64,000 nt of DNA, from contig BFEA01000032.1 in assembly GCA_003427395.1 (NCBI GenBank), forward strand, positions 3,093,454 to 3,157,453, in the 5' to 3' direction. This DNA is from Chara braunii. Taxonomy: Eukaryota > Plantae > Charophyceae. Shown one piece after another: positions 1 to 64,000 of the stretch; the stretch's first letter is position 1; every line of letters begins with the position of its first letter. Below the pieces are notes generated by a model that ran no database searches, was not told the origin of the DNA, and was given only the letters and a program-made list of their open reading frames with translations. A program made the position numbers and the translations under genes.

Positions 1-8
1 GATACCAG

Positions 9-504
9 TGTAACGAGCGTGAGGCTGAGGGTGAGCCGAGGGAGATGAGAGAGAGGGAGAGAGAGGGAGAGAGAGGGAGAGAGTGAGAGCACACACACCC
101 ACTCACTCACTCGACACGACGGACTCGGACTGAGGGTCGGGCGCAGACACAGTGGCAAGGCACCAAGTCGAAGTCTTGGATTCCGAATGCCGAAACGGCA
201 AGTCACACTGAGTACGAGTACAGCAGCAGAGAACTGGTCGAGACTCGTCCCCGTACCGTACGGGGAGCCGGCATAAGTACCGGTGACACGTACGGTACCA
301 GGGGCATTTCTGCAAAGGCCCCGAGGGCAGAACTGAAAAATGCAGTATTTGAAAGTGGCGCCCGAATTGCAGCATGGCGCCAATTGTCCAAAATCCTACG
401 GTACCAACGGAGGGGTTTGGAAAAAGGGTGCCAGGCCGAAAACGGGATGCAGCCGAAACAGCAAAAGATAGACCAGGGATCGAGCCCTGGCGAAGTCCGT
501 AACA
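9..504 (-). mobile_element. 5' LTR of an LTR retrotransposon that extends left of the window, inserted into the LINE at 505
   Basis: On the minus strand it begins TGTTACG (504) and ends CGTTACA (9). One base later comes TGGTATC (7..1), the start of a tRNA-iMet primer-binding site. Confidence 0.75.
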
Positions 505-3500
505 GTGGCCCAGAGAAGTTTAAAATAGGTGTTGGCAAGTTGTGGTTCTTCCTTTGTCCACCTATTGTGTATTGTGTTGGATATTGATATGGGTTTAGTG
601 AGGAGACGATAACCTAGTTTCGGTGTGTAGTCCGTTAGCCTACTTAGATTTGAGATGAGGGTGGAACTAGGGGAGGACTTCCATGACCATTCTGATGGGT
701 CAATCTCCAGGTTAGAAATGCTGATGTGGGGTTTATATACTTTTTTTCTTACTCCTTCTACGATTCTGATTCTTCTCAGGTTGTTGCTTTTGAATGCTCC
801 TTCTGCTCTGCTTTTGGTGTTGATGTAACTTATCGGGTTTCCTTGATCCTCTAGGGTATATATGTTGCAGCATATCCAACTGTTGTTCAAATTTGCGTAG
901 ATCCTGACTGAGAGGACTTTCTGTATTGGTGAGATGTTCATGGTGGTCGCCCAATCGCCTTGATGCCATTTCTGGTATGTTTTTAATAAGACTCGCCATT
1001 GTAGAGGAATACAGTCTACAATGTGATTTAGATTAGTTTGTAGATGATGTGTACCTTTTAGTTTTTCTCGTAGGTCTCTTTCTGTTTTCCATGTTTTATT
1101 TGGGTTGTCCTAGATGTGCTTGATTTGCCAAATTCCCTTTTCTAGCCAGTGACCCCATTTAGGTTCTGACTTTGAGAGTGGGAGGATTTCCCCGTTATCG
1201 TTCTTGATGTGTGGGTTGCCGAAGAGGGGGTGCCTGAGGACTTCGTCTTTTTGCTTTGGACCTGTTCTATTCTCGGGGAAGATGATTCTCCAGGTGCGTA
1301 GTATTTATTCTCATAGGGATTTGGATAAGGGTGTGTCTTCGGATTGGGTCTGTTTCACTTTTGGGAGTGGCCAAGATTTATTGAAAATCCAGAAAAGGCC
1401 TGTCATGTTGGTTGGAGTAGTAAATGGTGCCAGTTCTCTGATGTGGTTTAGGACTAGTGGTGACCTATGCAGATTGTCCTCGAGGGCTAGTCTTATAATC
1501 CATTTGATTAGTAGAGCCTAGATTTGTGGGAAGGGTCTATGAGGCCTAGGCCCCCCTTGCTTTTAGGCTGGTACCTTGTGGATAAAGTGTAGCTTATCCG
1601 GGTTACCTATCCATAGGAATGCTGATGCTTTTTTTCTCAGTTGGCTTTGAAAGTCAGCAGTTGGGAACCAAATGGAGGTGGAATACCACATCATTGCTAA
1701 GATCGAGTTGTTTAGTGCTGGTACCCTGCCTAGTAGGGAAGTATGTGTGGTTTCCGGGTATGCATTCCTATTCACCATTGAAGACAAGAGTGTTGTTGCC
1801 GATATATGGTGGCATCCTTTAAGGTTGAGGTTGATGTCGAGGAATCTAATTGGTGAATCTCGATCTGTCCATCGTAGTCCTGCCGGAGTTATCTCTACAG
1901 GGGGAGGAGTTTCCGCGGTCCACCATCCTATTGTTTTGGACTAGTTAACTTTCATTTCTGAGGCTAGTTGGAATGCTTGCATTGCTCTTGTCAGAGTCTG
2001 GAAAGATGAGTTTGAAGCCCTAATAAGTACCGTAAGATCATCAGCAAATAAAAGAGTAGTAGGGATGTGGAGGGGTTGACCTCGTTCGTCCATGATGTTC
2101 TCTATCCTCTCGATGGATCTATCCTTTCTCAGGAAGGCAGCGATGGTCTCCATAACAAAGAGGAAGATTGGTGCTGCCAATGGGTCCCCTTGTCTCACCG
2201 ACCTTGTCATTGGGTAGGGGTCCGAAAGGAAACCGTTGACTTGGACGATCCCTTGTGCGTCGTTGTAGAGTATTCTCACCCATTTTCGAAACAATGGGCC
2301 TACTCCCATCTTTTTCATGGTCATATGCCTTTTCAAAGTCGAAAAATAGGATGGTTGCTGCGATCCGTTTTATGCCTTTTCAAAGTCGAAAAATAGGATG
2401 GTTGCTGCGATCCGTTTCTTATTAACTATTTGTGTCGATTCACACAAAAACATTACGTTGTCTAGAATGAGTCTCTCTAGTATGAACCCTGTTTGGTCTA
2501 GGTGAAAACATCCTTTTATGACTCTGTTTGTTCTGGTGGCTAAGAGTTTAGCTAGGATCTCGTATGCTACGTTTAGTAGAGAATTAGGTCTGTAGTTTTT
2601 TATGTCCTCTCTGTCGCCCTTTTTGTATAGGAGTGTTACCACCCCTGTACTCATGTCTGGGCCTAGTGATTCTTCTTCCCATGCTCTGGTGAGGAAAGGA
2701 GGAGTGGTCCTAGGATGTGCCAACCTGTGATCAAAAATTCCTTAGATAGTCCATCTCTGCCTAGGGCCTTGTTGTGTTGTTCCCCCCTACTGGTGTTTTG
2801 GAGGTGTAGAGTTCTTTGTAGAAGGTGGTTGCAATGTTGACCAGTTTCGTGGTTTCTGTGGTTCGGTTACCATTCTCGTTGTGTAAGCATTCTATTTTGG
2901 AATTTTTGTAGTTGGCTTTGATCTTTTGGAAGAAGAATTTGGCCATTTTTTCGTTTAGTTCCCAATCTTTCACCCTGGCCCTTAATAGGAGGCTGTTGAG
3001 CTTGAGTTTAGTCCATTCGGCTAATTCTTCCTTAGATTTATCAAATAGTTCTGCATAGAATTCTGAATGCGGGAGCTTTTGTAGGTTTATTTCTTCTATT
3101 TCTATTGCATTTCTTAGGGTCTCTTCCCTTTCCTTTCTTTGTGAGGCTAGTTTTCTGGATAATTGTGCTGTCCTTGTGCTAATGTTTTCAATGATTTGTG
3201 GGAACTTGGTGAATATGTCCTCGTTGGGTAGTAAGTGTGTTTGTGAGGTTAGTATGGTTTATAGCTGTGATTGGAATGCTTTGCTGGTGAGGAGGGCATT
3301 GTTGAAGCGTTAAAAGCTCTGGCTTGTGTATCCCTCTTTAGTGAGTCAGATGGCTAGAGTTATGGCTTTGTGGTCTAATCCTTTATGGTATGGGTTGTTG
3401 TGAATGGTATCTTGTATGGCTCCTGTTAATGAGTCTGAGGCTAGGAAGAAGTTGATCCTGGAGAAGGATGTTCTGCCCTGTGAGGTTTTTCTGATGCAGG

Positions 3501-4332
3501 AGTATCTCTTGGTTTCAGGGTATAGGAGGCGGTATGGGTCAAGTAGGTTTTTCCTAATCATGAATTCGTTTAGTTATGTGTTGTTAGTTTGGGATTTGGG
3601 ATCTTGGGCATGAGATATTTTATCTAGATTGGGGTTTTGAACTGAGTTCCAATCTCCCATGATGATAGTGGGTGTTAGTGTGGGAACGAGTTGTTCGATT
3701 GAAAGTAGGAATGGGGTTTTATCTTGTGGTGTGTTCGGGTCATATATGCCCATGAGGGATATCTCTTCTTACTTGAAATTGATGTCAAGTTTGATCCATC
3801 TACCTGAGGTAGTCTTGATTGCCATTCTGAATTTTTAATGCTTCACTGACTGGAGGTTTTTGATGTAGGAGGATGACAATACCTGCTGATCCATTGTCTG
3901 TTGCTCTGGACCAAAAGGCTGTTTTGACGTAGGTTAGTTTTCTGATGAGGGCTAATTGTAGTTTGTTGTGTTCGCTGCTGTTGGTTAGGTGTGTTTCTTT
4001 GAGGCATGCTATGTCTAGGGGATTGGGACCGAACCAACCTATGGTTTCAGTGAGGTTCCTCCATTTCATTGGGTTGTCTAGTATGGAGGCCAGACCGTTG
4101 ATATTCCATGATGCGCAGGTGAGTTCAGGTTGTTTTCTGGTTTCCTTGAGAGTGTCAGCTTCAGTGGTGGGTCTGAATCTTTTTGGGTTGTTGTTTGTCC
4201 CACTATCCGGTTGGCCATTGGGATGTTCATCCATTACTGTTTGTAACGGTTAGCTCGGAGGTGGGACTATCGATTGACTCAGGTGGCGGGGTTGGGGATC
4301 TTTTTCGCTATCTCTTCCGAAAAGAACCCCAA
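505..4332 (-). mobile_element. Degenerate L1/Tx1-like LINE ORF2 (APE endonuclease + RT), 5'-truncated
   Basis: Fragmented minus ORFs give ASWNINGL, DIACLKETHL, SRINFFL, LDHKAI (endonuclease) and NYRPNSLL, DFEKA, RQGDP, LFADD (RT). Multiple stops and frameshifts; ~47-bp tandem duplication at 2325-2417. Confidence 0.9.
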
Positions 4333-6420
4333 CGGGGGCTGTCTCGTGTAGTTAATTCCTAGTGTATCGTCATTTTTCCTCGGGTTCCTGGTACTTGAAC
4401 TGGACCTTATACTGCAGCTGTGGTCTTCCTCTTCTCCCGGATCTGCATACCTCATCATCTACATACAGACCATCCATGTCAGGCGGAATCATTGAGCTGG
4501 GTGATGGAAAGGAGTTGTCTGTCACACAACGCAGTAACTTGGATGCATGGAAGATACGGTATGTACACAGGTGGGTAGGTATATTGATCACGAAAGATGG
4601 ACCATCTGCATCACCTATCACATCAATCACTTTCCGTGGTCCTCTATAAGCAGGCAGTAGTTTTGAGAGATCCCTTAGACTTTACCCGGACAAAATCCCG
4701 AACAGTGTATCTAGACGTTCGCCCGTGCTTATTGGCTTGCTCTGTTATCTTCCATTGGGCACCTAATGTTTTCTGTACCTTCAGAAGGTCCTTCTCATAC
4801 TTCAGTGCAAAAAAAATAACGAGTCCCGGGTATCTGATTAGGGTTTAGGCAGTCGATCGGTCGTCTTGGATTCCAAGTTCCAAACCTTGTGCAGCTCATT
4901 TGGTGTATGCCCTGTTCACAAATGTGTCAAGTTGTTGTACGCACTTGCTACCTAAAGCAAATGCTCGTCCCTATCTACCTGTGCTGGACTAATGTACATA
5001 CGGAGAGGCTGCTGTAACAGCTTATTCATGTGTTCTGTCTATCCATTAGTCTCAGGGTGTCTACAGGATGACATAGTTAGCTTCGACCCAATAGACTTTC
5101 ATCAGCTGTTGCCAGTGATCTCCCATAGGTCTAGCATCCCTATCACTAGCTATCGTTAGAGGGTGACCGTTATCTTTGATCCAATGAGCAAAAGTTCACC
5201 AATTACTAAGTCTGTTTTTGCCCCGGGCTGCAGTGGGACAAAAACTATGAATTTATCGAATCTGTCAAGAATGGCCATCGCTTACTCTTTCCACTTCTAC
5301 TCTTGACTTTGGTATCCATGAAATCCATAGATACAGAATTTCCAGGTCCTGAGAGTATAGGCAATGGTTTCAGTAGTCCTAGGGGGGTCAAAGCACTATT
5401 CTGGTATCTCATGTTCACAATTCAGTCCCATCACTACGAGTGATCCTCAAGTTTGTTTTATTTCCCAGTCACTCCTTGTTGTGGTCATCAGTCTATGTTG
5501 GCGTAACATCCCTTTAGGATCTTCTTGATAATGCTGTTGTTTTCCCTTTAATTCCCTATGTTTGCGGTTGATGCCTACCTTTAACGTCTCTCCATTGAGC
5601 TCCGGTCTTGTCCTGTCTCCTTACACCTGCAATGAACTAGGTTCAAAATCTGCGCAGACGCAGGCCAGGGTCGTCACTTTCCGTCTAAGTCAAGATTCAG
5701 GGATCAAAAGTCACGTTTCTAGGCCTAAAAGGGTCTGAGAAAAGTGCTAAGGTAAATGTGTATAGGGTCCAGGGTCAAATCAGGCAATCTGAGCCCCTTC
5801 GTGAGACAGTCGATTCTTGGAATACCAATAGTCAGGCCCAACCCGGGAAAAGCAGACTAGGAGTCAGAGATTTTTCTTGACCACGCCCACCGATGAGATG
5901 CACAATCAAAGGCTCGCTGCATTTATCCCAGAAGATTCTAGGGCCTACCGGGTCCAGGCACACTGAGGCTGACAGAAAATCTGGGCCATCCAGATCGAGA
6001 CATCTCCGCCATCAGAGGAGGCAGGCTGAGGCAGGCCAAAGATGGTCCGCGCTACAAAAGAGCGGCCAGCCCCAGTGGCTCAATCGTTCTGCCTCACCCT
6101 GCTACAGTGCGCGGCTACAGTGCACGTGCTACAGTGTGCAGCTACAGTGATGCGCTATAGTAATGCGCTACAGTGACACAGTACAGTGAGCCACAACAGT
6201 GTGCCACTACTGTGAATGCGAGAGGAGTCAGAGAGGAAGTAGAGAACCACCATAGCTAGAATAGACAGAGAGAAAGGAAGAGGGTGCACAGGAATCGTAA
6301 GTGGAGAGACAGTGAGAGAGCAGGAAGCTTACCTTGACTTACCTGGGCGCTGGTGATACTGGAGCGGCTGCTGGTCACAGCAGGAGGTCGAAGAAGCCTG
6401 GCACCAACCTCCATAGCCAG
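4333..6420 (-). mobile_element. Degenerate Ty3/gypsy fragment (integrase C-terminus and chromodomain, plus upstream LTR-like sequence)
   Basis: 4370-4630 encodes GPSFVI..IFHASKL..YKVQFKYQEPEEK, homologous to 22779-23177. Integrase remnants at 4850-5400. The right boundary is approximate. Confidence 0.7.
6101..6201. repeat. Short tandem array with a CTACAGTG core, about 13-bp period
   Basis: About 8 degenerate copies: gctacagtgcgcg, gctacagtgcacgt, gctacagtgtgca and so on. Confidence 0.8.
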
Positions 6421-7885
6421 CATTGATCCTGGAGGTTGGACGCCATACCTGGTGCCTGCAGAGAGACTTCATCAGTGAGTTTCAAGAGCTGATTCAATTG
6501 TATTTTTTATTAATGATGGAATTATTCTCCCTCTCTCTCTGTTGCTTCTCTCCCTTTTTCTACCTTCTGGTGACTTTCTTCTTATGCTGGGACTACATGG
6601 AATAACTCTGGACTCGTTCCCTACTGTGAGTGGTTCCACTTGGGTGCACTGGTGATTTCTTGCATGATCTATTTGTGAAAGTTTCTCATACTGGACGGGC
6701 TCATTGAAATACCTCAGATCTTGATGAATAACCTGGTGTTGAGTGAATGCCCCCTTAGAGCATTGTTCTGAGCACTGCATCTACCATTCCTGGGACCATC
6801 CCTATGTTGTGCTTGTGCGACCAAGTACGTGTGTTGGTGCCACATTATTCTTGAAGACTTAAGGTGTACGATTGTGATAGATAGAGGTTATGGGTTTGAG
6901 ATATAGGGTCTGTTTAGACTCTTTAGAGTCAAACTTTTGGTCATGCTGGCTTCAGTGAGAGAGATTTTTGCATTCTTCGCCGGCATAGGTCCAGCATTTC
7001 TCTCTTTTCTTGGTCGATACAGACCAGACATTGGACATTATTCATGATTATTGATATGGTTCCTGTAGATTTTCATCGCATGCTTTTGCATGGAAGTTGC
7101 TTCACATGCAGGATGATAGACATCGGTTTGGTTTGGCCATTTTGCAGGGCTCCTGCTGTTGCAGACAGTGCGGTTTATGATGCAACTCACAATCCATTTC
7201 AGGTCTAAGGATTGCGTAGCGGTGCCCCTTTTTTAACCGGCCAATCGCTTTGTCCACCTGGTGCAATCCCAATCTGTCAGGCAGTTCCTGAACCAGTAGG
7301 ACCAGAGTTCGCATTTGTACCTGGCCTTCCCGTACATCCTTTTGTTTGTTCCTTGGTTCGGACATTCACCAAGAGCAGTCATTCCTGCTTCATTGAGCTA
7401 CTTTTGTGTTGTCCCTCTCCTGTCCCATGCCATTGTTGGGTGTCCATGCCCAGCAGCCCTGCCCATCCTCCTTCACGTTATTTACTCATGTGCCGCAGCG
7501 CAAAGCCATCCTAGCTGCATGGATGCTTCAACCGAAGTACAAATGAGATAGCAGCCAAGGACCAGAACACAAGTCAGCATCTGCGGCATTCCGCCCCCCC
7601 TCCCCCCTGTTTTCTATCACAGACCAAAAGGTTAGGAGCTCTTTTCCATTTTAGTTTCTCATTTCCCTCCTCTAGACCAAATCGATCATTCTCTGGCGCA
7701 GATCAGGGGGTCACACCAGCCCATATCATAACATGCATGGCCATGTTCATTCAACACTCAATCCAGTTGCAGGTTCCCATACGTTCACCTTGTTACAACA
7801 ACGATGTACCTGTTTCTGGCCACTTGAATCCTTGTCATGTTGACTTCAAATGGAGATTCTGAAGCAGTGTCTCAAAGAAGGGGGG

Positions 7886-7920
<35 letters not shown>

Positions 7921-7921
7921 G

Positions 7922-8572
7922 NNNNNNNNNNNNNNNNNNNNNNNNNNNNNNNNNNNNNNNNNNNNNNNNNNNNNNNNNNNNNNNNNNNNNNNNNNNNNNN
8001 NNNNNNNNNNNNNNNNNNNNNNNNNNNNNNNNNNNNNNNNNNNNNNNNNNNNNNNNNNNNNNNNNNNNNNNNNNNNNNNNNNNNNNNNNNNNNNNNNNNN
8101 NNNNNNNNNNNNNNNNNNNNNNNNNNNNNNNNNNNNNNNNNNNNNNNNNNNNNNNNNNNNNNNNNNNNNNNNNNNNNNNNNNNNNNNNNNNNNNNNNNNN
8201 NNNNNNNNNNNNNNNNNNNNNNNNNNNNNNNNNNNNNNNNNNNNNNNNNNNNNNNNNNNNNNNNNNNNNNNNNNNNNNNNNNNNNNNNNNNNNNNNNNNN
8301 NNNNNNNNNNNNNNNNNNNNNNNNNNNNNNNNNNNNNNNNNNNNNNNNNNNNNNNNNNNNNNNNNNNNNNNNNNNNNNNNNNNNNNNNNNNNNNNNNNNN
8401 NNNNNNNNNNNNNNNNNNNNNNNNNNNNNNNNNNNNNNNNNNNNNNNNNNNNNNNNNNNNNNNNNNNNNNNNNNNNNNNNNNNNNNNNNNNNNNNNNNNN
8501 NNNNNNNNNNNNNNNNNNNNNNNNNNNNNNNNNNNNNNNNNNNNNNNNNNNNNNNNNNNNNNNNNNNNNNNN
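7922..8572. other. Assembly gap flanked by a poly-G run and a C-rich run
   Basis: Run of N. Confidence 1.
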
Positions 8573-9917
8573 CCCCCCCCTTCCCCCCCCTTGAGTACAG
8601 TTGAGAACTTTGAGTTCGCCCTCAGTCACAAGATTTTTGTATTGCAACTCTCCCCATCCACTTTCAAGATCCTCTCAAATTCAAGATTTCAAATTCTGGC
8701 AGTCTTACATGGCATACTAAGTCACAGACTCACAGTAATATTGGTATTGCTCCTCTCTGAAAAGATTATACAGAACAGTTGGCAGGAATTTGTTCTGCAA
8801 TTAAGATGGATAAGGGGCACCTCTTTTTTGTGCGAGTAACGAGCCCTCACGGGGCCCCTATCAGACATACACAGGCCCCCTCCAAGCCGAGTGCCCACCC
8901 TAAGTGAAGGCGGGCCTGAATATTCATCAGAGGCCAACATTCGACATTTTCATATATGGGTATTCAGGCTGTTCCAGCCCGCCAGTTGGTTGAGTGGATG
9001 CATGAGCCTCACTAAGCTGTGTCGTACAGTGGCCCAGACCATGGCAGTTGCGCCTGGGCAAATACACACAAAGCAGGGCCGATACATCATGAAGCGGCCA
9101 CCAGACTATGCAAAAGCAGTACTGTCGACGCACCTACCCGGGGTCCTGCTCAAATGCAGGAAACGGCCCAAGTCCGGAGACTCAGGCCGTGCCCAACTGT
9201 AAAGGGCCCAGGCCCTCAACTGTAGTCTCGGGCCTGGGCGCAGTAACTGAGGCCCAACCAGAAGCTACTGGAAGCTTCCAGCCAGGCCACAAGCAGCATC
9301 CATGAGGCTGCCACTTCCTATATGGCTGCCACTTCCATATAGGAAGTGAGGCAGCCCAGGCCAGGCATTCTGGCCCGCGCAGACAATGTGGTCACGCTGC
9401 TGCGCTGCTGCATTGGATGCTGCTTGCGGCCAGAGCGATGGCGTGGCGCGCTGAGGTGAAGTGGGACGCTGCAGGGCAGCGGTGCGCTGGCAGCCATAGC
9501 CGGGCTGCTGGGCGCTAGGGGGTAAGAGGGCGATCTGGTGGTCTTCAGGGAAGGAGGCGAGTGTGTGGGTTACCAAGGTCTGATGAGGGTGACGAGATAT
9601 GCACCTGGTGCATGAGGAGAGGTCGGCTATGGAGCCTATGGTGTTGACATCATGTAAATTGGTCTTTGAGAATTGTTGCGTGAACACAGCTGTAGGTAGG
9701 ATAGTCGAGTAGAGTAGGCTAGGCGCTGGGCGCCAGACAGAGAGGAGCGACTTTGGATATTGTGTTGCTGTGGCCTGAGGGCTTGAACATTGGCTCATTA
9801 CTTCATTGCATTGCTCTATTTGGATGGATTCTCGGTGCAATTGTGCTCTCTGCTTGTACACGACTACTTGGACATCTGTGTGATTTCGCAACTTGGTTTT
9901 CTTTATATCGTTCACAC

Positions 9918-11155
9918 CATAGTTGCGGCGCACCTCGGTGCGCGGATTTGCGCACGAATTGCGCACCGCACAGCGCACCAAAGCGCAGCGCACTTGAAAA
10001 ATTAGGTCCAAAAAAAAAAAAAAAAAGTAGGGGTTTCATAATTTCCTAGGGCCCCCAACTCGGCAAAAATGTTAAACTCACCACGCAAGCTCGCAAACCA
10101 GCCGCGCCCACGGCCCAAACTTTTCTTTTGGGTAAGGGCTGCCGAAATTTCAATTTCCGCAGGCCCTCCCCCCAAAAGTTTCAGAATAGCAAGGCATGAA
10201 ATAGGGATCATTCCAACTTGTGTCTTAGGCGGGGTATGAAAGCTGTCCTTCCCGCTGCCTTCTGCAAATCCCACACAGTAGTGGGGTAAGTTCGCAAGAA
10301 GGGGTAGTCGCCTACTAACGACCTGCCCCGCGAAATTTCCCAGAATTCACATCGCCAGCCGACCACCAATATATGCTGAAGATTGGCGTTCAGGTCCCCA
10401 TGTCGGCAGTTATGGGTCAGGATGAAGATGCCCGTGGCTCTTTCGTTTTTTTGTTTTTGTTTTTCTTACAAATACTTCAAGTGGGGATGCACAAAAGACA
10501 TAGCATATGGCGCTGTATGGTTCCATGTTTTCGCAGAAGATTCATTATGCCCATGGCTCTCTCGTTTTTTTGTTTTTGTTTTCTTACGAATACTTCAAGT
10601 GGGGATGCACAAAAGACATAGCATATGGCGGTGTATGGTTCCATGTTTTCGCAGAAGATTCATTATGCCCGTGGCTCTCTCGTTTTTTTGTTTTTGTTTT
10701 CTTACGAATACTTCAAGTGGGGATGCACAAAAGACATAGCATATGGCGGTGTATGGTTCCATGTTTTCGCAGAAGATTCATTCTACTAATATTATATACA
10801 TTTGGTGAGTGGTGGAGGGAGGCCCTGAGAATCACGTGTAGACACGAACAGGGTCTACCTGAATTGGTGACCCATAACTGCCAAGCTACAGCCCTGAACT
10901 CGAATCCACAGCATATATTGGTGGTCTGCCCACATCTCTCCCACATGTGACGAGGTCCTCATTGAAGCTGGCCCTCAATGGCTCCACATTAATCGCGCAC
11001 AGGGCGCAACTCCCTCAGCGTGCGCACCGCGCACAGCGGACCACACTGGGTACTGCGCACAGCGCATGGCGCACAATGCGCGCGCTGTCGTTCCAGCGCA
11101 CAGCGCAGTGCGCACCGCCACGCACCGCACTGCGCACTGGTGCGCCGCAACTATG
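9918..11155. mobile_element. Non-autonomous hAT-type element (MITE 1)
   Basis: Perfect 17-bp TIR CATAGTTGCGGCGCACC. Perfect 8-bp TSD GTTCACAC at 9910-9917 and 11156-11163. GCGCAC-rich subterminal repeats. Confidence 0.92.
10428..10782. repeat. Three near-identical tandem units of 118-119 bp inside MITE 1
   Basis: Units start at 10428, 10547 and 10665. Confidence 0.95.
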
Positions 11156-12288
11156 GTTCACACTCATATTCCTTGCAATTTGGTATCAGAGCTGGTTAGT
11201 GATCGTCGCTTACCTGGCGCTGGCGACATTGTTACTTGGTGCACTGACGATGCTTCATGTGCAGTAAGGATACTTTGGCACTGGCTTGAGTGAGCGGGGC
11301 CCAGGTAGAGGGGCCGGCCACTGGAAAGCTGTGGCGACAGCGTGGGAGCTGTGGCGACAACGGATGTATGTATGGTGATGAGATCATGCTGACGTCGCGT
11401 TTGGCTGAGGTGGCACTGCATCGCATTGTGGGTGGTACCGAGGCTATGACCGGTCATCGAAATGCACGTCGGCCCAAATTGGTGAGAAATATGTGGTTGG
11501 GGGCAGCTATCTCCAGGTACGTTGTTCCCACTCCTTATCTACCCTCTCAATCTCTTCTTACAGTCAGGAAGTGAGTCCAACCTTGAGTGTCCTCTCTTTT
11601 GTGTGAGGAGTCGTGAGCGCTCTACCTTGAGAGACGACATTCTTCCCGGTGGCGCATTTGGCAGGAGAGGGCGGTGCCTCTGAAGGGCCCTGGTTGTGAT
11701 CATCGTCCTGATTGCGACGTTAAATAATTCCTGAGGACTCTCGGGGGCTGTCCTTAAATTGCCTCTTGATCAGCCAGATCAGCCAGACGTAAGGCTCGTT
11801 GCACGCGAGGATAAAGAACGACAGGCTGGTCATAAGCATACACCTTGGGCACATGGGTGGGCCGTTAATGCACACCTTAGACACTGCTGCTCGATGATGC
11901 TCACAGGCACGTTGGATACAGGGTAAGGAGATTCCAATTGAGGACTCAACTGGGAAACACTATATACCCATTGTGCATACATCTGCTCACTATACTCTTT
12001 TTTTTTTTTTTATTAGTTTGTGGACAGACTGCTGAGACCTGACAAACAGCCTAGAGAAGGACTGTAATGTTCTACCATAGTCAATTCTTCTCAAAAGTTC
12101 CTGTAAGAGAACTAATCAAGGTAGAAGTAGGATATGGTGTACAGTTTGTGCATATGTTGTTGATACCGCTTGAACGGTAACCTAGGTAACTCACAGGATG
12201 ATTATTATTCATTTATTTTTAGCACCGGCCAGACGCAAGCTGCGGTAGGTTCCAGCGAGAGTCCTAGTGCAGAGTGTCTACCTAGCCG

Positions 12289-14535
12289 ATGAGTGGGTCA
12301 GCCGGGGGTGAAAGTACAACTGACGATAGGAGGCAGACACGACGGGACACAGGCAGGATACCCGTAGAATTCCAGTTTCTACTACCAAGGGATGAGAGAA
12401 GACTAAGGGCCGAAGCAAGGGCCCGTAATCTAGAGACTTCAAGAGAGGCAGCAGCAGCGGTAGAACGGGCGTTGGCAGCAGCAGCAGCTAGCGCGGTAGC
12501 AATGGCTACCTCTTCAGCCACTTCTGCTGCGAGCTCAACTGGTTAGGGTCTGGGCGTGCCACTCAACTCGACAGTTCATAGTCCACCTCAGTACGTCAGG
12601 AGCTGGCTCTAGTCAGATGGCGGGTGTGCAGTCCAGCTCGCCACCTCACCTTACAAGGGAGCAGATGGAGCTCCAGCAAGTGGAGAGGATCTGCTTAAGG
12701 CTAGAGGAGGAGGGACTTAAACAGGCTACCAGAAGAGAGAAAGAGACTAGAAGGTAGAGAGGCAGACATAGCTGCACTAGAGGGTTTAGATGACTCGATC
12801 CTTGACTCCACAGGAAAGATTCTTAAGGGAGAGCATCCTGTCCAAATGGACAACAAACTGGACGCTATCTAGGACACCCTGGGCCAGATCTGCAAGCCAT
12901 ACATAGGTCAGGAATCAGGCCAGCAGCTTTGCCATCACTGCCATTCTCAGCGATGACAAGCCCCTATGCCGCTCAATCCGGACCAACACCAAGCGGTATG
13001 TCAGCAGCAGCCATGTCACAGACTGTTGCTTCTCAATCTTCTGGTCCAGCGACTGGTGCTACACCCCAACTGCCACCCGTCTCACAAGTAGGACAGCAGC
13101 AACCCTGGTACCCCAAGACCCCACTGAAGCCACCTGCCACCTTCTCAGGAGATAAGGAGGAGGCTCTTGACACTCTGTTGAGAACGGTTCCAGTGTAGGT
13201 CAGGGCGAAGAGAACGCTGGTAGAGGAGGAAGTGATAACTGCTGCATCCTACTTAGAGGATTCAACAACTCGCTGGCTTAATGGATTGGTGGCTTCCAGA
13301 GGATTCGGCGGGAACATGGGTGATTGGGCCAAGACCCACACCCTAGAGGGCTTTGTGGATCTGGTAAAGGCGCGGTGGCACAACCCTCAGCAGGCGCAGA
13401 TAGCCATTGATGGGTTATTGAAACTTGATGCTAGGAAGCTACGAATCCCCCTCGGCGGCGGCCATCCGCGGACAAGTCCGCGGCCGCGGCCTAGGCCGCG
13501 ACCCCGCGGACGTGTCCGCGGTCCGCGGCCATGAAAAAAAAAATTAACAAAAAAATGAAAAACAAATACGTTATGTAGAAAAATATACTGAACAACTTTT
13601 GCCTTGTGGTCATATCCAAAAACGTTACTGAATTTAAAATAAAAAATCACATACGTTTCATGTTTTTTTTTTGGAAAAAAAAAAACAAACAGCTTTTGCC
13701 TCAGGAAAATTAGTTTTTGAATTTTTAAAATTCGAAGACGAAGTAAAAAATAAAATAACAAATTGCGCAATTTAGATCTCGAAAAGATCTACAACCCCAT
13801 ATTTTATTTTATTTTTTTTGATAAATTTTTAGGGTCACAAAAAATTCCTGAAAGTCGCGGCCGCACCCAACCGCGGTCGGAGCCGCGCGGCCGTGATCAC
13901 GTCCGCCCTCCGAGCTTGACCCCGCGGACGCGTCTGCGGTGTTTCATAGCTAGGAAGTACAAGTCGATGCGCGAACTCACCACGACTTTAGAGCATTTGA
14001 TTGTCGTCCCAGGCGTGGAGTACAATCCACAGGTCTTGTTGACCATGTTCTTAATGTGTCTTCCCACAGACATCAAGAACTTATTAGCCAGCGAGGCTCG
14101 GCTTGAGTATCACACTTTTGAGATCAGCAAGAAGGCCCTAGATTTAGAGTCTACGCTGGGTGGTGCTCAACCCCCCCCTACGAACGGGAGAAAGAAGAAG
14201 GGTCCACAAGAGTGGAAGAAGAAGGGTAGTCGATTGATGATGGTTGATTCCGAAGGGAATCAAACTGAGATTGATGATGTATCTGACCTTGTGGACAGTT
14301 CAGAGTTAGACGGCGAGGATAGTGTTGAGGGTAGCAACCTCGCCGCAGTAGTCAAGACTAAGGGAGGTGGCCGCGGCAAGGGCGGTCAACAGAGGAGTCA
14401 GGGGCAAACCGCTAACCCAAACAAAATAGCTACTTGGGTTAGAGCCGGTTTGGATCAAGACGTGTGGCGGAACCGTTACCAGTATGGGGCTTGTGTAAAG
14501 TGCGGCGAGTATGGCCATTAACAGTTTAAATGCAA
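12289..14535 (+). pseudogene. gag (disrupted) with CCHC zinc knuckle
   Basis: KPPATFSGDK; AASYLEDSTTRW; CVKCGEYGH*QFKC. The frame LDARK|YKS is restored when the MITE is removed. Confidence 0.8.
13439..13949. mobile_element. hAT-type MITE 2 inserted in gag
   Basis: 8-bp TSD CTAGGAAG at 13431-13438 and 13950-13957. Imperfect TIR CTACGAATCCCC / CTATGAAACACC. CCGCGG subterminal repeats around an AT-rich core. Confidence 0.88.
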
Positions 14536-14758
14536 GAACACTAAGGTCACGCAGAAGATCCCTACTAAGGGTGGGTATCCTTCTTCTCAGTTTGGGGCCT
14601 CTATGAGCTCCAGCTCGGGGAACACCTAGAGCTTGTAGAACTTGTAGCTGCTTCTACTCTCGTTGAAGCGGGTGATGTACCCTCCCCGTTTCAAGAGTTG
14701 GTCGAAGCTATTGACTCCTTAGACACCCCGCAGACGCATCCGGACCCAACTATGTACG

Positions 14759-16779
14759 TTGGATGTGTCTAAAGCCTTAGAGGACCTTCAGAGTGAGTGG
14801 TCGACAAGGGACCCTCGTGAGTCCTGGGTGGCACTAAGTCGAGGTCCTAGAGGGGAGCATTTTGTTGTGGAAGTCGGTGTGGGTGGTCGCAAGTACGGTG
14901 CCTTCGTAGACATTGGCTCCACACGAAACTTCATAAACCGCAACTGCGTTGAGAGGCTGCGCCTAAAGGACCGAGTGCAGCACCTTAGTAGACCAGTAGC
15001 ATCTACTTTGGCCAACAAAGAGCGCATGATGGTGGAGGACTACGTGAAGGACGTGGTATGCACGTTCTCCTACCCATGAGGAAAACTTAATCATAGAATA
15101 TCATTCCTGGTGAGCAATGATTTGCCTTTCGATTGTTGTTAACAATGTACTACCTTGAGGTTGCCAAGCCCCAGTTTAATTGGGACAAGAAGGTGCCAAA
15201 GCAGGAGTTGTCTAATGGGAGGATCGTTAGATTGGCTAAGTACAAAGCCAATAGGTTAATTGACTTCTATGGGTGCTTATGCGCACCAGCGTTCTATAAC
15301 TATTATAAACAGAACCAAGAGGAAGGTATGCACCTAGTCTGTCTCTGAGAAAGGGGAGGCCGTTAAAACACCCCCAGAGATAGAGAATATCGTCTCAAAG
15401 TACCCTGATCTGTTTGAGGAGCCTACAGGAATCGTAGACAGGGAGGTTATCCATGCCATAAAGATCATCTCAGATAGCAAGACACCTAAAGGGAAAATCT
15501 ATAGGATGGCTTCGGCCGAGTTGGACGATCTTCGGCGACAACTGAAAGAGCTCACAGAGAAGGGCTGGATTTGGCCTAGCACCTCCCCCTTTGGCTCACC
15601 AGTTTTATTTGTCCCAAAGAAAGGGGGAACACTAAGGATGTGCATTGATTATAGAGGCCTCAATGCCATCACTGTTAAGAGCGTAGAGGCTCTACCACAC
15701 ATCGACGACCTATTGGATAGGGTGCAGGGATGTAAGTACTATACTAAGATAGACTTAAAATCCGGCTACCATCAAATTGCTATAAGACCAGAGGACCAAC
15801 ACAAAACCGCATTCCATACCAGGTATGGTCTGTACGAGTTTGTGGTGATGCCCTTTGGCCTTTGCAATGCGCCGGGTACATTCCAGCACGCCATGAATAG
15901 GATCTTCCATGACTACTTAGATAAGTTCGTCGTCGTATACCTCGATGATATACTTATCTTTAGTAAGACTGTCGAGGAGAACGCTCAGCTTGTAGACAAG
16001 AACCTCTCACTCCTTCGGCAACACAAGTATAAGATGAACGCAGAAAAATGCGAGTTCGGTCGCACTCAAATCTTGTACTTGGGTCATGAAGTCTCTGCGG
16101 ATGGGATTAGGCCCGAAGATGCGAAGGTGGCTAGCATACGTGACTGGCCACGACCCCAGTCTGTGACCGAGGTCAAATCATTCTTGGGAATGTGTTGTTA
16201 TTATCGCAACTTCGTCAAGAACTATAGCACGATCACATCTCCCTTGACTGATCTAACTCGACTTGATACGCCATGGGAATGGACCGACGAGTGTGAGGCA
16301 GCTTTTAAGCGTTTGAAGCATGCACTCAAGCACCATGAGGTTCTCATGGTACCCGACCCACAAAGACCGTTTGTTGTAACCACTGACGCAAGCCAATACG
16401 ACATTGGCGCAGTGCTGGCTCAGCAGGAAAGGAAAAAGTTGAGACCGGTCGAGTATATAACCAAAAAGATGCCATCAAAGAAGTTGGCAAAGTCCACCTA
16501 CGAGAGGGAACTCTATGCCCTCTACAAGGCACTTGTCCACTGGAGGCACTATCTGTTAGGAAGGTTCTTCTATTTGAGAACTGACCATCAGACCCTTAAG
16601 TGGATCAAGACACAACCAGTTTTCTCAAACGCTGAATTGAAGTCATAGATCAGTACGACTTCAAACTAGACTATGTGAAAAGAGAGTACAACAAGGTTGC
16701 GGATGCATTGTCTCGTAGGGCAGATTACCTAGGTGCGCTGATTTATGAGTTTGGCCTGGCTGAGAACGTTACTCGATCC
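14759..16779 (+). pseudogene. gypsy pol, 5' part: aspartic protease, reverse transcriptase, RNase H
   Basis: FVDIGSTRNFI; LRMCIDYRGLN, KIDLKSGYHQI, MPFGLCNAP, YLDDILI; TTDAS, ERELYAL, NKVADALSR. Confidence 0.95.
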
Positions 16780-16909
16780 CTTTGCTGGCTTGACAGGGTC
16801 TTCCTCATTGGCTCTTTGAAAAAGGTTTTTGCGATATGCATACATTGCGACGTTGAGGTCGATACTTTTATGATTTCCCGTCAACGGGTCATAGAGCGCC
16901 TGTATCGTA

Positions 16910-17852
16910 TCGTATCGTTCCAAACTTTTTTCGGAAACAATCGAACATATTTCCTCCAATGCCCAGGTTCAGTCTGGCTTTGGAGATGGTGGGACAGGAT
17001 TTGGAGCCAGCTGGGAACCTCTTGCCCATGGCCGTGGGATTGGAAAGCCCTTCTCCTAGAATCATGGCATCCTGGTCAAGAGGATGATTTTACTTACAAT
17101 TTATTTACAATTAGCAGAAGAGCAATTATTTGGGCAATATGGGTTAGAAGGTGTACCCACGAAATGGAGGGTGCAAGATTGGATGGTCCAGATTTCACAG
17201 ATTCTATTAAACAACATATTCAGAATGATATAACTATTAAATGGTAAAACCTAAAAGAAAAAATCCAGCATCTTTCCCAACAAAATGAGATATGGCAACA
17301 CATCAAAAAGTTCAATAAAAGTTGGCTTGGGGGGGACCAGGGAGGGAGGTTGGGGAGGGTGCAGTGGGAAGGAGCTCATGAGAATTTACATGGCTGTGTT
17401 CAAAAGAATTATAGATTAATCTTTAATGATTGGAGTTGTGTTGATCCTTCTATTCCCCTAAGACCCTTAGCTGAATTCCCTGATCCCTTTCCTCTACCAG
17501 GATCCTGTTTGGTCCCATCATCATGGTATGGATAGTTCTATCAAAGTATTGTGGTTTGTGCTAGGTAGTCACGAATTCTGGCGCCCAGAGTGGGTGAAGA
17601 GGCACAAAAGGGCTTGTCTCAGTGCTTTAATCAGGCCCATCCTTCAAATATCTTGTGGGACGCTGCACCCGGTTTGCAGCCAAAAAAGAATATTGATGTA
17701 TAAGGGACGCTGGACCCGATTTCCAGCAGGTGCAGCTCCCCACCAATAGATGGAGCCTTCGACACAGGAGCCTACTTAACGAGGCTGCTCTTATCACCTC
17801 GTTAAGTAGGTTCCCCACTTGCGAAGTTTAACTAAAAAAAAAAAAAAAAAAA
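16910..17852 (+). mobile_element. LINE B: 5'-truncated LINE 3' end nested in LINE A
   Basis: Perfect 17-bp TSD AGAGCGCCTGTATCGTA (16893-16909, 17853-17869) and a poly(A) tail. Encodes FLQCPGSVWLWRWWDRIW, homologous to the LINE A C-terminus. Confidence 0.92.
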
Positions 17853-18274
17853 AGAGCGCCTGTATCGTAGTTCTGTGTGATCGTATACGGGCCAAGCTAA
17901 AGAGTTTTTTGTCCATTATCCCTTCTGTTTCATGACGTGTCAGTCGTCCCCTGATGCGTGTTCCCTCCCAGCCTTGTGTTGCGAAGGTCTGGAGCTGTTG
18001 TCGTAGGGATTGTAGTTCGAGCTGATTGTTAGGAGCTACGCGACTCTAAGGGTTTTCAAGCTCTTGTTGTTCGAGTTGTTGGAGATGATTATGAACTTCC
18101 ATTTCCTATTGATTCTTGCGGGCCATTGAAAGTTTGGAGTATTCTCTGCATTTTTTCCCTAGGTATAGTAGTCCGTTGTTGAACCAGTCTGTTTCATACG
18201 GTATGTGTTGTTTTTGAGTGTGCCAGAACTCCCAACAATCTTTAATATAGTTTCGAAAGGTATTCTGTTGCAAA

Positions 18275-21200
18275 GTGGACACATTGAGGGATGAGGAAAA
18301 AACCCCGGGTGTGGATGGGTTTCCAAAAGAATTTTGGGAATCATTTTGGACCCTAATGGCCCCGGACCTCATGGGATTCTACCATCACGTGTGGGAAACA
18401 GGGCACATGGGGGAGCTGGTAGGACAAGGGGTCCTCACCCTACCACACAAAAAAGGCGACTGGATGGACATAAAAAACTATCGCCCGATAACCCTATTCA
18501 CAGTCGTCTATAAAATGCTAGCTACGGCCTTGGCAAACCGCCTGATCCTGGTTCTGGAAGATATTATCCACCCGACACAGACTGGGTTTGTCAAGGGACG
18601 TAGGATTCACGACAACATTTTGCTGGTCAATGAGATCCTCAAGCTAACGAGGCAGGACAAACGCAACGCTGTCGTGGTCTTCATCGACTTCGAGAAAGCA
18701 TACGACCACGTGGACTGGACCTTCTTAGACAGGTGCATGCAGAAAATGAATATTGGGCCAATCTTTCGTCGCTGGACTGAGATCCTTCATCACAACGCTA
18801 CGACGAGCGTCCAGGTCAACAGACTGATGGTACCAATAATCTCACTGCAACGGTCGGTCCGCCAAGGAGACCCCTTGGCCCCCTTTCTTTTTATCATTGT
18901 GATGGACGCATTGGCAGCGAACCTCCGTACTAACAAAGATCTTAGAAAGTTACAGATCTCCGCCATCCCTGAGGAGGCGATCCCTGTATGTTCGATGTTC
19001 GCGGATGACCTGACAATAATGGTGGACGCCACCCCCAAGAACATGGAAGAGATTAAACATTTGTTGGACCGATTCATGACAGTTTCGGATATGACGGTCA
19101 ATTGGGGAAATAAAACACTGGGATGGTCGATCCATCACCAAGGAGTGCGTCCGCCGGAACAGCCGCAGGTCAAATGGCTGCCGAAAAACGCCCCGGTCAG
19201 AGTATTGGGCATAATGCTGATGACATCGGGGAAACCAGCATCAAACGACGAATGGATTCTCACACCGGCATTGGAAAAACTGACACATTGGAACGACAAG
19301 CACACATCCTTGATTGGTAGAGCACTGGCAATTAACAATGCAGTCCTAGCAGCCCTCTGGTATAGATCGGCCCTTTGGGCCCTCAGTAAAGACGCGGTTA
19401 GATCACTCGAGAGGCAAAGCGCCGCCCTACTGTGGAGAGGCAACAACGAACTTCCAAACGTCATAAGTAGAGTGGCTTGGTCATTGGTGATCCAGCCCAA
19501 GGACAAAGGGGGTTTGGGCATCCTGGACCCAGTCATCCGGGTAGCCGCTCTGATGGTGCAAAGGATAAGAAGACTCGTGTTTACGTCGGACCTTCGCTGG
19601 TACTCCCTCGCACTTGAACAAATTGCTAGATTGGCACCGCAAGCGCCACGAGGTCTGGATCCCCTAACCTGGCTTGAGGACCGATATTGGTCCATACCAC
19701 GGCGCCCTCGGGTCAACAGAGACTCCACTCGAGGAGTAGCGAGGAGCGACCTGGCCAAAGATGATTTCTGGCCCCGAGTGCTGAAGGCCTGGCGCCAACT
19801 GCCGTTGCTAGAAAAAAACATGCCGAACAGATGGGAAGAAGTGATGAGGCAACCCCTCTTCGGCAACAAAAATATCACTGATAGAAATGGTAGGGTACAC
19901 CGCAGTTCAAGCCCCCCATGGAGCAGCTGGGTCAGAAACGGTATAGTACAGATCAAAGACATATGGGACCCGACGAACAGAGACTGGAAGACCACGCCAC
20001 AGTTGAGGGTTCGGATGAGGTACTATCATGACATCGAAAAGAACCTAGAAACATTGATCGTTGACATCCCTCTTGACTGGGTACGCACCCTTCGAAAAGG
20101 ACCGCGGTTAGCGAAAGGAGACTGATTAGCCCCGGATGACACGCAAAGTGTTGGCAGGGTGGTGGATGTGCGGGCAGACGAATCCCATGTCAAACTCTTC
20201 CATAATGGAAAGGACAACATTCTCACCTCGCACTCCCCGGACACAGTAACGTGGTGGAGGAACGGCGAGTTGCACAGAATCCGGGTACTTGGACACAAAG
20301 ACGAATGGATTGCATATCGCCCCGATTCCGCCCTAGCTGAACTTTCCTTCGATCCGGCGGAGTGGCACTGGACGCCCACATGCAGAACACAAGCCAATCC
20401 GAACATAAACCTCCTTGGTCTGTCCGTGAAGGCCACCTACCGGCTGCTGAGGCCAAAAGTGAATCTTAAAGAGGTAGTAAAAGCCCGATGGATAGCCCAC
20501 CTGAACTTCAATCAGGGGACCGTCCGCCCGATTCGGTGGTTCTCAACCATGAGATCCAAACCAGCCAAATTTGCATCGTTGCAGTGGCAGATAGAGCACC
20601 GTTGCCTTCCGACAAATAACTGGCTGATAGATCATACGTTCCTGGAGCAGAAGGGTCTGGCGCTCCCCTGGTGCAAATCCTACCAAAATGCCTTCCCCTC
20701 CCGAAAGATCCCGGAAACTATTGAACACATCTTCCTACAGTGCCCGGGGGCGGTCCTCACTTAGCGTTGGTGGGATAGGATATGGAGCCTCCTGGGCACT
20801 GGATTGAACTGGTCGTGGGATTGGAGGGCGCTGCTCTGTGAAGCATGGACTTCCCCCACAGACAACGAGTTTGAAAATAATATGTTCAAGATCGAGAGGA
20901 GAGCGGTTATTTGGGCACTTTGGAGGAAGCGTTGCACCTACACCATCGAGGGGGTCCATATGGAAGGAGAGGAAGTAACGGAAATAATTAAACAGTATAT
21001 ACAACAAGAACTACTCTCACGATGGAAGAAGGTAAAGAACCAATTACATAAGTATCACCTAAAGAAAGACACCATACAAGCAGTTAACCATTTCTCAGGG
21101 GACTGGTTGGGCAGCGAAAATGGGGGCTGGATTGCCTTCATCCAATGGGAGGGCGGACAGTCTCCCGGACAGGAACAGGCGGACTTCAAGACGGACTACT

Positions 21201-21427
21201 GCATCTCCTTCAAAGAATGGACTAAAGTAGACCAAGGCGTGCCGCTGCGCTCACCCGCAGATTTCCTGGACCCTTTCCCCCCCCATCAGCTTTCCTTGGT
21301 AGATATGCAATGGTACAGTGCAGAACGGGCGGAAGAGCCGTTGGAGGTGCATCGTCTTCAAGGAATGGAAGGACCTTTGAAGGGTTTAGGGGTTAGATTG
21401 GAAACAGGAACTCAATGGTTGCTCTAG
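18275..21427 (+). pseudogene. LINE A ORF2: RT plus C-terminal zinc-binding region, with two in-frame stops
   Basis: PGVDGF, NYRPITL, DFEKAYD, RQGDPLAP, FADD, KDKGGLG, ETIEHIFLQCP. Confidence 0.93.
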
Positions 21428-21520
21428 AGACACATGCAGTAACCGACAACCTCTAGCTGAGAGGAGCAACCAGGGGCAGAATAGGTAGACAACAGCCACA
21501 CAAAAAAGCTTAGCTGCAAT

Positions 21521-21717
21521 AGGCTAACTTAGGCAGGGATGAGGGGTGGTACATCCTTCTCGAAGGACGCAATCAATGCCGCCCACTTGGGCCTCTCAAC
21601 CTTAATGGGGAGGAGCATGGTGTGAGTCAACCTTGAACTATTCATTGACTTGTCGGGGGAATAGGAACCGGACTGTTGCTCCCCAGAATGGCAGGAGCCA
21701 GAACCAAGAGGTTCTGA
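21521..21717 (+). ncRNA. Conserved structured LINE 3'-terminal RNA motif (copy A)
   Basis: Homologous copies at 23330-23520(-), 39283-39487, 41100-41286 and 45721-45914, with compensatory hairpin changes. Confidence 0.7.
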
Positions 21718-21744
21718 TAAAAAAAAAAGGACGTTACTCAATCC

Positions 21745-23177
21745 TTGGGGGAAGCCTACAAGGAAGACCCCATCACAATGGACATCATCAACAAACTGAA
21801 GGCCAAAGACAAGGCCATCACTGACGAGTTTGTGATGGTGGATGGGTTACTCTTTCTTGAGAAGGCAGGGTTCAAAAGGTTAGTTGTTCCATCTAGAGAG
21901 ATTTTGTGTAGTTTATTTTTAGTTGAGTGCCATGACGCAACGAGACATTTCGGCTATAAGAAGACTAGTGCTAATTTAGTACAGCGATTTTGGTGGCCTA
22001 ACATGTTGGACGATGCAAAGAAGTACGTACAAACCTGTCAGGTCTGTCAGTGGGACAAGCCGCGTACTCAAGCTCCGCTTGGGTTACTAAAGCCTCAACC
22101 CATCCCTACTGGTCCGGGGCAGAGTATCTCCATGGACTTCATGGATACCCTCGTGACCAGTAAGAGTGGGAAGAGACATATCTTCGTCATAGTCGATAGG
22201 TTCACTAGGTTTGCTAGACTATTTGTCATGCAGGAGACCGCCAGGACAAATAGGTCATCAAGTTATTCATGGATAGCTGGGTGCGTGACTTTGGACTGCC
22301 AAAGACGATCGTTAGTGATAGAGATGTGTGTTTCACAAGTGAGATGTGGAAGAAGACTGTTGAACAAATGGGCAGCCAACTCCAAATGACCTCTGGGAAT
22401 CACCCCAAAGCCAATGGACAGGCTGAACAAATGAACCGGGTGGTGCAGCATCTGCTAAGGCATTATTTTAAGCCCAGCCAGGATGACTGGGATGAGAAAT
22501 TGCCTCTCATCGCCAGTCTGTACAATAATGCAGTACACAGCACCACCGAGGTCACCCCGAATCAGCTGCATCTTGGGTGGAAGCACTAGACTTCCTCCTT
22601 CTTGAAAACCGACCTGCTGCAACTCCTGGAACCATTGAATTCGGTGTCCAGTACAAGAAGTTGCTGCAGCAAGCTGTAGAGAACATTAAGAAGTCTCAGG
22701 AAGCAATGATGGCTTCTGAGAACAAACATCGCCGATAGTCCACATTTCAGGTAGGGGAACGACATCTCTAGGAAACTAATGCCTCAGTATTTCCTGGATG
22801 TTGTGGGTAGTGAACTGGATGGTCCCTCGTACGTTATTCGTATCCTTGGTCACTTACGCACTTACCCTGTTTTTCATGCCTCAAAGCTCGCTCCTTTCGC
22901 TGAGACGGAACAGTTCCCATCACGGAGATCTATGCTGCCCCCAACCATGGATGCCCACGTGGACGTCAATGATATCCTGGAGCACAGAGACATGCCCGTT
23001 CCCAAGCCAGCTGGCAGGGGTAGACCGCCTAAACCTGCAAGGGAATACAAAGTACGGTTCAGGCATCATGCGGATCCCAAGGAAGATCGATGGTTTACGA
23101 GGGAGGAACTAGTCAAGACCGATCCTCAGATCGTGGCCGAGTATGAGAAGAAACTGAAGGGGAAGGCTCCAGCATGA
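21745..23177 (+). pseudogene. gypsy integrase plus chromodomain (frameshifted)
   Basis: CHDATRHFG..CQVCQ; SISMDFM; SDRD; NGQAEQMN; GPSY..VFHASKL; YKVRFRH..DRWFTREEL. Confidence 0.92.
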
Positions 23178-25322
23178 AGCATCTCAGCGGACTTTCGATA
23201 CAAAGGGGAGATGCCTGGGCTCAGTATTTGTGTTAGGGATGCTGGACCCAGTTTTCCGCTGCTAATACAAAAAAAATCTTTTTTCTTTTTTTTTCTTTTT
23301 TTTTCTTTTTTTTTCTTTTTTTTTAAAATCAGGTCCTTATGGCCCTGGATCCATGTCCATTCTGGGGAGCATCAGTCAAGTTCCTATTTCCCCGACAAGT
23401 CATATGAATAGGATTACATCACTGTACCCACACACGCTCCTTTCCGTCTGGTCGAAGGGACCCTGATCAGCATTGATTGCTCCATAGTTCTGGAGGATTG
23501 ACTGTCAGCTTGCCTGTCCCTGAAATTCCTCTTAGGCTCCTCTATCGGGGCCTGTCAGGTATGCTATTATTACAAGAAAAACAGGGAACTTAGAATAGTG
23601 AGTTGTCATTGGAGAGTCATATATCCCTGTAGTCCTGTTGTCCAGCCTGTAGAGACACTCTTGTTCTTTGGGAAGTCTCTGAGTTATGCCACTCCTTCCA
23701 TCTGATTTGCAGAGCATGAATGTCGGTTATCTTCCCGTTGACTAACCATATCGTCTTGAACTTGGAGATCAGTTCCTGTTGCTTCTCCGGGTTCTGCTGA
23801 ATCTGGAGTTTGACCTTCTTCCATTGGCATTGAATATCTGTTTCCATAAGTAGTCTCATTGCTGCCCAGACCTTCTCCGCTTGATTGCTGGACTTGTCAA
23901 TGGTTTTGTTGCACCTTTCCTTCCAGATGACCCAGAGAGTCACTTTCCTGATGATTCCAAACCATGTGCGTTCGGGCTTATGGAATTGGGGTGTGATGTT
24001 AGTCCATAGGAGAAGTTGAATCCGGTGTTCAGGTAGGGAGCAAGGAAATAAGTGGTCCCAGAGTGCAAAGGCTCTTGCCCATATGTCAATAGCAAATTTG
24101 CATGTTATCAGGCAATGTGTGAGATCCTCTCGTTCGTCGTCCGAGCACACCAGACATCATTCAGAGCTGTCCGGGTCGCTGTTCTTCCTTCAGACGTGTA
24201 GCCAAACATTCACTGGGAGGGCATTATAGGTGATCAGCCATTGGAGGCTTCGAATTTTGACTGGCCGGATAGACTTGTATTTTCGCCAGGGAATTTCGGG
24301 GATTTGCTCCATTCTCTGTCCTAACAATTTGGACCATCGCTCCTTGATTACAGGTTCAGGGTCCTTCGTTTTCAGTAACATCCTGTAAACCATTTTGACC
24401 GTGTATTGCGTTATCTGGATGGAAGTCTTACATAATTTGTAACTTCCTGAGAGCCAGGCCCATTCTTCTGGGTCGAATTCCAGGTCCTGGATCACTGTGT
24501 TCATTTGGAATATTGATTTCGGCCAGATTCCCCAATACTCTTATCTTACAAAGCGTATAAGTGTTGAGGATCGTTTCGTGAGGGTCAATATTGTGGATAG
24601 AGAGTGAGTTGGGGTTGGTACGGTTTATAGGGAATGACATGAAAAATCACGAGGTCTGAGCCTGGGCATCTGAGGTGAAACTGGTATGCTTTCTCAGGTG
24701 TGGATTCCTAAATCAGCACCCCCCATTCTCCTGGTTTCCATGAAAACTTCTCTTTTAGTAGTTCTTTCCATCCATCCGGGATGCTGTTCACGACCGTTGT
24801 CAGATTTTCGTCCCGATTATGGCAACCTTTCAGCAGATGTCTCAGTTGTTCTTCATCAACCCAATCATTCTTCGCTTCATCCCAGATGTCCCCTACTTTC
24901 TAAACTCCATGTTTGACCCACGAAAGCCAGCGTTGGCCCTTTGCTAGCGACAGAGGAAGATCCCTTGCATTCCTCACATATTGATTCCCGAAGAGTGGTT
25001 GACGAAGTACTTCTTTGGATTTGGGCTTCTTTACTTTGTTTGGCTGAATTCCTCTCCAAATTAAGAGAAGGGTTGTCCAGTAGGGTGTTGACGGTTGGAC
25101 TTCATTCTGTTGTGAGTTAGATCGTCGTCTCCTCCTGCCAGTTTTCGGGGTTCAGTCCTTATTCATTACCCAGAACAAGCCTGACATGTTGGTAGGAGTT
25201 TGAACCGAAGCTAAGGCTTTGATGCTGTCTAGGGCTAGATTATGCCATGCCATAAGCAAAGCTTATCAAAAATCATTGTGCATAGCTTAGTGTATGTATA
25301 CTGACCAACAACAGGTTTGAGC

Positions 25323-25448
25323 AGGAAATTGTATATAATTGGCAGTTTAGCCAAAATACTTGGAATAATAATACCACTTTTACTAAGAGTTGCTTTTTTA
25401 GTACTAGCTGAACGTAAAGTAATGGCTTCTATGCAGCGTAGAAAAGGT
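25323..25448 (+). pseudogene. nad1: NUMT fragment: 5' end of mitochondrial NADH dehydrogenase subunit 1
   Basis: Translates as [42 protein letters not shown], matching the conserved Nad1 N-terminus. The start ATG appears as AGG. Confidence 0.9.
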
Positions 25449-25499
25449 TTTCCATGTCGAATTTGGCTTTGTTGAGGGTCAAAGAGATGAATTTGTCAA

Positions 25500-25660
25500 G
25501 TTCCAAATAATGGGAACTACCCAATAATAAATAAGAAAAAAAAACAACAAGAAAGAAATTACACTCAAATAGAACAATTTTGTCCATTGGACCCTTTGTG
25601 TTTTGTAACAACTAGGAATAACAAAACACCAAATTTGATAACTGAAAAAAGGAAAACAAA
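25500..25660 (-). pseudogene. tatC: NUMT fragment: internal part of mitochondrial tatC (mttB)
   Basis: Translates as FPFFSYQIWCFVIPSCYKTQRVQWTKLFYLS..VVPIIW, matching the plant MttB motif YQIWCFLIPSCY. Confidence 0.85.
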
Positions 25661-28576
25661 AAGTCTTGGTTGGGTTAGTAATTTGACTATCCATTTTATT
25701 TATAGGGCTTTTGTTTCTTGTTTGGGGTTGATTATCCCCAACCCACCTTTGGAGGTCTTCCGAGTTATGTAGTGCCACGCTATTTTTCGGATATATCTCG
25801 TTTTGTTGGGATCACCTGCCCACAGATAGGCTCTTGCTTTGCTATTTAGTTCTTTGATATTATGGTCCGGTATGGTCCAAATGGAGGCTATGTACCTGAT
25901 CATAGAGAAGATAGAAGTGTTGAGTGTCAAGGCTCTCCCCAGCAGAGAGGTGAACGTGTCTCCCAACGCCCCATCCTGTTGATTTGCTTGGTTAGCAGGT
26001 TTTGTGTCATTTATGGGGCTGGGCCATCTTTGGTAACTATTATTCCCATATATCTCGTAGGTTCCTCAAGTTGTTCCCATGTCATGTCCGCTTCAGGGCC
26101 CTCCATCTGGGGTCTTTCCTCTTATGAAAACCACCACCCGACTGTCTTTTTCCAATTGATCTTCATTTCTTATGCTAGCCTGAATGCTTCCATTGCCCTC
26201 ACTAAAGCTTTCACTGATGAATCAGATGCTCTGATCAGGACGGTGAGGTCATCTGCAAACATCATTATTCTTGGAAAGTGGATATGGTGAGGGGTGCCCG
26301 CATTCAACTCTGGCAATGTTGAATTGATGGATCTTTACGCAGGAAGGATGCTATTGCTTCCATAACGAACAGGAAAATCGGGGGAACCAGGGGATCACCT
26401 TGCCGCACTAAATGGGAGATCGGGCATCGTTCTGAGAGAGAGTCATTTATTTGTACACAACTTGATGCATCGTTGTACAGGATCCTTGCCCATTTCCTAA
26501 AATTAGGACTAACTCCCATTTTTTCCATGCTCTCGTTGAGGAAAGCCCAGTTGACTTCGTCATACGCCTTCTCAAAGTAAAAAAACATAATTGTTGTGTT
26601 CACCCTTTTTCCTTAACTTTTCGTGCTGGTTCATTCAGAATGAGGACATTGTCCAGGATGTACCTGCCTGGGATGAAGCCGGCTTGGTCTATATGGAAGC
26701 ATTTGTCCGTGAGATCAAGGATTCTAAATGCAAGTGTTTTTGCTAGGATCTTGTAGGGAAGGGTGAGGAGGGAGATTGGTCTGTAGTTTCTAATATCTTC
26801 CCAATCACCTTTTTTGTAGAGGAGGGTCACCACGCTGCTACTTAGTAGTTCTCCCAAGCCTCCTTTTTCCCAACTGTCCTTATAAAATGAGAGGAGGTCC
26901 TTTCCCATCACTGGCAATAATTGATCCTAAAACTCTTTGGTAAGACCGTCTAAGCCCGGGGATTTATCGTTGTTCATACTTTGGACTGCGACCCTTAATT
27001 CCTCTACAGTGATCGGTTTGTCTAACGATGTCGCTTGTTCTGTTTGAATTTGTTGTGATTGTCTTGTCTAGATATTGGAGCATTTTCGACCTTGCTTCTC
27101 GTGTTGCTGCAAAGAGCGGAGTGTGGGTTTTTGTCTGATACAGTTCCCGATAAAATCCTTTGGCTATTTGTAGCATTCCTTCACTATCTGACCTTGTGAG
27201 TTGTTCACCTGTTAGCTCCTTTAGGCCTTCTATCGAGCTGGCCTTGCTGTTTGATTTTATCCTGGCAAAGAAATGCTTGTTCATTCATTCGTTTAGCTCC
27301 TGGTCCATCATTCTTGCTCTCACTTGTAGGCCTTTCAATTCCCACAGTCTCCACAGTGCTAGCTCCTCCCTCGCCTGCTCTAAGATGTTTGCATACAAGG
27401 ATGAGGAGGGGTTGCTGAAGAGGTTAACCTCAACAATCTTAAGCGTCATTTCCAATGCTTGTTTTCTTTGTTTTCGATCATAGGCTAGCTTACGGGATAG
27501 TCTGGGTACTGACTGAGATAGTGAGAGGTAGCTCTTCTGGAACCACTTCCATCTATCATGTCCTTCTAGTAGCATGCCTCTGGAGCTGAGCCAGCATTCG
27601 TGTATTTTGTCCCTGAATTCCTGGCTCAGGAGTAAGGAGTTGTTTAGCTTGTGGAAACTGGCTCCTCTTGTGATGTATTGGTCGAAGCATAAAATTAGTT
27701 CAATGGGTTTGTGATTCAATCCCGCGTATGGGGCTAGTGGCAAAATGTCCGCTTCTTTGATAGCTCCCATCATGACTCGGAAACTAGGAAGTAATCAATC
27801 CTTGAGAAGGCTGTGTGGTGGGTGTGGTTTTTCTTTACCAGGGAAAAAACTTTTACTCCTGGATAGAGCATTCGGAAGGGATAAACCAGACTATGATTCA
27901 TTATCAATTGGATGATCGGGGCTGCTTCCTGGGAAGATTGTTGTGATGCGGCTCTTGAAATTTTGTCGATGATGGGGTCAAGAGTCGCGTTCCAATCTCC
28001 CGCTATGATGCATGCGGAGAGAGGTGTGACCAGCTGCCCCACAGTCAACAAGAAGGCCGACTTGTCAGTCATGTTATTGGGCGCATAGATGTTGACGATT
28101 CTAAAGTCTTCATCTTTCCATTTTAAGTCCATCCAACACCATCTGCCAGTTTCGTTATCTACTTCTCGTCCTAACACTGATCCTGAAGTGTATAATGCGA
28201 GCGGATTTCGATATCAGAATGGTTGTGCCTTTGGTATTGGAGCTACTCTCTGCCGCCACATTTCATCTTTGACCCCACCTATTTTTCTTGTGAAAATGTT
28301 CCTTAACTTTAAGTGTTCCTCAGAGTTGCTCAGATGTGTCTCCTATAACATGATGATGTCAACTAGCTTGCTTGAGAAGTCTTTTAGTCCCTTGATTATG
28401 TAATTTAATTTGTCTTCTTTGTTAATGATATTTCCCAGTCCATTGAGGTTCCAACTTCGAACAGTGATGCCTTGCGCTCTCCAATTTGTTTTCATCCCTT
28501 TCTCATTAGCCTCCTTCTTTAGCACGCCAATGGGTCAACTTGTATTGTAGGCATCAACCTACTAAGGACCATAGCT

Positions 28577-31344
28577 CTAAGAGACCCCCGAACCTCCCAT
28601 GTCCATAGAGTCAGCCGAGTCACCTGTCTTGTCCGGCCGAGTTGTGGTCAAAGGGTCGTCCAACCTGTATTCTCCTATGATGTCGTTGGTCCCCTTTCCT
28701 GTAGGTGTGTCTGAGTGTGGTTCGTCATTCTCTATATTCCATTCTTCTTGATCCTCTTCCATTTCTTCTTCAGAGTATACGTCTCTAAAGAACCTATCCA
28801 TATCAACAGCCCAGGCCCTGGACTAAGTCCCCATCCCCCTCAAATGTGCCGCTGCTGATAAGTTCTGCTAGGGAAGCTGCTTGCAGTTCCGCAGGGATGC
28901 CTATCCCTGACAACACGCTGTAAGGGATGGCCATCACCGTACTCCAAGGTCGCCATCTCATCCCTCCTTTCAGTTTCATGCCTTCAGGCATCTTTGCGAT
29001 GAGGGGAGTGAAAGATCTTGGGGATATGGGGTCTGGTTGGTCCTTGTGGGGGTCATTTGACCCCGGTTGATTGTCGGTTAAAAGCTTATCTTGCTGCGGT
29101 GTTGGCTGTAGTTCCTCCTCCTGCTGAACCATCTGAGATTCTATCTCAAATACCCCCAGGGGGTATACTGTTGTGATCTTGTCTTGTAGAATAGTAGCCA
29201 CATTTTGGCCTTCTTCGATCCTGGGAATCGTGAAGGCCACATTTGTGGCTACCTGCCATTCCTTTTTGCCTTCTATGTACCTTGCAGCCACAAGCGGACG
29301 GGTGTCCATCAGGGTCAGCTTTGCAGATTGGGCCTGGCCTATTACTTGGGGTGCATTGCCATCTACTATGTGTCTGAGGGAGATAAATTCAGGCTCATAT
29401 GCTTTGTTGAGCTTTTTAAGTTTCTCGGATTGTGCCTCAACCACTGCAATTTCTTGTTCAAGCTCAGTCCGGACTGTCTTTCCTGAGGAATCTGTTTCTT
29501 TCCCATCCCTGTTGATCCCTTTCTTCCTCTGTTTTTTGTCGGATCTCCATTTTTTCGGTCCCAAATCCTGCAGTGCTTCTTTGGAGTCCACTTGTGTGAT
29601 GTCTTTGCCAATGATACCCTGTTCCCTTGCCCTTTTTTTCTCTGCGTATCTGAGGGCCGCATATTCTGTGAATTCATCGGTTTTCACCAGCAAGTCATAC
29701 TGGTTAGAAGAAGTTTTGATTCCTGCCACTGACCCCTTCTTCTGATTTTGGGTCCTTTCCATGTGTTTCAAACATGCATTGCAGATGTCGAAGAGGTGTT
29801 CACTTTCAACTTTGGCTTTCTCGATATACTCTCTCAGCCATTGAAGAGACCTCTTCGCTGGGTCTTCTTCTTTTGAGTCTGGGTTGGACGTTGATGCTGA
29901 AGAGTCTCCCTTGGATCTGTCGCTGTCCACCTGGGACCCCCCTGAATGGGGGGAAAGGGGTGGCTGCTGGTATTCTACCGGATGTTCCCCTAGACCCTCT
30001 TTGTTGTCTGATAACATTCCTTTTCTCTTCTTTAGATCTGGTTCTCCTCCTTCCTTCGACTTTCCTTTCTCCATTGTTCTTTTGTTGTCTGCCCCCGACT
30101 GGTTTGGCTTTTGGTTCATATTTTGTTTCAACTCTTCTTCTTTGCTGCTAATGATTGCTTCAATTTTTGCTTGAATTTTTTGGGGTTGTTTATAATATTC
30201 CTCCTCAAACTGAATCCAAATCCCAGAGTAGGTTCTCCCTTTTCCTCCAAGATCACTCGTGAATCGTTGAGTGAAATTGTGTTGATCTTTGCTGGATTCT
30301 CGACCTCCTTGCCTGTTGCCTTCTTTTGCCATCTGCTGTCCTCAGGGGGGAAGATGTCTGGCTTTTTCATGGTTGGTTCCTTGTCAGTGAAGTGCCTGAC
30401 CCATTCCAGGTCCTCCAGGTTATCATCGAAGACCCAACCATCATAGTCTGGGTCCACAATGAACCAGGTACCTGGAGCTTCCTCTACTTCGACCAGCATG
30501 TTGGGAAGGAGCTTCCTTTCCTTCTGTTTTTTGGGAATTTGGGACAAGTCGGATAAGATCCCAGGTGTCCCCTTTCCCTGCATCTGAAGCATATGGGAGA
30601 TGATTTGGTTGAAACAATGACTTCCAGAATCCTGTCTTGTATCCAGAATTCCCATTCTCGAGGGAAGACCGGCCGATCGTCGACTTTCACCTCAAGGATG
30701 GCCATTATTGTTCCCACGTGCGGGGACGAAAAGTCCAACATTGGTAGGATCAGTTTCAGTATTTGGTTGGTCGGGTATCGTCTTTCCAACCTGTCCACGA
30801 CTAGGCCGTGATAGCCTGCCCGAATCCTGTTGAATTGTACCCAAAACTGTTCCTTGAGAAGCGTCTGTTTGTATGACACTGAGAAGGTCGGACTGGGTCT
30901 CACATTCGTCTGCTTTTTCCACGGGCTAATGGTGAAGATTGACCCGTTGCAATTTCTCAACCGCATCTCAGCTGCGACTCTCGCGTGATCGTCGAAGATG
31001 AAGATCATCATCACTGAGTTGCGGCCCAGGTTTATCACGGAGAAGGATTCGCCCGCAGTCTTGAGTTTGTCCTCCTTCCCGATTGTCTCAGTTATACATT
31101 TCCTTTTTTCTGCTGGCATCAGGTCTGCTCCATTCCTTGCAAAGTTGAAGACTACGGCGTGTCTTTCGTGAAGCTCATCGACTTCTGGAACTTTCCCATC
31201 TGGGTATTTCCATATTACTGTTTCCTCTTCTTTTCCTTCTGTGTTTGGGTGTTTTTTAATTACCATTCCTCCCTGCACTTTCGTTTTCTCAATCAGAAAT
31301 TTCAATGCATCATTTTCGATGATCTCAGCTGAAGGTTTGTTCAT
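28577..31344 (-). pseudogene. LINE E ORF1 (long, frameshifted) with a zinc knuckle
   Basis: Overlapping or adjacent minus ORFs of 286, 175, 509 and 74 aa directly upstream of ORF2. Contains FWVQF and CFRCRERGHLGSYPTC, followed by a long charged region. Confidence 0.75.
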
Positions 31345-31364
31345 TTGGGATGAACGGCCCTATG

Positions 31365-31460
31365 TCGCCATTGGATGTTGTGTTTGCTTAGCAATAGCTG
31401 GGGGCTTACCCATCGCCATTGGATGTTGTGTTTGCTTAGCAATAGCTGGGGGCTTACCCA
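31365..31460. repeat. Perfect 48-bp tandem duplication
   Basis: TCGCCATTGG...GGCTTACCCA occurs twice. Confidence 0.95.
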
Positions 31461-34400
31461 TCCCACGACTCTGCATCTTCGCCCTCTTGTTTGTTCAGTA
31501 CTAGGATTGCCCACACTATTCTGCGAATGATTGAGAGCAAGTGAACGTAAGTGTATAGTGAACTGACCGCGTTTGGCAGAAGACAATCTAGAAGAAAGAC
31601 GCATTGTGAGACTAGGAGGGGGGTGTTGAAAAGGTGGCCTTGACAGAGGGGAGTGTGATCTTTAGTTGTCTGCCCGAAGTGGTATGTTAGTGGGGTCAGA
31701 TTGTGGTGCGTTTTGAGAAAAGGGAGTGAAAGAATCCCGGGGAATGACTGGAATCAATGATGGTAGGGCTCGTAGGAGAGGTGTGGAGGGACGGTGGTTG
31801 ATGATGATATGCTCGCAAGAAAACAAAAACAAAAATGAGAGCAGTGTCTGTCAAGACTTGGCGGGGACAGTGATGGACGGATTCAGAATGGATAGATTGA
31901 GTTTGTTAGCCACTTACGTGTAAAGACTGGTGTTCCTAGCTAAAATCCTCAATAACTTCGTAGAATGGTGAGAAGATTAGGACTGGGGATAGGAGGATTA
32001 CTGGCGGGAACGATAGGATGGGGAAGGTTAAGTCTCATTGGGATTGGGGACGTGATGGAGACGAGTGAAGGGATAGATCATAACTGTTCCGTGCGTCCAG
32101 GGAGGAGAACGAACGAGGATGTTGGTGGAAAGTGATGGGACTAGATGACGGGAAGAAGATGGGGGAGAGGGCTTGGCCGGGATGAGTTCAAAAAGAGCGG
32201 TCAGCAGGGGTGATTCGATTGGGGGTGTGTTGCGAAAGAGGGAAGAGAATGATCGGGGATGTCGCATTAAGGGGAATGATGGGATGTGGTTGGAATGAGA
32301 GGAATGGATGTAGACGTTAGAATGGGACGGAGGGGAACATGGTTAGGGGGTTAGGGGGTTCGACCCTTTAGAGGTTGAGGAGGGGGGTAGCAGGGGAGAC
32401 ACTACCCTAGAGTATTAGCATTGGAAAGGTAGGCCAGGATGGCAAAAAATTGTTAAAGGAGACGGGGGGTTGATCTCACCGTTTAGCGGGATGGGTGAGA
32501 GACCTAAATGGAAGTGGTGTCACTACGTCAGATTTAGATGAGGAAAGGAACAAAGCAGGATAAAGGGGAGAACGGGGGTGTTATTAGAGTTGTGCTGGGT
32601 TGGCGGGGAGGATAAATTTTGAGAGGGTATGAGGGAAGGGTTCAAAGAAGGTGTGGGGCGACTGCTGGTAACATCAGAGGTTGGAGAAAATGATAGAAAC
32701 AGGGAGGACGAGAGTCTAGAATGGGGTTATCGGCCGCTTTAGTTACCCTAGATCGTAGCAATTTGCAATTGGAAGGTATGTGGGGGGGGAGGTCGTCAGT
32801 GGGGCGGATTGTGTGGTGGTGGGGGGAGATCGACCGCTTTAGCTTCACCAGATCGTGGCAACTTGATGTTGGAGGGTATATGGGGGGAGAGATCATAAGA
32901 GGGGGGAAGCTATGCGGGGGGGTTGGGCGAGAAGAGGTAGATCGGAGTGTCGAGGTGTATTCAGGGTATGGTGGGATGGGATGGCTAAGAAACGAGATCA
33001 GGAATCCGGTGGCTTTAGCGTAGTGAGATCATGACTATTTGGGGGGGGGGGGGGGGGAGGACAGTGTAGAGGGTGACCGTATACAAGAAGTCGGTATTTG
33101 GCTGGGATAATGGGTAGCATGGGGAAGGTATGGGGGAGGAGACCACAGTGGATCCGCGGGGTAGGGAGGGGAAAGATTGGAGAGGAGCAAAGATGTGGTT
33201 GTTGGTACCTGGGCGAAGAGTGCGCATAGAATGTCAGTGGTATGACGAGTCGAGAGGGTGGAGAAGGGGTGGGGGGAAAAGGGGGGATTTGGTGTTGGTC
33301 AGCTCTCACTTTATCGTGTTCTGGTCGTGCAGGGCTATTCTGGCGCAGCGTACTGATAGCCTCGTTTGCCCGTTGTCCGTTCCTCATTCCCGATACGGAG
33401 CAGGCTTGACGTTGTGGAAGGAGACACCCGCTAGAAAACGACGTCGTCACTTGAGTATGAGCTTGAGATCCGACGAGAACAATATTGTCACGTAGTCACT
33501 AGGTTCCCTTAGCAGGGACCAGGCATTCGCTACTCGCCAACGATCCTCCTCCCCTTGGGCCGAAATCCAACTCGGTGCATCGACACTTCGGCCTTCTGTC
33601 CGCTTGGTGGAATCATGTTGCAGGCCTAGGCGTGAGCGCCTGGCACACGTGCGTCGGCTTTCTTCTTCGGGGTGTGTGGCTATGGCTGGGCAACTATGAT
33701 TGACAATGCTGAGTTGCTGTCGTTTTCGGATTCGGGTTCGACGCGATAGTTGTCGCAGCTCGAAGCCCTCAATTTCGAATTCGGATGCTTCACCAGGTTG
33801 GCGCCCGTGCAGGCGCGGGAGGCCGGGGACCGAATAGCGCAAAATTACTGCTGAAAACTGCGCTAACCGTAGGCGCGAGTGCAACCATGCCTTCATCCTC
33901 AAAAAATTCATTTCTTTGAAAAAAATAAAACGATTTCAAATTTTGGATTCTTTAAAATTTGAGCGAAACAGGGAAAATTACCATGGCCCTCGCACAACGA
34001 TGACAAACACAAACCAAAAAATGGTCCAATCTCTTTGTGTTTTCCGAAGGTCAGGACATAAAGTGAAACTGGCTAATGCTGCCAGGATAACTCCGGGTGG
34101 AATTGTGAGGTCCCCGGCCTCAATTTTCCAACTTTTAATGAGAAAGACTATTTTCTTGTAAAAAATAAAAATAAAAATAAGATCAACATAAAAATTCGAT
34201 TTTTTAAAATTTCAGTGAAGCAGCCATAAGCTGGCATTTTACCTGTCAGGAAGAGTGTAAAATGATTGTTGATGCATCTGTGTTCTCCAAGCTGTCCGAC
34301 CACCTCCTGATGCATCCTTGAAAGAGTCCAATGCAAGGGTCCAATGCTTTCTAAGTTTCTATGCACATATGACTCAATCTTACATTCAGACATGGCATCG

Positions 34401-34699
34401 AAGTACATTCCAAGAAGACCAAGACAGTGGACATCATCTGATTTACAATTCAACACTAAAATTGACTAAATAAGAAACCATATCGCCATAAAATAACTTA
34501 AATAAGCAGATATCAAATTATAGATCAAACAATAGTCGACGTGGGTAACGTTGGGCCCTGATAGAATCAGGAAACCAAATCAGAGAGGGACCTTTCGGCT
34601 TGTGGCTGGAGAGTGGACATTAAAGACAGGGTGATGAGGAGATGTAGACAACCAAAATTTATAATCCCAACCAACCGACCATTCACAAGCCGTCCAAAA

Positions 34700-36600
34700 A
34701 GGAGCAAGTTCTCACATAACCCCCCTGTTCTGTCATCAATGGGTCACGGATAGGACAGGGCTTCCGACGCCTTCCGTGATGCTTGACTAATACAGAACGA
34801 TAACAGCTGTAATGGGTGGAAAGTTGGGTCTTGAGAGTGGAACATTTGGATATCAATTCAGTAACTGAAGGAGCGATGTCATTCCCTGGCTGAAAATCTG
34901 AAATGCACACTCAAAGTACCCCCCAAACATGGTAAGACCAACTCGCGGAAGACTTCACAGGGAAATCTGGTGATTGGTGGCTCGTCATAACTGAGACGAA
35001 CCAACCAGGAGGGCCTTTCGATTCGAGAAGAGATTGTCCACTACCGGATACAGAGCGAGATTTATGTCCTCCCCCATGCATTCCCAATTGGGTCCTGACT
35101 GTGAAAACCTCAACTGGGACCATGAGAATACGATCCAAGACACGTTTCTACTGCAAGAAGTCAGGGTGGCAAGACTCAAAACCTTGGAAAATCTTTGGAA
35201 CAGACAAGGTCATCAGATAATTGGAATGCGATCCTTGAGAATGGGCCTGGAATCAGATACTTCGCAGAGCGCTGGCCCCTTTCTCAGAACACTCCATAAA
35301 ATTTGGGTACCCTAAAAATCGAAGGCTCAAAACCCACAATTGCAAGGAACCTATCCGTTCGTCACTTGCTGGAGTGTACCAAATAACATGCATGTGACAT
35401 AGATCTCACAGATTTGTTATGTCCCACACAAAGTTCAGTGGAAGATGAGTGGAAACCAGGAAGCGCAACTCAATTATCACCAACCAGATTCAGGAAAGAG
35501 ATTCACGAGTTCAAAATGAAAGTGCCCAACTATATTACAAGTCTTTTTCATTCAACAAGAATTCCAGGCCTGGCGCTCGTCAGCACCAGCAGCCAATCAT
35601 CAAGGACAGCGCTCAGCAGGTAAGTTCCACCATAGCTCACTTCTCTCCCTTCTCTTCTTCTGTTCTCTCTCTCCCTCTCGATATCTATAGCCCTGGTCTA
35701 CTCACACTCACTATGCATGCACACTCCCTATCGTGTACTCTAAATACTACTCACTGGTCTTCTCTATTAACTAATACTAACTGGCGCTGGCGCAGCTTTG
35801 GCTGCTCTTCTTCCAGCCAGCGCCCAACTCTCTCTCCCTCAGCGCAGCTCTCAAGCCTGGCGCAGCTCAATCACATCTGGCGCACAAGTGCCTCAGCACT
35901 TCCACACTCTCATGCGAACGAGTATCTGCCAAATGGGAGGCTGGCTAGTCCTTTATAGTGCTGGACTAGTCTGGCGTGGTCTGCGTCCAGCCTCCAAGTG
36001 CCTGGGACTCCAACCCAGTACCTGTTGTTGCAAAGTGTGTGTCCCAGTATCCTTTCCCATAGTTTGCTGCTGCTTTGGCCGATGGGCCTGTCTTTTGGAC
36101 TCCTGGTCTGAATCAGATTTGACTTTCGGGACTGTGACTCGTCTGGGACTGTGACCTTTGACTTATTGCCGAACAGACATGACCCTGTCTCATCCTTAAA
36201 ATTGAGCCCAGTACCTGTTCATCTAGGACCTGATTGTGACTTCTCAAAACGACTTTTCATTTCACTTTGGATGCGACATTTGCTTCAGGGAATTTGTCCT
36301 TTGGAAAGCTGCTCGTGAAATTGAGTTCTGGCCGACAGGGCCCCTTTTATGTGGGGGTCACATGTGGGGGTCTGAATCGTAAAGGCCCTTTTACAATCAA
36401 GACTAGATGGATAAGAATCCTGAACCTCCAGCCTGACAAGTCTGTGGAATTTCCCTACGAAAATGACCAGGCTCCTAGACAGGTCCATTTGTGAATTCCA
36501 CACTGGATGACGAACTATGTCGCCCTCCCAGTAAACCAATGGTGAAGATACCGTTCACTGTGTGTTTACCTGAACCAAAGAGAGTGGTTCTCGCACGTAG
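34700..36600 (-). mobile_element. Highly degenerate LTR-retrotransposon remnant
   Basis: PPT-like AGGGGGG followed by TG at about 34720 on the minus strand. No intact ORF. Confidence 0.35.
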
Positions 36601-37179
36601 TTAATAGGTGGTGTCATTTTTACCGAATTTTTCACCAAAACTGCCATATTGCCTTGATTTTTCGCTTTTTTTCTCGATTTCGTTTTTTGTGTGATAGGTG
36701 GCTATTAGGCGATGAAAAACACCAAATTTTCGGCCTTCCATTAACCATCTCTTCTGGTTCTGGGATAAAAGTCAAGACCGACTGGGCCTCCTTGCTCCCC
36801 TGATGCATGACCGGGTGAACTGTCAGCAATGGGAAGCCCAAGAACCATCAATATGGAAGGGAGATGCAATGTAGCACAACAAAAGACTCAAATCAGACAT
36901 GGACTGACATGATCGTGCAGCAATCTGACAAGGTGACAGAGACCTGAGATCACACTCAAGGGAGAGGCGGGCAAACATAGAAGAGACCTCCCTGTTCCCG
37001 ACATACACAGTCTGGGGTGAAGGGCGAAAAGGAGGAAGAAGAAGGAAGACGATGAGGAACCCTGCTCCCGAAATACACAGTCGGAGGTGAAGGGGGAAAA
37101 GGAGGAAGAAGTAGAAAGAGGAGGACGAAGAAGAAGAGTCAATGTATGGCCAACGAATAATCTCTCCTCTCTTCCCAAC

Positions 37180-37516
37180 CATGGCAACCGGCCAGACGTC
37201 TGGACCGGAATCCAGACGGTCCGATTGTCTGGGTATGGGTCCGGTGTCTGGTCGGGTAGGTCTGGATTGGGCCCAATTTTGGAAATCCGAATTTTTTTGG
37301 GGGGAGGCCTGGGACGTTTTTCGGGTCCTAGGCCGCCCCCAAAAAATGCCCCCGGTATTTTTTGACTGTTTCAAGGCCTACCGGACGCCGCCAGACGCCG
37401 CCAGACGCTTCTAACAGCTCCCTCTTCTGTTGTACTACGCTGGTAGTTCATCAGATGAAGGTGAGTCTGATTCCAAAAATGAAGCGCTTGCTGCAAAGCG
37501 CCACAGAACATCATGC

Positions 37517-37559
<43 letters not shown>

Positions 37560-37604
37560 NNNNNNNNNNNNNNNNNNNNNNNNNNNNNNNNNNNNNNNNN
37601 NNNN

Positions 37605-37672
<68 letters not shown>

Positions 37673-38202
37673 TTTGGTCAGATCTGAGATCCCGTCTTAG
37701 ATCTGGTCCTGACGAGATCTCGGATCTGCTCTTAGTACTTCTTACGCAGATCTGAATAACTTAACAGTTTAAACTTTCAATTTTCATATGAATAATGAAT
37801 ATGAATTAGAAAATCTAACTTCAAAGTTCACAGTTCTGTTTTTTTCTGATTTCCGTACTCTTTTCTGAAGTGACTTGGGATTGGTCTGTTGAGAACTGGT
37901 TTCAAGTGTTGTGTGAGCCTTTGTGAACGTCTGTGACGGCATTGACTCTATTGAGCTGTCAAGTTGCGAATAGTGAAAGACAGTAAGCTGTGGTTAGTAC
38001 TGCTTATTACAAATGTTTTTTTTTTTTTCTTTTCTGGTCCGGACATTTTTTGTCTGGTGTACCGGTCTGGACGGTCCAGATCCGGTCCTGTCCAGTTGTC
38101 CGGTGCCTGTGCGGATTATTGGACGTCTGGACCAGTCCAGACAACTGTCTGGACCTCGGTCCAGACATGTCCGGGTCCGGGTCCGGGTCCGCGGTTGCCA
38201 TG
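37180..38202. mobile_element. hAT-type MITE 3 with a central (GA)n tract (contains gap 37560-37604)
   Basis: 11-bp TIR CATGGCAACCG / CGGTTGCCATG. TSD TTCCCAAC / CTCCCAAC (7 of 8 match). CCGG/CCAGAC subterminal repeats. Confidence 0.85.
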
Positions 38203-39009
38203 CTCCCAACTCTCGCCCCAGACAACAAGTCACAGATCTCAGATCGGAGAGCAATACTCCCAGAACAATAGTGCCAAGTCCCTCCCTTTCTCTCTCTCTC
38301 TCTCTCTCTCTCAATGTGGAAGATGGTGACAGAAGGAAGAAGAAGAAGAAGGGATAATAACCTCTCTCTCTCTCTCTCTCTTGTGCGCGCGCGCGCGCGC
38401 GCACATAATCGAGGCCAAGATAAGATGCAAACAGAGGTGTGCTAAGGAGAATATCCAGAAGACTCTGCAGGACGAACAGAAGATTAAGACCGGGTTGTAA
38501 AAATTGTGGCTCCTGGACAGGAGGTGGCAGTTTTGAACGGACTTTTGTTAAAATGGAACAAATGGCACAACTTGGTAAATGGAGAGCAGAAAACCAACTT
38601 CAGACAACATCAACTATCTGGGCAAGATGTCATGCGCTATATCTCTAATGTGCCGGGTTAAGTTTCAAGACAACAGCCATCAGAGGCAAAAGGGCCGAAG
38701 TATTCATCCAGAAAAGCTCGACGAAAGGCAGGCAAGGCAGTCAACCCTCCACTGTGCAGAGCAATCAGTGCTGTTCTTGGCCATAATGACTGGAAGATTG
38801 CAACGTTGGTATACTCTACTCTTAAAATTTTCGTATGGCTTGTCAATCGAAAAGGAACAGGAATCATTCTCTCCAGAAAGGAGTTGTGACATATGAAAAG
38901 GAATAGGAATTTGCAACTTTAGACAACATCAACATAAATTTTACATGACAAGTTGACAACGACTTTTTCAAGTTTTTCAGAGTTTTTCTCAGATTTTCTC
39001 GAATGCTTT

Positions 39010-39503
39010 TTTTTGGGAGGGTTTAGGGCTCAAGAATAGCTCATGTTTTATTTTTTAGGAACTAGGAACGGACAAATCAAGACACCATTACAGCTGAGGG
39101 TTTAAGGTTTAAAGTTTTAGTCTGAAACAAGGCAAACAAGGCTCAGGGTGTTAGAGATTTCAAGAGGCGCACAGGCGTTCCCGACCGCTCTAGCATAACA
39201 CACCAACCCGACAGCACCACAGCTGAGAGGAGCGGGACAAGGGTCAGACAGATTGGCAACGGCCAGGCAAATTAAACAGCACAGGCTAACTTAGGCAGGG
39301 GTGAGGGGTGGTATATCCTTCCTCAGGGAAGTAATCAATGCCGTCCACTCGGGCTTCCCGACCATAATGGGGAGGAGCGTGCGTGAGTTTCCCATGTAAT
39401 CCATATTGACTTGCCGCAAGTTGCCGGGGGAATAGGAACCGGACTGTCGCTCCCCAGAATGGTAGGTGCCAGAACCAAGCGGTTCTGTTTTTTTTTTTTT
39501 TTT
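39010..39503 (+). mobile_element. Short 5'-truncated LINE tail carrying the conserved 3' motif
   Basis: 39221-39487 is homologous to 21455-21717. The left boundary is approximate. Confidence 0.8.
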
Positions 39504-39665
39504 AAGGAAAAAGAAAGGGATGGGCTATATGCGTGCCAAATGCACTGCAGGGTTTTACATGTGCACAGTGTGCTGCTACTAGCCTACCCAATGTGACCAC
39601 TAAACACTCCACGAATGTATACCCTTGAAGAGGATCCTCTCTCAAATGATACAGGGAGAACTCAC

Positions 39666-39755
39666 CTATACAATTTGAGGATATAATCAAGGACAAAATA
39701 GACACTTGCCACCGCTTCCAGAACTGGTAGCACAATTGGCTGGTATGTTGTGTAT
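39666..39755 (-). CDS. Host exon encoding the S1-S2 loop and S2 helix of a voltage-sensor domain (BK/Slo-like channel candidate)
   Basis: AAG acceptor and AG|GTGAGT donor, phase 2 at both ends. Encodes YTTYQPIVLPVLEAVASVYFVLDYILKLY, with E...F..DY..K spacing typical of S2. Confidence 0.7.
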
Positions 39756-40187
39756 CTTCACATATGACAAGACAAGCAAAGGGCCAATCAGAATGCAGTT
39801 CAGAGCATTGTCCCAATACAGAAGACAAGGAGATGGAAGTAACCAACCAGTCACCGAGGGAATGGAGAGAAAATCCAGCAGATGTGCTTGGATCTTGTGT
39901 GTAACTCAGCTTACCAAGTTAAGTTTTTGCAAAACATAAATACCTCACATACACTGTAAAAACAGGCAATTGTTAACTTGAAGGAGGGTTGGGGGAGAAG
40001 AAAGAGAAAACAACAGTGGATGTGTGTTCATTCTGTTGGCAGGAAAGAGTGAACTTTTCCATGACAATTCCGTCAGCCACCAGTCATCAGGTTGACATAA
40101 TACTCGCACAGGTCTGTGGTCACTGCATTCATGAGCATCTAAGCAGTCAATCTTGATTTCCCATTTCCTATAAACAGAAAGAGAGGC

Positions 40188-41355
40188 AAGTGATAGGTAA
40201 AAGCCCGTCAACTAGAATGCAAGCTAGAGCAACACTACATAATCTGCTGCAGACGGACATTACAGCTCAATGGCAGCGAGCCAAGAAACAGGCAGCGGCT
40301 AACCCTGAAAAGGCGAAGGACATTCTCAAGAAATTCCACAACAAAGTATTGGCTGAAGGTAAAGTAGCCACAATGGAGGGGCACAGGCTGATCTTCTGTT
40401 GGTTCAGAGAAGACCAACAAGACATGGCAAACGGACACCAGGGGCAGACACAGCAACTGGCTTCACCATGAACAAGGGAAGTCAAAGCTTAGAAAGGCGA
40501 AGGTCAAGAGTGAAGTGCAAGCAAAGGATCACAGGTTAAGACAGAATCGCAAACGGCAGACCATAGCAAGAAGCAAGGCAACTTTGGAGAGTAATGGCAA
40601 TGAGATGAAAGGGAAGGGTTCACAGAAAAGGATCATTGGAGACTATTGGCAATGAGAAGAAAAGGAAGATTTCAGGTAATGATACTACAAATTAACGAGT
40701 CTGCAAAGTAAGCAGACCTCTAGAGGAATACAGGTAGGTTTAAAGGTTTAAGAAAGTAGGGTTTAGGGCTTAAGGAGATAACACTCGGAAAACATTGTCG
40801 GAAAGAGAGATTCAAGCTACGTCTGGCACAAGTCAAGGGAATACAAATGTAGTTATGGCATAGGGGAACAATAGGGACCACATTCCAATACAAGGAGGGT
40901 GCTAAAGTCGTTTCTTGATATTCATGAGTTATATGACAGGTTACTATGGGTAATCTGAGAGGAAAGGACATAGTAAACAGCGGAGACAATACCGGTTTTC
41001 TAGAAATTCAGGTATGACATGGCAGGCTCTTAAGGAAAGGTCTGAGAAGAAAGAATATGCCGGGCTTACGAGTTAAACTGCTGGATGACGTAGAATAGGT
41101 TAGGCAGGGGGAAGGGGTGGTATATCCTTCCTTAGGGAAGTAATCAATGCCGCCCACTCAGACCCTCCACCCATCATGGGTAGGAGCATGGGTGGGTACT
41201 TTTTGTAATCAATTATGACTCGCCGGGGGAATAGGAACCGGACTGTTGCTCCCCAGAATGGCAGGAGCCAGAACCGACAGGTTCTGTTCATAAAAAAGAA
41301 AAAAAAGAAAAAAAGAAAAAAAAAAAAAAAGAAAGAAAGAAAGAAAGAAAGAAAA
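40188..41355 (+). mobile_element. LINE C: 5'-truncated LINE (ORF2 C-terminus, 3' UTR, A-rich tail)
   Basis: 12-bp TSD AGAAAGAGAGGC (40176-40187, 41356-41367). LLQTDITAQWQRAKK..NPEK is homologous to the LINE E C-terminus. Conserved 3' motif present. Confidence 0.88.
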
Positions 41356-42767
41356 AGAAAGAGAGGCTGCAAGATAAACAGGCCTTTCCCTATGCATTGC
41401 ATTTTGGGTACACGATCGAACCTGAAGACGTTAATGCACAAGTTGAGAGTTCAAAACTATAGCAAAACGTTAATACCAAACAGAAAAAGAGCCGGATATA
41501 ACTGCTGGCAAGGGTTTGTTACTTGTTCCCCTTATGTTAAGATCACAATTTTGTTGTAAAAGCGAAGCTTTCTGAACATGGGCTTTGTGAGAATGGCATC
41601 AGTCATCCATTTTTTAACAAAGGCTCTCTGTATCAATCTACCCACTTGACGAAACATAGGTGCTGCCATCCCTTCAACCTCACATACAGGTTCCGCACAT
41701 TTGGATTTGCCTCCTGCCCTTCAGGTAAGAAAGCCTTTTCTGCACAAGAGAATTGTCCACATGGAGTTTGCAAGGATGAGACATCTGCTTACTAGAGTTG
41801 TCTGCATCCTTTTCCTCGCTTCACAAAATCACATCTGCGGTCTTCACAGTAACATTAGTTGAGCTCTACACATTGCATTTGTCTCATTCCATTCAGACGC
41901 TATCCGTCTCATTCCGTTCAGACGCTACTGTCTGCAAGCAGTTCTGGTCCGCAGTTCGACCGGGGGGCCCTCCTCGGCCTGCGAGCCTCCTGGTCGAACA
42001 GGTGGGTGGACTGGCCCAGCCGGCCCCTGGTTAGCCCCAGCCCCCCAGCGAGAATACTGGGCAGGAAATGGCCCGGGTGGCCTCCTACGGCCTGGGAACT
42101 TCTTCCCACGGACATGGAGCCTTGATACGGTGGGACATCTATTGCCTAGACCGCCACAACGTTTCTAGAGTAGAAACTTAGAAAGTTAAAAACATCACAT
42201 GTCGGATTGCCGCCTCCTCTCATCTCGTGACGAGAACATGCTTCGGTGGTTGTACCATACGCGGAGGCAACACCTTCGGTGTTTAGAGCCTGCTGCCTTT
42301 GTCTTCCTCGTTGCCCTTACCTGCATCATTCTGTGTCTGCCAGCGGGGATTTCCAACTGGGCTATGTCAGTAGGGCGGGTTCGCTGGCGGGACTTCTGAG
42401 TGCTCTCAACGGCGATTCTGATCGATCAATGACAGCGATCTTCCTGCTCCTGAAGAGGCGGTGGAGCTCCATTGTTTGTTTTATCTCGTGCTCGTATGTG
42501 CTTGTTTGTGGGACGTCTTTGCAGGTACTCAAAGCGGTCTTGCTGACATGGCGGGTGTCTATCTTCTTCTCTCGACGTTTTTTGGGACTTGTAAGTCTAC
42601 CTTTCGACTTGCTTGGCATGTCATAATCATGCGGTTTGCCTTGACGGGCTCCAGTCTGGAATTTTGATGCGCGTGGATGGGTTGTAGGGTAGGTGTGGGT
42701 TGATGAGATTTGGGGCAAGGCATTGGTATGGCCCCAAGTAGTGGTTTGCCAGCATGCTTAGATTAGA

Positions 42768-42811
42768 CCTCCTGATGAGTCTAAGTGCGGGGTAGACAAA
42801 ACGCGTCGAGG
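42768..42811 (+). ncRNA. Type I minimal hammerhead ribozyme of Penelope-element style, with core GAAA changed to AAAA
   Basis: Stem I CCTC/GAGG; CTGATGA; stem II GTCTA/TAGAC; AAAA; palindromic ACGCGT as stem III; GTC cleavage triplet. Confidence 0.75.
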
Positions 42812-43261
42812 GTGTGGCCGCGTGGTTGTTGAAACATTGATCTTTGACATGGTGATTTTGTTATCTTCTTTGCTTTCTTATAAATTGTGTGTGTAACAGC
42901 CTTGTTTTCATTGATGAATTATTGTGCTCTGTTCTCACGTTCATGCTGTCTTGCCGGGCAGTTTCCTCTTCTTCTTTTTTGGCCTCCTGCGGCCTCGCTG
43001 AGGCCGCTGCCACTTATAAAAAAAAAGCTGGGGCCAGTAGGCCCCACATTTCAAATGCAAAAAGGCTGCCGACCCCGTTTCCGTTTGCCACACTCGCAGC
43101 CCTCCTCATGCATTGGAGAACAGCTCGGCGTCACCTGCACCGTCGATTACAGCAAGCCAGTGCACCGTCCAGTGCAGCAACCCAGCGCGCCATTGCCTGC
43201 GGCCAGCCAGTGCGCCATGTAAGCCGGCTTGTGATGTGGTGATGGGCGCCATCTTCGTCTT

Positions 43262-43263
<2 letters not shown>

Positions 43264-43347
<84 letters not shown>

Positions 43348-43510
43348 CCCGTCGATCTTTCTTCTTCTTCTTCTTCTTCTTCCTCCTCCTCTTCTGTATC
43401 TCCTCTTCTTCTTCTTCTTCTTCTTCTTCTTCTTCTTCTTCTTCTTCTTCTTCTTCCTCCTCTTCTATATCTCCTCTTCCTCTTCTTTTTCTTTCTTCTT
43501 CTTCTTCTTT
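43264..43510. repeat. (GA)n followed by (TTC)n microsatellites
   Basis: Visible directly in the sequence. Confidence 0.95.
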
Positions 43511-44729
43511 GAATGTTTCGATGTTGAACTTGAACTCCCTCCTCCCCCATCAGTCTCCCTCCTCACTCATCAACCTCTGCCCCAGCACCCTCCTCCCCTC
43601 ACCATCTTTATTTTTTATTCCTCTTCCCCGTCGCCTCACCTCCCTAAGCGACCTGGTTAACAGTGGGTGTTATTTTCGGCGAATTTTTCACTAAAACCGT
43701 CATCGCGGTTCCCACTTCCTTCACTGTCTTTCTACCTCTACTACTACTCCGTAGCCTGGCTAGACGTCCTCCTCCCACACCTACATAGCCTGGGCCTACT
43801 TCTACCTCCTCCCTGCTCCACCTCCATAGTCCTGGAGGGCTTCACCATCACCCTCCAGCTCCACCTTCTCCTCCAAGTGCTCCACCAACTTCCCCCTCTG
43901 GGTGGAGCAGCCTCATGCCCACTTAAAGGATGAACCGAAGAGAGCTACTCTACTCGTTGAACCCACTGATATACTTTGACTGCCCGGCATCCAGTACCTC
44001 CCGGCCAAGCACTTCCCAGCTCTACCCCGCGTCCCTTGGTTGCAATAGGCCTACCCGGTATTCCTTCTTTTGGCAGGAACACCGTCTCAGCCTGCAACCC
44101 GGCCTCAGGGTCTGTATCTAGCCTAACCTGTAACTAGGTACGGGCTGAATATTTATGGATTGTTTTTGACAGCTACTGGACCTCTGATAAGCCGACCTGA
44201 CTACAGGGTCTACTCAAGTTCCTGGGAAATCCTACAGGGTCCCTAGCCAATCCCTGGGTGCTAAACTACCCCCCAGCATATCCTCCTGATAACTTTCAGT
44301 ACTCTCTGGCCGTCACCCTACTCCTACTTCGTCCCTGTCTGAGGCACAGCCACACACACAGCCAACAGAGTTAGCAAACAGACACAGACTTGGACTCTGC
44401 AAGCACACGACACATGCACGCTAGTGGTAGGCCACACACACACGCACACACACTTAGTGTGGGCAGCTGGCGCTCAACCACCATCAACGTGGCCAGCCTT
44501 GTATGTGAGTCGCATTAGTAAAAAGGGAGCTGCAAGAACAAATAGAAGGGGTACCCCAACCTCCTACCCCCAACAGAGAATAGGCTATAGAATTCAAGCA
44601 GACCACACACCAACAGTAGGCACAGCTAGGATACAACCATCAGGAAAAGTCCTAAAAGCAGAGCGCAGCCAAGCTAGGGTATAGGGTTTTAGCTTCAAGG
44701 GTCACCCTCACGTTAAACCGCGCCCAAGG

Positions 44730-45386
44730 NNNNNNNNNNNNNNNNNNNNNNNNNNNNNNNNNNNNNNNNNNNNNNNNNNNNNNNNNNNNNNNNNNNNNNN
44801 NNNNNNNNNNNNNNNNNNNNNNNNNNNNNNNNNNNNNNNNNNNNNNNNNNNNNNNNNNNNNNNNNNNNNNNNNNNNNNNNNNNNNNNNNNNNNNNNNNNN
44901 NNNNNNNNNNNNNNNNNNNNNNNNNNNNNNNNNNNNNNNNNNNNNNNNNNNNNNNNNNNNNNNNNNNNNNNNNNNNNNNNNNNNNNNNNNNNNNNNNNNN
45001 NNNNNNNNNNNNNNNNNNNNNNNNNNNNNNNNNNNNNNNNNNNNNNNNNNNNNNNNNNNNNNNNNNNNNNNNNNNNNNNNNNNNNNNNNNNNNNNNNNNN
45101 NNNNNNNNNNNNNNNNNNNNNNNNNNNNNNNNNNNNNNNNNNNNNNNNNNNNNNNNNNNNNNNNNNNNNNNNNNNNNNNNNNNNNNNNNNNNNNNNNNNN
45201 NNNNNNNNNNNNNNNNNNNNNNNNNNNNNNNNNNNNNNNNNNNNNNNNNNNNNNNNNNNNNNNNNNNNNNNNNNNNNNNNNNNNNNNNNNNNNNNNNNNN
45301 NNNNNNNNNNNNNNNNNNNNNNNNNNNNNNNNNNNNNNNNNNNNNNNNNNNNNNNNNNNNNNNNNNNNNNNNNNNNNNNNNNNNNN
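44730..45386. other. Assembly gap
   Basis: Run of N. Confidence 1.
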
Positions 45387-45547
45387 GTGGGGTTATTAGG
45401 GGTTCTGGACCCATTTTTTTTTTTTTTTTTTTTTTTTTTTAGCGGGGTGCCGACGACCCCCGACCGGTAGGTGCCGACCAGCCGACCGGTCGGCGGGTCG
45501 GCAGCCGACCAGTCAGGGGTCGCCGACGGTCGGCGTGTGCAACACTG
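45387..45547. mobile_element. Right end of a probable hAT-type MITE; the left end is probably in the gap
   Basis: CCGAC subterminal repeats ending GTGCAACACTG (reverse complement CAGTGTTGCAC). No second end or TSD is visible. Confidence 0.5.
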
Positions 45548-45551
45548 GTCT

Positions 45552-45941
45552 AGGGTTTAAATTTTAAAAGAAAATTAAGTAAATACGTTGCTTAAGGTGA
45601 GAGAATGCAAAGAAGAATACAGGTGCCCCAAAACGTTCTCGCATAATACACATACCTGACAGTTTTGCAGCTGAGAGGAGCAGAACTGGGATTAATCAGA
45701 TTGGTATGCAAAAGTAGCACAGGCTAACTTAGGCAAGGGTGAGAGATGGTATATCCTTCCTCAGGGAAGCAATCAATGCCGTCTACTTGGGCCTCCCAAC
45801 CATAAGGGGGGGGAGCGTGTGTGAGTCTCTTATGTACTTATTATTAACTTGCCGGTGGAAAGGAACCGGACTGTTGCTACGCAGAATGGAAGGAGCCAGA
45901 TGAGAAGCTCTGTCTGTTAGTTAAAAAAAAAAAAAAAAAAA
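45552..45941 (+). mobile_element. LINE tail D with the conserved 3' motif and poly(A)
   Basis: 45669-45914 is homologous to 21455-21717. Poly(A) at 45923-45941. Confidence 0.8.
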
Positions 45942-45961
45942 GTGGCGTCATTTATTTACTT

Positions 45962-46108
45962 GGGGCCTAGCTCAGTTGGTACATCCACGAACTGTTGAAA
46001 CACAGACCCGAGTTCAAATGCTGATGGAATTAGATGAGTGAATTTATCTCGGACTGGTCAATGTGGTTTTTGGAGATGATATCTCAAGGCCACTCCTCTT
46101 TCTTTCTC

Positions 46109-46144
<36 letters not shown>
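45962..46144 (+). mobile_element. Candidate tRNA-derived SINE
   Basis: A-box TAGCTCAGTTGG (45968-45979), CTGT/ACAG stem, B-box-like GAGTTCAAATG (46010-46020), unrelated body, long poly(A). No TSD found. Confidence 0.55.
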
Positions 46145-46146
<2 letters not shown>

Positions 46147-46269
46147 AGAAAAAAAAAGAACAGGCTGCTCTGGTGAAAATCTAAAACACACTTAGAAAAC
46201 ACAGCAAAGCATAGCAAAACAGACAGAATCGCAAAGACATCTTTACCCAGGCATACTTGAAGGTTGATG

Positions 46270-49170
46270 GCTTGCGATGTTTCTTTACGTGTTTGACCAT
46301 GGCATCCAGCTGTTTGCACATGGGAGTGACCACACGAGCAAGCAGCTTTCGATGCTTTGGCCCCATGGCCAAGCATGCCAGGGGTCAGTCCGGTGTGACG
46401 ATCGGGCAACAATAATGTCACAAGGACTGTGGATGCGTTATCCGACCTACAGTTCACTTGGAGTCATACCTGTTTGTGGAGCGGATGGAGTTACTGTACA
46501 GATTTTCAACAGCACTTAATCCTTTATCCCGAATGTTCTGATCGCGCACAATTTTTAAACCTTGCAACAACTGAGTAACAACTGGTTGATTTCTTCCGCT
46601 TTACCATTTGTTTCCAGATGGCAGACGGATGTCCATACAGGCCTGAGCAGAATTCTTTCCACTATGAAGTGATGACATGCGTATCCCGATCACTAACGGA
46701 TGTCGTGTTTGTGAAATCTGTTCATCACTAAATCGGTAGGTGCATGCGGCGGAGGAGTGATCGTGAGATACGTGGCAAAGCAGTCACACACACCATGACC
46801 TGTGAAAAGCCCTTCTCACTCGTCTTTCCCATGTCAGTGAAATCGATACAGATGGACTGATCGAGACCATCAGGAATAGGCAGAGGCTTGAGCAGTCCCT
46901 GAGGTTTCTGCCGCTGGATCTAAATCCATTGGCAGACCTGAAAATTTCCCACGAATTCTCATGCATCTTCCTTCATACCGGGCCAATAGAAACTTTGCAA
47001 CAGAATTCCATAAGTCTGGAGGAACCCAAAATGACTACTTTGTCCTGACACCAACCCAGAATCTTATAACGAAGCGGTTCAGAATTAGGCACACACTAAT
47101 GATTGATCATTCTCATCGTGTGTATGAAGCAGCAAACCCAAATGTGTGCAGAAATCAGGCTGGCTTGATGGATCTACCAGCAACTATGTATGATAGAACC
47201 AATGTGGCATCCTTCATAGTTTCTTCAGCTATCGACTGTCGGAGTCTTCCATGGAGATCAGAAGATGCGCACATTAGGGCGACAAGGAAGAGAATCGGAA
47301 ATGCGATTACAACAAAACCCTTCTTGAGTGCCAACTCGACAAGATCTTACAATAATCAACGCCGGGTCTTGATCCACTACAAAGTCGATGATCAAAATAA
47401 CTTTGATGTGGTGACCGAGAAGGAGATGCTTCCAGTAAAGCAGGGTTGCATGGAGCGCAAATAATTCATGCTTGTAAGTGGAGGCAGCCAGCCGAAGGAG
47501 GCCAAGCGTTGACTCATATACTCGACCGGACGCAGCCCAATCCCATCATCTTGCTGTAGCACGGCCCCAATGCCATATTCACTAGCATCGGTTGTGACTA
47601 TAAGAGTCAACGCCGGATGTGACTTGACAACAATGCTTTCAATGTGCGGCATGCGGGCTCCCTTGCATCAATCCAAGCAAAGGTAGCTTGCTTGCTGGTC
47701 ATCCTACTCAAGGGATATGCAATCATAGAAAAAATTGGTTCACGTATGTTAGTATTATGTTAGTACGTTATCGTCAGGCATTGATTGCCTCTATCCTGGC
47801 TGCTTCTGGCTCGAGCTCAGCATAAAAAATTTGCTGCCCAAGGTAGATGATGCTCCCCTTCCCAAATCTAGAATTCTTTCCCCTCAAGATGATCATCATT
47901 TCTCACAAGTGCAGCTCATGTTCCTCCATTAGGAGAAGAATCATCTTTGAGAGTAGCAGCAAAATTAATATTGGAAATAGAAGCATCATCATGAAAAGTA
48001 AAAAATAACAGCTGTAGTTGTAACAGACCAAGTAGTATTAGGACGTTTAACTATAGATAAATGTGTACACTGTTTTCTTCTCATTCTTTCTCTATATTTT
48101 GCAAAATGCAGACGCGGTCAAACAATTAAAGGTCACGGAAGGGTCATGATCCTCATCAAGAAAAACATGTTGCAGATTACCTTCTGGGTGCTTGACTGTG
48201 AATCAGTGTTCTTGCCAATAAGTAGCATAACCATTAGCACGCAGCCAACACAAATCCAATCGCAGCATCAAATAGACACTCCTCCACCACATAGAAGTTG
48301 AGGGAGTAAGTGACATGCTTGCCCTTGCAAAGGTAGTGGGAATACCCTTGAAAGCACGTGCACATGTGAAAACCGCTTGGTTACCAACTTGAGTCCAGCT
48401 AGGATGCAGCAAATCCTCAACCTTCATTCCCAGATATGCCTTCTTGAGGCCATGCAGAAATAACTTTGCAGTAGTGCTGCAGTCTCAAGTCAGGATGATT
48501 TACACATAGCCGGAAATAGATTAACTCCATTGTTGCAAATGGGCATTGAAGTTCGCATCTTCCTAGTCGTCCCAAGGCTCAACATAGGCAAACCGTTGGG
48601 TGGGTGCCTTGGGGTAAGCCTGAACTTGGGTCACAGGTGTACAATTTGGCTCAGCGACCAACCACCGAAGTCACCAATGCAGACTGTTGTTCCTTCCCCA
48701 TTGTAGAAAGGACTGACAAACCCTCTAAGCCCGAGTTCGGTTTCCTGTCAGTTCGCACAAAATTATTGGGTTTCTTACGATACAAGCACACTCCACAGTC
48801 TATTCATTGTTGCCAAGCCTAAGGACTGATGCTAAGATGCTCTCAAGGCTTCCTTTCCTTAGTGCTGAGGTGCAAGAGAATCTGCACCCCTTGAGGGAGG
48901 GGTTTGAACTTCTTGCTGGACCCAATGCTGGTGCTAACCCCTTTGTTACTGGCTGCAGAGTTCTTGAACACATTGAGATGTGTGTCCTCTTGCTCGTTGA
49001 CGACATTAGCTTTAGAGGAGCCCTCTACATCGGGACCATCCCAAGGGTGGAGAGTCCTTGGCCTCGGTCCTCATCAGATACGAAGCCCTCCTCTGACTCG
49101 GTCGTGCTAAATCCCATCATGGGTTTCCCATGGAACGGCCATGAGGTATACATCTTCTTATGATCAGCAA
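46270..49170 (-). mobile_element. Degenerate Ty3/gypsy internal region (RNase H and integrase remnants)
   Basis: VTTDASEYGIGAVLQQDDG..RPVEYMS at 47392-47652; integrase-like remnants at 46450-46700. Boundaries approximate. Confidence 0.7.
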
Positions 49171-49179
49171 ACCGGCATG

Positions 49180-50761
49180 TGTTACGATCCTGGCTATTCC
49201 AAAGTGCAAATACACAAGGAAAGACAATGTCGTTCAATTGCAAAAGAGATGACAGAACTTGGAAAGAGAAAGAGACAAAGGAAGAAGAAGAAATGGAAAG
49301 AAAGAAGAAGAAGAAGATGTACACCAGCAAAGGACCTATGACAAATCCCCCTTCCCTGGCCACTCACTCCATCCTCCTTATCTCCCCAATTTTACTCTTC
49401 AATATTGCAAAAGAAATGAAAGAACTTGGAAAGAGAAAGAGACAAAGGGAGAAGAAGAAAGAAGAAGGAAAGAAGAAGAAGAAGATGTACACCAGGAACA
49501 AATCCCCCTTCCCTCGCCACTCACTCCATCCTTATCTCCCCAATCTTATTCTTCAATAAATAATAATAAGCATAGATCTAGATAATAATAACAACAATGA
49601 ATGGCTGAACCAGAACCAATGTCCGAATCTCCGTCTTACTGCCAGCACAGCATGAGGTCCACCATAGCCATGACATTCTCCGTCTACCTCCTCCGTTAGG
49701 TGATGGCTATGGCGGACTACTAGGGACCCTGCCCCGGCGTTCAAAAGACAACAGAAAAGCAGGTGTCCTTTGCAACTCACTCCTCCATGCCTGACTCCGC
49801 CCTGAAGCACTCTTGATGCAGCGCAACCCCTACTGGGGCCTTCCAGGTGCAGCGCCTACCAAGGAGATGAAGATGATGCCCACCATAGCCAGGTAAGTAC
49901 CCCTGCCACTCTCCTCCGCAACCCCTTCTTCCTCCTCCTCCTTCCTGGTCCAGTCCACCATAGCTGAGGTGGATGGCCAGGCTCTCATCCTCCCAGCGCT
50001 GTACACTACCTTCTTCCCTCGAATACAACGTACGGTCGTTATAGCTGTATCTAGACTAAAAGATTTCTCAAATACAACTCTAATGACCGTACTTTGTATT
50101 CGGGGGAAGAAGGTAATGCTCTAACACCAGGCGCTCCAGCACTGTGACGCCCAAACTTGCACACTGCAAAAATGAGGAGTCCAGCACTCCTGGAGATACA
50201 ACGTCCAAGTTGCCTCTTGAGCGGTGACTTCCAGGCCGCGCGGCCTTCCAAGCAACCTGTACCTCCTCCCGTTCAGAGGGAAACATCATTGCAGGTCTGA
50301 TATCGTCCGCTACAGGCCCTAGACTCGAACTTCAGGACTGGTACCCTAGACCTGTCCCTACCGGACTCCTAAAATTCACACGGCCTCCAAAGGCACTTAC
50401 TTTTTGTCTTCTTCTGCTCGGCCTACTGCTACTCAAGCACTACCCTAAGCTACGCGGGCCTACACAACCGCTACTTGAGTGCTAGCCTATACTACTTGAG
50501 TGTTCCCCTGCTGCAACCCTCTTAGTCACGGCCACAGGCAAGTACCCGCCCTGAGGGCCTCTCAAACAAACAAGTACCCTGGCGGGTCGCACACACTCAG
50601 GCAGACATGCACTCAGGCAGGCACATGGAACCCAGCAAGCACGCACATACACCGGCCTAGAAATCTCAGCGGAAAGCGGGAATCTCAGCACGACACACAT
50701 TCGAGCGGCAAAACTCAGAAATCAGCAGGGTTCTCAGTCTATGTTTTTGCAGGTCATTACA
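49180..50761 (-). mobile_element. Solo LTR-like element of about 1.6 kb
   Basis: TGTTA...TTACA ends. The left part is homologous to 63148-63872 and the right end is homologous (inverted) to 63883-64000. TSD is unclear; strand is inferred. Confidence 0.65.
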
Positions 50762-52547
50762 CATACTGCGTTCTCCTCCAGGCGGACGAGTGCATGTGTG
50801 TGGTACCCCCAATCTTCATGCTTTTGGGTGGCAAGCTGGCAATATAGTGTAAGAGGGGCTGCATTTTTTGTAGTTTCCGATTTTGAATCTCTGTGATTTG
50901 CAGGTCCGAGGTGGCAAAGAGGGTAGATACCTTTTGATACGAGGCCTGCATGTTACTAGTCCAACGTTGCTGCCCCAATTCTACAACACAGCTCGCCAGC
51001 CACCACAGCTGCTTCCTCTCTCCCGGCCATTATCTGGCCGCAATGCATTGCTCTAGCATTGTCGCATGCTGCCAAAGCCTGAATGTGTGAGCTACCCCGG
51101 CCTCCTCTCTTTTAGCCTTTGCAAGGCAGTGATATGGGACGTGGTAGGCTCCACTGCCTTCCAGTCTGAGTCTGGGTCCTAGCCTGTGTAACTAACTGGA
51201 GGCTAGGCCTACCAGTTAGTGACAGAGGCTGGAAACTCTCGCTGGTCCAGTACCTTCTAGCTCGGCTTGACTTAGGGCCTGCCGTCTTGTCTCTCGCACG
51301 GCCTTCACTCAGGGCCCGTCTGCATTCTGCACAGGCAGCCTTTTTTCGGGTTCGTCAAGGACTTCGGCGTCACAGACAGCCAAACATTGTTTAATAACTT
51401 AATTCGCAGTTCTACACAACATATGCTTTCCTCGAGTTTTTGACTTTTATAAGTTCTATTTTCTTTCAAGTTTGTACTGGGGCTGCCCTTGACCTGCCAG
51501 AACCTGTTCCAGTCGGGCCACCAGGGCAGCCAGAGAAGCCCACAGGCCACGACTCGGAACCTAGTGCCCAGGCCCATGGCTGGCATGACCAGGCCAGCGA
51601 CATGCAACATTTCCTCTCTTTCTCGCGTTGTATTTGCCTGTTTATCCCTTCCCTCAGCTGCTGAGATTCTAAACCGTGGCGCCCATGTACATCCACCAAA
51701 GCCAGTGCCCCCTTGACCGTTACTCTTCATTCTACTAGAGAGGGGCATTCTCATCAAACATGTCGTCTGCTGCCTGTAGAACGAGTGATCATTGCAATCT
51801 CGCCAATAGTCTGCATCAGAGCATCTATGATAGTATGAGTGATCATCCATCTCGTCAAAAGTCTGTATCTATGATAGTTCTAAGTACACCTTTCGGATTG
51901 CCTTGCACCATTGTTTGTCTCTTTTTCCGTGCTCTACAGCTTCCACATGTGCTGACTGTGGCTATATGACTGGCTGTGAATCCACAAACTGTTATTGTTG
52001 ACATAGGCACCGCATCATGTAGCACCCTCAGTCGATCACTATGCTTGCTTCAAGAGGATGACACCACGGAGGCCAACCACAAGCAAGAATCAAGCTTCAG
52101 AATCATTGTAAGCAAGGCACGGAGTTCGGTATACCTCCATCAACATCCTCATCAGGACTGAGTTCACTACACGTCCATCAACATTCTCATCAGGGGGGCA
52201 TTGACCACTGCACCGCGACAAAGCTACCACCAAAGAAATGCTGGTCTTGGCCATTCATCCTTGCATTCCATTTTATGACATTTTTTGTTACCACTCCCAA
52301 CTCTACCACTTTCAGCAATCCAGAATTCATTGGTCTTTTTTGTGTGAATAAAGAGAGACCTCCAGCGTTATTGTATCCATCAGCGTTATGAGTTTGAACT
52401 CGTGATTTGATCATGAACAGGTACGTGTGCACTATTTAGACACCTGGAAGGTGCATCTGCTTTGAAGTCTCAAGTCTCTGGTTTGCAAGAAAAAAATAAA
52501 CAATGACAATAAAAATTATAAAATCGCCTATTCTGGTCCTATCATAT

Positions 52548-52832
52548 CAGGGCTGCACCGGCCACTGGCCGGTTGGACCGGACCGGACCCATGGGCCGGT
52601 TGGCCGGCCCAACCGGAAATCCGGTTGGGCCCAAAACCAGGTCGATTTTTTTTTATTATTTTTTTTTGGTGATGGAGTTGGACTGCGCTTGTCGAGATCT
52701 CCCCGAATCCGCAGAGAAAAGATAGATGTGCAATTTTTTTTGTCATGGGGGGTGGGGGTGGGGGGCGGCAGGTGTTGTGGGGGTGTTGGTGGGGTGGTTG
52801 CAGCGTACCTGTCCTCCCGCGCGCGCCCCCGC

Positions 52833-52903
<71 letters not shown>

Positions 52904-52904
52904 N

Positions 52905-52976
<72 letters not shown>

Positions 52977-53744
52977 TTCTGCGCGCCCACTAGTTTCCAC
53001 ACACACACTTACCCCAGCGCGCCCATTTCATTCGCAAACTTCTCCTCTGCCAGAAGAAGAAGAAGAAGAAGAAGAAGAAGAAGAAGAAGAAGAAATGGAA
53101 GAAATGGAAGAAATGGAAGAAATGGAAGAAGAAGAAGAAGAAATGGAAGAAATGGAAGAAATGGAAGAAATGGAAGAAATGGAAGAAGAAGAAGATAGCA
53201 AGAAGAAGAAGAAGATGGTATAGACTTACCTTTACTGATGGACGGCAGGGCGGGGGGATGGCGATCCGAGACCGGGGCGGATGTGGGAGGGGGGCGACGC
53301 AGTCTCAACCGCGTTCACTTTCGACGAAGTGTCGAAGTGACGGGTTGTGCTGCTCGAAAGCAGCTGGAGGCGGGAGGCTGGGTGGTGGGATCGGTTGCTG
53401 GGGCACGTTCGGATCGCCAAGAACATCGGGTGGTTTCCCGCCCGAATGTTCAAAAACTGGCGGCCTATCTGGGCTGCAGATCTCACCAGATTGACGGCCC
53501 AGATAGGCCGCCAGTTTTTCAAATTTCTGGCGGGCCTCCCGGACCTGGTTTTATTATTTTTGGGACCGGGAGGCCTCCACGACCAGCATGGAGGCCTCCC
53601 GGCCCCAAAAAAAATTGAAACCCCCCCGCGATCGAGCTGCGCAAAATTCCACCGGGGGGGAACCGGCGCAGTCCACCAGCCGGTACCACTGGCCCGGTTC
53701 CGGTGGGGGAAGGAGGGCCCGGTGGGACCGGAAATTCAGCCTTG
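52548..53744. mobile_element. hAT-type MITE 4 containing (CT)n and (GAA)n / GAAATGGAA repeats
   Basis: Ends CAGGGCTG / CAGCCTTG; CCGG subterminal arrays. GGTCCTAT occurs at 52535-52542 and 53745-53752, the left copy offset 5 bp from the TIR. Confidence 0.65.
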
Positions 53745-53757
53745 GGTCCTATTCAAT

Positions 53758-54205
53758 AAAATTACTGAAAGCCAGTCAGTGTCTGTCTTGGCCATAATTT
53801 CCGACCTTGACGCTACCCAGCAGAACCCCCCAGAGGTATTGCTATGGTCTACAAAGTAGTATAAACTGAAAATACGGAGAATGGAATAAATTAGGAAAAT
53901 TCAAAATTACCATTTTCCATTCGTCCAAACATTTGGGACATTGAAAAGGCCTCGGCCCCCTGGCGCGTGACGAATGACGTGCGCAAATTACTGAAAACCA
54001 GTCAGTGTCTGTCTTGGCCATGATTTTCGACCTTCACGCTACCCAGCAGAACCCCCCAGAGGTATTCCTATGGTCAACGAAGTACTATAAACTGAAAACA
54101 CGGAGAAAAGAGTGGAATAAATTAGGAAAAATACCATTTTCCATTTGTCCAAACATTTGGGACATTGAAAAGGCCTCGGCCCCCTGGCGCGTGATGAATG
54201 ACGAG
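53758..54205. repeat. Diverged tandem duplication of about 227 bp
   Basis: AAATTACTGAAA...GAATGACG starts at 53758 and at 53985. Confidence 0.9.
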
Positions 54206-55058
54206 CGTTCCCCCCACAGGGGCCCTCCCTTGATTCCGAAATCAATTCTGAACTTGAAGTAGCAAAATGGGCAGTGTATGTGATGTGTGCTGATGGATAG
54301 GTAGGCAGACCAGTGAATGGCACCTTGAAGCAACTCCAGTGCGAGCACCGGTTAATGTCGCATGATGTTAGCAGCTGTCCTCTGTGTGCATGCCCTAGCG
54401 AAGTGGGCAGACGTGTATATCTTCGATTCGATATTGCATGTGGCACCAGCCAGTCATCAATGCAGAAATGATAGCAAATCCATCCATCATTCTTCTCTGA
54501 AAGGCCCACAGTTGAAGCTTAGATTCCTATTTCAAGTGACTAAAGGGGCCCACAGCACTGACAGAGTCTTCCCCCCCTTTTTTTTACATGGCCCCTATTC
54601 CAGGCAAGATTCATCAGAGAAGCCCTCTGCACATCCATCTGCTCAGACAAGCTAGATGGGCAGACCAGACCCAGAAGGTGTAGCTCATAACTTCAGGTAT
54701 TTGACCTTCAATTTCTTCAAACTTCAAACCAGCTTCTTGTTTGTTTATGTAGTTTTTAACTTTTTTTTTTAACTCTTTTTCTTCTTTTTTTGAACACACA
54801 GGTTGCAGGTCTGTTAGAGGTAGCGATAAGAGCAACCCCCTCTAGCACAACATATTCAGCTGTTGAATTTCTGGCTTTTTGAATGGAACGAGGGGCCCAA
54901 TCTTCAATGAGAACCAATCAGGAAGTCAAACAGCTTGCGATAAAGAGAGAAATGCTTTCTGTGAATCTCTATCTTCTCCTCCTCGACTCCTGAACTTGTC
55001 TTGTGTAAGAAGAATCTCTTAGCCCAGCAGATAAATTCAGAGCACAACATTCAGCATG

Positions 55059-55325
55059 TAAGTCATCTCCCAGATGTCTCTTCTCATCTCCTAACACCCT
55101 CCTACCTACCTTNNNNNNNNNNNNNNNNNNNNNNNNNNNNNNNNNNNNNNNNNNNNNNNNNNNNNNNNNNNNNNNNNNNNNNNNNNNNNNNNNNNNNAAG
55201 TCATCTCCCAGATGTCTCTTCTCATCTCCTAACACCATCCTACCTACCTTACCCTATCCTCCTGTCCTTCCAGATGTCTCTTCTCCTCTCCTAACACCCT
55301 CCTAGCTTATCCTATCCTCCTGTCC
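55059..55325. repeat. Pyrimidine-rich minisatellite of about 50-60 bp spanning gap 55113-55197
   Basis: Repeated CCAGATGTCTCTTCTCATCTCCTAACACC. Confidence 0.85.
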
Positions 55326-56098
55326 AATTCATGGTGCAACACAACTTTGAGACAATTCCACTCATCACAGCTGAAAAGAAGTGGAATGAGACCAGGAGAG
55401 AAGAAGAATGAAGAAAAGGAGAAGAAGACATCGGATTGAACCAATGCCATCTCCCTCCTCCTCTCACCATCAACATCTGCATCACAAGGAAACTGACATG
55501 TCCAACTGCAAGTAAATGCCCAATTTAAAATCACAATCAACTCTCCTGACCAGCGTTCATAGGGCGGCAAGGCAATTGGCAGAAACGGCAAAGCAATGAT
55601 CACCACAGCACGCGAATCAACAATGCTGCAGTTTCTTTATCCCTCTTCTTGCCTCCCAACAAGAATTATAATTCTCTGCTCTCGCTGGTCTCCCTACCAG
55701 CGCACAGACAAACATACCATATGCCATATGGCACGTCCTTGCACAACATAAAGCCGAATTGTGCACTGCACAGCGCACCCACACAGGCCACCATACCAAA
55801 TATCCTGGCAGCGCACCTAAATAGATAAACAGGCACCTTAGCTTGCAATTTTTCCAGACATGTCAAACCTGAAAGGAAGGAGATGCGGTGCCTTTTTCTA
55901 TGTTTTTATGGGAATTTACTTGGTGCTTATGTCCTGAAATGACAAGTGTGCAAGCCTGCACCAATTGGTCACAAGGGCCCCACACTGAGCTGTTCTTTCC
56001 ACGTCAACTTTTTGTGCACGTTTCCTAAGCAACCAGCGCCAACCACACAATTCTAATGCAATTTCATGGCTACTGAAGAAGTCAATCTTGGTACTTAC

Positions 56099-56148
56099 GT
56101 GGAGCGAATGTATAATCCCACTGATAACAGCGCTAGGACAAACTCCAC
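56099..56148 (-). CDS. Host exon encoding an S1-like helix of a voltage-sensor domain
   Basis: TTTTTGACAG acceptor and AC|GTAAGT donor. Encodes VEFVLALLSVGLYIRS(T); its phase-2 end matches the exon at 39755. Confidence 0.7.
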
Positions 56149-56696
56149 CTGTCAAAAATTATAAAGGAAACACATCACAGCACCAGTGCCCACAACCAAC
56201 AACAAGGGCTCAGAGAGACCCACTCGAGTTACCTGATTTGGACGCTTGCCCCCAGATATAGGAAACTGTTACGATTTGCAAGATACTCAAATATTTGCAT
56301 TCGTCATCACACTGATTGAGATGAAATCACACTTGATTAGAAGCTTGCTGAAAATTCGAAATTGAACATGCTCACTTGGCTACTTCATATAACACAGAAA
56401 TTTGTCTCAGCAAGGAATCAGCTTCAGTCGAAACAGGAAATGATCCAGTAGGCTGCCAGAACTGCCTGGCTATGCCCTACAGAGAACGCTGCTTCTCCTT
56501 TTTCCACTCCAGCAAATTTGCAGAGTGAAATTTTGATGAACTACAGCTGCCCGGCTTGTCATTTTTGGTGAGCTGGGTCCCAGCCTAGAGCTACAGAGCC
56601 TCTCTATTGCAAAGACCTAGAACTACAGGTCTGGAGGGGCTTAAACCACAATGACAAGACTTAAGGCCCCTGCCATGCAAGATTTCTTCATGCCTC

Positions 56697-57175
56697 ACTC
56701 CTAGAATTTCGGAGGCTCTGGGCTAACAAAACCACAATGGCTGGTGGCGCCAGCCACAAAAGAAAAAAGTCTGCCGCTGGCGCTTCAGCAAAACCTGTCA
56801 TGCAGTGCATCGCTGCCATTCCCGGGTGTACTGGTGGTTTAAGGGGTCCAGTGCTCGATGATGTTTGGCTTTCTCAGTATGCCGTTGGATCATCGTACGC
56901 TTTAGCATAGATTGGTTATAGAGTCTTGTGAGGTTTGTCTTGTTATCTATAAGTCTGGGTATGCTATACTATGTTAAATTCTTATATAGAACCGGTGGTA
57001 TTTAGACAATATCTTTGGTACGAATCCAGAGATATTTCCTCTTTACACCCGGGCCTGGCGGCGCTACACTGCACGCCAAGCTTTGCCAAACTGCCAGCGG
57101 CCCACTTTGTCTTTTTGGGCTGGCATCGCCAGCCAATGTGGTCTGGTAGCCCTGAGCCTCCCAAATTTTAGGAGT
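56697..57175. repeat. Imperfect inverted repeat with arms of about 133 bp
   Basis: 56697-56830 aligns to the reverse complement of 57044-57175. Confidence 0.8.
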
Positions 57176-57399
57176 ATGCGGTCATGTGGCTACAGAGGCA
57201 AGTTGCCACCTTCCTATGGACGGGCAATCACGAGCTCCCCAACCACCGACCACAGGGCTCAGGTGATGGTTGGAGGAGGGGGTGGCGGACTTGCACTTTG
57301 TGGTCAAGGGAGGTTTCCTCTACACCCAGGGTTAGAGGAGGGACATCCCTAGAAGCAAATGAACCTGTAGGAGTCCCAGTGGCAGCAACGCCAGGACAA

Positions 57400-60300
57400 C
57401 CAACAGTGTTTCAGGAGTGGTAAGGAAGGGCACATCATTCCCTTCTACCCACTGTGGAACCACCCAACACCGCAGCCACAGCAAGGGTAGCAACAGTCAA
57501 AAGGGAATGGCTATTAGAAATAGAGAAGAGGCACACACAGGAGAGAACCCTTCCCACTCATAAGCCAAGGTAGAGGTTGATGTAGCCACCAGCTTGGATA
57601 GATGACTAGACGTTGCTTGTTGTGGGATCTCTTTGAGTGTTCTCCCCGACAAACATAGGCGAAGAACTGATCCCCTTTTCGCGAGGGCTAGTCTACGAAA
57701 AAAAAAGACACCAGACTTCGTGATGGAAGACGTAGAGGTTTGTAAGAGGAGAATAGGCGCTGTGATAGATGGCGGGGCCACCTGGAGTAATATCTCCCAA
57801 AGAGCAATCAAAATGCCCCTAGACATGAACTAGAAGAGTCAGTAGTCCCTAGAATGACTCGAATGAGCGTGGGGTAGTACTCAGAGGCAGTGAAGGCATA
57901 CTTACAGTTGGAGGATGGAGAAAAAATACAGAGAGTGTTGCACTCTTTGACCTTCCTGTGGAAGATGACATACCCCTGGTTATGGTTCTACGCATGGATG
58001 CGGGAATGACAGCGAAAGCAGATGTGAGGATGGGAGAAGTTGGTTGCTGCTTTGCCCATCCAAGAAGAACAGGACAAGAAGAAAAAAAAAACGCCATGGG
58101 CATTCCTAGGACGACCAGAGGTGGCAGTCAGGACGACACTGGTTGGAGCTGGGGCGGGTCAGCTACCCTGTAACCTAACAGGTCAGGGGTGTGAGGCCTG
58201 GAAGAGACCTGGCAGGGAACAAGACAGCTTCGGTGGGTTTTGGTTTCATCGGTTAGGTAATTCTTGGGTTTCCGGGTATTCAGATGACATTTGTGGATTG
58301 TAGAATGCTTTTAACTATCTCAGAACAATCAGTAGCTTTCTCTTCATCCCCCATGAGTACTCAGTGGTATTCTCATGAACATTTATGCCATTCTCAGCCA
58401 AAGTCAAGTAATGGCCCCGGTATCTCATTTGTTTTGTATATATCTCATATGGGATGCTGAGCCTGGTTCCCAGCGTGTGCTGCTCCCCACAAATAGATTG
58501 GAGCACTGCCACACCCTGCCTTCCCCCCAAAAAACGTTGTCCTTCTCTGTGTTGTATGAGCACACCCACGTTGTCTAGATACATGGTTAAGAACAAGTTA
58601 GTAGATCAGGTCTACCTGGTGTATGTAAAACCTGAGAAGAGGTAGAAAGCAAAGGACGGGAAGCCAAGAGAAGAAACAGAGTCACTGTCAACCCAAGTCA
58701 AGAAGTTGTTAAGAGAAAATTGCAAATGTGCAAGAGGAACCAAGGGGAATAGTAGAGATGAGAGTCTGATGCGCCTCCATATTGAGACAGAGCCAAGCCG
58801 CAGTAGGTACTCAACTCACCGGGCCTGATTTTTCTCCTCGAACTTCTCTTTCAAGGCCCTAAAGAACGTCCGTATATCCGTCTGTCGCGAATATGCCACC
58901 ATGGTTTCGCAACCCGCACTTCTCTTTAGAGACAAAGCAAAGTTTGTGGCATCTCCCCCTAGGAACGAGCTCGCCATCAACACCTTGTCAAAGTGGGGGA
59001 TTAAGATGGCACGGCACAAACCAACTAGAGTTAAGGAAGTAGATTCAGGGGTTAGTAGATAAGGGGTGGATTAAGCCCAGTTCATCGCTCTATGGGTCGC
59101 CTGTTTTGTTTGTACCTAAGAGAGAAGGGGAACTTTGACTATGTACAGTTATAAGGTCTAAATGTGATACCAGTGAACAATGCAGAACAGTTACCCCTCC
59201 TATATGAACTGGTAGATAGGTTCTCTAAGATAGATTTTTTGGCGTTAGGATATAGATAGGTTCTCTAAGATATATTTTTTGGAGTTAGGATGCAATGACC
59301 CTACCATCAAATTGCAATGACCCTCGAAGATCAGCACAAGACCGTATTTAGAACTAGATATGGTCGCTACGAGTTCAATGTGATGTCCGACTAACACCCA
59401 TGCCACTCCTCCAGTGCTGCATGGACCCCATGCTTAGAGACTCGCTTACCAACGCCCCTGCTACTTCTCCGGTGCTGCATGGACCCCATGCTTAGAGACT
59501 CGCTTACCAAGGTGAAGTCCATTGTGGCCCGTTTGGGAGGGCTGCACTTCAGGGGGCTACTTCTGAGGCCAATAAGGCCAAGAAACAGTAGACCGACTAG
59601 GCTGTTACAACAGGATTGGATCACATATTTAAAGGCTTGGAGGAGAGGTTCGCCGATTCAGAGAGAGCCAAGAAAGTTGCTGCACAGCTTATGAGGATAA
59701 GCCAGTCACAATGGTAGGGATCCCTCTCCAAGCTCCTCTCCAAGCTCTATGCAGTTTGGGAAAGACTAACCTCTTCCCCTGGGTTATCGTTGCCAAGTAT
59801 ATTTAGATGACCTTCTAGTTCTCAGTAAGACCTTAGAAGAATACGAGGAGCACCTATTCAAGGTCATGACTAAGCTTAGAGAAAACAAGTTCAGGTGAAT
59901 CCAAAGAAGTGTGAGTGGCTGAAGAGTTGTGTGCTGTACCTCCGTCATGTCCTAGATGGAGATGGGGTGGAAGCAAATTTAGATGGCAGACCTTAGAAGA
60001 ATACGACGAGCACCTATGCAAGGTCCTCACTAAGCGTGGAGAAAACAAATTCACGGTCAATCCAAAGAAGTGTGAGAGGGTGAAGAGTCGTGTGTTGTAT
60101 GTCGGTCATGGGGTATCGTCAGAACCAGGCCCCAAAGATAGTAAGATTGTAACCATTAGAGATAGGTCGAAGCCCAAGAACCTCACAAAGTTGTGCTCAT
60201 TCCTACGACTGGCGAACTGTTATAGAAACTCGTTAGAAACTTCACTACACACAAAGTTCGCAAGCTGCTAAAGAATGAAGCCTTAGGAACGTGGCAACAT

Positions 60301-62560
60301 CAACTCCTAGGAAGACACTTCAAAGTCTACTCAGATCATGAAACCCCATGCTGGTTAAAGATGCAGGTCCAAATGTTTACGAATATCACTAAAGATCACT
60401 AGATGGGTTAGAAAGATAGACGAATTTGACTCTGACTCGAAACCAGTTAAAGGGAAGTACAATGTCACCGCTGATGCACTACCAAGAAGAGAAGATTTCT
60501 TTGGAAGCATTACCACCTACATGGATGCAAGAAGGAACCTGCAACAGAAGATTAGAGATGCCAACAAAATACACCCCATCTATATAAGGACATTATAGCA
60601 CAAGGGAGAAGCCGCATGAATGGCCTGAGTATATGGTCGTCGACGGATTGTTGTTCCTCACCGCCAATGGTAAAGACAGACTATGTATCCCCGCTAGTGA
60701 AGAAATCGAGAGCATCATAGGCAAAGCTCAGGAAACAGAGGGATATTTCGATTGAAGGAAGACCTATGCTAGCTTACTGCGTTCCTGCACATGGCCAGGA
60801 ATGAGATCTGGATGCATTAGATAAGTAGCCGAGTGTGAAGTATGCCAAAGGTAGAAGAGTATGATACAGGCCCCACCAGGACTGCTAAGACCATTACCTA
60901 TGTCCTCTAAGCCTGCAGCATCAATATCAACAGACTTTATGGGCACTACAGTCAAAAACAGAAATGAGCCAAGTTATGGTCATTGTAGACAGGTTGAGCA
61001 AATATGCACAATTTTGTTCCTTTTGCCAGTAGAAGCCAGAACAAGCTAAGTAATCCGTAAGTTCTTCACGCACTGGGGCGAGGATAACGGACATTCGGCA
61101 ACAACTCATGACAATGTATGGATCACATTTGACCATGTTTTCAGTCAAACACCCCAAGACTAATGGTAAAACAGAACAGATGAACAAGTTGCTGTAGCAA
61201 ACCCGGCGCACGTATATTAGACCGGATCAAATAGACTAGGAGGAATACCTGCCAAAGATAGCCAATGTGTACAGTAACCTATTACACGTGTCCAATAGCA
61301 GGACACCCAATGAGTTGCATATCAGACTTACAGACTCTACGAATCCTGATCAGATTCAAAGGGCTACCGCCCGACAGTCGTGAGTTTGTGCTGAAGTATG
61401 ATAAAGACCTACAGACAATAACCAAAAACACTAGACACACCCAGTTGAGATGGTAGAGCAAGCTAATAAGCATCACAGACCTTCATGGTTCGCAAGAGGC
61501 GATCTAGTATGGGTGAAGTCTAATGAATTTGCGCCTGAAGAAGGGAGTTCTCAGAAACTGCTACGGGCATACAGAGGACCATCAGAAGTTCTTGATGTCA
61601 AAGGAGATGCTGACGGACCGTCCTACATAGTAGATGACAACTAGATGTCCATTTACACCTACACGCTTATCAGTCTTCCATGCCTCAAAGTCATTGCCTG
61701 TTAACTCGGGAACGTCCTTTCCTTCACGCAGATCAACAATTCCGCCTGACACGGATGGCAGCCACAACATTGATCGCATAGTGGATCAGGCTGAACTTCA
61801 AACCAATAGGATCGTCAGGCGACCCAGTCAACAGCTCAAGAGTAAAATGGCAGTACCAAGACCTGGAAGAGGATAGGTGGTTCCCCAAGAAACAACTCCA
61901 TGACACTGCACCCTGTGTTGTCTCAAATTACTAACAAGCACGTAGGGGAATACGTCAGTTTGATAGGTAAAAGAATGATTTTTCTTGAAGCACCTCAAAA
62001 TTGGGCCGGCGGGAGTATAAGGATTCATGCATCTCACAGTCTGGTTCCGGTACCAAGTCCCAATTTAACCCTGTACTATAGACCCCTCGATAAGCTGCAT
62101 CAGAAAGATTCCCGGACGCACCGCTGGCCGTACAAAACGAGGTAGCCAAATTGCAGACTGTGAAACCTATGCTTTTCTGAGTTTTTGCCACTGTTCTGTG
62201 CTTGCAGGTTTCCTGCTGCCTAAGTCCATGTGTGAGTGTGCAAATTGGTGTGTGTTGAGGCCTACGGGCCTGGTACGAACCCTGTGCCATGCCTGGACTT
62301 TTGCAACGTGCAGCTTAGAGGGGAAAGTAGGCAGCAGCCAAAATCAAGTAGCAGCTGGCAGCAGGCAGAAAAGGAGAACAAGGTAGTACTTTTGGGGTAG
62401 GACGAAGTAATGTCTAGAAGTCTGGTAGGTCTGGGGGTGGGTACCGGCCTGAAAGTGCCAAAGTCTAGGGTCTGGAGGGGAGACACCAGACTGCAATGAC
62501 GTTCCTGCCAAAAAGGAAGGGAACTGGTAGGCCCTGGAGCCCGCCACTGTTATCTAGAGT
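57400..62560 (+). mobile_element. Heavily degraded and rearranged Ty3/gypsy element
   Basis: Protease-like AVIDGGAT (about 57760), RT remnants (59020-60250), integrase SISTDFMG, GPSY and VFHASK. Internal duplications at 59411/59469 and 59828/59988. Confidence 0.75.
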
Positions 62561-62646
62561 GAAAGCAGCCCCAAATACAGGAATGACGATGGGAAAAGAT
62601 GGTAGTAGGCTACTAGTTATGGTTGTATGATTGGAATCGTGGTAGA

Positions 62647-62750
62647 TTTTTTATTTTATTTTCTTTGGGACCATTTCTCGGTTTCTTGCGTGTCATCCTT
62701 GCACAGGGGCCATGCTAATCCTCTCTGTATCTTTCCAATTTTAATGGACA
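62647..62750 (-). pseudogene. U6: 5'-truncated retroposed U6 snRNA copy with an A-rich tail
   Basis: Minus strand reads AAAATTGGAAAGATACAGAGAGGATTAGCATGGCCCCTGTGCAAGGATGACACGCAAGAAACCGAGAAATGGTCC. Candidate TSD GTAGATTTT / GTAGAATTT. Confidence 0.92.
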
Positions 62751-62759
62751 GTAGAATTT

Positions 62760-62860
62760 GTCCTCCAGTACATCCACTGGAATTGGAACACTACAGAGAA
62801 GATTACTGTGCGGCAGTGTGGCCCCTGTGCAACAGGCATAAATCGAGAAATGGTTGAAAT
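62760..62860 (+). pseudogene. U6: Degenerate near full-length U6 snRNA copy
   Basis: GTCC..ACATCC..AATTGGAAC..TACAGAGAAGATTA..TGGCCCCTGTGCAA..GCATAAATCGAGAAATGG, with a 10-nt insertion and a small deletion. No TATA box or USE upstream. Confidence 0.85.
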
Positions 62861-63147
62861 AATGAAATTGTTTATTAAGAAAAGAACTTCGTCATTTTTT
62901 TTATTTGTGCAAAAAGGAGTGAGTGACTCGTGGTGAAGTCCATACTCAGGACCGTCAGAGACCATCAGAGTTTTGGCGAACCTCCATCAAAGACTCAGAA
63001 TTTTCATGAATATTCATGGATGACTGACATTCTCCTCACCTCCCCATCAGTCAGTTGGAGAAAGCCAACCAAATACTTGCTGGCTGGACTCCGTCTTTTC
63101 ACCCACATCTTTCATCTGCTCTTCCGTTTTACGCTCAACTTAAGTGA

Positions 63148-63872
63148 TGTTGTGATCCTGGCCTATTTCAAAGTACACCATCAGAAAGTACAATGCCGTC
63201 CAATTGCAAAAAGAAATGAATGAACTTGAGAGGAGAGAGAGGGAAAGAAGAAGAAGAAGAAAGAAAGAAGAAGAAGAAAGAAAGAAGAAGAAGAAAGAAA
63301 GAAGAAGAAGAAGAAGAAGAAAGAAAGAAGAAGAAGAAAGAAAGAAGAAGAAGAAGAAGAAAGAAAGAAGAAGAAGATGATGTACACCAGCATAGACCAA
63401 TGATAATGCTCTTCTTCTTCGCCAACCACTCTTCCTCATACAAGAAATAATAATATTAATGTTGAATGGCTGAACCAGAATCAATGCCCAAATCCCTCTT
63501 CTACTGCAGGTATCACATGAGGTCCACCATAGCCATGGCCACCCTTCTTCCTCCCTCCTCCAAGGCCAAGGCTATGGAGGACTACCAGGGCATCGCACTG
63601 CTGTGCAAAGGACAACACAAAGCAGCTATGGCTGCTCTATCTCAGGCCGCCATGCCTGACTTTGCCTCGAAGCTTCTTGGTGTAGCTCTTGTCTTCCTGC
63701 TGCAGCGCCCACCAAGGTGATGAACATTGCAACCACCATAGCCAGGTAAGTACCTCTGGCGCTCCCCCTTCCTAGTCCTGGTCTTCTTCCTCCTCCTGCT
63801 CTTTCCCCAGCAGCGCAGCTCTGCTAGCGCTGCTCCAGCCAGCGCTCCAACCAGTGTGTCGCCAAACTTGCA
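63148..63872 (-). mobile_element. LTR fragment of the same family as 49180-50761
   Basis: Same-orientation homology, including the (GAA)n tract and CCATAGCCAGGTAAGTAC. Confidence 0.75.
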
Positions 63873-63882
63873 AGGGGGGTAG

Positions 63883-64000
63883 TGTAATGACCTGCCAAAC
63901 AAGGACTGAGACACACAGCTGATTTCTGAGTTTTGCTCATGGAACGTATGCATTGCTGAGTTTCCCGCTTGTTGCTGAGTTTTCTAAGTCTGTGTGGGTG
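63883..64000 (+). mobile_element. Start of a related LTR in the opposite orientation, running off the window
   Basis: TGTAATGACCTGC..GACTGAGA..CTGATTTCTGAGTTTTGC matches the reverse complement of 50761-50690. Confidence 0.7.

Follow-up and report, generated by a model that had tools for sequence, protein, structure and literature searches.

A probably truncated Chara braunii gene model, CBR_g32405, may encode the missing S1-S2 front end of the potassium channel gene CbSLO3

Introduction

In animal Slo1 (KCNMA1) channels, the loop between S1 and S2 is short, and S2 has an acidic residue towards the outside, a phenylalanine at its centre and a basic inner end. The S2 charge-transfer centre of Shaker is spaced as an acidic residue, six residues, a phenylalanine, two residues, an acidic residue, three residues and a basic residue. 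To our knowledge, a channel without S1-S2 would neither fold nor gate. Chara has long been the classic plant in which to study action potentials, and the work of matching its large-conductance K+ channels to the SLO/BK genes of its genome is still in progress.

Among plant BK/SLO channels, MpBK2a of Marchantia polymorpha has been functionally characterised (bioRxiv 10.1101/2021.06.01.446568). The S0 helix of animal BK channels is not properly assigned when MpBK2a is aligned with them, although the structural model of MpBK2a includes S0 (bioRxiv 10.1101/2021.06.01.446568). Since alignment does not assign it in MpBK2a, S0 may not define the plant clade. For Chara braunii, Table S1 of Sussmilch et al. 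2021 gives CbSLO3 as g32402 and CbSLO2 as g32413 (NT) plus g32414 (CT), one gene split over two models, and a third SLO gene is listed at g30987 (bioRxiv 10.1101/2021.06.01.446568). The SLO listing takes in just four of the roughly 35,000 Chara models; two sets of these are no more than eight models away from g32405, the model described below.

We analysed a stretch of 64,000 nt from Chara braunii (the window), which is 100% identical to its source scaffold, BFEA01000032.1. The original prediction had placed here a hidden BK/Slo-like channel gene, with two small minus-strand exons on either side of a transposon-filled 16.3-kb intron.

Results

Two exons of a public gene model

The two exons are real but are already part of the public annotation. 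The minus-strand exon at 56148-56099 (50 nt) has ...tttgacag before it and gtaagt after it; the one at 39755-39666 (90 nt) lies between ...atgtgaag and gtgagt. One codon is split at the junction, with two bases coming from the former exon and the third from the latter, and the phases match. Our check of the sequence thus agreed with the canonical AG/GT borders, the matching phase 2 and the translations that had been predicted. These exons are identical to coding exons 2 and 3, respectively, of the public model CBR_g32405, whose product of 192 aa (GBG62822.1, called P0001 below) was deposited as "hypothetical protein"; the junction between them is present in that model, and the gene is therefore not a hidden one. 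In a tblastn search, residues 146-162 of P0001 matched 56148-56098 and residues 163-192 matched 39754-39665, both at 100%, and phmmer, queried with the exon-3 stretch of 31 codons, returned GBG62822.1 and no other protein. The list of open reading frames behind the original prediction had missed both exons because their open stretches span just 18 or 31 codons between stops. The features of the locus are as follows (slashes mark splice borders).

39660..39665, minus strand: strong donor gtgagt, read through by the public model (AGg tga); last residue R192, stop at 39664-39662, P0001 ending in ...LKLYR
39666..39755, minus strand: coding exon 3 of CBR_g32405, residues 162-191; aag/A acceptor, AG/gtgagt donor; phmmer and tblastn, 100%
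39756..56098, minus strand: intron 2, assembled length 16,343 nt, including 743 N
41087..41297, plus strand: LINE 3'-tail copy, repeat families D2/D4, in intron 2 (repeat search)
45716..45925, plus strand: LINE 3'-tail copy, repeat families D2/D4, in intron 2 (repeat search)
47395..47667, minus strand: LTR-retrotransposon RNase H remnant in intron 2 (Pfam RT_RNaseH_2, E 2e-09, 37.9 bits against a cut-off of 29.8)
56099..56148, minus strand: coding exon 2 of CBR_g32405, residues 146-162 including the first two bases of codon 162; cag/G acceptor, AC/gtaagt donor
56149..64000, minus strand: part of intron 1, the whole of which is about 33.1 kb (tblastn of P0001)
L001:10001-10435, outside the window and 33 kb upstream: exon 1, residues 1-145; ATG start, GTG/gtaagg donor

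Intron 2 measured 16,343 nt by tblastn of P0001, in keeping with the predicted 16.3 kb. Much of the window had also been expected to be intronic, and indeed the DNA from 39756 to the right end lies in introns of CBR_g32405, whose exon 1 is beyond the window. Both the length of intron 2 and the physical linkage of exons 2 and 3 depend on the scaffolding. All N positions (the runs 44730-45386 and 55113-55197 and one N at 52904) fall within intron 2, with 4,975 nt and 902 nt to the nearest exon, and leave the codons untouched; the gaps interrupt no reading frame, and exons 2 and 3 fit in phase without any hidden exon between them. The description of the intron as transposon-filled held in part: two LINE 3'-tails and an RT_RNaseH fragment are present, as are microsatellites, and none of the 10 ORFs scanned, out of 19 of at least 100 aa in the intron, had a Pfam match.

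A stop codon read from a splice donor

CBR_g32405 looks truncated because its stop comes solely from reading through the exon-3 donor, AG/gtga. The annotated range ends at this stop, and the model has no UTRs. We mapped three oligo-dT RNA runs on positions 33900-39899. About two reads each from runs X1 and X3 fell on exon 3, with the first mate on the plus strand; these few reads were under the threshold for listing joints or loose ends in that interval. Coverage was absent at 38300-39099, where it would be expected for a 3' UTR in an oligo-dT library. From the read-through donor, we infer that the public model is truncated at exon 3.

Two helices with a voltage-sensor S2 pattern

Residues 1-135 of P0001 are strongly basic and serine-rich, with 34 K+R against 14 D+E (net charge about +20). 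Two hydrophobic segments follow (residues 139-161 and residues 167-190), with a loop of nine residues between them. No hydrophobic segment was found in residues 1-125, in which the maximum 19-residue hydropathy was -0.53, and by hydropathy and the charge of the N-terminus P0001 has no animal-type S0 helix with an extracellular N-terminus. Exon 2 encodes the C-terminal two thirds of the first helix (hydropathy peak at residues 139-161), and exon 3 encodes the short loop and the second helix.

The second helix carries the voltage-sensor S2 pattern E-x6-F-x2-D-x3-K (E175, F182, D185 and K189), which bears out the S1-S2-type pattern of the original prediction; about four occurrences exist in the six frames of the window. 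Elsewhere in the window we found three matches in about 128,000 six-frame codons, only one of them in a hydrophobic context. The two helices would be S1 and S2 of a voltage-sensor domain, and the N-terminus would be cytosolic. Such an N-terminus would have S2 cross the membrane from the outer to the inner side, which would place the outer acidic residue first, the charge-transfer-centre phenylalanine seven positions on, then the inner aspartate and then the lysine. P0001 thus combines all four S2 residues (outer acidic, phenylalanine, inner acidic and basic) with a predicted N-in topology.

P0001 resembles animal Slo1/KCNMA1 in its short S1-S2 loop, the outer acidic residue and central phenylalanine of S2 and the basic inner end of S2. 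By contrast, it lacks both S0 and an extracellular N-terminus, and the residue three after the S2 phenylalanine is an aspartate, as in Kv channels. The S2 spacing is identical to that of Shaker-type Kv channels, a likeness that does not imply family membership; Pfam Ion_trans was unmatched. Like MpBK2a as seen by alignment, P0001 has nothing hydrophobic ahead of S1. The two would share a cytosolic N-terminus, S1-S4, a K+ pore and two RCK domains, P0001 being known by its S1-S2 part alone.

Searches for relatives

We searched with exon 3 singly and with P0001, the public protein that carries the joined exons. The Pfam search for Ion_trans and other channel families proposed earlier yielded no channel match: exon 3 matched nothing, and P0001 had sub-threshold matches to unrelated families and to no channel family, Ion_trans and BK_channel_a included. 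In phmmer searches of the PDB, neither query found a channel or a Slo chain at E up to 10, so sequence similarity between P0001 and the Slo chains in the PDB is undetectable at that level. Against 1.84 billion representatives, the exon-3 stretch found only GBG62822.1 itself. Word searches with P0001 and with P0001:133-192, in a length range that leaves out full-length channels, returned the protein itself or nothing, and a metagenome scan for relatives of P0001 found none. Because S1-S2 is a short and weakly conserved query, this missing homology is compatible with BK/Slo membership.

Leads came from the ESM Atlas, which we queried with residues 100-192. Of the 30 named clusters closest to the query, 24 were Ion_trans (0.92; 186 shared features), and the first structural neighbour was a 936-aa streptophyte cluster with BK_channel_a and Slo-like_RCK (TM 0.66 by query). 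The AlphaFold model of P0001 had a pLDDT of 49, and Foldseek with this model found no match in the PDB or the Atlas. The structural lead from the Atlas was thus not reproduced, because the AlphaFold model was poor and the fold searches were blank.

Downstream channel exons in the window

Of the S4, pore and RCK regions that the original prediction proposed to seek left of the window, none was found in the 39.6 kb downstream of exon 3 within the window. The minus strand of the window has no selectivity filter (T-V/I-G-Y/F-G-D) in a credible setting. In the 39.6 kb there was no convincing S4 (RxxRxxR) and no T-x-G-Y/F-G pore, and Ion_trans, BK_channel_a and RCK (Slo-like_RCK) matched none (0/401) of the minus-strand open stretches of at least 30 aa at 1-39665; this Pfam scan covers open stretches of that length inside the window. 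A single S3-like stretch, at 38512-38405, adjoins a microsatellite and has no RNA, Pfam or PDB support.

The Pfam matches on the minus strand at 1-39665 were transposon domains and a mitochondrial TatC insert, and nothing else. A look-alike of exon 3 at 40420-40304 (E 3.2) has no usable splice sites, and we attribute it to chance. An exact look-up of 11 ORFs of the window returned no called gene.

If the model is truncated, the mRNA should splice from exon 3 on to S3, S4, the pore and a cytosolic tail, and these exons would lie mostly or wholly past the left edge of the window.

Discussion

The most likely outcome of this analysis is a known family at a known locus, with the finding amounting to an annotation repair. 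By numbering, g32405 lies three models from CbSLO3 and eight from CbSLO2, assuming that g32402 of the published table is CBR_g32402 and that the numbers rise with the coordinates. It comes from the same species as both genes, would share a scaffold neighbourhood with them and, judging by the published table, probably belongs to an SLO/BK-family K+ channel gene cluster on BFEA01000032.1. Unlike g32402 or g32413/g32414, it is listed in no SLO gene. Most probably, g32405 is the unrecognised 5' end of CbSLO3, with g32402 three models on in the downstream direction of the minus strand; the split of CbSLO2 over two models parallels the error proposed here for g32405 and g32402. If so, the gene would encode a voltage-gated K+ channel subunit that is under RCK regulation and lacks an animal-type S0. 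Overall, we put the chance that CBR_g32405 is a truncated S1-S2 front end, most probably the missing 5' end of CbSLO3, at slightly better than even. Support for the BK/Slo membership put forward in the original prediction is indirect: the ESM Atlas leads and the SLO models nearby by number speak for it, and the Pfam, PDB and protein searches without a channel match speak against it, as does the window without S4, pore or RCK.

Alternatively, g32405 may open a further voltage-sensor gene that has so far gone uncounted, either a fourth SLO paralogue or another voltage-sensor protein, with a long basic N-terminus that has no detectable relatives. We regard this as fairly unlikely.

A 5' end of a different voltage-sensor family (Shaker/SKOR-like, TPC, Cav/NALCN-like, Hv1-like or VSP-like), with the nearness to SLO genes coincidental, seems to us distinctly unlikely. 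An acidic residue three after the S2 phenylalanine is generic to voltage sensors, and in human Slo1 this position holds a tyrosine; the Atlas feature matches were mostly plain Ion_trans clusters, some of them bacterial, and the absence of an S0-type helix from P0001 points the same way. Yet SLO models are so rare in this genome that two sets of them within eight models of g32405 argue against coincidence, the top structural neighbour in the Atlas was a streptophyte BK cluster, and S0 is likewise not properly assigned by alignment in MpBK2a, though present in its structural model.

The clustering of several SLO models on the scaffold could instead mean that a duplication left behind a dead or orphaned 5' fragment, whose coding-looking exons have lost their link to a pore module. 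Very low expression, a repeat-rich region and 39.6 kb of downstream sequence without a channel exon would all suit such a fragment. However, its three exons are intact, in phase and bounded by consensus splice sites across 50 kb, every functional S2 residue is kept, and exon 3 has a few strand-consistent RNA reads, so that we consider this history improbable.

It is more improbable still that the deposited annotation is simply correct and that a complete 192-residue, two-helix protein ends at the TGA after exon 3, even though the Atlas contains 126-aa streptophyte "hypothetical protein" clusters of similar predicted shape. The stop overlaps a consensus AG/gtgagt donor, oligo-dT reads are absent where the 3' UTR should be, and the model without UTRs resembles an ab initio terminal-exon call; we know of no function for half a voltage sensor alone. 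Finally, a chance or mis-predicted, untranslated gene, or as a variant a soluble HEAT-like repeat protein, is hardly credible: no search that we made found a homologue of P0001, and alphaRep designs matched residues 127-162 in the PDB search at E 2.8e-06, but that score sums eight copies of one designed repeat (best single match, i-Evalue 7.5), the Pfam HEAT families were unmatched, the uncommon S2 motif is correctly placed in the topology, and the original prediction and the public annotation reached the same junction independently.

The preferred reading, in which g32405 is the front end of CbSLO3, is an annotation repair in a known gene family and adds no new kind of system. If true, the linkage of CBR_g32405 would give that SLO model a 135-residue N-terminus and half a voltage sensor, and cloning or expressing CbSLO3 needs its true first exons. 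The gene would then extend over considerably more than 100 kb, its 50-nt and 90-nt exons being set among introns of 33 kb and 16 kb, and such a span would be a caution for gene counts in the Chara braunii genome. If g32405 instead begins an additional voltage-sensor gene, it would provide one more candidate for the channels behind the Chara action potential.

Two exons of a public gene model

The original prediction had described a hidden BK/Slo-like gene containing two small minus-strand exons. The features below include these exons (exons 2 and 3) and the segments onto which tblastn placed P0001, the 192-residue product of the public gene model CBR_g32405; L001 denotes the locus DNA of that gene.

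Exons and introns of CBR_g32405
L001:10001-10435, outside the window: exon 1, P0001 residues 1-145 (tblastn), with ATG and donor GTG|gtaagg
56148-56099, minus strand: exon 2, 50 nt, with a pyrimidine-rich tract ending in cag before it and gtaagt after it
56148-56098: P0001 residues 146-162 (tblastn)
39755-39666, minus strand: exon 3, 90 nt, with aag before it and gtgagt after it
39754-39665: P0001 residues 163-192 (tblastn)
56149-64000, minus strand: part of the 33-kb intron 1
39756-56098, minus strand: intron 2

The AG/GT borders, matching phase and translations were as predicted, with exon 2 giving two bases of the codon split by the junction and exon 3 the third. The open stretches around the two exons comprise only 18 and 31 codons from stop to stop, so the exons are absent from ORF lists. 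We searched the exons singly. Searching 1.84 billion representative proteins by phmmer with the 31-codon stretch of exon 3 returned one protein only, P0001 (100% identity over the last 30 residues). This protein (GBG62822.1/A0A388JYI0, “hypothetical protein CBR_g32405”, Chara braunii) forms a singleton cluster; its gene, on scaffold BFEA01000032.1 of GCA_003427395.1, has a range of 50,038 bases. P0001 maps onto both exons, so the junction was predicted correctly, and the gene is public, though unnamed, rather than hidden. A (GT)n microsatellite (L001:10436-10480) starts right after the exon-1 donor.

Probable voltage-sensor features of the protein

Residues 1-135 of P0001 are hydrophilic and basic (34 K+R versus 14 D+E), and the maximum 19-residue hydropathy within residues 1-125 is -0.53. 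Hydropathy revealed no signal peptide-like or S0-like segment before the two hydrophobic segments, which span residues 139-161 and 167-190 and are joined by nine residues. With a cytosolic N-terminus, the second helix would be oriented from outside to inside. This helix carries E175, F182, D185 and K189, the same spacing of outer acidic residue, charge-transfer Phe, inner acidic residue and basic residue as in a voltage-sensor S2, which bears out the S1-S2 pattern originally proposed. The comparison with S2 of Shaker is established for this spacing. Elsewhere in the window, only three matches to the S2 pattern occurred in ~128,000 six-frame codons, only one of them in a hydrophobic setting. 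Chance is unlikely to have placed this pattern in the correct helix, and with the correct orientation, of a protein that had been predicted independently, and the exons of CBR_g32405 likely encode a voltage-sensor S1-S2.

Pfam, PDB, phmmer and word searches gave no direct homology to a channel. Neither Pfam nor PDB matched the 31-codon stretch of exon 3, and Pfam matched P0001 only with Myb_DNA-bind_3 and DUF6756, both sub-threshold. The membrane part of P0001 alone retrieved only bile-acid transporters from PDB, at chance level. Two word searches, whose length window leaves out full-length channels, found nothing beyond P0001 itself, and a metagenome scan found no relatives. Designed alphaRep proteins matching residues 127-162 in PDB were rejected, as their score was summed over eight copies of one repeat (best single i-Evalue 7.5). 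For residues 100-192, the ESM Atlas led to Ion_trans in 24 of the 30 named clusters nearest to them (score 0.92, with 186 features shared), and the first structural neighbour of the Atlas model was a 936-residue streptophyte cluster with BK_channel_a, Slo-like_RCK and Ion_trans_2 (TM 0.66 by query). Our own AlphaFold model of P0001 was poor (pLDDT 49); Foldseek and Atlas searches with it were blank, so the Atlas structural lead was not replicated.

The 3' end of the model and downstream sequence

The last Arg and the stop of P0001 are a straight read-through of the exon-3 donor (AG|gtga), and the gene range of CBR_g32405 ends at that stop, without a UTR. We placed RNA reads from three 2026 oligo-dT runs (X1, X2 and X3) on 33900-39899. 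Over the two exon-3 bins, runs X1 and X3 gave only ~126 and ~130 read letters, and X2 gave none. All were first mate on the plus strand, which fits minus-strand RNA in a dUTP library. None of the three runs covered 38300-39099. In an oligo-dT library, a terminal exon would be expected to come with a covered 3' UTR, which was not seen here; the model looks truncated after exon 3. At exon 3, read numbers were too small for joints or loose ends to be listed, and neither the 56099|39755 junction nor a splice onward from 39666 appears in the reads.

The minus strand of the window contained neither a plausibly placed T-x-G-Y/F-G pore motif nor, downstream, a convincing S4. Among 401 minus-strand open stretches of at least 30 aa in 1-39665, none matched Ion_trans, Ion_trans_2, BK_channel_a or RCK; the only Pfam matches were reverse transcriptase, endonuclease and a TatC insert. 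The exons still missing would either be very short or sit to the left of the window. Exact look-ups of 11 window ORFs matched no called gene. The TatC match fell in one open stretch in the 25482-25811 region (minus strand; E 8.5e-08). One candidate was noted but is not counted as part of the gene:

38405-38512, minus strand, frame of 38512: S3-like hydrophobic stretch with a central Asp and a Pro, 1.2 kb downstream of exon 3 and preceded by a strong cag acceptor

Its phase at the cag acceptor does not fit exon 3, whereas two other AG sites (38573|38572 and 38463|38462) would fit; the stretch had no RNA reads and no Pfam or PDB match, and it adjoins a (GC)n(GA)n microsatellite.

Several other signals appeared in the RNA-seq interval. 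A weaker U6 snRNA copy (33936-34035, plus strand; 54.3 bits, above the Rfam gathering score) accounts for part of the coverage at 33900-34100. At 34090-34122, many reads share a core of ~33 nt (95-99% alike). In each of the three runs, loose ends at 34090 and 34122 mark where these reads pass into foreign sequence, consistent on either side, which suggests a piece of some abundant RNA or widespread repeat. A joint going back 29 nt at 36014-36042 (12, 25 and 35 reads in the three runs) indicates that this repeat, in its expressed copies, has a tandem duplication of 29 nt that is absent at this site.

Introns and assembly gaps

As predicted, much of the window is intronic, with ~24 kb inside introns of CBR_g32405. 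Intron 2 is repeat-rich, with LINE tails, an RNase H remnant, microsatellites and dispersed repeats that recur at 63.4-64.0 kb; calling it transposon-filled overstates what can be shown.

Repeats in and near intron 2
21516-21727, 39278-39498, 41087-41297 and 45716-45925, plus strand: four LINE 3'-tail copies of one sequence, the last two inside intron 2
47395-47667: LTR-element RNase H remnant in intron 2
53050-53231: microsatellites in intron 2

Ten of the 19 intron-2 ORFs of at least 100 aa were scanned, without Pfam matches. The LINE-tail copy at 39278-39498 stops 168 nt short of exon 3; RNA coverage on it is heavy and multi-copy, and loose ends occur at 39421 and 39460. A full-length U6 match (62660-62763, minus strand; 76.8 bits, above the Rfam gathering score) sits in intron 1 in the same orientation as the gene.

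N runs occupy 7922-8572, 37560-37604, 44730-45386, 52904 and 55113-55197; the window matches the public assembly at 100% identity, so these gaps are the assembly's own. The three within the finding are all intronic and keep a distance of at least 902 nt from both exons. No codon is interrupted by a gap, and the phases of exons 2 and 3 agree without a hidden exon. As assembled, intron 2 measures 16,343 nt, including 743 N; its length and the exon linkage depend on scaffolding.

Proposed relation to the Chara SLO genes

A review puts the number of BK genes in Chara braunii at one (GBG80526.1; PMC11617655). The Marchantia SLO preprint gives three SLO genes, CbSLO1 (g30987), CbSLO2 (g32413 [NT] and g32414 [CT]) and CbSLO3 (g32402) (Table S1, 10.1101/2021.06.01.446568). 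CbSLO2 is an SLO gene broken into N- and C-terminal models in this annotation. By usual practice, the g-numbers would be NCBI locus-tag numbers rising along the scaffold. If so, two SLO genes lie at most eight models from g32405, the model treated here, and g32402 would be found downstream of it, given its minus-strand orientation. An unrelated gene would then be very unlikely to sit so near, since SLO models number four among ~35,000. Most simply, g32405 would represent the missing N-terminus and S1-S2 of CbSLO3; the second choice would be a truncated paralogue distinct from it. The original observation stands, and its interpretation is supported in part. The reading we favour, with moderate confidence and on indirect evidence, places CBR_g32405 in the SLO/BK cluster, most probably as the 5' end of CbSLO3. 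The family, locus and exons of CBR_g32405 are already public; what this analysis adds is the probable repair of a split model.
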